Of a stretch of 32,000 bases of DNA, positions 1-32,000 are shown one piece after another. Numbering within the stretch: the first letter of the stretch is position 1; every line of letters begins with the position of its first letter. The notes beneath the pieces are model-generated. The model did not search any database, had not been told where the DNA came from, and was given only the letters and a program-made list of their open reading frames with translations. Made by a program: the position numbers and the translations under genes. The DNA comes from Opitutales bacterium (GTDB taxonomy: Bacteria; Verrucomicrobiota; Verrucomicrobiia; Opitutales; Coraliomargaritaceae): positions 55,406 through 87,405 of the forward strand of contig JBMYVL010000007.1 of NCBI GenBank assembly GCA_049606355.1. The letters run 5' to 3'.

Positions 1-891
1 GGCAATGCACAAACGCTGCGCATCCTCACTGAGCTGATCTATGAACGCCCCGGTCGTACCAAAGGCATCGCTCCGACACGCGCCTTTTTGGACGGGGTCA
101 TGAAATATAAAGCGCTACAGAAAGAGTGGATCGCGCAGGAGGGCAGTGCTCCTCACAATCACTTCATCTACGATGCGCAGGTGATTTGGCGCGAAGCGAT
201 TTTTGGAGGTGCCGCGACTCCGGACGAGCTTGCGACTCCTGAAGCCCTCAACCGTTTCAAAAGTATCGAGTGTCAAATTATGGACTGGGCGGATGACACG
301 GCCTACTCGCTACATGACATTGTCGATGGCATTCACGCGCGCTACATATCGGTGGGCTCGGTCTCTGAGTGGGCGCAGGGCCAGACGCTCAACACCAGCG
401 AAAGCGCTTTAGTGGCTACATTGTGTGAAAAGATCAAACAGGACTCTTACGAGCCGTACTTTGGCAGTCGGATCGGGCAATTCGTTCACGCCTGCAGCCT
501 CAGCAAACGCAGTGGCTTCTTAAGTGACCGCACCAACCGCCACGCCTATGATTTAGCCATCGACCCCGAAGTGGTCGCCGAAAGTCGGCTGTATAAGCGG
601 ATCGCACTCGACTTAATCTTTCGCTCGACTCAGCTGCAGCAAATCGAATTCAAGGGCGGCCATATCCTCGACCGTCTTTACGATGCCCTCTCGCAGCACT
701 GCCTGGACGCCTCGGATGGACTCAACCTTCTGCCGACCGGTGTGCAGGCAGTGATGAATCAGGAAAAAAGTGAAGCGGGGCGCCTGCGACGATTGTGTGA
801 CTACACTGCAGGCCTCACCGATGGTCAGGCGGTGCGCACGTACAAGCGGCTCTTTGATGCCGACTTTGGCTCGATCGCAGAGCTCATGTAG
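1..891 (+). CDS. dGTP triphosphohydrolase-like (HD-domain, Dgt family) protein, C-terminal part; the 5' end lies upstream of the window
   Basis: Frame 1 is open from base 1 ([18 protein letters not shown]...) and runs into listed ORF 88..891. The block [18 protein letters not shown] matches my recollection of the conserved dGTPase-family motif. Confidence 0.75.
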
Positions 892-903
892 CGCCGCGAT
901 CAA

Positions 904-2532
904 TCATCGCACCGCCTCACGGCCGAGTACGAATCGCAGGGACATCACCGCGACGTAAAGCCCCAACAGCAGCATCATTAGGGCGATACCCCCGAGCAGC
1001 GAGCCGGGCCCATACTGGAGCACCATCAAGGCCAGTGCCGCAATCGGCATACAGGCCATTAACAGCGCGGGGATTAGAGCAAAGCCGAAGCTAATCCGCC
1101 TGTCTTTGAGAAAGGCGACAAAGGTGACCAGTGCCAACGCAGCCAGTAATTGATTGGTTGAGCCAAATAGTGGCCAAATTGCTTTCCACACCGGCAACTC
1201 GCTACCATCCGGCGCCGTATAGGTGCTCAGAGCTGCCATCGCCGGCAGCGCCAAGACTAAAAAAGTACCCAGATAACGACTACCAGCGCCGCGCCAGTCA
1301 AACAGCTCCTCGAGTAAGAAGCGCGCAAGCCGCGTGCAGGTATCCAGTGACGTTAGTAAAAAGGTACTCACCGCTAAAGTCGCAAAGACCAGACCGACCT
1401 CTTGCGGGATCGACAGCGCCGCGAGGAAGACTGCGGTACCCCGCGCAAATGCGGCGACAGGCCCACCTTCGAGCCCACCACTGACTCCGATACAGGCTAA
1501 GGCAAATACGGCTAACAGTGCCTCCACTAACATCGCACCATACGCTACCTTTTTCAGGTCACGCTCGCTGCGAATTTGCTTCGAGGTCGTGCCGCTGCTG
1601 ACGATGCTGTGAAAGCCACTGCAGGCACCACACGCAACCGTAATAAAGAGAAATGGTACCAGGTAGCACCATTCTTTCGGCGCAAAGCTCGTGACCATCG
1701 GCAACTCAAAGCCACCACCGTGGACACAGATCCCCACGACGCCGAGAATCATGATGGCATACAAAAAAGTCGCACTCAGAAAATCCCGTGGTTGCATCAG
1801 AACACTTACGGGCAAAATAGCGGCGCAGTAGCAGTATAGCAGTACCGCTCCCATCCATAGATTTTTATCCAAGGATGGCGCCGGACAGGCCACACCCACA
1901 GCCAGTCCTGCATACGTGAGCACAATAAACAGCGGGATGAGTCGTTTGTACGACACCACCGAGCGCCGCGCCAGCCAACCAAACGCCAAGGCCACTACGA
2001 TGAACCATCCGGATGAGGTCGCCACCGCGGGCTGATTGATAAAGCCCATCACCGTCAAATCCAGGAACACCACGATGACATAGATCAGTGCCAGCAACAC
2101 AAAACAAAGGAACAAGCGCCCAGTGCCCTCACCAACCAAGCGCCGTGAGGTCGAGGTAATCGAACGACCGCCTGCGCGCAGCGACATTAAAGTACTGCCA
2201 AAGTCATGCACACCACCGACAAAAATCGAACCTGCAAGGATCCACACCCAAGTGGGCAGCCAACCAAAGACCGATGCTGCGATAATCGGCCCCACAATCG
2301 GGCCCGCGCCGGCGATCGATGAAAAGTGATGCCCGAATAAAACCGAGGCACGCGTCGGCACATAATCCACACCATCTTCAAGTTCGCAGGCAGGTGTGGC
2401 ACGCGTCGCATCCGTAGCACAACGCTGCTCTAAAAAGCTCCCGTAAAAGCGATAGGCAGTGAGCAGTAGCAGCGCAGAAACAAGTAACAGGGTAATCAGC
2501 ATAACAATGGAAGTGTGGGCTGTGGTAGACAC
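904..2532 (-). CDS. cstA: carbon starvation protein A family transporter
   Basis: 542-aa polytopic membrane ORF. The N-terminal AYRFYG and [20 protein letters not shown] blocks are CstA hallmarks. GTG start at 2532, with an ATG alternative at 2502. Confidence 0.85.
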
Positions 2533-2577
2533 AAATTAGGCAGAGCGCAACCGGACAAATCGCGCCTTGTGCTGAAA

Positions 2578-2601
2578 TATATACCATTGACAGTATATAC
2601 C
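2578..2601. promoter_or_regulatory. candidate promoter/operator in the cstA-arsR divergent spacer: two TATATACC boxes flanking a TTGACA hexamer
   Basis: TATATACC occurs at 2578-2585 and 2594-2601, 16 nt apart. TTGACA lies at 2587-2592. GTATATAC (2593-2600) is itself a perfect palindrome. This is the only AT-rich element in the 80-nt spacer. Confidence 0.3.
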
Positions 2602-2612
2602 CAATAAAGCAT

Positions 2613-3005
2613 GTGTTGAGGATCGAAGCCTCTGATCTATACCGCTGCATCAGCGATGCGCAACGCCTCCGCATCCTCAACCTGTTGGAGGCGGGTCCCC
2701 TGTGCGTCTGCCACCTGCAGGAGATCCTCGCCGCACCCCAAGTGAAAATCTCCAAATTACTGGCAAGTATGAAGCAGCTTGGTCTCATTGATGCCCAGCG
2801 CGAAGGCACCTGGATGATCTATCAGCTGACAACACCGGCTTCGGGCCTGCTACTCAACAACCTCCAGTACCTGCGGCAGGCTGCCTGCGCGGACTGCAGC
2901 CAATTACAACGGGACCTCGAGCAGCGCACACAGCTACTCACACGCCTCCAGCAACCGCAGGGCAAGTGCCCGGACAAGGTCTGCGAACAACTCGATTGCT
3001 GCTAA
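2613..3005 (+). CDS. arsR: ArsR/SmtB-family metalloregulator with a Cys-rich C-terminal extension
   Basis: [23 protein letters not shown] is the ArsR helix-turn-helix with the CVC arsenite-site motif. GTG/TTG start at 2613. The C-terminal 40 aa carry six further Cys and end in DCC. Confidence 0.85.
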
Positions 3006-3041
3006 CGCAGTGCAACCACTTCACTCGACCCACCTAAAGCT

Positions 3042-3224
3042 ATGCCCAACGAAGACAACTCCAAGCAAGACCGCACCAGCAACGAAACCACCGCGACACC
3101 GCCATCAGGGTTTTTCAAGCGTATCTTCACTAAAGTGGACGCGGCAATGAAAGCCAAAGCGGATCAAGCGGCCCAAAGCAATTGCTGTTCGGATAAGGAT
3201 GGCAAGGGCGGGAAGTGCTGCTAA
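3042..3224 (+). CDS. small hypothetical Cys-rich protein (60 aa) with an amphipathic basic helix and a C-terminal CC-x9-CC
   Basis: ATG ORF fills the arsR-permease gap, with 36 nt and 35 nt spacers. Third-codon positions are G/C-rich like the neighbours. The sequence ends ...AAQSNCCSDKDGKGGKCC. I recognise no family. Confidence 0.5.
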   Translation: MPNEDNSKQDRTSNETTATPPSGFFKRIFTKVDAAMKAKADQAAQSNCCSDKDGKGGKCC

Positions 3225-3259
3225 GCGGTTCCTAGCCCTCAACCTCAGCCCGTATTACC

Positions 3260-4213
3260 ATGCTGCACGAGCTCACCGGAGATCTAGTCTACAAAAGCCT
3301 CGGTCTGGCAGACGACTCCAGGTTTGCTGGTGCGCTGCATTTCTTCCTCTACGACAGCGTTAAGATCTTCCTGCTCTTAGCCGTAATGATTTTTGCGATC
3401 GGTGTGCTGCGCAGCTGGTTGCCCGAACAACGCTTAAAGGACTGGATGGGGCGCGGCGGGCTTTGGTCCAATGCAGTGGCGGCGCTGTTTGGCGCGATCA
3501 CGCCCTTCTGTTCCTGTTCCTCGATCCCAATTTTTATCAGCCTGCTCAAGGCAGGTGTGCCACTGGGGGTCAGCTTCTCCTTCCTCATCACCTCTCCAAT
3601 TATTAACGAGTACCTCGTCATTCTAATGGTCGGCGAATTCGGCCTGCCCGTCACCCTTACGTATCTTTGTAGCGGCTTGCTAATCGGTACCTTCGGTGGC
3701 GCGATCTTAGGCCAAGTCCGCCTGACCGGCTATCTGGAGACCGATATTTTAACGGCCGCGCCCATGGATACTGAAGCGGTGCAGCACACCTGGCTCAGTC
3801 GCCTGCGGTACGGCGCGGACGAGGCGCTGACCGTGATTCGGCAAATTTGGCTGTGGGTACTGGTCGGTGTCGCGCTTGGCGCAGGCATTCACAACTACGT
3901 ACCGCAGGCGACGATTCACTCCTTAATCACCGCCACAGGCGTCTTTTCGGTGCCGATCGCAACCGGATTAGGTGTACCGATGTATGGCAGCTGCGCCGCG
4001 ATTGTACCGGTTGCCGTCGTCTTGTTTCAAAAAGGGATCCCGCTGGGAACCGCGCTGGCTTTCATGATGGCGATGGCTGCCCTCAGTTTACCGGAAGCCA
4101 TCATGCTGCGCCGTACCATGAGACTCCCGCTCATTGCACTGTACTTTGCGATCACCGCGCTTGCCATCATCTTTACCGGCTATCTGCTGAACGCATTGGC
4201 CCAATTTCTTTAA
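3260..4213 (+). CDS. arsP: COG0701/DUF318 permease, ArsP-like (putative organoarsenical/arsenite efflux permease)
   Basis: 317-aa polytopic membrane ORF with the motif [14 protein letters not shown] typical of this permease family. It sits between arsR and arsC. Confidence 0.75.
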
Positions 4214-4269
4214 GCGAAGTGAGTACGCGAATGCCGCCTCCACTACCTTTAAGCTAAACCGAAACAATT

Positions 4270-4713
4270 ATGCCAAAACCTAAAATCCTCATTCTCTGTA
4301 CCGGTAATTCCTGCCGAAGTCACATGGCGGAAGCCATCTTACGCAATGCTGCGGGTGATTTAATGGAGGTCTACAGCGCCGGTTCAAAACCAAAGGGCGC
4401 CGTGCACCCGCTGGCGATTCAAGCCATCGAAGAGCTCGGTATCAGCACCGCTGGGCACAGCTCCGATCACCTCGATCAGTACTTGGATGCCGGCATCACG
4501 ACCGTCATCACGGTATGTGGCAATGCCGACCAAGCCTGCCCCACCTTCCCCGGAATGCTGCATCGCTATCACTGGGGTTTTGAGGACCCTCCGCATGCAC
4601 AGCGCGATGGCGAAAGTGAAATCGAAGCTTTCCGTCGCATTCGCGATGAGATCCGGCTGGTCTTCGAGGCATATGCCGCAGGCTACCGTGACGCGCTTCA
4701 GGCAACCGGCTGA
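4270..4713 (+). CDS. arsC: arsenate reductase, low-molecular-weight phosphatase (thioredoxin-coupled) type
   Basis: N-terminal [18 protein letters not shown] is the CX5R P-loop of LMW-PTP ArsC. Further Cys lie in [13 protein letters not shown]. Length 147 aa. Confidence 0.9.
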
Positions 4714-4727
4714 ACTATCGAGACCGA

Positions 4728-5381
4728 ATGCGAAATCAATTGATCGCCGAGGGGATCGGGACGTACTTCCTCTATCTGATTATCGGAGTCTGCATCACCC
4801 CACCAAGTGTGGGCGCATTGACGCCGATCGCAGTCGCGCTGGGTTTGAGCGCATTGGTCTATGCCTGCGGCCATCTATCCAAAGCTCACTTCAACCCTGC
4901 AACAACGCTCACATACCTGTGCGCGGGGACGCATCCTCCCAAAGCCACGCTTCCGTACCTGGGCGCGATTCTGGCAGGGGCAGTCGCCGCAGCAGCCACC
5001 CTACCCTGGCTGAAGCCTGCAGGACTCAGCGAAGTCACTGCGCTGCCCTTGCAGCAACCGGCCGCTTGGATCGCAGAGTTCCTGTTCACCTTTGCACTGA
5101 TGTGGGTCATCCTCAATGTGGCGATCGCCAAAGGCACCCAAAACAATCCGTTTTATGGCAGTGCGATTGGCTTTATTGTCGGCGCGGGTGCCTTTGCCGT
5201 AGGGCCGATTTCGTTTGCCGCTTTTAATCCGGCCGTCACCTTGGCGCTGTGTATCAACGGCTTCCTCGCTTGGAGCACGCTACCCATTTATATTGCGGTA
5301 CAACTGGCCGCAGCCGCCGCGGCGGGCTTCCTGTTTCGCTCGATGCACATCACCGAGCCGAGCGAGCGCGTCAACCAGTAG
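4728..5381 (+). CDS. MIP-family channel (aquaglyceroporin, AqpS-like) at the end of the ars operon
   Basis: Two NPA boxes (HFNPATT and AFNPAVT) in a six-helix hydrophobic ORF. It starts 14 nt after arsC. Confidence 0.85.
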
Positions 5382-5385
5382 CCGC

Positions 5386-5979
5386 TTACGCTTTGCTCGC
5401 CGCCAGTTTCTCAACGTATTTGGCGATCAGATCAAACTCGAGATTCACGCAATCACCGACCTGCTTGCTGTGCAAATGCGTCGCTTGCATGGTATGTGGA
5501 ATCAACCAAATTGCGAAGCCCTGGTCGTCGACCTCGGCAACGGTCAGCGAGATACCGTCGATGGCAATACAGCCTTTGTGGACGACATAGTTTAAATTTT
5601 CAGTATCCGGGTGAATCCGCAGATAAAAATCCTTCCCCCTCGGCTCGATTGCTTCAATACGGCCGGTGCCGTCGACATGCCCGGAAACAAAGTGGCCGCC
5701 CATACGCGTGGAGGGTAACACCGCGCGCTCCAAATTCACTCGGCCACCCACGCCAACTGCACCGATGGAGGTCAGCCGCACGCTCTCAGCGAGTAAATCG
5801 AACTCGATCCGATCCTCGCTGAAGTCCACCGCAGTTAGGCAGCAACCATTAACCGCAACGCTATCTCCCAATTGCAGCCCTTGCGTGACCAGGCGCGCCT
5901 CCAGAACCAAGCGCCATGCGTTGGCACGTTCCTCAAAGGCTACCACAGTACCCACTTCTTCGATGATTCCAGTAAACAT
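5386..5979 (-). CDS. ribE: riboflavin synthase
   Basis: [12 protein letters not shown]... is the canonical N-terminus. The listed ORF 5386..6024 was trimmed to the ATG at 5979. The internal duplicated barrel shows as CLTAV / SLTVAEV. Confidence 0.9.
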
Positions 5980-6064
5980 AGGGCCAAACAGGTAGCACAG
6001 GCAGGGAGTCGGCTCAACCCACAAAACGGATCCGCGCCATCCTGCGCGGGGAATACACCATAAA

Positions 6065-6139
<75 letters not shown>

Positions 6140-6225
6140 GTCCACTTACGAGAAAGAGGGTAGAAAACGATTCGCGCACCGCAAGTCAAGACTCGCTCGG
6201 TACGATGTGGAGATTAATTTGGCAC

Positions 6226-6255
6226 AAAAAAGCTCCAGCCGCTACGACTGGAGCT
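6226..6255 (-). terminator. rho-independent terminator of cysK
   Basis: 8-bp stem AGCTCCAG/CTGGAGCT with a 9-nt loop, followed on the minus strand by TTTTT. It lies 25 nt after the cysK stop. Confidence 0.7.
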
Positions 6256-6280
6256 TGTCGATTGTAAACTTACAAATGCC

Positions 6281-7240
6281 CTAGCTGGCGGTGGCCGCCA
6301 TCATTTCCTCACGGGCTTTTTCAGCTAAGGGTGTCGACAGGTAACGCTCCCCGAAACTGCAGCCGACGGTAACGATGGTCTTCCCCGCCATTTCCGGACG
6401 CTTGGCCAACTGCATCGCTGCCCAGACGTTGGCACCGGTCGAGATGCCGCCCAGGATACCATCTTGTTCCGCCAGTGCCTGCGCCGTCGCGAAGGCATCT
6501 TCGTTGCTTACCTTGATGATGTCGTCAATAATTTCGGTATTACAGTTCTTTGGAATGAAGCCGGCGCCAATCCCTTGAATCTTGTGCGGGCCAGGCTGGC
6601 CGCCGGAGATCACCGGGCTGTTTTCCGGCTCAACCGCTACCGTGAAGAGCTCCTTGCGTGACTTGATCACCTCCGACACACCGGTGATCGTCCCCCCCGT
6701 GCCAACACCGGCAACAAAGGCATCGATCTTACCCTCGGTCGCCGCCCAAATTTCCTCGGCGGTGGTTTGACGGTGTACTTCCGGATTGGCCGGATTTTCA
6801 AATTGTTGGGGCATGAAGCCCTTATCCCCATACTCAGCGACGAGTTCCGTGGCCTTGGCAATCGCGCCCGGCATGCCCTTTGGTCCCGGAGTCAGCACGA
6901 TCTCCGCACCCAGCATGCGGAGCAGCACGCGACGCTCCAGCGACATGGTTTCCGGCATGGTCAGGACCAGCTTATATCCCTTCGCCGCACAGACAAAGGC
7001 CAACGCGATGCCGGTGTTTCCCGAAGTCGGCTCGACCACCACGCTGTCCGCGCTGAGTTTTCCGGCTGCCTCCGCGGCTTCAATCATGGCCTTGCCGATA
7101 CGATCCTTCACGCTGGCGAGCGGATTGAAAAATTCGCACTTTAAGTAGATATCCGCGGCAAGGCCGTCGGTGAGTTGATTGATTTTAACCAGTGGAGTAC
7201 CGCCCACGGTATCGACGATGGAGTTGTATGCTTGGCTCAT
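6281..7240 (-). CDS. cysK: cysteine synthase A (O-acetylserine sulfhydrylase)
   Basis: [11 protein letters not shown] (PLP lysine), [12 protein letters not shown] and [10 protein letters not shown] blocks. Length 319 aa. Confidence 0.92.
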
Positions 7241-7319
7241 AATTTAAATAAATGTAGTTAGATAATCGCTTATCGAGGACAGTCAAATAACGGAGGCTGG
7301 CAAGCACGTATCCGCGCAC

Positions 7320-7345
7320 AAAAAAGCCCCGCGAGCGCGCGAGGC
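7320..7345 (-). terminator. rho-independent terminator of infA
   Basis: Minus strand reads GCCTCGCG-CGCT-CGCGGGGC followed by TTTTTT. It lies 25 nt after the infA stop. Confidence 0.7.
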
Positions 7346-7370
7346 TGTAGCATGAGGTCCTGATGCCCGC

Positions 7371-7652
7371 TTAGCGCCGGCGCGGGCCGAAGCTGCGGCG
7401 CGGTGCATTGCGATTCACCGCTGCATTGCGCAAGCGATAGATAATACGCGCCTTTTCCAAATCCTGGGGGCTCATCTCCATTTTCACCGTATCACCCACT
7501 GTGATTTTGATGAAGTGCTTGCGCAGCTTGCCGGAAATGTGTGCCAACACGCGGTGCCCATTCGCCAGTTCAACGCGAAACATCGTCCCCGGGAGTACCG
7601 CGACGATTTTACCTTCGACTTCTACATAGTCTTCGCTCTGTGCTTTTGCCAT
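7371..7652 (-). CDS. infA: translation initiation factor IF-1 with a basic C-terminal tail
   Basis: [54 protein letters not shown] aligns with the IF-1 S1 fold. Start trimmed from 7691 to the ATG at 7652. An extra 18-aa tail reads [18 protein letters not shown]. Confidence 0.85.
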
Positions 7653-7809
7653 AAATTGGTGGGAAAGCGCGTCAGAGAAAAGTTTCGCCACTGAATGTCA
7701 AGGATCGTCTATCGGCCTGGAGCGCTCCTAAAAGATTGGAAAGTAAGTAGATTTGCTTCATCTAACACGTGTATCCGCCCACTTGTACTCTTTCCCACCG
7801 ACCCACGCG

Positions 7810-8385
7810 ATGGCACTGCACCCTTGCCCATTTGAAAAAGTTTACCCTTCGGAGCTCAACCGCGACGCCGACTACTTCATGACGCACGCCTACAATGAAG
7901 CGATCGAAGCCTACCGTAAAGATGAAGTGCCGATTGGGGCGGTGATCGAGCATGGCGGGCGCATTATCGCCGCAGCCCACAACCAATCGCGCTCGACCAA
8001 CGATCCCACTGCCCATGCCGAAATTCTCGCCATTTCCCAAGCCGCACACACGCTGGGGGACTGGCGGCTCAACGAGTGCACCCTGTACGTAACTAAAGAG
8101 CCCTGCCCGATGTGCTCGGGTGCCTTGGTCATTGCGCGCATCGGGAAGGTCTATTACGGCCTGCCCGATGAGAAAATGGGCGGTGTCGGCGGGGCGGTGG
8201 ATTTGGGCGCCCTGCCACGCAGCAACCACCACTTCGAATCCATTGGCGGGGTCTTGGAGGACCTCAACCACGCGATTCTGAAAACATTTTTCGAAACGAA
8301 GCGCGCCAGCAATGCAGCGCAGAAAGCAGCGGGCCGCGAGCCGAGCGAGGCGACCCAGACGGATGCCAGCGACGCGAGCGTATGA
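7810..8385 (+). CDS. tadA: tRNA adenosine(34) deaminase
   Basis: HAEILAI and PCPMCSGAL zinc-binding motifs of the CDA fold. EVPIGAVI lies near the N-terminus. ATG at 7810 chosen over the TTG at 7753. The C-terminal tail is Ser/Ala/acidic. Confidence 0.85.
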   Translation: MALHPCPFEKVYPSELNRDADYFMTHAYNEAIEAYRKDEVPIGAVIEHGGRIIAAAHNQSRSTNDPTAHAEILAISQAAHTLGDWRLNECTLYVTKEPCPMCSGALVIARIGKVYYGLPDEKMGGVGGAVDLGALPRSNHHFESIGGVLEDLNHAILKTFFETKRASNAAQKAAGREPSEATQTDASDASV

Positions 8386-8478
8386 CGGGATCTGACATCC
8401 TCATTTGACAGGGCCGCAGCCGGTGTTCAGTGTTATGCGCTTTATCCGATTCCACTCAACCTGATACATTATAGAACC

Positions 8479-9105
<627 letters not shown>

Positions 9106-9134
9106 AGCGACCTCCGAGCAAAGCCTTGCTCCAC

Positions 9135-9166
9135 AGCCGCTCCCGCTTCGGGAAGCGGCTTTTTTT
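9135..9166 (+). terminator. rho-independent terminator of sodA
   Basis: Stem AGCCGCTCCCG/CGGGAAGCGGCT (one bulged A) followed by a T7 run at 9160-9166. A smaller hairpin GAGCAA/TTGCTC precedes it at 9116-9131. Confidence 0.75.
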
Positions 9167-9173
9167 GCGCCCT

Positions 9174-10721
9174 TTAGCGCCGCTTGTGGCTGCCTTTATT
9201 ATGCGCCGCTTTGACCTGCGCGATGCGCTTGCGCTGCTCCGGATGTTTTTTCTCAAAGGCCTTATCCCCTTGCTTCCGGCGCCGGTGCTGATCCTGAACT
9301 TCTCGGCTCTGGCGTGGAGCACCCTCACCCTCGCCCTCTGCATAGCGTTTCTCTTTACCGACTAAGTCAAAGCGCACGGGGCAGCCCTTTAGCTGAAATT
9401 CGTGAATCAGGCCCTTTTCCAGATAGCGTCGGTAAGTGGGGTCGAGGCGCTCTTTGCGGTTGCAATAAAAGCGCAGGCGCAGCGGACGGCTGCCGACTTG
9501 CACCGCGTAAAAAACCTTAAAGCGTTTAATGCCGACCAATTTGGGCGCGCGTGCCTCGAACAGTTCCTGCACCAAGCGATTGAGACGACCTGTCGGCAGT
9601 TGCAGGTCAAGACTGGCTTCGATCCCCGCTGCTGCTTCGAGCAGAGACTCCACCTTAAAGCCCTTTAAGGCCGAAACAAACAAGACCGGCGGATCCGGCA
9701 GGAAGAATAGCTGCTTGCGCAGCGAGGCTTCGTAGCTGGTCAGGAAATGCTTGAGGTTTTTAAACCCGCTCACCGGTTCTTCCTCCCAACGCGCCTGGAT
9801 GGTGTCGTATTTATTAACCACCACCACGATTGCCTTGCCGGCATCCATAATATCGCCGGCCAGCGCCTGATCCTGCTTCGTCACCCCATCCGCCGCATCG
9901 ATCACGAGAAACACCACATCCGAGCGCTCCAGGGCATGCTGCGTGCGCACATTGGAAAAGTATTCCACCGGATTGCCGACCTTGCGCTTGGAGCGTAAGC
10001 CCGCAGTATCGGCGAGGCGAAACCGAATCGACTCGCCATCCTTTTGGTAGTCCAGATCCAGCTCCACGGAGTCGCGCGTGGTACCCGGCACATCGGAGAC
10101 GATCAGCCGCGTCGAGTCGAGCAGCGCATTGCCCAGCGAGGACTTGCCGACATTGGGGCGGCCCACCAGTGAGATGCGGATCCGTTTTTCCCGATCGGTG
10201 GCCGACCCCTCGGGCTTAGGGCCCAATTGCTCGGCCAGCGCCGTTTCCAAAAAATGAATCCCACGCCCGTGCTCAGCGGAGACGCGGATCGGCGCACCGA
10301 GGCCCAAGCGCGCAAAATCCTCCGCAGCGGCATCCTCTGCCTCACTGTCCACCTTGTTGGCGATCAGCAACACCTGCTTGCCATAGCGGCGCAATTTATC
10401 GGCGACCATTTCATCCAGCGCGGTAATACCGCTGCGCACATCCACCACAAAGAGCACCACCGAAGCCGCCTGCAGGGCAAACTCGACCTGATCCTCCGCT
10501 GCCGTGGCGATCGTCTTCGGGGTCATTTCCAGCTCCATACCGATACCGCCGGTGTCGAGCAGCACATAATCATCGCGAACTTCGGTGGAGATCAAATCGC
10601 GCGTTACCCCCGGCAGGTCGTGCACGATCGACATACGCTTGCCACACAGCCGGTTGAACAGGCGGCTTTTGCCCACATTGGGACGCCCGACAAGGGCAAC
10701 AGTTCTGGAGGGATCGATCAT
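9174..10721 (-). CDS. der: ribosome-biogenesis GTPase Der (EngA) with a long basic C-terminal tail
   Basis: Two tandem G domains, each with GRPNVGKS (VALVGRPNVGKSRLFN and ISLVGRPNVGKSSLGN), followed by a KH-like domain. Start trimmed to the ATG at 10721 (MIDPSRTVALVG). The Lys/Arg-rich tail is 56 aa. Confidence 0.9.
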   Translation of the reverse strand: MIDPSRTVALVGRPNVGKSRLFNRLCGKRMSIVHDLPGVTRDLISTEVRDDYVLLDTGGIGMELEMTPKTIATAAEDQVEFALQAASVVLFVVDVRSGITALDEMVADKLRRYGKQVLLIANKVDSEAEDAAAEDFARLGLGAPIRVSAEHGRGIHFLETALAEQLGPKPEGSATDREKRIRISLVGRPNVGKSSLGNALLDSTRLIVSDVPGTTRDSVELDLDYQKDGESIRFRLADTAGLRSKRKVGNPVEYFSNVRTQHALERSDVVFLVIDAADGVTKQDQALAGDIMDAGKAIVVVVNKYDTIQARWEEEPVSGFKNLKHFLTSYEASLRKQLFFLPDPPVLFVSALKGFKVESLLEAAAGIEASLDLQLPTGRLNRLVQELFEARAPKLVGIKRFKVFYAVQVGSRPLRLRFYCNRKERLDPTYRRYLEKGLIHEFQLKGCPVRFDLVGKEKRYAEGEGEGAPRQSREVQDQHRRRKQGDKAFEKKHPEQRKRIAQVKAAHNKGSHKRR

Positions 10722-10910
10722 GCAGCTGCGAGCTAGAGCCGCTCTGCACAAAAAGACAATGCCTATGTGGCGCTGCTCCGAAGTTCACTGATTTAAGTAC
10801 GTGCGGTCGTGTTAACCGCTGCAATGCTCTGCCAGAACAACTGTCCGTAAACGCAGCGGTGCACCTTTGATATACTTTTTACCCAATTACTTTTTACAAA
10901 TCGACTGAAA

Positions 10911-10950
10911 TAGCGCTGACTGCGCTACGCATTTCTACGTATCTTATAAT
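10911..10950 (+). promoter_or_regulatory. candidate promoter/operator of the prepilin-type gene
   Basis: Palindrome TAGCGC-TGACT-GCGCTA at 10911-10927 and a perfect TATAAT at 10945-10950. The TATAAT is only 14 nt before the ATG at 10965. Confidence 0.3.
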
Positions 10951-10964
10951 CTAATTGCTTACTC

Positions 10965-11696
10965 ATGGATCAGCATAAACCCCAACTTGCCTTCACCTTG
11001 ATTGAGATGGTCGGCATTCTGGCAATTATTGCCATATTAACCGGGGTGCTGGCCCCGCCCATCCTTGAGTCATTCCGCAATGAACAGATTGAGTTGACGA
11101 TTGATTCGATAAACGATGCGCGGCAAGCCGCTGCTTCTTATCAAGAGCACTACGGAGCATTTCCACTGGATACTGTGACGGCAACAAAAGGCATTATCAA
11201 TCATCGCAAGAATCCAACCGAACCGCTGCAAGTGCCCTCCACTGGCTTTGATTTTGGTGACATCTTAGTCTACCAAACATCACTTCTAGATACTGAAAAG
11301 ACCGCAATCGGAGCGGAAACCAAGGCGGACTCCGACCGCACGACAGTTAAATCATGGGCTATTGGCTGCGCAGCAATCCATTGCCGATTGACTGCTGGTG
11401 GCGGTGACAGCGGGCTTGCTTATGGAAGTGAAGGCTTTGTTTTTAAATCAGCCGAACACGCCGCATGTGTTGTCTATTACTACCTGCCAAATATAACTCG
11501 ACAAGAAGCGGCTGGATTGGGAATAAAAATGAACGGGGCCGACCCATCTAGTCTGATAGACGATGCAATCCTTGAGCAGTCACTGATTGGTAAAACTCCT
11601 GCCGAAGGCCTGCAAATTGCAGGCACTGATACGTGGTTCATCGCTAACCAACAAGGAGCGTCTTTCGACGCGTACATCTACCTTGCGCACGAGTAA
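10965..11696 (+). CDS. prepilin-type N-terminal cleavage/methylation domain protein (type IV pilin / T2SS pseudopilin-like), orphan
   Basis: N-terminus MDQHKPQLAFTLIEMVGILAIIAILTGVL is a class III signal (xFTLIE plus a hydrophobic helix). The rest has no motif I recognise. GC content is visibly lower than the flanks. Confidence 0.7.
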   Translation: MDQHKPQLAFTLIEMVGILAIIAILTGVLAPPILESFRNEQIELTIDSINDARQAAASYQEHYGAFPLDTVTATKGIINHRKNPTEPLQVPSTGFDFGDILVYQTSLLDTEKTAIGAETKADSDRTTVKSWAIGCAAIHCRLTAGGGDSGLAYGSEGFVFKSAEHAACVVYYYLPNITRQEAAGLGIKMNGADPSSLIDDAILEQSLIGKTPAEGLQIAGTDTWFIANQQGASFDAYIYLAHE

Positions 11697-11821
11697 ACGA
11701 CCGATCCCTTGCTACTCACTTTTAATTTTTTTGACGTCAACAGACAGATGGAGCGCCGAAAACGAGCTTCATTCTGAATTCAGATAACTGAAGGCTGCGC
11801 TCGGCGCCTGGAGCTGGCGGA

Positions 11822-13009
11822 CTAAGCCTTCGAGCGCACCGAATCGCCGGCAACAAAGCGCTCGATGCGATCGCAGGCCTCGAGAATGCGCTCATAACTG
11901 GTCGAAAAGCTCGCCCGCACAAAGCCGGCACCACTCTCGCCAAAGGCCGTTCCGGGCACGACCGCAACTTCCTCCTGCGCCAACAGTTCCTTACAGAAGT
12001 CGATCGATGGCTTGCCCGAGACTTGAATCGATGGGAACGCGTAGAAAGAGCCTCTCGGTGAGTGACAGTCGAGCCCCATCGCATTGAAACGACCGACGAT
12101 CAAATCGCGACGACGATGGTAGGCCTCCTTCATCTTGGCGACCGCAGGCGCGCCGTTCTTCAGCGCTTCAACCGCCGCCTCTTGCGATAGGATCGGCGCA
12201 CACAGCATGCTGTATTGATGAATCTTCATCATCGCCTCGATCAAGGGCTGCGGGCCACAGGCATAACCGATGCGGAAGCCCGTCATCGCAAAGGCCTTGG
12301 AGAAGCCATGCAGGAAAATAGTACGCTCCTGCATGCCGGGCAGTGAGGCGATACTGGTGTGCTCGCCCTCAAAGGTCAGCTCCGAGTAAATTTCGTCGCT
12401 GATGATGAGCAGGTCTTTCTCCACCGCAAATTTGGCGAGCTTTTCGAGCTTCGCCTTGTCGGTCACGCCACCGGTGGGATTGGTCGGGAAATTGAGAATC
12501 AGCACCTTGCAACCTGGCTCCCACGCCGCTGCCACACGCTCCGGATCGATGGCAAATTGATCTTCGGCCGCCGTCGCCACCCGAATGGGTTGGGCATGGG
12601 TCAACTGAATGCTGGGACTGTAGGAAACATAGCAGGGCTCGTGGTAGAGGACTTTATCCCCCGGGTTGAGCACCGCGCGCAAAGCGATGTCCAGTGCTTC
12701 CGACACACCGACTGCGACGAGCACCTCTTTTTCAGGATGATAGCTGAGCTCAAAATTCTGCTCCACATAGCGGCTGATCTCCCGGCGCAAACGCAGCAGT
12801 CCGAGATTATCGGTATAACTGGTGTGGCCCTTCTCGAGCGCAAAAATCGCCGCCTCGCGAATATGCCAAGGCGTGACGAAGTCCGGCTCACCGATCCCCA
12901 GTGAGATGGCCTGCGGCATCGCCGCGACAATGGCAAAAAAGTCACGAATCCCGGAACGTGGCAGCCCGCTGACGTGGTCGGCCACAAAACGTTGGCTGGA
13001 GCTTTCCAT
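11822..13009 (-). CDS. class I/II PLP-dependent aminotransferase (AlaT/YugH-like)
   Basis: SGIRDFF, GIGEPDFVTPWHIREA, NFPTNPTG and FSKAFAMTGFRIGY (PLP lysine) blocks. Its ATG shares one base with the stop of the upstream Lrp gene (TAATG). Confidence 0.88.
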   Translation of the reverse strand: MESSSQRFVADHVSGLPRSGIRDFFAIVAAMPQAISLGIGEPDFVTPWHIREAAIFALEKGHTSYTDNLGLLRLRREISRYVEQNFELSYHPEKEVLVAVGVSEALDIALRAVLNPGDKVLYHEPCYVSYSPSIQLTHAQPIRVATAAEDQFAIDPERVAAAWEPGCKVLILNFPTNPTGGVTDKAKLEKLAKFAVEKDLLIISDEIYSELTFEGEHTSIASLPGMQERTIFLHGFSKAFAMTGFRIGYACGPQPLIEAMMKIHQYSMLCAPILSQEAAVEALKNGAPAVAKMKEAYHRRRDLIVGRFNAMGLDCHSPRGSFYAFPSIQVSGKPSIDFCKELLAQEEVAVVPGTAFGESGAGFVRASFSTSYERILEACDRIERFVAGDSVRSKA

Positions 13010-13491
13010 TAGGGGCTGACGGCGGGCTTATCGCCGCTCTCAGTGGGTGAAAGCAACAGGTGCCCCTGCTCCTTGTAGGCGCGCAGCATGAAATGCGTCG
13101 CCGTCGACAACACCCCTTCAACACTGGCCAGACGCTCCGAAACAAAGCTGGCGACTTCACGGAGATCCTTACCCGTGGCAAAAATCAACAAGTCATAGCT
13201 GCCGGACATCAGGTAACAGGACTCGACTGCATCGAACTGGCTGATGCGCGCCGCAAGACGGTCAAAGCCACCGTCGCGCTCCGGGCTGATTTTGACTTCG
13301 ATCACCGCTCGTACGATATCCTCCTGCGCACGCTCGGGGTTGAGCACGGGGCGCCAACCCAGCAAGATATGCTCGGCTTGTAGGCGCTCGATTTCAGCGC
13401 GCACCGCGGCCTCACTCAAGTCGAGAACTTGAGCCATTTGGGCAGTGTCGAGGCGCTCACCTTCGAGAATTAGTTGCAGGACGGAACTCAT
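13009..13491 (-). CDS. Lrp/AsnC-family transcriptional regulator (AlaR/YugG-like pairing with the aminotransferase)
   Basis: 160 aa. An N-terminal HTH (LDTAQMAQVLDLSEAAVRAEIERLQ) is followed by a RAM-like domain (AVIEVKISPE...CYLMSGSYDLLIF). Confidence 0.85.
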   Translation of the reverse strand: MSSVLQLILEGERLDTAQMAQVLDLSEAAVRAEIERLQAEHILLGWRPVLNPERAQEDIVRAVIEVKISPERDGGFDRLAARISQFDAVESCYLMSGSYDLLIFATGKDLREVASFVSERLASVEGVLSTATHFMLRAYKEQGHLLLSPTESGDKPAVSP

Positions 13492-13519
13492 AAGTGTGCG
13501 AGTAAGAGCGGCTTTGTGG

Positions 13520-13539
13520 AAAAAAGCAAAATGATTTGC
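13520..13539 (-). terminator. weak candidate terminator after the OleB-like gene
   Basis: Minus strand reads GCAAA-TCAT-TTTGC followed by TTTTTT. The stem is only 5 bp and AT-rich. Confidence 0.3.
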
Positions 13540-13575
13540 GCACCTCCCCAGGGCGCGCCGACCGTCCGAGGCAAC

Positions 13576-14466
13576 TTAGGCATCCAGAAAACCTTGAATC
13601 CGGGTGGCCACTTCAAGACCGCCATCCTCTAAAATATAATGCCCGTACTTCGGGAAGTACTCCAGCGCCGCCTGCGGAAAGATCGTCTGCCAGCGCTTGA
13701 GGAAATGACGATTGAAGCAGAAATCCTTACCGCCCCAGACGATCTGAATCGCTTTGTCCGCCAATTGCGGCAACTGCCTTTCAACTTCCTGAAGTGTGGC
13801 ATAACTCGGATGTCCCGCCCGCAGCGGGATATCTTTAACAAAATGCCAATTCGCCACCCGCGTCGCCCAGCTACGGTAGGGCCAGAGGAGGCCACGCTTG
13901 ACCGCGGGCGACAGTGGAATCCGCACCGACATCGTAGCGGCGGGACCCGCGAACCCGTTGAGCCCACGGATCATCCACTCGCCGATCCAAGGGAGCTTCA
14001 CGGCGGCAATCCGCCACGGGATCCGCTTTGAACAAAATGCCGCGGTATTCAGCAGCACTAGCTTGTGCACTGCGTCCGGGCGGCGCCCGGCGAGACCGCA
14101 ACCAATCGCCCCCCCCCAGTCGTGCACGATCAGGCTGAAGCGTTCGATCGCAAGGTGATCCATCAAGCAAGCGACATCGTCGATACGCTGCTTGAGGGTG
14201 TACGGGTAGCTCGCAGGCTTATCCGATAACCCACAACCGATGTGGTCCGGCACGATGCAGCGGTAGCCCGCGGCGCTGAGTTTATTGACTAAACCGCGAT
14301 AATAAAAGGACCAGGTCGGGTTGCCGTGCAACATAAGGACCACGGGGCCCGAGCCTTCGTCCAAATAGTGCAGTTTCGCACCCGAGGGTAGGTCCAGTAG
14401 GTTGCCCGAGTACGGATACTCCTCACGGACCTCAACCGGCAATTCAGACGCTCGTGAACGGATCAT
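13576..14466 (-). CDS. alpha/beta-fold hydrolase, haloalkane-dehalogenase-like (OleB-like)
   Basis: HGNPTWSFYYR and the nucleophile-elbow block LIVHDWGGAIG are typical of HLD/OleB-type hydrolases. ATG at 14466 was preferred because it forms an ATGA overlap with the upstream stop; the listed GTG is at 14478. Confidence 0.8.
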   Translation of the reverse strand: MIRSRASELPVEVREEYPYSGNLLDLPSGAKLHYLDEGSGPVVLMLHGNPTWSFYYRGLVNKLSAAGYRCIVPDHIGCGLSDKPASYPYTLKQRIDDVACLMDHLAIERFSLIVHDWGGAIGCGLAGRRPDAVHKLVLLNTAAFCSKRIPWRIAAVKLPWIGEWMIRGLNGFAGPAATMSVRIPLSPAVKRGLLWPYRSWATRVANWHFVKDIPLRAGHPSYATLQEVERQLPQLADKAIQIVWGGKDFCFNRHFLKRWQTIFPQAALEYFPKYGHYILEDGGLEVATRIQGFLDA

Positions 14467-15503
14467 GAATCGGGCCACTCCAGTGCCAGCATTAAACTAC
14501 TCAAGCCACTGCCGATGCCGAGCAGCGCGGCCTTTTGACCGGGGCCGTAGGCACCCGCCTCGATTGCCTGCGCCAAGGTGATCGGGCACGAAACCGAACC
14601 CACATTTCCCAAGGTCTCAAAGGTGGTGTAATCCTTGGCTAAATCGAGCCCCAGCGCCTTGAAGAGCTCGCGGGTGTGCGCCTTGCCGACTTGGTGAGTG
14701 ATCACCCGATCCGGCGTCGCAGCCGTCCAACCGGTAGCGTCGGTGAAGCGTTGCCACGCGCGCGTCGCCACGCCGATGCCGGCCGCCAACAGGGCTTCCG
14801 AATCCGTCAACATTTCCAAAGCATCCCCGGAGGTGTCCCCTTCGCACAGCGCGTTGTGCGAGGTGTCCGTCTCGCACACTGCCGCGCGTAGTGAGGGTTT
14901 GGATACATCCGTCAACTCTTTGCGACACACGACCGCTGCCACCGCCCCAGCGCCGATCGTCAAATTCGCAAAATAGGGTTTAATGGTCTGGCGCGTCAGT
15001 TCCGGATGGTGCAATTGCTGAATGGTATGCTCCACCAACGGTCGCCCATTTTCCCCGGAGCAAATGAGTGCGCGCTCGATTTGACCGCTCTCGATCATGC
15101 TACCCGCGACCACCAATGCGTTGAGGAAGCCTAAGCAGGCATTCGAAAGGTCAAAGATCTGGGTGCCGCCGGACAGCCCGAGTAAGCCGTGCACATAGGA
15201 GGCCGTCGCCGGCTCCAAGCGGTCGCGGCAGACTGCCGAATGGATCAATAAATCGATCGACTCACGCGGAAAAGCGGACTGTGCCAACACCGCCTCACCG
15301 GCTTGCGCCGAAGCGGCCGATGCCGTCGTGCCGGCAGGCCAAAAACGCCGCTCCTTAATGCCGGTCATCAGCTCCAAACGCCCTTGCGGTAAGCGCAAGC
15401 GCTCATACACCGGTGCCAACTTTGCCTCGATCGCAGCGGAAGTCCACACTTCCTCCGGAAGTGCCGTAGCAATGGACTCAATGACGACGTTGTTAAAATT
15501 CAC
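14463..15503 (-). CDS. KAS III-family thiolase-fold condensing enzyme (OleA-like / FabH-like)
   Basis: Candidate Cys-His-Asn triad in FDLSNACLGF, VITHQVGK and LGNVGSVS. The C-terminus LLGIGSGLSSLMLALEW resembles OleA rather than the FabH GGGFTWG ending. GTG start. Confidence 0.8.
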   Translation of the reverse strand: MNFNNVVIESIATALPEEVWTSAAIEAKLAPVYERLRLPQGRLELMTGIKERRFWPAGTTASAASAQAGEAVLAQSAFPRESIDLLIHSAVCRDRLEPATASYVHGLLGLSGGTQIFDLSNACLGFLNALVVAGSMIESGQIERALICSGENGRPLVEHTIQQLHHPELTRQTIKPYFANLTIGAGAVAAVVCRKELTDVSKPSLRAAVCETDTSHNALCEGDTSGDALEMLTDSEALLAAGIGVATRAWQRFTDATGWTAATPDRVITHQVGKAHTRELFKALGLDLAKDYTTFETLGNVGSVSCPITLAQAIEAGAYGPGQKAALLGIGSGLSSLMLALEWPDS

Positions 15504-15621
15504 GACCTAGGGTTACGCGATGCGGCTTAGAGGTTGCGAGGTTTTTCTCGCGACGAGTCTGCTTGCGAGGCCGACGTCTTCAACAAGCCTTCCTGCAAGA
15601 CATCCTCGTCCACATAAATAC

Positions 15622-16418
15622 CTAGCTTCGCATGGCATCCGCGATCACATCCTTATCGAAGTAATTTCGATCCATCCCGGCATTAACCACGATGCCTTGG
15701 CCATTGATACCGCTCGAGGCGGGGCTCAACAGGAAGAGTGCCGTATTGGCGACTTCCTGAGTGGTGAGGTTCTGTTTCCGCAAGGTCAGTTTCTCCGCAT
15801 ACAGGTAGCTCTCGATGTATCCCGGAATACCCGCCGAGGCACTGGTTTTGAGTGGACCCGCGTTGACGGTGTTGAAGCGCACGCCGCTATCGTTACTAAA
15901 GGACTTGGCCAAATTATACGAGCAGGTCTCCAGCGCCGCCTTAATCGGTGCCATGTAGCCGTAATTTTCCGCGGTTACATCGGTTGAGGAAATACCGATC
16001 GACACCACCGAAGCGTCCGTAGCCAGATACGGCTTGAAGGCATTCGCGACCTCCACCAGCGAAAACGCCGAAATCGACGTCGCTTGCAGGAAGTCCTTCC
16101 GCAGGGTTTCATGAAAGGGTTTGAAACCGTCCGAGTAGTTGGCAAAGGCGATCGAGTGTACGATCCCATCCAGTGGGCCGTGGTCGGTGCCCACGTCCTT
16201 CGCTAGGGCTGCGATCTGCTCGGGGAATTCCACATCGCAGAGGTAGGCTTTGCGGTCGCCAAACAGCTTTTGCAAGCTCTCCAGCCGCGCCGGCGAGCGC
16301 ACGCTGTGGATCACTTCCGCGCCCTCGGCTTCGAGCGACTGGGTAATCGCCCATGCGACGCTCTTACGATTCGCCACTCCCATAACGAGGAAGCGCTTGC
16401 CTTGTAGCCCTAAGAAAC

Positions 16419-16422
<4 letters not shown>
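15622..16422 (-). CDS. fabI: enoyl-ACP reductase (NADH), FabI type
   Basis: MSFLGLQGKRFLVMGVANRKSVAWAI is the FabI N-terminus. An SDR fold with a Y...K active-site region follows (YGYMAPIKAALE). The GTG start overlaps the FabZ-like stop (GTGA). Confidence 0.88.
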
Positions 16423-16862
<440 letters not shown>

Positions 16863-16924
16863 GCCAGCAGTGAATGCTGAATTGGGCGGAATGCACGCAA
16901 GAAATGTCGCGCACAGCGCAAAAG

Positions 16925-17911
16925 CTAAACGCGCTCGAGCAGGGCCGTGGCCGCAGCGAGGCCGGACAAGGCCGCACCTTCAACCCGCGGCCCGCCAAAC
17001 GCATCGCCTGCCAAGACGACATTCAATGCCTCGACCGCAAAATACGGCTGCGGCCAGGGATTCAGCGGCAGGGTGAAGCCCCACCGGTGACAGCAGAAGT
17101 CCACCACAGCACCCGGAATAAATTCCTGCGCAGCAGCAAGCATGAGTTGACCGCGCACGGCATCACTCGAGTGCCAATGTGCCGCGGCGAATTCGGGGGT
17201 AGCGTGTAAGGTCAATGCAGTCACTTCCGGCGAGATGCCCTTCATCTGGTTATCAGCGATCCATGCCAGCGGCCCTGTGCTCGGCTTGATCGCGCCCGGA
17301 TCGGGGATGCGACTGGGAGCATCGAGAATCGCCAGCGTGGCCAGACCTTTGGCATAACGACAGTGTTGCAAGTGGGGCAACTGCTGGCCCGCCCAATTCA
17401 GTCCAGTTGTCGCCATCAGTAGCAAGGCCTGCGGTAAGGGTGTCGTCAAAATAAGTTGTTCGGCGGTAAAGCTACGGTCTTGTTGGGAGCGAGCGATCCA
17501 GCGATCATTGGTGCGTACCAAAGAGTCGATCTTTTCACCGCTGCGGACATCGAGTGTTGCCGCCAAATACTTCGGAAGCGCATTCATCCCGGAAACTCCA
17601 CAATAACGCGGGTACCCCGCCGGGTTGTTATCCCAGGGTGCCTGCCGAAACCACTCGCGAATCACTCCGGCAGCGAGCCAACGCTCAACATAAGGCTGCA
17701 GGCGCGGGTCGCGCACGGTAAAAAACTGCGCGCCATGGTCGATCCGTGCGCCGCTCATGAGGCGCGTCGATAGCCGCCCGCCGACACCGCGCCCCTTATC
17801 CACCACCAGGACACGCGCCCCCTGTGCTTGCAACTCAGTCGCGCACAGCAAGCCCGAAATCCCGGCACCGATGATCAGTACATCGACCGCATCACGATTC
17901 ACCATCTGCAT
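16925..17911 (-). CDS. NAD(P)/FAD-dependent oxidoreductase (COG3380 / renalase- or amine-oxidase-like)
   Basis: The dinucleotide fold VDVLIIGAGISGLLCATELQAQGARVLVVDKGRGVGGR lies near the N-terminus. Start trimmed to ATG 17911 (or 17905); either overlaps the upstream stop at 17892-17894. Confidence 0.72.
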   Translation of the reverse strand: MQMVNRDAVDVLIIGAGISGLLCATELQAQGARVLVVDKGRGVGGRLSTRLMSGARIDHGAQFFTVRDPRLQPYVERWLAAGVIREWFRQAPWDNNPAGYPRYCGVSGMNALPKYLAATLDVRSGEKIDSLVRTNDRWIARSQQDRSFTAEQLILTTPLPQALLLMATTGLNWAGQQLPHLQHCRYAKGLATLAILDAPSRIPDPGAIKPSTGPLAWIADNQMKGISPEVTALTLHATPEFAAAHWHSSDAVRGQLMLAAAQEFIPGAVVDFCCHRWGFTLPLNPWPQPYFAVEALNVVLAGDAFGGPRVEGAALSGLAAATALLERV

Positions 17912-18809
17912 CCTTTTGTAAGCAAGCGTGCAAGGCAGCTTCGAGCGTCGGCGTTTGCCATTCAAACCCCATCGCGCGAAGTCTTTGCGGATCGATCTGC
18001 ATATCTGCCAACAACGTTTCATCCGCCATCGCACCGAACATCAGACGCGCCATGCAAGCCGGGAGCGGTAGCAAAGCTGGGCGTCGCAACGTGCGGGCCA
18101 GCGCCGCAGTGAATGCCCGGTTGCTCAGTGCCTGCGGCGCCACCGCATTAATCGGCCCCGCCAAGGTAGCATCTTCGATCGCGCGGAGGTATACCGCCAC
18201 TAAATCGGATAAACAGATCCAACTCATGAATTGCTGGCCGGTGCCCAGCCGACCGCCGAGGCCAAGCTTGAACGGGGGTAATAACTTCGCCAGTGCCCCA
18301 CCCTGCGCACTCAGCACGATACCCGTGCGCACCTGAACCACGCGCCCACCCGCATCGCTGAGCGGCTTAGTGGCTGCCTCCCACTCGCGACAGACCTTGG
18401 CCAAAAAGCCTGCACCGCTAGACGACCGTTCATCGGTGCGGGCACGGCACGCATAGCCGTAGTAATTAATACCGGAAGCGAGAATCAACGGCGGTGGCGA
18501 ATCGCGGCGGCACAATTCAGCCACCAGCATCGCCGTGCTCTGCACGCGACTGTCCCGAATGCGCCTGCGGCGAGCCGCCGTCCAACGCTGGGCAATGGGC
18601 TCACCCGCGAGGTGCACCACGGCAGCAACACCATCGAGGGCTGTCGTATCCATCTGGCCGCGTGCCGGATCCCAACAACGCCCGTCCGGCAGAGTCGGTG
18701 CGCGCGAGAGTTCACGGATCGCATAACCACGCGCCTGCAAGGTCCGGCACAAGGCCGAACCAACGAGTCCGGAGGCTCCACTCACCACAATTGTACCCAA
18801 ATCACGCAT
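17892..18809 (-). CDS. TIGR01777-family atypical SDR (epimerase-like, YfcH/SDR39U1 type with a DUF1731 C-terminus)
   Basis: VVSGASGLVGSAL Rossmann motif, HLAGEPIAQRWT block and C-terminal PQRLRAMGFEWQTPTLEAAL. Start trimmed from 18896 to ATG 18809, 4 nt after the photolyase stop. Confidence 0.72.
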   Translation of the reverse strand: MRDLGTIVVSGASGLVGSALCRTLQARGYAIRELSRAPTLPDGRCWDPARGQMDTTALDGVAAVVHLAGEPIAQRWTAARRRRIRDSRVQSTAMLVAELCRRDSPPPLILASGINYYGYACRARTDERSSSGAGFLAKVCREWEAATKPLSDAGGRVVQVRTGIVLSAQGGALAKLLPPFKLGLGGRLGTGQQFMSWICLSDLVAVYLRAIEDATLAGPINAVAPQALSNRAFTAALARTLRRPALLPLPACMARLMFGAMADETLLADMQIDPQRLRAMGFEWQTPTLEAALHACLQKDADGES

Positions 18810-18813
18810 CCCA

Positions 18814-20250
18814 TTAACGTTTAAAGGCTTCAAAGGCTGCCAAGGCGCGCGCACGCCCCTGTGCATGCTCAACAACGGGTTTGGGGTAGTCGACATCCAG
18901 CGTGATACCTGCCGCGTCGAGAACCGCAGCCGGCGCTTCCCAAGGCGTGTGGATATACTTCGCGGGTAAACGCGCCAACTCGGGAACGAAGCGCTTTACA
19001 TAGGCGCCCTCGGGATCAAATTTTTTGCCCTGAATGATCGGATTAAACACGCGGAAATACGGCGCCGCATCTGCCCCACAACCACCGCTCCATTGCCAGC
19101 CAAGCGTGTTACTCGCCAAGTCCGCATCGACCAAGGTATCCCAAAACCAGCGGGCGCCCTGCTGCCAGTCCTGCAGCAAATGCTTCACCAACAACGACGC
19201 AGCAATCATACGCACGCGATTGTGCATCCAGCCGGTCTGCCACAACTCGCGCATTCCCGCGTCCACAATGGGGTAGCCGGTTTTTCCCATCTGCCAACGG
19301 TGTTGCAACTCTGCATCATACTCCCAGGGGAAGTTTGCATACTGCGGCTGTAAGGGCTGGTCGGGTGTCTGCGGAAAATGGTAGAGCACATGGTAGGCGA
19401 ACTCCCGCCAGTATATCTCCTTCAAAAAGACATGCGGACCCTGCTGGGATGCATCGCAATGCGTTTGGAGTGCGCGGACGATCTGCCGCGGGCCAATCTG
19501 CCCGAAATGCAGGTAGGGCGAGAGCTGGGAGGTGCCGACCTGATCCGGCCGGTCGCGCGCTGCCGAGTAATCCGCGACAGGCCCGTGTAGAAAATTTTGC
19601 AAACAGTGGTGTGCACCCGCTTCAGACACCTCCCAGCGATCTGCAAACCCGACATGCCAATCTATGTCTGGCATGAGCTGTAGCTCCTCCAAGGCGAGCG
19701 TAGGCGGCATCCGCTCGATACAACGCAGCGCCGCGACATCCACTTCGACGGGTGCCGGAGGTGTCCGCGCAGAGACCGTTTTGAAATACGGGGTATAGAC
19801 CTTGTAAGGCTGGCCTGACTGACTGCTCACTGTATGGGGTTCGTTGAGCAAAGCAGAATTAAAACTCTGGACGTCCAACCCGTCCTCAAAGAAGGCACGC
19901 TTGCACTGCGCATCCAACTCGCGCAGTGGGCTCTCGTAGCGCCGATTCCAAAAAATACGGGTCGCGCCCGTTTCACGTGCCAGCTCCTGGAGTATCTGGA
20001 GTGACGGTCCTTTGCGTAGAATCAATCCGCCACCGAGCTCGCGGAACACCCGCTGGAGGCTGTGCAAGGCATGGTGCAGCCACCATTTCGAGGCCGCGCC
20101 CGGCTGCCAGTTACCAAACGATTGTGGGTCCCAAATAAAGACTGGGACGACCGGACTGCCGGCAGCAATGGCAGCCGCCAGTGCCGCATTGTCAGCAATA
20201 CGCAGATCATTTCGTAACCATAGCAGTGTCGGAGCAGTGTTCACACTCAA
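18814..20250 (-). CDS. phr: deoxyribodipyrimidine photo-lyase (class I CPD photolyase/cryptochrome family)
   Basis: LLWLRNDLRIADNAAL N-terminus and the FAD-binding C-terminal blocks TGYPIVDAGMRELWQTGWMHNRVRM and LGWQWSGGCGADAAPYFRVFNP. TTG start at 20250 (GTG alternative at 20244). Confidence 0.9.
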   Translation of the reverse strand: MSVNTAPTLLWLRNDLRIADNAALAAAIAAGSPVVPVFIWDPQSFGNWQPGAASKWWLHHALHSLQRVFRELGGGLILRKGPSLQILQELARETGATRIFWNRRYESPLRELDAQCKRAFFEDGLDVQSFNSALLNEPHTVSSQSGQPYKVYTPYFKTVSARTPPAPVEVDVAALRCIERMPPTLALEELQLMPDIDWHVGFADRWEVSEAGAHHCLQNFLHGPVADYSAARDRPDQVGTSQLSPYLHFGQIGPRQIVRALQTHCDASQQGPHVFLKEIYWREFAYHVLYHFPQTPDQPLQPQYANFPWEYDAELQHRWQMGKTGYPIVDAGMRELWQTGWMHNRVRMIAASLLVKHLLQDWQQGARWFWDTLVDADLASNTLGWQWSGGCGADAAPYFRVFNPIIQGKKFDPEGAYVKRFVPELARLPAKYIHTPWEAPAAVLDAAGITLDVDYPKPVVEHAQGRARALAAFEAFKR

Positions 20251-20336
20251 CTAAGCGTACTGCACGATCAAAACTTACACCCCAGAAGTACCGACTCCCA
20301 CTTGATTCTTTTCCAAAAGCTGGCAGCATCGCTGGC

Positions 20337-20942
20337 ATGAATACTTTCACCGCCATCCAAGAACGTCGTTCGATCAAACATTTCGATCCCCAGCACCAAA
20401 TGTCCGCTGCAGAAATCCGCCAATTGATGGAAGCGGCGCTGCTCTCACCCACTTCATTTAACATGCAGAATTGGCGCTTTGTGGTGGTGACGGAAGCTGA
20501 GAAAAAAGAAGCCATCCGCGCCGCCGCGTGGAACCAGGCGCAATGCAGCGAAGCCTCGATCGTGATACTCCTCTGCGCAAATCTGCAGGCCCACGAGGAC
20601 GGTGAACGTTACTGGATCCATGCACCACAAGCGGTGCGTGATGTTCTGGTGCCGATGATTGCACCTTTCTATGAAACGAACCCACAACTACAGCGTGATG
20701 AAGCGATGCGCTCCATCGGCATCGCCGCGCAAACGCTTATGCTCAGCGCGAAAGCCATGGGCTACGACAGTTGCCCGATGATCGGGTTTGATCCGAAAAA
20801 AGTTGCGGAGATCATCCATCTCCCCGAGCAGCATTTAATCGGAATGATGCTAACTGTCGGCAAAGCCATCCAGCCCGCCAATGAGCGCGGGGGGCAACTC
20901 CCATACGAGGAAGTCGTTTTCGGCGAAGCATTTTCTAAATAA
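20337..20942 (+). CDS. nitroreductase-family NAD(P)H flavin oxidoreductase
   Basis: MNTFTAIQERRSIKHFD and SPTSFNMQNWRFVVV blocks. Start trimmed from 20181 to ATG 20337. Divergent from phr. Confidence 0.85.
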   Translation: MNTFTAIQERRSIKHFDPQHQMSAAEIRQLMEAALLSPTSFNMQNWRFVVVTEAEKKEAIRAAAWNQAQCSEASIVILLCANLQAHEDGERYWIHAPQAVRDVLVPMIAPFYETNPQLQRDEAMRSIGIAAQTLMLSAKAMGYDSCPMIGFDPKKVAEIIHLPEQHLIGMMLTVGKAIQPANERGGQLPYEEVVFGEAFSK

Positions 20943-20944
20943 CG

Positions 20945-20973
20945 AAAAAAGCGCCTGCAGAGACACAGGCGCT
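20945..20973 (-). terminator. rho-independent terminator of the phosphohexomutase gene, in a convergent spacer and possibly bidirectional
   Basis: Stem AGCGCCTG/CAGGCGCT with an 8-nt loop. The minus strand continues with TTTTTT. It lies 27 nt after the mutase stop and 8 nt after the nitroreductase stop. Confidence 0.65.
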
Positions 20974-20999
20974 TGAGATTCGATCGATCGGCAGCGAAG

Positions 21000-22967
21000 C
21001 TAGCCCTCGGCGCGCTCACGCGCATCCGCCTCGATCCGCTGTAAAATATCCGCCATCTCCGCCGCGGCATCCGTCTTAATTTGCGGCAGCGCCTCCGGCT
21101 CGATGACATCGCTGCGGCCGAAGACGTAGAATTTAATCTTCGGTTCGGTCCCCGAGCCACGCACGGCAAAGCTATAGCCATTGCTCAACTCGAGGAAATA
21201 GAAATCCTGTGGCGGGATCTTTTTACCATCGGCATCGATAATTTCATCCTTACCGAAATCGGTGAAGCCGGTGACCTCGACCGCGCCGAAAGCTTTAGGG
21301 GCATTCTCCCGATACGAACGGAGGATATTGGCAATCTTCTGGCTGCCGGCCGCACCCTCGTAATAGATGTTAATATTCTGCTCCTGATAGTACCCGTGCT
21401 GCAAGTAGAGCGAATCAAGGAACTCAGGGAAGGTCATTTCCTGAGACTTTAAGTAAGCGGCGAGTTCGCAGAACATGACAACCGCGGCATTCGCATCTTT
21501 ATCGCGCACCTTGTCAGTGGCCAGGTAACCATAACTCTCTTCGCCGCCGACGACAAAGAAGGTGGAATAGTCCATCAATAAGTCGGCACGCGTCCACACA
21601 TCGCACGCATCGTAATCCACTGCGATACCTTCTTCAGCGAGCAGACCTGCTTTCATTTGCGCTTCGTAATCCGCAAGCTTTTCACCGATCCATTTGAATC
21701 CAGTGAGGGTATTGACCGTCTTCAGGCCATGCCAGTCAGCGACTGCCTCCTGCATCGGAGTCGTCACAAACGTTTTAATCAAGGCGGCGCGATCGGTGCC
21801 TTCTTCCGGCAAAATCTCCGCATCCTTGAGGGTGGAAATTCGATATTCGGCGAGCAAGGTGCCAATCTGATTGCCGCTGAGCAGCACCATCTCACCCGCA
21901 CGATTGCGCACGGCGACTCCCATACGGTCGGCATCGGGGTCGGTCGCAATCACCACATCGGCACCGGTCTCATTGGCCTTCGCGATCGCCATTTCCAGCG
22001 CCTCGGCATTCTCCGGATTGGGTGATGCGACAGTCGGGAAGCGGCCATCCTGCACCATTTGCTCCGGCACCTCGATCACATCGATACCGAGATTTTTCAA
22101 CGCGGGCACCGCACTGATCGCGCCAGTTCCATGTATCGGCGTGAACACGACACTCGCTTTTTGCTCCTGCATCACTTCGCGATCCAGCACCATTTCCTCG
22201 AGCACTTGCATATATCCGCTATCCGCAGTTGCATCCAGTGTGACCACTTTTTCCAGATTTATATCCAGGTAGGCGGTCACTTCCTCGAGGCTCACTTGGT
22301 TGACCTGCGCAACAATCGACTCGGCATGAGGGGAGACCACTTGCGCCCCATCCTCAAAGTAGACCTTAAAACCGTTATCATGCGAGGGATTATGGCTCGC
22401 CGTAATCACTGCCCCACAGGTCGCTTGGTAGTGACGCACTGAGAAACTTAACTGCGGCGTGGAGCGTGGCCCATCAAAGATCAATGCCTGCCCACCGAGC
22501 TGCGTCCACGTCGATGCCGCCAACTCGCAGAAATGCCGGGAGAAGTGGCGGACATCATGGGCAATCACGAAGCGCGGCTGCTCCAGTCGTCCATTGGCAT
22601 CGAGATAGCTCTGCACGTAGCGGAACAGCCCGATCGTGGCACGCACCAGATTGAAATCGTTGAGCACATTTGTGCCGACCGCCGCACGAACCGGCGAGCC
22701 CTGCTGTGCCTCCAAATCGCCGGCCTCAACTGCGCTGGAGACACGGCCGATGGTACGCCCACGCATACCACCGGTGCCAAAGGCGAGGTTGCGATAAAAA
22801 CGATCGTTGAGCTCATCCCAGGCCTCCTGCTCGACCAGCTCGCTGATGCTCGCTGCTACCCAACTTGGGAGAAAATCGGCGTTAGCCCAAATTTTCAAAT
22901 TCTCAACACTGCTCTCGAGTAGCTTCCCTTCAGCTGCTGCGCTTTCAATTGTATCGATCAGACTCAT
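21000..22967 (-). CDS. alpha-D-phosphohexomutase family protein (phosphoglucomutase/phosphomannomutase, PgcA-like)
   Basis: Phosphoserine loop TASHNPSHDNGFKVY, metal loop ATDPDADRMG and sugar loop GGEESYGY. Length 655 aa. Confidence 0.88.
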   Translation of the reverse strand: MSLIDTIESAAAEGKLLESSVENLKIWANADFLPSWVAASISELVEQEAWDELNDRFYRNLAFGTGGMRGRTIGRVSSAVEAGDLEAQQGSPVRAAVGTNVLNDFNLVRATIGLFRYVQSYLDANGRLEQPRFVIAHDVRHFSRHFCELAASTWTQLGGQALIFDGPRSTPQLSFSVRHYQATCGAVITASHNPSHDNGFKVYFEDGAQVVSPHAESIVAQVNQVSLEEVTAYLDINLEKVVTLDATADSGYMQVLEEMVLDREVMQEQKASVVFTPIHGTGAISAVPALKNLGIDVIEVPEQMVQDGRFPTVASPNPENAEALEMAIAKANETGADVVIATDPDADRMGVAVRNRAGEMVLLSGNQIGTLLAEYRISTLKDAEILPEEGTDRAALIKTFVTTPMQEAVADWHGLKTVNTLTGFKWIGEKLADYEAQMKAGLLAEEGIAVDYDACDVWTRADLLMDYSTFFVVGGEESYGYLATDKVRDKDANAAVVMFCELAAYLKSQEMTFPEFLDSLYLQHGYYQEQNINIYYEGAAGSQKIANILRSYRENAPKAFGAVEVTGFTDFGKDEIIDADGKKIPPQDFYFLELSNGYSFAVRGSGTEPKIKFYVFGRSDVIEPEALPQIKTDAAAEMADILQRIEADARERAEG

Positions 22968-23036
22968 TCGTTAATTTCTTTGGTATAGTTCTGTGGCAGC
23001 GCCTCAATGAAGCGCTGAGTCAAAAAGTGATCCTGC

Positions 23037-24470
23037 TTACTGGATGATTAATCCATCCACGATTTCCGGCTGATCGGCCAGCGCGGTCCATTGCACGACG
23101 AAATCCGCTTCGTCTGCGGCGAAGCGATGGCTAATTTCAAAATTAATGGTCGGCAAGCCGGTGGCATCCACATCCAAATCGACACCTGCAGCTTGGAGCC
23201 AACGGGCATACATGCGGCGCTGGTCCTCCGCGCAGGTTTTGGGAGAGTCTACGCCCTCGGCATTTTTTACCGGGCTGAAGTCGTCAGCTCGCATGGATTC
23301 AATGATGACGGGGTTGCGCGCCAGCGGAAGGGCGTCAAAAACAAACATTTCAAATTTCACCCCATTCGGCTCAAGCGGGCTTTGTACGACTCCACTCGAA
23401 TCAACGTAGGGAATCTTTTTATTGGCACGGTGAAACGGCAACTGGACATCCGCGGAGTCGCCACCCACACGAGCGATAAAGTCGCGGTCGAAGATGTGGA
23501 TCGCAACACTCCCGGCAACATAGCGGAGACTGCCGTCCTCCGTGGTCGCCTCCTGCATGGCATCCGGCATATCACTGTATTCGACCACGATGGTTTGTCC
23601 CTGCTGGGTGCAAAAATGCCCTACCTTTTCCAAGGGGTAGGCTTTCGGTATCATCTTTGAAGATAATTCGGACTGTCCCAGTACGTGAAACCCGATAAAC
23701 GCAGGGTCGATGATGCGAATCAGCGGATTATCGACCTGAAAATAACTGATGGATTCAACCCCCAGTGCCTGCATCTGCTCGACCGCACCACTACGCACCA
23801 AGGCGCGCAAGGAGCCGCCGTGCCCATCGGGTGTACGCGCAATCGATCCTTTTTCGGTAAGCAGGATCTTGCCCTCCAAGTCAACTGCGGCGATCAAGCC
23901 TTGTACGATAAAGTGAACGCTATCTTGGGGTAAGCCAAAATAGTTATTGGCCTCAAAGTGTGCGACCGTGTCCGCGTTATTAATCTCGCTGGTTAGAATG
24001 AACCAGTGAATGGTCGTTCCGTAGCGACGGCTGCTGCGATCAATCTTTTCGGCAAAGACAGCAAACAGGCTCTTTTGACTGATCGGTGTGACCGGGTAAG
24101 TTCCTTTCGGCCCCTCATAGCCGAGTCGTGTCCCCTGCCCGCCTGCGACGCAAAAAGCGGCGACTTTACCGGCACGAATAGCTGCCTCACCCGCCTCAGT
24201 GGCTGCCTGCCATTGCGCCGGATCACCACCATTGGAGGGCAATGGGATGTATGGGGCCGGCTGCAAGCCGTCCAAATTTACGCCACTGTCATGCGAGCCC
24301 TTTACGTGAGCGTTGACGAGGGCATTGATTTCGGCGAGATCGACCGTTTCAGCCTGGGCCATGAGCTTCGCCTGCGCGGACGCATCCAGTTCGTCCCAGA
24401 AACGAAAGACCTGAGCCTGATCGGCTTGTTCAAAAGCTTCGACAATCGATAAATTAGTATCTGTTTTCAT
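23037..24470 (-). CDS. UDPGP-family UTP-sugar-1-phosphate uridylyltransferase (UAP1/AGX-like, eukaryote-type UDP-GlcNAc/UDP-sugar pyrophosphorylase)
   Basis: Nucleotide-binding loop AAFCVAGGQGTRLGYEGPKGTYPV plus PDGHGG and QVDNPL blocks. Start trimmed from 24542 to ATG 24470 (MKTDTNLS). Confidence 0.82.
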   Translation of the reverse strand: MKTDTNLSIVEAFEQADQAQVFRFWDELDASAQAKLMAQAETVDLAEINALVNAHVKGSHDSGVNLDGLQPAPYIPLPSNGGDPAQWQAATEAGEAAIRAGKVAAFCVAGGQGTRLGYEGPKGTYPVTPISQKSLFAVFAEKIDRSSRRYGTTIHWFILTSEINNADTVAHFEANNYFGLPQDSVHFIVQGLIAAVDLEGKILLTEKGSIARTPDGHGGSLRALVRSGAVEQMQALGVESISYFQVDNPLIRIIDPAFIGFHVLGQSELSSKMIPKAYPLEKVGHFCTQQGQTIVVEYSDMPDAMQEATTEDGSLRYVAGSVAIHIFDRDFIARVGGDSADVQLPFHRANKKIPYVDSSGVVQSPLEPNGVKFEMFVFDALPLARNPVIIESMRADDFSPVKNAEGVDSPKTCAEDQRRMYARWLQAAGVDLDVDATGLPTINFEISHRFAADEADFVVQWTALADQPEIVDGLIIQ

Positions 24471-24571
24471 AAAGTTGCGTGCGCCTTGATAGGTGGACTC
24501 GCGAAAAAAGCAACCGCTGATACCGATCGTAAGGACGATCAAGGTACAATTTTACACTCGTTTGAGAACCA

Positions 24572-24886
24572 TTACGGCTCGCTGGTGAATTTAAAAATGA
24601 CTTCGCCATCGCTGGAGTAACCAAAACGATCGCGAACAACACTCTCGAGGAACTGTGGATCATTGAGGAGTCGTGCGAGATAGACTTCCTTTTTCTCGAA
24701 TTCCTGCTGCGCTTGGAGGAGTTTTGCTTCGATTCGTGCCTGGCGCGCTTCAAACTGCTGAAACTCGCGGTTTTTTCGGATCATTAGGCTGCTGAAAAAG
24801 AGGATCAGCATGACTAGCATCCCAGCCAAGATGAATAGTAGAGCACGCTCTTTGCGCTGCGTTGTTTCGTTCGGCATCAAGCCCAT
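24572..24886 (-). CDS. ftsB: septum formation initiator family protein (FtsB/DivIC-like)
   Basis: 104 aa. One N-terminal TM helix (ALLFILAGMLVMLILFF), a coiled coil (QARIEAKLLQAQQEFEKKEVYLARL) and then DPQFLESVVRDRFGY, which is typical of the family. Confidence 0.7.
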   Translation of the reverse strand: MGLMPNETTQRKERALLFILAGMLVMLILFFSSLMIRKNREFQQFEARQARIEAKLLQAQQEFEKKEVYLARLLNDPQFLESVVRDRFGYSSDGEVIFKFTSEP

Positions 24887-25086
24887 AGAAAATGGCGCTT
24901 CGCGAAAGATTTAAAGCGAAATTTCGACTTTAGCCCAGGTATCCCGAGTGCCCTTTGCCGCTGCTAATGTAATGCAGCACCGCGATCACCCTTCAGCTAA
25001 TGAACCTGACACGCAGCAATCCCCCAATCGTTCGCCGGTGCACAATTGAAATCGACAGCACCGCCATACCTTCTAATTTGGGTTTC

Positions 25087-25443
25087 ATGTGTTTAATGGT
25101 CAGTCAGGTCCTTACAAATATCCGCTCCGCTGCGGTACTTGCCTTACTGAGCATAGGAACGCTTTCGGCTTACGAGCAAGGTACCTACTTTGTCTGCCTC
25201 ATCAGCGAAGATGGGAACGCTCCCGCCGGACGCATCGGCATCACTAGGAGTGATCTCGAGGAAACGAAAACCACCCAGAAACAAGCGCCTGCGACTGCAA
25301 CGGAGCGCAGCAGTGAAGCTGCTGCTACCAAGCAGTCCGGCTTGAATCTGGGCGCATTGAAACAAACCGGAAGCGACTCGGCACTGAAGATTTTTGACAC
25401 TTCGTCGCTTTTCAAAGGAAGCAGCACTCCCAGTCAGAAATAG
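25087..25443 (+). CDS. hypothetical small secreted protein, Thr/Ser/Ala/Lys-rich
   Basis: Signal-peptide-like VLTNIRSAAVLALLSIGTLSAYE is followed by low-complexity sequence. I recognise no family. The start is uncertain (25000, 25087 or 25096). The antisense ORF 25144..25545 competes with it. Confidence 0.35.
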   Translation: MCLMVSQVLTNIRSAAVLALLSIGTLSAYEQGTYFVCLISEDGNAPAGRIGITRSDLEETKTTQKQAPATATERSSEAAATKQSGLNLGALKQTGSDSALKIFDTSSLFKGSSTPSQK

Positions 25444-25444
25444 T

Positions 25445-26098
25445 TCAGGACTTTTTAGTTGGCACCGCCCGCTTGCGATTGGGGTATAAGGTCCGGCAGA
25501 TTTCACACACCGTGCCATTGCAACCACGCGCGGTGCAATGCTCACGCCCGTAAAAAATCATCTGCAAATGAATGTCGTGCCATGCCGCTTCAGGAAAAAG
25601 TCGTTTGAGATCGCGCTCGGTATGGCTCACATTCTTACCGGAGCTCAGGCCCCATCGTTGCGCTAAACGATGAATGTGCGTGTCAACGGGAAAGGCCGGT
25701 TGATTGAATGCCTGCGCCATCACAACCGAAGCGGTTTTATGCCCAACTGCGGGTAAGGCTTCCAATGCTGCCATGTCCGCTGGGACCTGCCCTTGATAGT
25801 GGTCGACTAAAATGCGCGATAAGCCGGCGATGCCTTTCGATTTCATGGGCGAAAGGCCACAGGGTCGTATAATTGCCCGAATCTCATCCACCGACAGCTT
25901 GAGCATTGCATAAGGATTATCGGCCTGCGCAAAGAGCTGAGGCGTAATCTGATTCACGCGTACATCGGTACACTGCGCAGACAGCAGCACCGCGATCAGC
26001 AAGGTATAAGGATCTTTGTGGTCCAAGGGTATCGGCGGATCCGGATACAACTCCTGCAGTCGTTTTAACACAAATGCGGCTCGTTCAGACTTGGTCAT
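25445..26098 (-). CDS. nth: endonuclease III (HhH-GPD DNA glycosylase/AP lyase)
   Basis: PYTLLIAVLLSAQCTDVRVN, catalytic-Lys context VGHKTASVV and VDTHIHRL (Asp). The C-terminus holds four Cys. ATG at 26098 preferred over TTG at 26110. Confidence 0.9.
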   Translation of the reverse strand: MTKSERAAFVLKRLQELYPDPPIPLDHKDPYTLLIAVLLSAQCTDVRVNQITPQLFAQADNPYAMLKLSVDEIRAIIRPCGLSPMKSKGIAGLSRILVDHYQGQVPADMAALEALPAVGHKTASVVMAQAFNQPAFPVDTHIHRLAQRWGLSSGKNVSHTERDLKRLFPEAAWHDIHLQMIFYGREHCTARGCNGTVCEICRTLYPNRKRAVPTKKS

Positions 26099-26193
26099 GG
26101 ATCGATGCAATGAAAATCAGGCCGCTGAGCGCAGGCGAAAAGCCGATACCGGAAAGCCCCGAGATAGCTGCGCTCGCAAATAACCCGCAAACA

Positions 26194-26568
26194 CTACAGG
26201 GTGCATTGAGCCAGCACTTGCTGCAGTTGGTAGATGTTTACCTTCTTATTAAACTGCTTCGTGATCGGAGTCGGATCACTGCCCACCCATATTTTTAACT
26301 CTGCATCCAGGTCAAAATTACCTGACGTCTCGATGCTGAATTTTGTTATCTTAGAAAAAGGGATCGATAAGTACTCCGTCTTCTTACCCGTGAGGCCTTG
26401 AATATCGACAAGGATCAAGCGTCGGTTCGTAAAAAGAAAGGTATCACGCACGACCGAAAAGCCGATCTCGATCTGCTCGCCTTCGACCAAAAGTTGCTGA
26501 TATGTCTCGGTCAATTTGCTGGCATCCACAACTCCAGCGTTCCCTGTAATCATTCCGATAAGTCCCAT
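26194..26568 (-). CDS. bacterial PH-domain protein (bPH_1/DUF1696, YvbH-like)
   Basis: LFTNRRLILVDIQGLTGKKTEYLSIPFSKITKFSIETSGNFDLDAELKIWV matches my recollection of the family. It has one of the few clear Shine-Dalgarno sites in the window (AGGAGGG 3 nt before the ATG). Confidence 0.7.
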   Translation of the reverse strand: MGLIGMITGNAGVVDASKLTETYQQLLVEGEQIEIGFSVVRDTFLFTNRRLILVDIQGLTGKKTEYLSIPFSKITKFSIETSGNFDLDAELKIWVGSDPTPITKQFNKKVNIYQLQQVLAQCTL

Positions 26569-26673
26569 AATCCCTCCTGATTGTATTCGAGCTGGACCAT
26601 AGTCGGAAGCGATGGCTTGCCAATCAAATAACCGCGAAGCGATTGGCCCCCACAGTGCACACGCGCTTCGCTG

Positions 26674-27228
26674 CTATTCGATCACATCCATCTGCTCCTG
26701 CAGCGGTGTTTGCCAATTCGTGCACTGCTCTTTCGCCTGTGCAGTTAGCTGCATAATCAAGCCGGCTCCATATCGGGTGCCCATACCTGCCGCAACGGCC
26801 ATCAGCAAGAGAACCGTCAGGCTGATTATATTCAGACCGATGAAACGCAGCGCTACTGTGCGCATGACGATCCCTAGCGCCAGCAACAAGCCGACCCAAG
26901 GCGATGCATGAGCCAAGTAAGTGAAGCCCCAATCGAAGAGCACCGGCTGCACATTTACAACGACTGCACTATAGACGAATAAGCCACCAATACTAGCTAC
27001 GACCACAACTAAGCTTGTTCTGAGTAAACTGCGTTCGCGGCCCAAAGTACTGGCCAAAAAATGCAGCACTAGAGTCACCGCACAGATAAAAACTAGGATC
27101 AAAAGATAACTTTCAAGCGAGCCATTGGCATAGCCCGTAAACTGTTCCAATTGGTCTTCAACGACCGGTAGTACGCGATGATGCATCAGTAAGATCAGGT
27201 TAAGGAAATCACCCCTTAAACTATGCAA
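26674..27228 (-). CDS. hypothetical integral membrane protein (about 4 TM helices)
   Basis: Hydrophobic segments YLLILVFICAVTLVLHFL, LVVVVASIGGLFVYSAVVV, VGLLLALGIVM and IISLTVLLLMAVAAGMG. I recognise no motif. TTG start at 27228 or ATG at 27186. Confidence 0.5.
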   Translation of the reverse strand: MHSLRGDFLNLILLMHHRVLPVVEDQLEQFTGYANGSLESYLLILVFICAVTLVLHFLASTLGRERSLLRTSLVVVVASIGGLFVYSAVVVNVQPVLFDWGFTYLAHASPWVGLLLALGIVMRTVALRFIGLNIISLTVLLLMAVAAGMGTRYGAGLIMQLTAQAKEQCTNWQTPLQEQMDVIE

Positions 27229-27273
27229 GTCCGATTCGTATGACGAATGGAAACACTGCTATAAAAGCATGAA

Positions 27274-28242
27274 TCAAGCCCTAGCCGGCATGGCTTGAAT
27301 CGCGTGGTATAAGCGCTCTAACTCAGGCAGCTCCAATCCCATAGCCTGCCCGCGGCGCAAAGGCTCCCCCCAGATTGATTCAATCTCAATCGGCTTCCCC
27401 TGCAGGTAATCAATCAATGATGACGGTTGATAGGCACCCATACGATCCGTCACATCAAACTGCCCCTGGATGAAAGCGTCTGAAATCGAGTAGCCGGCAT
27501 GTGCCGCCACGCGACGAACCTCCTCCATCAAGCGCCGCGCCTGCGCCCGCAGGTCAGGATCTTTGAGAATGCGGTCGGTGGTGAGGCCGCCACCAGCAAT
27601 TGACAGCCCATTGAAGGGAATATTCCAGCAGAGCTTGCGCCAGAGCGCTGCATCGAGTTGCGCGGAGGCCGTCGCCGAGATCCCGGCTGCATTGAAGGTG
27701 CCGACAACGTCTTCAACCAACTGTGGCCAACGATCCTGCAACGAACCGATCTCCACTCGTCCGGGAAGAAAATTTTCAACCACGCCAGGAGCGGTCCGAT
27801 TGACACACACAAAACAAAGTCCAGCGAGGATCGGATTTTCCGGAAAATGCTGCGCCAAAAATTCGGCATTGCCCATCCCATTTTGTAATGTCAGCAGCGC
27901 GGTATGCGCTGGCTGCACCAACGGCCGTAAACTACTCAAGAGCTCTGGATTGACGGTCGACTTCGCTGCAATAAGCACGCAGTCAACTGGACCAATGTCT
28001 TTAGGCTCAGTCGTTATCAAATTCGGGCGCGCACAAACTTCGGTTTTCAGTTGAGGCGCCTCGGCTGCTACAGCTTCAGCTTGCATCATCCGCAGGCGAA
28101 TGCCTGCTGCAGATAAGGCAGCTGCATCACTGCGGGCCAACACAGATAGATGCACGCCGTGCTGTATCAGCAGGCCGCCATAGTAGAGCCCTATGGCTCC
28201 GGGGCCAACCAGTGCCCACCGTGTTTGCACCGCCAATGCCAT
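27274..28242 (-). CDS. panE: 2-dehydropantoate 2-reductase (ketopantoate reductase, ApbA/PanE family)
   Basis: WALVGPGAIGLYYGGLL Rossmann N-terminus. The C-terminal domain has KLCWNIPFNGLS and SSLIDYLQGKPIEIESI. Its ATG shares one base with the nadB stop (TAATG). Confidence 0.85.
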   Translation of the reverse strand: MALAVQTRWALVGPGAIGLYYGGLLIQHGVHLSVLARSDAAALSAAGIRLRMMQAEAVAAEAPQLKTEVCARPNLITTEPKDIGPVDCVLIAAKSTVNPELLSSLRPLVQPAHTALLTLQNGMGNAEFLAQHFPENPILAGLCFVCVNRTAPGVVENFLPGRVEIGSLQDRWPQLVEDVVGTFNAAGISATASAQLDAALWRKLCWNIPFNGLSIAGGGLTTDRILKDPDLRAQARRLMEEVRRVAAHAGYSISDAFIQGQFDVTDRMGAYQPSSLIDYLQGKPIEIESIWGEPLRRGQAMGLELPELERLYHAIQAMPARA

Positions 28243-29846
28243 TAGTCCACGCGCAAGCAGCTGTCGGCAATGGTTTCGCTCTTTTGCAAATGGTCGAGCG
28301 TGTAGTGTAAGCCGCGGCTCTCCTCACGCTGCAGCGCGCAGTCGACGATGAGTGCCGCCACCAGTACCATGTTACGCAGCTCCAACAAGCCCACATCGAC
28401 TTTGAAATTCCAGTAGTACTCATTGATTTCACGCTCAAGAACCTCAATCCGTGTACGCGCCCGCTCCAAACGTTTGTCGGTGCGCACAATACTCACGTAA
28501 TCCCACAGCGTGCGCTTCAGCTCATCTCGATTGTGAGTCAGAATCACGCGCTCGTCAGAATCCCGAAAATCGCCATCGACCCAATCCGGCAGCGGGATTG
28601 CCGCTGGCTGCTCCTGCGCGAGATCTTCCAGCACCGCGGCAGCACCGCGGTTTGCCATCACGACCGCCTCCAACAGCGAATTGCTCGCCAAGCGATTGGC
28701 ACCATGTAAGCCGGTGCAGGCGACCTCACCACACGCGTACAGCCCAGCGAGGTCTGTTTTGCTGTCCAGTTGGGTTTTGACGCCACCGCAGAGGTAGTGC
28801 GCAGCCGGCACCACAGGAATCATATCGCGCTCCAATGCAATCCCTTGTTGCGCACAATAATCATAGATGTTGGGGAAGCGCTCGTGCAAGGTCGCGAGCG
28901 GGATCGAACGCACATCCAACCATACATGCCGGGCGCCCGACTGTTTCATTTCAGCATCAATCGCCCGCGCAACAATATCTCGCGGGGCCAGATCCTTGCG
29001 CGAATCGTAGCGCTCCATGAAGGCCTCGCCAGACAGATTCCGCAGAATCGCACCTTCGCCACGCACCGCCTCGCTGATAAGGAAGCGCTCCCCCTCTGTG
29101 GTATAAAACGCGGTTGGGTGGAATTGTATAAATTCCATATTGCGAATTTCAACACCGGCTCGATACGCCATCGCAATGCCATCACCGGTCGCAATGGACG
29201 GGTTCGTTGTATATTCATACACCTGCCCGATTCCGCCTGTGGCCAAAAGAACGGCCCGTGCAGCAAAAGTCTCCACAACTTCAGTCGTCTCATTGAGGAC
29301 ATACAGCCCCAGCACACGGTCTACCCCCTGCGCGTCGGCTGTCATCTGCCGACTCAGTTTTTTGGTGGTGATCAAATCGACGGCGAAGTGATGCTCCAGT
29401 GTCTCAATATGGGGAGACTCGGCGACCGCATGCAGCAAGGCCTGTTCGATGGCTTTACCTGTGACATCTTTGACATGAAGAATCCGGCGCTTAGAATGTC
29501 CCCCTTCTTTGCCCAACGAAACACGCCCATCCTCCAATTGGGTAAAAGCAACCCCACGCTGTACCAAGGCATCGATACTCGCCGGCCCATCTCGCAAAAT
29601 TTCCCGCACGGCAGCTTCGTCGCATAGGCCATCCCCGGCATCGAGAGTGTCAGCGACATGCATCTCGATATCATCGGTTTGCGAGGTGACCGCAGCGATC
29701 CCACCCTGCGCGTAATTTGTATTCGATTCAGCTGAGTTCTTTTTTGTGATAATTGCGACCCGCTGACCCGCTTCCGCTACTTTGAGCGCGAAACTGAGGC
29801 CCGCAATCCCACTACCAACAACAATGACGTCGTATTTATGGTGCAT
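28242..29846 (-). CDS. nadB: L-aspartate oxidase
   Basis: YDVIVVGSGIAGLS FAD fold with YAQGGIAA, MEFIQFHPT, RGEGAILRN and GLYACGEVACTGLHGANRLASNSLLE blocks. Confidence 0.92.
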   Translation of the reverse strand: MHHKYDVIVVGSGIAGLSFALKVAEAGQRVAIITKKNSAESNTNYAQGGIAAVTSQTDDIEMHVADTLDAGDGLCDEAAVREILRDGPASIDALVQRGVAFTQLEDGRVSLGKEGGHSKRRILHVKDVTGKAIEQALLHAVAESPHIETLEHHFAVDLITTKKLSRQMTADAQGVDRVLGLYVLNETTEVVETFAARAVLLATGGIGQVYEYTTNPSIATGDGIAMAYRAGVEIRNMEFIQFHPTAFYTTEGERFLISEAVRGEGAILRNLSGEAFMERYDSRKDLAPRDIVARAIDAEMKQSGARHVWLDVRSIPLATLHERFPNIYDYCAQQGIALERDMIPVVPAAHYLCGGVKTQLDSKTDLAGLYACGEVACTGLHGANRLASNSLLEAVVMANRGAAAVLEDLAQEQPAAIPLPDWVDGDFRDSDERVILTHNRDELKRTLWDYVSIVRTDKRLERARTRIEVLEREINEYYWNFKVDVGLLELRNMVLVAALIVDCALQREESRGLHYTLDHLQKSETIADSCLRVD

Positions 29847-29894
29847 GGATAAAAACAGAAATGAAGCCAGTCGTGAGAAATGCCCGACGATCGA

Positions 29895-30737
<843 letters not shown>

Positions 30738-30814
30738 TAGAATAAAACTAGAGCTATACCGCAGGTCGTAGTCTATCACAATACAAATCAAATCCTTACA
30801 AAGTCCAGAAAACC

Positions 30815-32000
30815 ATGAGCGATCCTTACATACAGGAACTCTTCGCCGAGCGCATTGGCGGCAAAGAATACGGCAAATCCACTGCGATCTATAAGTTTGA
30901 AAAAATCAAACGTGCCAAAAACGCGGCAAAATTAGCAAAGCCGGAAGTAGCACTGATTGACATGGGAGTTGGTGAGCCCGACGAGATGGCCTTCCCTGTC
31001 GTCGTACAATCACTGCAAGACGAAGCCGCTAAACCTGAGAATCGTGGCTATGCCGACAATGGCGGTGAAGACTACAAAAAAGCGGCTGCTCAATATATGG
31101 ATGAGGTCTTCGGAGTGAGCGATCTGAACTGGGAGACTGACATCATTCACTCCATTGGCTCAAAAACGGCGCTCTCCATGTTACCTGCCTGTTTTATCAA
31201 TGCAGGTGATTATGTTCTCATGACAGTACCCGGATACCCGGTACTCGGCACCCACGCGAAATACTATGGTGGTGAAGTGTACAACATGCCACTGGAAGCA
31301 TCGAACCATTTCCTGCCCGACCTGAATGCGATCCCAGACGACGTGGTCGCTAAGGCGAAAATCATGGTCTTGAATTATCCGAACAACCCAACCGGTGCCT
31401 CGGCAACGCTTGAGTTTTTCAAGGAGGCCGTCGCTTTTGCCAAAGCCAACAATCTCATCATCATTCAAGATGCCGCTTATGCCTCACTGATTTTCGATGG
31501 CAAACCAACATCGATCTTCCAGGTAGACGGCGCGAAGGATGTCGCGATCGAACTACACTCGCTATCGAAGAGCTACAACATGACGGGCTGGCGAATTGGA
31601 TTTGTTGTTGGCAATCCACTCATCGTCAAAGCTTACGGCGACATGAAAGACAACTCGGACTCCGGGCAATTTCTGGCGATCCAAAAAGCAGCTGCAACCG
31701 CGCTTGCCAATCCACAGATCACTGAAGCCATTGCCGCGAAATATTCACGGCGTATGGACCTGCTCGTTGACGCGCTCAAGCAGAACGGTTTCTCCGCCAA
31801 GAAGCCACAAGGCAGCTTCTTTCTGTATGTAGCAGCCCCGAAGTCAGCGACCATTGACGGGGCAATCACCGAATTCGAATCCGGAGAGGCCTTCAGCCAG
31901 TGGCTGATTACCAACGAACTGATCAGCACTGTGCCGTGGGATGACTGCGGTAACTTCGTGCGTTTCTCCGTGACTTTCGCCGCGCAAGGCGAAGACGCTG
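30815..32000 (+). CDS. class I/II PLP aminotransferase, LL-diaminopimelate aminotransferase-like; the 3' end lies beyond the window
   Basis: Not in the ORF track because there is no stop in the window. My translation from ATG 30815 reads MSDPYIQELFAERIGGKEYGKSTAIYKFEKIKRAK...IDMGVGEPD...NYPNNPTG...SLSKSYNMTGWRIGF (PLP lysine). The frame is open to base 32000. Confidence 0.8.
   Translation, partial: MSDPYIQELFAERIGGKEYGKSTAIYKFEKIKRAKNAAKLAKPEVALIDMGVGEPDEMAFPVVVQSLQDEAAKPENRGYADNGGEDYKKAAAQYMDEVFGVSDLNWETDIIHSIGSKTALSMLPACFINAGDYVLMTVPGYPVLGTHAKYYGGEVYNMPLEASNHFLPDLNAIPDDVVAKAKIMVLNYPNNPTGASATLEFFKEAVAFAKANNLIIIQDAAYASLIFDGKPTSIFQVDGAKDVAIELHSLSKSYNMTGWRIGFVVGNPLIVKAYGDMKDNSDSGQFLAIQKAAATALANPQITEAIAAKYSRRMDLLVDALKQNGFSAKKPQGSFFLYVAAPKSATIDGAITEFESGEAFSQWLITNELISTVPWDDCGNFVRFSVTFAAQGEDA

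Follow-up and report, generated by a model that had tools for sequence, protein, structure and literature searches.

Does a photolyase gene followed by six genes on the same strand head one light-driven lipid operon? The question is raised by seven consecutive minus-strand genes of a marine, Coraliomargarita-like member of the Opitutales (Verrucomicrobiota), which an earlier note had read as a self-contained lipid or hydrocarbon pathway under light or UV co-regulation. When the locus was compared with about 170 related loci, this reading was partly supported: a photorepair trio appears to adjoin half of the known Ole pathway, and the string does not look like one light-driven lipid operon. We favour, with moderate confidence, a composite reading: three neighbouring units, in which the photorepair trio meets one end of a larger ole gene set.

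Gene string and junctions

All seven minus-strand ORFs were recovered where the earlier note had placed them, and profile and homology matches agreed with its family assignments (Table 1). Its junctions were reproduced as well: a 4-nt gap between phr and the SDR gene (ATG at 18809), a 20-nt overlap between the SDR and flavoprotein genes (ATG of the latter at 17911), 62 nt before the fabZ-like gene, a GTGA overlap (16419-16422) between the fabZ-like and fabI-like genes, 118 nt before oleA and an ATGA overlap (14463-14466) between oleA and oleB. The split into three blocks seen across the related loci coincides with the 62-nt and 118-nt gaps. The best terminator-like hairpin of the minus strand does follow oleB, at 13558-13538 with a T-rich tail, near but not exactly at the 13520-13539 first proposed, and is a probable end of the oleAB unit. 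A weaker hairpin (16921-16907) lies just past the flavoprotein stop codon and just upstream of promoter-like boxes before fabZ. In the 32,000-nucleotide stretch analysed here (the window), we found no ACP or AMP-ligase gene, an absence already remarked for the seven-gene set, and no OleC, OleD, CFA-synthase-like methylase or ChrR/LitR-type regulator.

Table 1. Features of the seven-gene string and its surroundings (positions within the window)
Feature	Position	Strand	Evidence or description
Terminator-like hairpin	13520..13558	-	7-bp stem, 6 GC pairs, then T-rich tail
oleB, haloalkane-dehalogenase-like beta-lactone decarboxylase (putative), translationally coupled to oleA	13576..14466 (or 14478)	-	OleB-OleC fusion similarity
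oleA, acyl-CoA:acyl-CoA alkyltransferase (head-to-head Claisen condensing enzyme, putative)	14463..15503	-	NF006720, 430 bits (cut-off 285)
Promoter-like boxes before oleA	15511..15540	-	A-rich run + CTCGCA (15540-15535), GTAACC (15516-15511)
FabI-like enoyl-thioester reductase, translationally coupled to fabZ	15622..16422	-	PF13561, 191 bits
FabZ-like 3-hydroxyacyl-thioester dehydratase	16419..16862	-	PF07977, 85.6 bits
Promoter-like boxes before fabZ	16869..16897	-	CGTGCATT (16897-16890) + TTCACT (16874-16869), at -35/-10 distance from start codon
Renalase-like FAD oxidase (COG3380/K06955), last in photolyase module	16925..17911	-	Full-length renalase homologue
TIGR01777 (YfcH/SDR39U1-type) extended SDR	17892..18809	-	TIGR01777, 284.8 bits (cut-off 207)
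phr, cryptochrome/photolyase family, class-I CPD-photolyase-like	18814..20250	-	PF00875, 165 bits; PF03441, 298 bits
Divergent NitroR/phr spacer	20251..20336		Boxes TCAAGYGG + TGTAAGTTTT (20279-20270)
Nitroreductase-family gene (NitroR), divergent from phr	20337..20942	+	PF00881, 121 bits
Flanking housekeeping genes			PGM, AsnC-type regulator, aminotransferase, Der, Sod

Olefin genes and their Fab-like neighbours

Are the oleA-like and oleB-like genes genuine? Over its full length, OleA shares 37% identity with crystallised Xanthomonas campestris OleA (217-222 bits, against only 76 bits for the best FabH), and it is 48.5% identical to OleA of a canonical oleA-oleBC-oleD cluster; all 85 orthologues retain Glu97, Cys123, His270 and Asn300. 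OleB shares 45-49% identity with the N-terminal domains of natural OleB-OleC fusions from such clusters, the value being 45% for the cluster compared with OleA, and reaches only 119 bits with the best solved haloalkane dehalogenase; its catalytic residues in HGNPTW, HDWGG, WGGKD and GHY are invariant in 72-74 orthologues. Because both proteins are close to those of canonical ole clusters and keep the catalytic residues, they are true Ole-family members. The locus thus resembles the OleABCD pathway of X. campestris, Shewanella oneidensis and Micrococcus luteus in the Cys/Glu/His/Asn site of OleA, in a haloalkane-dehalogenase-like OleB with its Asp/His/Asp set, here coupled to oleA, and in the 45-49% identity of both proteins to canonical components. 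In contrast to that pathway, only oleA and oleB are present, oleC and oleD are unlinked, and fabZ-like and fabI-like genes precede.

This four-gene arrangement is widespread. Among Opitutia loci, oleA is preceded by fabI in 55 of 75 cases and followed by oleB in 71 of 78, and only 10-20 nt separate the fabI stop from the oleA start in Opitutaceae. About 50 loci carry fabZ-fabI-oleA-oleB without phr. As judged from gene order, these four genes form a lipid or hydrocarbon group conserved across the class Opitutia; this part of the original proposal holds for FabZ, FabI, OleA and OleB, but not for phr, the SDR and the flavoprotein.

The same kind of Fab-like genes also accompanies complete ole clusters elsewhere. 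One locus (L168) reads oleA-oleB-oleC-oleD-fabF-AO-AO-fabG-fabZ-fabI on a single strand, and its terminal FabI-like protein is 60% identical to ours. In other loci, some planctomycete-like, fab-like genes stand beside full oleABCD together with a fabF-like gene, two genes for CrtI-like flavoproteins and sometimes a fabG-like gene. A fabF-like gene directly follows oleD in 12 of 80 OleC loci, the OleC and OleD identities having been checked with the corresponding NCBIfam models. The FabF-like protein of these clusters is divergent (310 bits against a 494-bit fabF cut-off), and their FabI-like proteins belong to the same subfamily (60% identity) with the same below-cut-off profile (about 175 bits).

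Alternatively, the FabZ-like and FabI-like proteins could be housekeeping FAS-II enzymes that merely share a lipid neighbourhood with oleA and oleB, with no dedicated Ole-linked Fab module. Both are 88% identical to their Coraliomargarita akajimensis orthologues, a core-gene level, and the top 120 FabI-like matches are all at least 81% identical. JGI names the FabI-like relatives FabI (K00208-type), as PGAP does the C. akajimensis orthologue. Catalytic motifs are intact: the FabZ-like protein retains the His/Glu motif (GHYPGNPIMPGVLLCEA) and matches Escherichia coli FabZ at 75 bits, scoring 108.7 on the NF000582 FabZ model against a cut-off of 113; the FabI-like protein retains Y-x6-K (YGYMAPIK) and matches Thermus FabI at 141 bits, scoring 120-170 bits on FabI equivalogs against cut-offs of 299-477. 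In one locus (L088) the pair also stands alone amid unrelated genes, and some 20 close relatives lack it within 10 kb of oleA. However, the same FabI-like subfamily occurs in the co-directional block with oleABCD and fabF-, fabG- and two CrtI-like genes, linkage to oleA is class-wide and tight in Opitutaceae, and acpP, fabD and fabH, the usual marks of housekeeping fab clusters, are absent from the fab/oleABCD block. On balance, we consider a purely housekeeping role rather unlikely.

We thus retain the reading in which the fabZ/fabI-like and oleA/oleB genes would be part of a head-to-head olefin gene set present in Opitutia and in other, partly planctomycete-like, lineages. We found no literature description of ole genes with fabZ/fabI-, fabF- and fabG-like genes and two CrtI-like genes, and this larger set is apparently undescribed. 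Its closest parallel is the linkage of ole genes to Pfa-type (type I) secondary lipid synthases supplying the olefin precursor in Shewanella, Geobacter and Gemmata (PMC3098273). There too, dedicated acyl-chain-making genes are physically tied to ole genes and proposed to feed OleA, but the set described here comprises discrete type-II-style FabF/FabG/FabZ/FabI-like and two CrtI-like proteins, with no multidomain PfaABCD.

The photorepair genes and their link to the lipid genes

NitroR accompanies phr in every relative compared, and the NitroR(-)/phr(+) pair persists where phr is far from fab/ole genes (L032, L033, L085 and L087). The TCAAGYGG and TGTAAGTTTT boxes are kept in 13 related spacers, some with phr not beside lipid genes, and the spacer is probably the phr promoter/operator region. 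A photolyase function is predicted for phr from family membership; its top NCBIfam models all score under their equivalog cut-offs. In L085, L087 and L089 the SDR gene likewise comes after phr (or phr-DPRP), whether or not lipid genes lie downstream. We considered OleD as its identity and rejected it on the 21.6 bits scored on the OleD model and the company of the photolyase module. Among solved structures, the flavoprotein is closest to human renalase and to the bacterial renalase of Pseudomonas savastanoi pv. phaseolicola (PDB 4ZCC), which it matches at 104 bits with residues 9-327 aligned to 3-326; relatives of the flavoprotein carry the JGI name 'renalase'. Similarity to 4ZCC spans the full length, but 104 bits marks a distant relative, and dihydro-NAD(P) isomer activity is putative for this clade. 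COG3380 domains occur among homologues of the photolyase PhrSph98 (bioRxiv 10.1101/2022.06.29.498140), which fits the photolyase association of the flavoprotein.

Because two other Opitutales loci (L085 and L087) carry NitroR/phr-(DPRP)-TIGR01777-renalase-like without any fab/ole genes, and L088 carries fabZ-fabI alone, the trio appears to be a photorepair module independent of the lipid genes. The SDR and the renalase-like protein are tied to the photolyase and not to lipids; the ketoreductase and pathway oxidoreductase functions suggested for them are thus not borne out.

Could all seven genes nonetheless form one light- or UV-regulated operon that makes a specialised lipid, a ketone or an olefin, the SDR serving as ketoreductase and the flavoprotein as pathway oxidoreductase? 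The genes are co-directional with short gaps and overlaps, their sole clear terminator follows oleB, and the neighbourhood survey of relatives found the seven-gene order in at least 8 other genomes. Those genomes are all of the same family, however, and because the flanking housekeeping genes are equally syntenic in them, the shared gene order says nothing specific about the string. Of the 58 loci whose upstream sequence is long enough, only 8 hold the complete seven-gene set, and the photolyase heads the string in one family only (in 5 of 80 genomes at species level, and also in C. akajimensis). The phr-module proteins also evolve much faster than the lipid proteins, as judged from identity to C. 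akajimensis: 65% (phr, against Caka_1906), 52% (SDR) and 52% (renalase-like) versus 88, 88, 83 and 70% for FabZ, FabI, OleA and OleB.

The upstream regions point the same way. Of 12 Coraliomargaritaceae loci, 11 retain the boxes before fabZ, a possible leaderless-type promoter; these 11 include two (L014 and L017) with a different upstream gene. Those before oleA, at -37 (CTCGCA) and -13 (GTAACC) from the start codon, likewise resemble a promoter: of 37 Coraliomargaritaceae/Puniceicoccaceae loci, 25 have CTCG[CT] between -36 and -42, irrespective of the upstream gene. Both sets differ from the phr spacer box, and their retention whatever gene precedes argues for separate transcription units, although read-through from phr may occur given the short gaps and the weak hairpin after the flavoprotein gene.

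Photolyase genes do accompany lipid-modifying genes in the light/singlet-oxygen regulons of sigmaE-ChrR (Rhodobacter sphaeroides) and LitR (Pseudomonas putida). As in those regulons, the photolyase is co-directional with SDR, amine-oxidase-fold and lipid genes; unlike them, this locus encodes a flavoprotein of 328 aa that is homologous to renalase, not one of about 430 aa of the COG2907/UfaD type, the window holds neither the methylase nor the regulator, and the adjacency is family-specific. Light or UV co-regulation is unproven, its one support being an unrelated high-GC locus (L153) in which a photolyase gene is translationally coupled to oleB by a 4-nt stop/start overlap, ahead of oleC-oleD; this adjacency, 1 in 80 loci, exceeds a rough expectation of about 0.04 that assumes some 4000 genes per genome. 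Overall, a single seven-gene operon seems very unlikely. Under the composite reading, the photolyase module would have come to lie upstream of the lipid genes through a family-specific rearrangement, with fabZ-fabI and oleA-oleB each retaining a promoter-like element.

A possible route to olefins

What would the lipid genes make? By analogy with characterised Ole enzymes, FAS-II-type enzymes would supply or tailor acyl thioesters, and OleA (Cys123 as nucleophile, Glu97 as base, His270, Asn300) would join two acyl chains, without decarboxylation, into a 2-alkyl-3-ketoacid. OleD would then reduce this product, OleC would close the beta-lactone, and OleB (Asp of HDWGG, His of GHY) would decarboxylate the lactone, yielding a long-chain cis-olefin destined for the membrane. 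As the window contains neither oleC nor oleD, the pathway here is incomplete, contrary to the earlier proposal of a self-contained one; these genes, with the fabF-like, two CrtI-like and sometimes fabG-like genes that relatives add, would lie elsewhere in the genome.

It is highly improbable that this lineage lacks OleC and OleD and uses OleA and the OleB-like hydrolase (plus FabZ/FabI) for a non-olefin product, such as long-chain ketones from spontaneous decarboxylation of the OleA product or 2-alkyl-branched acids with the hydrolase as thioesterase. In its favour, neither OleC nor OleD was found within 10 kb of oleA in about 85 oleA-bearing Opitutia loci, gut-associated Opitutales keep oleA alone with its catalytic set intact, and OleA alone reportedly yielded ketones in vivo in work by Sukovich and colleagues in 2010. 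Against it, the sole characterised role of OleB, to our knowledge, is beta-lactone decarboxylation, and the catalytic residues are invariant here. Moreover, Opitutae MAGs are reported to carry oleABCD (PMC5673642) and Opitutaceae MAGs to carry oleC (PMC10176705), and the literature also records OleA homologues for Opitutae (PMC7064751); from these statements and by analogy, oleC and oleD are probably present in this organism. Finally, ole loci can be split into oleAB and oleCD, as in the planctomycete Gimesia maris, where oleC-oleD stand alone at one locus, and the 12 loci with a fabF-like gene after oleD physically join fab-like genes to oleC-oleD.

Layout of the seven-gene string

An ORF check bore out the seven co-directional minus-strand reading frames between 13576 and 20250 from which an earlier note on this DNA had argued for one operon. 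The junctions are also as claimed (a 4-nt gap after phr, a 20-nt overlap of the SDR and flavoprotein genes, a 62-nt gap, a GTGA overlap, a 118-nt gap and an ATGA overlap). Profile searches upheld all seven family names: a two-domain cryptochrome/photolyase, a TIGR01777 SDR, an amine-oxidase-fold flavoprotein, a FabZ-like hot-dog dehydratase, a FabI-like reductase, a KAS-III-type condensing enzyme and a haloalkane-dehalogenase-like alpha/beta-hydrolase. The clearest terminator-like hairpin, followed by a T-rich tail, lies 3' of the last gene. The remaining genes of the window are ordinary chromosomal ones (CstA, riboflavin synthase, Sod, Der, an AsnC-type regulator with an aminotransferase, phosphoglucomutase, NadB, PanC and PanE). 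Three further ORFs of 184-246 aa had no Pfam match, and tRNA-Met was the sole match in an Rfam scan.

Features of the window discussed in the text
Feature	Position	Strand	Description
phr	18814-20250	minus	two-domain cryptochrome/photolyase
TIGR01777 SDR gene	17892-18809	minus	YfcH/SDR39U1-type SDR
renalase-like gene	16925-17911	minus	amine-oxidase-fold flavoprotein
fabZ-like	16419-16862	minus	hot-dog dehydratase
fabI-like	15622-16422	minus	enoyl reductase
oleA	14463-15503	minus	KAS-III-type condensing enzyme
oleB	13576-14466	minus	alpha/beta-hydrolase
NitroR	20337-20942	plus	nitroreductase family, divergent from phr
fabZ boxes	16869-16897	minus	CGTGCATT at -35 and TTCACT at -12 from the start codon
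oleA boxes	15511-15540	minus	A-rich run and CTCG(C/T), second box near -12
NitroR-phr spacer boxes	20251-20336		TCAAGYGG and TGTAAGTTTT (20279-20270), differing from the fabZ and oleA boxes
terminator-like hairpin	13558-13538		T-rich tail, 3' of oleB
ORF	4487-5227		no Pfam match
ORF	10965-11696		no Pfam match
ORF	26674-27228		no Pfam match

Do these genes form a single operon? We took a single operon to mean one promoter 5' of phr, no internal promoters and a linkage retained through evolution. Comparison with relatives argues against it, as synteny breaks at the 62-nt and 118-nt gaps and conserved promoter-like boxes precede fabZ and oleA. A scan with one genome per species yielded 80 Opitutia loci carrying oleA (58-85% identity), onto which we mapped the window proteins. 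oleB was found 3' of oleA in 71 of the 78 loci with enough sequence, and in 55 of 75 fabI stood upstream of oleA at a distance of at most 3 kb. The full set of seven was present in only 8 of 58 loci, every one from Coraliomargaritaceae and two of them from a FabI-seeded search. In the cultivated C. akajimensis (DSM 45221), the seven orthologues are Caka_1906 to Caka_1900. Because PGM, the AsnC-type regulator, the aminotransferase, Der and Sod are equally syntenic in Coraliomargaritaceae, the conserved order is uninformative about the seven genes specifically.

Several relatives show where the string comes apart: an opposite-strand gene is inserted between fabI and oleA in L003, an NtrC-type sigma-54 activator gene sits there in L010 (8562-10004) and L012, and about 20 close relatives carry oleA-oleB without fabZ-fabI nearby. 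A sigma-54 activator also heads the Opitutaceae cluster. Evolutionary rates, as judged from identity to C. akajimensis, differ between phr (65%), the SDR (52%) and the renalase-like protein (52%) on one side and FabZ (88%), FabI (88%), OleA (83%) and OleB (70%) on the other; neighbouring housekeeping proteins are 81-91% identical.

The promoter-like boxes are conserved with their own genes. The fabZ pair recurs in 11 of the 12 Coraliomargaritaceae loci, two of which have a gene other than the renalase-like one upstream, and the A-rich run with CTCG(C/T) stands at -36 to -42 from the oleA start in 25 of 37 loci, regardless of the upstream gene. In the spacer between NitroR and phr, TCAAGYGG and TGTAAGTTTT are kept in 13 of 13 relatives examined, also at loci with no lipid gene near phr; this spacer is a candidate promoter/operator common to both genes. 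From this conservation we infer three separate promoter regions (fabZ, oleA and the NitroR-phr spacer), with possible read-through from phr, and the sequences suggest that fabZ and oleA transcripts are leaderless or near-leaderless in Coraliomargaritaceae. Because a sigma-54 activator adjoins the cluster in relatives, we tested for sigma-54 promoters and rejected them (24 matches versus 21 expected, none in the relevant spacers). A sigma-70 consensus scan of 12900-20700 gave 0 sites versus 3.2 expected, this consensus being uninformative for Verrucomicrobiota. For annotation, a tight co-directional gene string should not be read as one operon.

The photolyase module and the light/UV idea

The phr product has both domains of a class I CPD photolyase at full length (N-terminal photolyase, C-terminal FAD-binding), and falls below all specific equivalog cut-offs (368 versus 506, 356 versus 885 and 403 versus 604). 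The SDR scores 284.8 bits on TIGR01777 (cut-off 207), carries the DUF1731 C-terminal domain (PF08338) and reaches 21.6 bits on the OleD model (cut-off 580). The flavoprotein matches bacterial renalase over its full length (PDB 4ZCC, 104 bits, E = 9e-29) and human renalase over query residues 10-285 (3QJ4, E = 3.5e-12), and several of its relatives are labelled renalase by JGI. Renalases oxidise 2- and 6-dihydro-NAD(P).

In two other Opitutales loci (L085 and L087), a divergent NitroR gene is followed by phr, a DPRP gene, the TIGR01777 SDR gene, the renalase-like gene and then unrelated genes, with no fab or ole genes after the module. Because of this layout and the low score of the SDR on the OleD model, the SDR and the renalase-like flavoprotein are best assigned to the photolyase and not to the lipid genes. 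An association of flavoprotein and photolyase fits a preprint that describes COG3380 domains among the homologues of one photolyase (bioRxiv 10.1101/2022.06.29.498140). The photorepair module beside the ole genes is, on this comparative evidence, an independent unit, and its neighbours do not make a TIGR01777 SDR or a renalase-like protein a lipid enzyme. DPRP (PF04244, photolyase-related) is encoded between phr and the SDR gene in L023 (3693-5204), L026, L085, L087 and L089; neither the window nor C. akajimensis has it. L089 carries phr as two separate ORFs, pointing to a frameshift or a pseudogene.

The comparative evidence is mostly unfavourable to the photolyase heading a functional operon, and with it to the proposed light/UV co-regulated lipid route. 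One locus keeps the light/UV idea weakly alive: on a high-GC metagenome contig of an unrelated lineage (L153:1450-6558, Ga0209101_1004612), a photolyase gene has its stop codon in a 4-nt overlap with the oleB start, and oleB is followed by oleC and oleD. The encoded photolyase has 487 aa and is 35% identical to the phr product of the window. Such immediate adjacency of photolyase and ole genes, a single case, occurs in 1 of 80 loci versus roughly 0.04 expected if a genome holds about 4000 genes.

The ole genes and their predicted pathway

The KAS-III-type protein (PF08545 and PF08541) has a thiolase fold with a Cys-His-Asn triad, in which Cys123, His270 and Asn300 align with C143, H285 and N315 of X. 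campestris OleA. Its Glu97 (LEPATAS) aligns with the Glu of LEPSTAS in that enzyme (Glu117 by X. campestris numbering), and all four residues are invariant in 85 of 85 orthologues. FabH carries Phe (Phe87) where OleA has Glu117. We set aside the possibility that the protein is the cell's FabH, since the Glu specific to OleA never varies among the orthologues and the sequence is much closer to crystallised X. campestris OleA (217-222 bits, 37% identity, full length) than to the best FabH (only 76 bits). It also scores 430 bits on NF006720 (cut-off 285) and shares 48.5% identity with OleA from the oleA-oleBC-oleD cluster of L093. Its identity to counterparts in Coraliomargarita species, Lentimonas species and other Opitutales MAGs is 83-85%, which, with the C. 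akajimensis orthologues, places the window in a Coraliomargarita-like member of the Opitutales (Verrucomicrobiota). OleA was absent from plasmids and from viral contigs, which we searched as a source of OleC/OleD references. In gut- or rumen-associated Opitutales (L040, L043, L046, L048, L055 and L063), oleA is 62-65% identical with the catalytic Glu, Cys, His and Asn intact, and oleB, fabZ and fabI are absent within 10 kb of it.

The hydrolase, whose gene overlaps oleA by 4 nt, is an alpha/beta-hydrolase of the haloalkane-dehalogenase type (PF00561). Its dehalogenase-type active-site residues (Asn, Trp, Asp, Trp, His and Asp) do not vary across 72-74 orthologues; among them are the HDWGG Asp, the GHY His and the WGGKD Asp. 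The highest-scoring dehalogenase-type protein of solved structure reached only 119 bits. A library-wide search returned many proteins of 843-917 residues that are 40-49% identical to it across their N-terminal 300 residues, and whose C-terminal halves score 520-670 bits on NCBIfam olefin beta-lactone synthetase (OleC) models. Identity to the OleB domain of such OleB-OleC fusions is 45-49% (45% versus L093), and two of three fusions looked up (L091 and L093) lie in canonical oleA-oleBC-oleD clusters. Because of this similarity to Ole clusters and the conserved catalytic residues, we named the last two genes oleA (predicted acyl-CoA:acyl-CoA alkyltransferase, EC 2.3.3.20) and oleB (predicted beta-lactone decarboxylase, which would act on cis-3-alkyl-4-alkyloxetan-2-ones). 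Five OleB-like proteins of 413-617 aa (P0404, P0406, P0412, P0448 and P0533), extended at one end by 130-330 residues, have the architecture of neither a plain OleB nor an OleB-OleC fusion. A 915-aa hybrid sensor kinase is encoded 3' of oleB in L001 (12076-14823) and about 15 other loci, and is absent from the window.

The two fab-like genes are harder to assign and may be either dedicated paralogues or the cell's sole FAS-II copies. The FabI-like protein (PF13561, 191 bits) has a divergent-SDR fold, and its YGYMAPIK (a Tyr-x6-Lys motif) aligns with YNVMAIAK of Thermus FabI; it stays below every curated FabI equivalog cut-off (best 170 bits versus 299-477), and one PGAP version calls its C. 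akajimensis orthologue FabI. The FabZ-like protein, of hot-dog fold, has the catalytic His/Glu motif and misses its equivalog cut-offs narrowly (108.7 versus 113) or clearly (103 versus 155). No second FabI, FabZ or OleA copy was found in 1.5 Mb of Opitutia loci, a sample too small to judge a housekeeping role. In L088, fabZ-fabI stand alone amid restriction-modification and CrcB genes.

What pathway could these enzymes serve? The chemistry proposed here is inferred from characterised Ole enzymes, and the conserved residues were shown in this analysis. FAS-II-type enzymes would supply or tailor acyl thioesters, two acyl chains would be joined by OleA in a non-decarboxylative Claisen condensation, the 3-keto group would be reduced by OleD, OleC would form a beta-lactone, and OleB would decarboxylate it to a cis-olefin. 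The base in the OleA reaction is reported to be Glu117 of the X. campestris enzyme (Jensen et al. 2017, via PMC7064751). The window encodes only the OleA and OleB steps, plus the dehydratase and the enoyl reductase. Contrary to what had been supposed, the pathway is not self-contained in this locus: OleC and OleD references gave no tblastn match in the window, and the SDR, at 21.6 bits, is far from the OleD model. As already noted from the sequence, neither an ACP nor an AMP-ligase is present within it.

oleC and oleD were likewise absent within 10 kb of oleA in about 85 Opitutia loci holding oleA, and an AMP-ligase motif scan of 84 loci (L001-L084) returned only an unrelated 689-aa ligase (L072). 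From the OleB-OleC fusions we built an OleC-domain alignment and scanned metagenome contigs with it, which gave 80 loci; those that could be named were Planctomycetes, such as Gimesia maris, with no Opitutales among them. Three loci with oleC-oleD only (L116, L120 and L121) belong to G. maris and its relatives, and the complete G. maris genome has oleC-oleD alone at that locus. Since ole loci are split in a planctomycete, a split is plausible in the genome of the window too. oleABCD has been stated for Opitutae MAGs (PMC5673642) and oleC for Opitutaceae MAGs (PMC10176705); the supplements of PMC7064751 and PMC5673642 hold nothing on Opitutae ole genes. Together, the literature statements, the strict conservation of OleB and the Gimesia analogy indirectly suggest that oleC and oleD may lie elsewhere in the genome.

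An extended ole gene set in relatives

In Opitutaceae, a tight block comprises a fabF-like gene, genes for two CrtI/carotenoid-isomerase-like flavoproteins (about 475 and 494 residues), fabZ, fabI, oleA and oleB, with the fabI stop 10-20 nt from the oleA start. One or two CrtI-like genes stand directly 5' of fabZ-fabI-oleA-oleB in L071 (4337-7261) and about 35 other Opitutia loci. Their products score far under all curated cut-offs, and the PDB matched the FAD-binding N-terminus alone, which gives no functional clue.

The same families accompany complete ole clusters. Directly 3' of oleD, 12 of the 80 OleC loci (L168, L161, L146, L135, L139, L140, L100, L122, L123, L165, L096 and L144) carry a fabF-like gene, 66-75% identical to that of Opitutaceae and usually followed by CrtI-like genes. 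On one strand of L168 (2351-13336), oleA, oleB, oleC, oleD, fabF-like, two CrtI-like flavoprotein, fabG-like, fabZ-like and fabI-like genes follow one another within 11 kb. NCBIfam models verified the OleC and OleD identities, and the FabI-like proteins of L168 and the window share 60% identity and the same below-cut-off FabI profile. By these comparisons, the window's fab-like genes are recurrently tied to a full Ole pathway in other lineages.

The Ole pathway itself is known as the principal way in which bacteria make long-chain olefins, and bears on membrane biology, biofuels and the cycling of hydrocarbons in the sea. Its split and extended form next to an independent photorepair module appears to be undescribed, and no description of the extended ole and fab/CrtI-like arrangement was found in the literature searched. 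A precedent is provided by Pfa-type synthases, which are ole-linked and supply the olefin precursor (PMC3098273). A speculative reading, which we consider rather unlikely as a whole, is that Opitutia and related, partly planctomycete-like lineages share an undescribed ole supercluster (oleABCD, fabF/G/Z/I-like genes and two CrtI-family flavoproteins). This supercluster would be a type-II counterpart of Pfa, making and desaturating or isomerising acyl chains for OleA towards membrane olefins, and would be coupled to a photolyase in at least two lineages (Coraliomargaritaceae and L153). If so, the photolyase coupling would point to light/UV-linked protective hydrocarbons. The linkage of ole genes to FabF-, FabG-, FabZ- and FabI-like proteins and two CrtI-like flavoproteins is a testable candidate for acyl-precursor supply, and draws attention to these two flavoprotein families.

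In L140, H4MPT-pathway genes adjoin the ole cluster, suggesting a planctomycete. A GXGXG-domain (glutamate-synthase-type) gene recurs, perhaps by coincidence, just 5' of oleC in Gimesia maris (L175:9139-9960) and 5' of oleA in L168 (65-820).

Follow-up and report, generated by a model that had tools for sequence, protein, structure and literature searches.

The most likely reading of the 32,000-nucleotide stretch of Opitutales DNA analysed here (the window) is that it carries a genuine oleA-oleB operon of marine, Coraliomargarita-like Opitutales, and that the ole locus is split, with oleC and oleD elsewhere in the genome. We put the probability of this reading at roughly 0.6. The system itself is a known one, in a conserved variant arrangement, and the features of the locus are summarized in Table 1.

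Table 1. Features of the oleA-oleB locus, in window positions.
Feature	Position	Strand	Remarks
oleA (OleA-type KAS III thiolase, predicted acyl-CoA:acyl-CoA alkyltransferase, EC 2.3.3.20)	14463..15503	-	346 aa, GTG start
oleB (OleB-type HLD-III alpha/beta hydrolase, predicted beta-lactone decarboxylase)	13576..14466	-	296 aa from ATG
ATGA start/stop overlap, oleA/oleB coupling	14463..14466	-	direct sequence reading
ER, FabI-like enoyl reductase/SDR	15622..16422	-	266 aa, PF13561
DH, FabZ/ApeI-like dehydratase	16419..16862	-	147 aa, PF07977; 4-nt overlap with ER
FAD amine-oxidase-type protein (~326 aa), TIGR01777/YfcH-like epimerase-family SDR and photolyase	16925..20250	-	domain matches; co-directional, upstream
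AsnC/Lrp regulator	13009-13491		downstream of oleB
Class I/II aminotransferase	11822-13009		downstream of oleB
Terminator-like GC-rich hairpin with T-rich tail	13538..13558	-	7-bp stem, 6 GC; consensus scan, pattern match only

An earlier note, made from the letters of the window, had described a 346-aa thiolase-fold ORF joined by an ATGA overlap to a 296-aa hydrolase. Both are present on the minus strand, with all of the motifs that it had listed (SNACLGF, THQVGK, GNVGSVS, LLGIGSGL, HGNPTWSFYYR and HDWGG), and the next genes downstream are, as it had said, those of an Lrp regulator and an aminotransferase. The ATG of the hydrolase overlaps the TGA stop of the KS gene in the window sequence GATTCATGATCC. 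Metagenome gene callers independently arrived at 346 and 296 aa with the identical overlap, and C. akajimensis has it as well; the longest oleB ORF measures 300 aa and starts from a GTG at 14478. The hairpin that begins 18 nt past the oleB stop is a candidate terminator and possibly marks the end of the transcription unit. In a consensus scan of the locus there was no match to a sigma-70-like promoter, and no Rfam family matched near the oleA-oleB pair. It is uncertain whether the upstream genes for the FAD amine-oxidase-type protein, the YfcH-like SDR and the photolyase are part of the ole unit; in C. akajimensis they stand in identical order and overlap. The intergenic stretch between ER and oleA is unconserved among relatives, some of which bear insertions of 2-3.4 kb there.

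Model scores and alignments identify the 346-aa KAS III-type gene as an oleA. Its product, which contains the KAS III-type thiolase domains PF08545 and PF08541, scored 430 bits against the OleA model NF006720 (cutoff 285), a model that gave 476 bits for X. campestris OleA and 424 bits for H. marinus OleA. The FabH models, on the other hand, remained far below their cutoffs (NF006829, 110 bits against 249; TIGR00747, 87 bits against 292). The solved X. campestris OleA was aligned over its full length with 38% identity (217 bits, E 4e-63), whereas FabH reached at most 76 bits. In the pairwise alignment, residues E97-P98, C123, H270 and N300 of the window protein correspond to E117, C143, H285 and N315 of the Xanthomonas enzyme, and this Glu-Pro base and Cys/His/Asn triad are invariant in 74+72 relatives. 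The HMM and similarity check that the earlier note had proposed thus upholds its view of the protein as OleA-like rather than FabH. Window OleA is 48-52% identical to the OleAs of extended ole clusters (described below), among them that of H. marinus, which was active in a pNP-ester screen for OleA (PMC7064751). An Opitutaceae OleA (Cephaloticoccus) is listed, without gene context, among the tested proteins in the mBio 2020 supplement. A metagenome scan with the OleA alignment returned only the window's own clade and a sister clade of stand-alone OleAs, and no canonical cluster; X. campestris OleA found no tblastn match among the PLSDB plasmids. An apparent OleA-OleB fusion of 578 aa (P0247) lacks the OleA C-terminus and is probably an assembly or frameshift artefact.

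The 296-aa hydrolase, a PF00561 protein, is placed by its relatives as an OleB-type HLD-III enzyme and a predicted beta-lactone decarboxylase. Among solved structures, the HLD-III enzyme DhmeA (8CKP/8OOH, 119 bits) comes closest, ahead of HLD-I/II, and HLD-III is also the subfamily to which XcOleB belongs (PMC10503415). As the reference set for OleB we took not XcOleB but the hydrolases whose genes lie between those for OleA and OleC in complete clusters. The window protein is 45-53% identical over ~290 aa to such oleA-oleC-flanked hydrolases (H. marinus SJ and loci L090 and L091), to which it is orthologous. It fell below the cutoffs of all three HLD models (NF002873, 142 bits against 466; NF002938, 127 against 241; NF002043, 115 against 265), and context-proven OleB was likewise sub-threshold. 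The comparison with true dehalogenases suggested in the earlier note therefore agrees with its assignment of the hydrolase to the OleB kind. The pentad N49, D116, W117, D248 and H276 is intact and is conserved to at least 95% in both the window's clade and the complete-cluster OleBs. In 64 distinct window-clade and 77 complete-cluster hydrolases, 58 positions, the pentad included, show the identical residue at a conservation of 95% or more, and there are zero fixed differences. The same chemistry is therefore to be expected, and that chemistry needs a beta-lactone substrate. When loci of equal OleA divergence are compared, the OleBs of the window's clade are less conserved than those of complete clusters by 5-10 identity points, which could reflect a relaxed or altered constraint.

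The adjacency of oleC and oleD to oleA and oleB that typifies canonical oleABCD is missing at the window locus. As the earlier note had remarked, both genes are locally absent: no ORF of the 32 kb window carries an AMP-binding (PF00501) or 3-beta-HSD (PF01073) domain, tblastn with bona fide OleC gave no match in the window at E<=0.01, and bona fide OleD gave only a 73-aa Rossmann-motif match. Neither protein was found in ~47 kb of contigs from the same population, nor next to ~70 related loci, 48 of which extend at least 2 kb and 34 at least 5 kb past oleB. Within the loci and contigs searched, oleC and oleD thus turned up neither for the source organism nor elsewhere in its OleA clade. Two candidates for OleD were rejected as orthologues, namely the YfcH-like SDR of the window, whose tblastn match was confined to the Rossmann motif, and a conserved epimerase that soil relatives encode upstream of KAS, an enzyme of the sugar-nucleotide type with 23-25% identity to OleD. 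The best 80 loci in a genome scan with an OleC alignment belonged to Bacteriovoracaceae and Desulfobacterota, a result that says nothing about absence from Verrucomicrobiota. A stand-alone oleC was found in a Desulfosudis oleivorans MAG, where the other ole genes are absent within 10 kb. In the literature, oleABCD has been reported in Opitutae genomes (PMC5673642) and oleC in Opitutaceae MAGs (PMC10176705); in the supplements searched, no ole KOs or ole genes turned up for Opitutae/Opitutaceae MAGs.

The two genes that precede oleA link the locus to a larger set. ER has FabI models as its best NCBIfam matches (170 bits, under cutoffs of at least 337) and a Y-x6-K motif that reads NYGYMAPIK, while DH scored 108.7 bits against NF000582 (cutoff 113). 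ER precedes oleA in 69 related loci, and DH lies upstream of ER in 58. Orthologues of both occur in an extended ole cluster, of the order KAS-ACP-FAO1-OleA-OleB-OleC-OleD plus FAO2-KR-DH-ER, that is present in Halobacteriovorax marinus SJ, in its relatives and in at least 75 of the best 80 GTDB species loci. The identities to its members amount to 52-54% for ER and 36-42% for DH, and the extended-cluster OleC (NF006754, 624 bits; NF045786, 510 bits) and OleD (NF042422, 334 bits) match their models. DH and ER co-occur with OleC and OleD in ~60 complete clusters of Bacteriovoracaceae and Desulfobacterota. At the level of sequence, then, OleA, OleB, ER and DH are all orthologous to complete-cluster members. 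By tblastn, KAS, ACP, FAO1, FAO2 and KR are absent from the window; the FAD amine-oxidase-type protein, considered as an orthologue of FAO1 or FAO2, gave Rossmann-motif matches only and was discarded. However, 99%-identical contigs carry an FAO2 orthologue (55% identity, 504 bits) at a distance of 17.5 kb from oleB, some 2 kb outside the window on the side of its start, and in the close relative L031 FAO2 is contiguous with DH-ER-oleA-oleB. Since FAO2 belongs to the same genome at that distance, the larger cluster is demonstrably scattered here.

Other explanations have to be weighed against a split locus. Public annotations name the products '3-oxoacyl-ACP synthase III' and 'haloalkane dehalogenase' or 'alpha/beta fold hydrolase', and with FabZ/FabI-like neighbours one could think of a FabH for fatty-acid initiation beside a haloalkane dehalogenase or an unrelated esterase. 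The model scores given above for both proteins and the presence of the OleA-specific Glu-Pro base speak against it, and we give this interpretation next to no credence, as it is refuted at sequence-family placement. The earlier note had raised the possibility that the upstream SDR, FabZ-like and FabI-like enzymes replace OleD and OleC; they would reduce and dehydrate what OleA makes without passing through a lactone. This proposal draws on the tight conservation of the DH-ER-oleA-oleB unit in 58-69 related loci and on the SDR-family (YfcH-like) gene that is also found upstream. It failed on the observation that orthologues of DH and ER (36-54% identity) adjoin complete oleABCD in the sister clade, so that they accompany OleC and OleD and do not substitute for them. 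Moreover, the ER motif is of the FabI Y-x6-K enoyl-reductase type and not that of a ketoreductase, no window gene is able to give the ATP-dependent activation of OleC, and the resemblance of the YfcH-like SDR to OleD is limited to the Rossmann motif. We regard such a replacement as very improbable.

The genome could also be without OleC and OleD, in line with the option of the earlier note (one of three between which it did not choose) that the pair stops at a beta-keto acid or ketone. In that case the 2-alkyl-3-keto acids made by OleA would end as long-chain ketones, formed spontaneously or with the aid of the hydrolase, or as another lipid, and the OleB-like enzyme would act on a substrate that is not a beta-lactone. 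This truncated pathway would account for the absence of both genes from ~70 clade loci and from ~47 kb around the pair, as well as for an OleB whose rate of evolution, measured against that of OleA, is somewhat higher than in complete clusters; cells with OleA alone reportedly produced ketones (Sukovich et al. 2010). Yet the hydrolase retains all 58 near-invariant OleB positions and the pentad with no fixed difference, and we know of no OleB substrate other than the OleC product. In addition, the translational coupling of oleA and oleB is kept throughout the clade, and FAO2 illustrates that other cluster genes are scattered and not lost. A truncated pathway is therefore unlikely in our judgement. 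Quite unlikely, too, is its extension to the entire OleA clade, which counts at least 64 distinct sequences from marine Opitutales and from soil and peat lineages. The clade would then hold a conserved DH-ER-OleA-OleB module without any OleC or OleD, and its OleB-type enzyme would use a substrate other than the OleC beta-lactone or receive its lactone from a non-homologous enzyme. A milder and more probable proposal is that the ole genes are part of a larger, apparently undescribed 11-gene cluster that combines type II FAS-like enzymes with two CrtI/CrtISO-like FAD enzymes and could make a special precursor, perhaps an unsaturated one, in the absence of a Pfa synthase. The location of oleC and oleD elsewhere in the genome is favoured by indirect evidence: the OleB site constraints are those of complete clusters, FAO2 is scattered 17.5 kb away and oleC stands alone in other taxa.

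Under the split-locus reading, OleA would join two long-chain acyl-CoAs head-to-head and without decarboxylation to a 2-alkyl-3-keto acid, with the first acyl chain carried on Cys123 and the second deprotonated by Glu97 of the other subunit. The OleD reductase and the OleC beta-lactone synthetase, whose genes we infer to exist elsewhere, would convert this acid to a cis-beta-lactone. From this lactone OleB, whose translation is coupled to that of OleA, would form a long-chain membrane cis-olefin by decarboxylation, using Asp116 as the nucleophile together with His276, Asp248 and the Asn49/Trp117 pair; such an olefin is the product that we infer for the pathway. The FabZ-like DH and the FabI-like ER would be members of an enzyme set dedicated to building acyl chains; in sister lineages KAS, ACP, KR, DH, ER and two CrtI-like FAD enzymes flank complete oleABCD and probably supply the OleA substrate. 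In the lineage of the window, this larger cluster would have been broken up, with DH-ER-oleA-oleB kept together and the remainder dispersed.

Comparison with known systems brings out both the common ground and the differences. Window OleA shares with X. campestris OleA (PDB 3ROW, 4KU2, 5VXD and others) full-length alignability, the NF006720 match, the Glu-Pro, Cys, His and Asn residues and the LLGIGSGL C-terminus, although at 38% identity it falls into a separate OleA clade. Similarly, the Asn/Trp/Asp/Asp/His pentad and the alpha/beta hydrolase fold are common to the predicted window OleB and X. campestris OleB/HLD-III (DhmeA, 8CKP/8OOH). Canonical oleABCD (Xanthomonas, Shewanella) and oleA-oleBC-oleD (Micrococcales) have the same first and last enzymes, with oleA followed by oleB, but the window locus and its OleA clade lack adjacent oleC and oleD and have DH and ER before oleA instead. 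The extended clusters of H. marinus SJ (FQ312005.1, 1403465-1424496), other Bacteriovoracaceae, Smithella and Syntrophaceae contain orthologues of window OleA, OleB, ER and DH (36-54% identity) and are contiguous, with KAS, ACP, FAO1, OleC, OleD and KR, whereas only DH-ER-OleA-OleB stand together in the window. Acyl-chain-building genes that feed OleA are likewise linked to ole in the pfa-ole organisms (Shewanella, Photobacterium, Geobacter bemidjiensis), whose ole genes are either linked or 'reside elsewhere in the genome' (PMC3098273, PMC4882568, PMC6463001). There, however, a multidomain Pfa synthase is involved, in contrast to the discrete type II-like FabZ-like and FabI-like proteins of the window (and the CrtI-like FAD enzymes of its relatives). 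Finally, the oleACD clusters for beta-lactones (lipstatin, nocardiolactone) also begin with an OleA-type condensation and have oleC and oleD without oleB (PMC7064751). The window is their mirror image, with oleB kept and oleC and oleD locally absent.

Coraliomargarita, Lentimonas and other Opitutales are abundant degraders of polysaccharides in the sea, and should they produce long-chain olefins, the cryptic hydrocarbon cycle of the ocean would gain a heterotrophic source. The window's clade would be misjudged by surveys that look for oleABCD in one block or that rely on counts of oleC alone; in a RefSeq survey, at least two flanking ole genes were present for only 251 of 920 OleA-like genes (PMC7064751). 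The conserved association of FabZ-like and FabI-like genes with ole points to a substrate supply dedicated to OleA, and such a route could explain unusual olefin structures in bacteria without Pfa synthases. Should the whole clade truly be without OleC and OleD, it would represent a new branch of head-to-head lipid chemistry.

As read from the sequence, the ATG of the hydrolase gene (oleB) overlaps the TGA of the KAS III-type gene (oleA) as ATGA. The two minus-strand ORFs and the overlap described in the earlier note are real, and the ORFs contain every motif that it cited. The genes are translationally coupled, and independent gene calls on metagenome contigs with the identical protein gave the same two products. 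A terminator-like hairpin, a pattern match only, lies 3' of the hydrolase stop. Domain searches also found the AsnC/Lrp regulator and aminotransferase previously noticed downstream; upstream are a FabI-like SDR (enoyl reductase, ER), a FabZ-like dehydratase (DH), a FAD amine-oxidase-type protein, a TIGR01777 (YfcH-like) SDR and a photolyase.

Features of the window and of the loci compared with it
Feature	Locus	Position	Strand	Remarks
oleA (KAS III-type)	window	14463-15503	-	346 aa, GTG start
oleB (alpha/beta hydrolase)	window	13576-14466	-	296 aa counted from ATG
ER	window	15622-16422	-	
DH	window	16419-16862	-	
Photolyase, TIGR01777/YfcH-like SDR, ~326-aa FAD amine-oxidase-type gene	window	16925-20250	-	co-directional into DH-ER-oleA-oleB
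tRNA gene	window	6068-6139	-	sole Rfam match in window
Prepilin-type-motif gene	window	10965-11696	+	243 aa; N-terminal methylation motif, typical of PVC bacteria
ER-oleA insertion	L010/L011	5211-8578		
ER-oleA insertion	L013	588-2867		
ER-oleA insertion	L019	5152-7116		sigma-54-dependent response regulator
Soil/peat upstream block	L017, L033, L041, L042, L050, L054, L055, L057, L065, L069, L073-L075, L077			
Stand-alone OleA-like gene	L084	8297-9346		
Stand-alone OleA-like gene	L085	525-1574		
Stand-alone OleA-like gene	L087	4225-5271		
Extended ole cluster	L089	7069-20476		H. marinus SJ, FQ312005.1; further loci L090-L173
FAO2 orthologue	L174	4776-6176		contig 99% identical to window 1-14210
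Stand-alone oleC	L106	10001-11653		Desulfosudis oleivorans MAG; neighbours GAF protein, MarC, Ada-type methyltransferase genes

By profile scores and matches to solved structures, the KAS III-type protein is an OleA, in line with the note. NCBIfam model NF006720, whose cutoff is 285 bits, gave it 430 bits; on this model the X. campestris (Xc) OleA, which has been characterised by structure and biochemistry, scored 476 and that of Halobacteriovorax marinus, active in a published OleA screen (PMC7064751), 424; FabH models reached just 87-110 bits (cutoffs 249-292). The top twelve solved-structure matches were Xc OleA entries (~217 bits, E ~4e-63, full length), FabH entries giving at most 76 bits. 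In a pairwise alignment with Xc OleA (38% identity), E97-P98, C123, H270 and N300 corresponded to Xc E117, C143, H285 and N315, and the Glu-Pro base is the feature setting OleA apart from FabH (PMC7064751). A sister clade of OleA-like proteins, ~46% identical to that of the window, is stand-alone: hydrolase, DH and ER are all missing from the surroundings, and the neighbours are genes such as those for sulfatases, a GDSL lipase and PriA.

The hydrolase carries PF00561 and matches three haloalkane-dehalogenase (HLD) models, each below its cutoff; NCBIfam holds no OleB-specific model, and H. marinus OleB, encoded between oleA and oleC, gives the same sub-threshold pattern. The top solved relative of the window hydrolase is DhmeA (8CKP/8OOH), the sole solved member of HLD subfamily III, which includes X. 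campestris OleB and has the pentad Asn/Trp/Asp/Asp/His (PMC10503415). It is 45-53% identical over ~290 residues to three context-proven OleBs, a divergence similar to that of the window OleA from extended-cluster OleAs (48-52% identity), and to judge from these matches it is an OleB-type HLD-III enzyme, in keeping with the earlier suggestion. Comparison of 64 distinct window-clade hydrolases with 77 complete-cluster OleBs disclosed 58 positions at which both groups share one residue with a conservation of at least 95% (N49, D116, W117, D248 and H276 included), no fixed difference, and only two positions conserved in complete-cluster OleBs alone. Because of the shared positions and the lack of fixed differences, the chemistry appears unchanged, which argues for a beta-lactone as the inferred, rather than measured, substrate. 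At equal OleA divergence, conservation of OleB in the window clade falls 5-10 identity points below that in complete clusters, which could reflect lineage effects, lost co-translational assembly with OleC or some relaxed constraint. A 578-aa metagenome protein (P0247), apparently an OleA(21-278)-OleB(6-218) fusion, misses the OleA C-terminal Asn region and probably arose from a frameshift or an assembly error. We consider that the pair is very probably OleA/OleB; an ordinary FabH beside a dehalogenase, whose models do match but all below cutoff, is hardly credible.

Among named organisms, the nearest relatives of the two proteins are found in Coraliomargarita, Lentimonas and other Opitutales, and contigs 98-99% identical to the window occur in NCBI assembly GCA_049596575.1 and ENA metagenomes. 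In C. akajimensis, whose OleA is 83% identical, the order is photolyase, YfcH-like SDR, FAD oxidase, FabZ-like, FabI-like, OleA, hydrolase, AsnC, aminotransferase, Der, ThuA and SOD, as in the window save for a hybrid histidine kinase inserted 3' of the C. akajimensis hydrolase. The prepilin-type-motif gene, between der and the aminotransferase, is missing from that position in C. akajimensis. Marine Opitutales (L006, L019) retain the photolyase/YfcH-like SDR/FAD order, with overlapping genes in C. akajimensis; light-linked regulation of the lipid genes is conceivable. The arrangement conserved in the window clade is [KAS-(ACP)-FAO1-FAO2]-DH-ER-OleA-OleB, and an early-branching locus (L083) has FAO2-KR-DH-ER-OleA-OleB, the additional names being those of extended-cluster genes (below). 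Some close marine relatives carry 2-3.4 kb of extra genes between ER and oleA, so that the DH-ER and oleA-oleB halves are separable. Soil and peat loci share an upstream block (an M50 peptidase, a sigma-54 response regulator and, transcribed divergently, an epimerase of the sugar-nucleotide type) adjoining KAS-FAO1-FAO2-DH-ER-OleA-OleB; the epimerase is only 23-25% identical to OleD.

That no oleC (beta-lactone synthetase) or oleD (reductase) adjoins the pair was borne out. Domain searches found no AMP-binding or 3-beta-HSD domain in any ORF of the window, tblastn on the window with bona fide OleC gave nothing at E<=0.01 and with bona fide OleD only a Rossmann-motif match of 73 aa to the YfcH-like gene, and neither was found across ~47 kb of window plus same-population contigs. 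An OleA-alignment scan of metagenomes provided 80 loci, most in one clade with the window; neither OleC nor OleD occurred in any of the 48 window-clade loci with at least 2 kb, or of the 34 with at least 5 kb, of sequence 3' of the hydrolase. The best 80 loci among the first 600 pattern matches of an OleC scan of the genome collection (alignment of five OleCs) were all from Bacteriovoracaceae, Desulfobacterota and similar taxa, and carry no information on Verrucomicrobiota. A truncated pathway to ketones or another lipid would be compatible with the local absences; set beside the conserved hydrolase, we judge it unlikely.

The nearest OleA clade beyond the window's own (Bacteriovoracaceae/Halobacteriovorax, Smithella, Syntrophaceae and others) bears on the option, raised earlier, that the neighbouring SDR/FabZ/FabI enzymes replace OleD/OleC. 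Five gene-context look-ups plus the best 80 GTDB species loci disclosed there, in at least 75 of the 80 among the matches listed, an extended ole cluster. KAS (FabF-like), ACP, FAO1 (CrtI/CrtISO-like), OleA, OleB, OleC and OleD are highly conserved, with FAO2, KR (FabG-like), DH (FabZ/ApeI-like) and ER (FabI-like) near on either strand; some species have a single co-directional 11-gene string, and a 700-735 aa protein without Pfam match often accompanies the cluster. Its OleC and OleD matched best the Xanthomonas and Shewanella models. Since the window ER and DH are 52-54% and 36-42% identical to their counterparts, with the same NCBIfam score pattern, they are orthologous to accessory genes of the Ole system that occur alongside OleC and OleD, which speaks directly against the replacement proposal. 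Furthermore, the FabI Y-x6-K motif read in the window ER marks it as a putative enoyl reductase rather than a ketoreductase, and replacement is very improbable.

Several findings indicate that the cluster is scattered rather than reduced. Outside the window, ~2 kb beyond position 1, contigs with 99% identity to it carry an FAO2 orthologue of full length (55% identity, 504 bits), 17.5 kb from oleB with unrelated genes between; in L031, a close marine relative, FAO2 is contiguous with DH-ER-oleA-oleB. The neighbours of the orthologue in L174 are likewise unrelated (HD hydrolase, ECF sigma factor, QueA). Around the oleC of the Desulfosudis oleivorans MAG, which is 53% identical to an OleC of the extended cluster, 10 kb of sequence contain no further ole gene. 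According to published surveys, ole genes may be linked to the clusters that supply their acyl chains or may "reside elsewhere in the genome" (PMC3098273), and only 251 of 920 RefSeq OleA-like genes have at least two flanking ole genes (PMC7064751). Moreover, oleABCD is on record in Opitutae genomes (PMC5673642) and oleC in Opitutaceae MAGs (PMC10176705). We therefore favour, with a probability of roughly 0.6 for the model as a whole, a split pathway. OleA would condense two acyl-CoAs into a 2-alkyl-3-keto acid, which OleD and OleC, encoded at unlinked sites, would reduce and cyclise to a cis-beta-lactone; decarboxylation of the lactone by OleB would then give a cis-olefin. The acyl precursor would be shaped by DH and ER together with dispersed KAS, ACP, KR and FAO genes.

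The enzyme families and the presence of ole genes in Verrucomicrobia were already known. By the searchable literature, which holds no description of the extended ole cluster, the clade-wide conserved DH-ER-oleA-oleB without adjoining oleC/oleD appears to be new, as does the cluster of 11 genes in the sister clade, which combines type II FAS-like genes with those of two CrtI-like FAD enzymes. We regard the finding as of moderate interest; this would rise strongly only should complete genomes from the clade prove to be without OleC and OleD.
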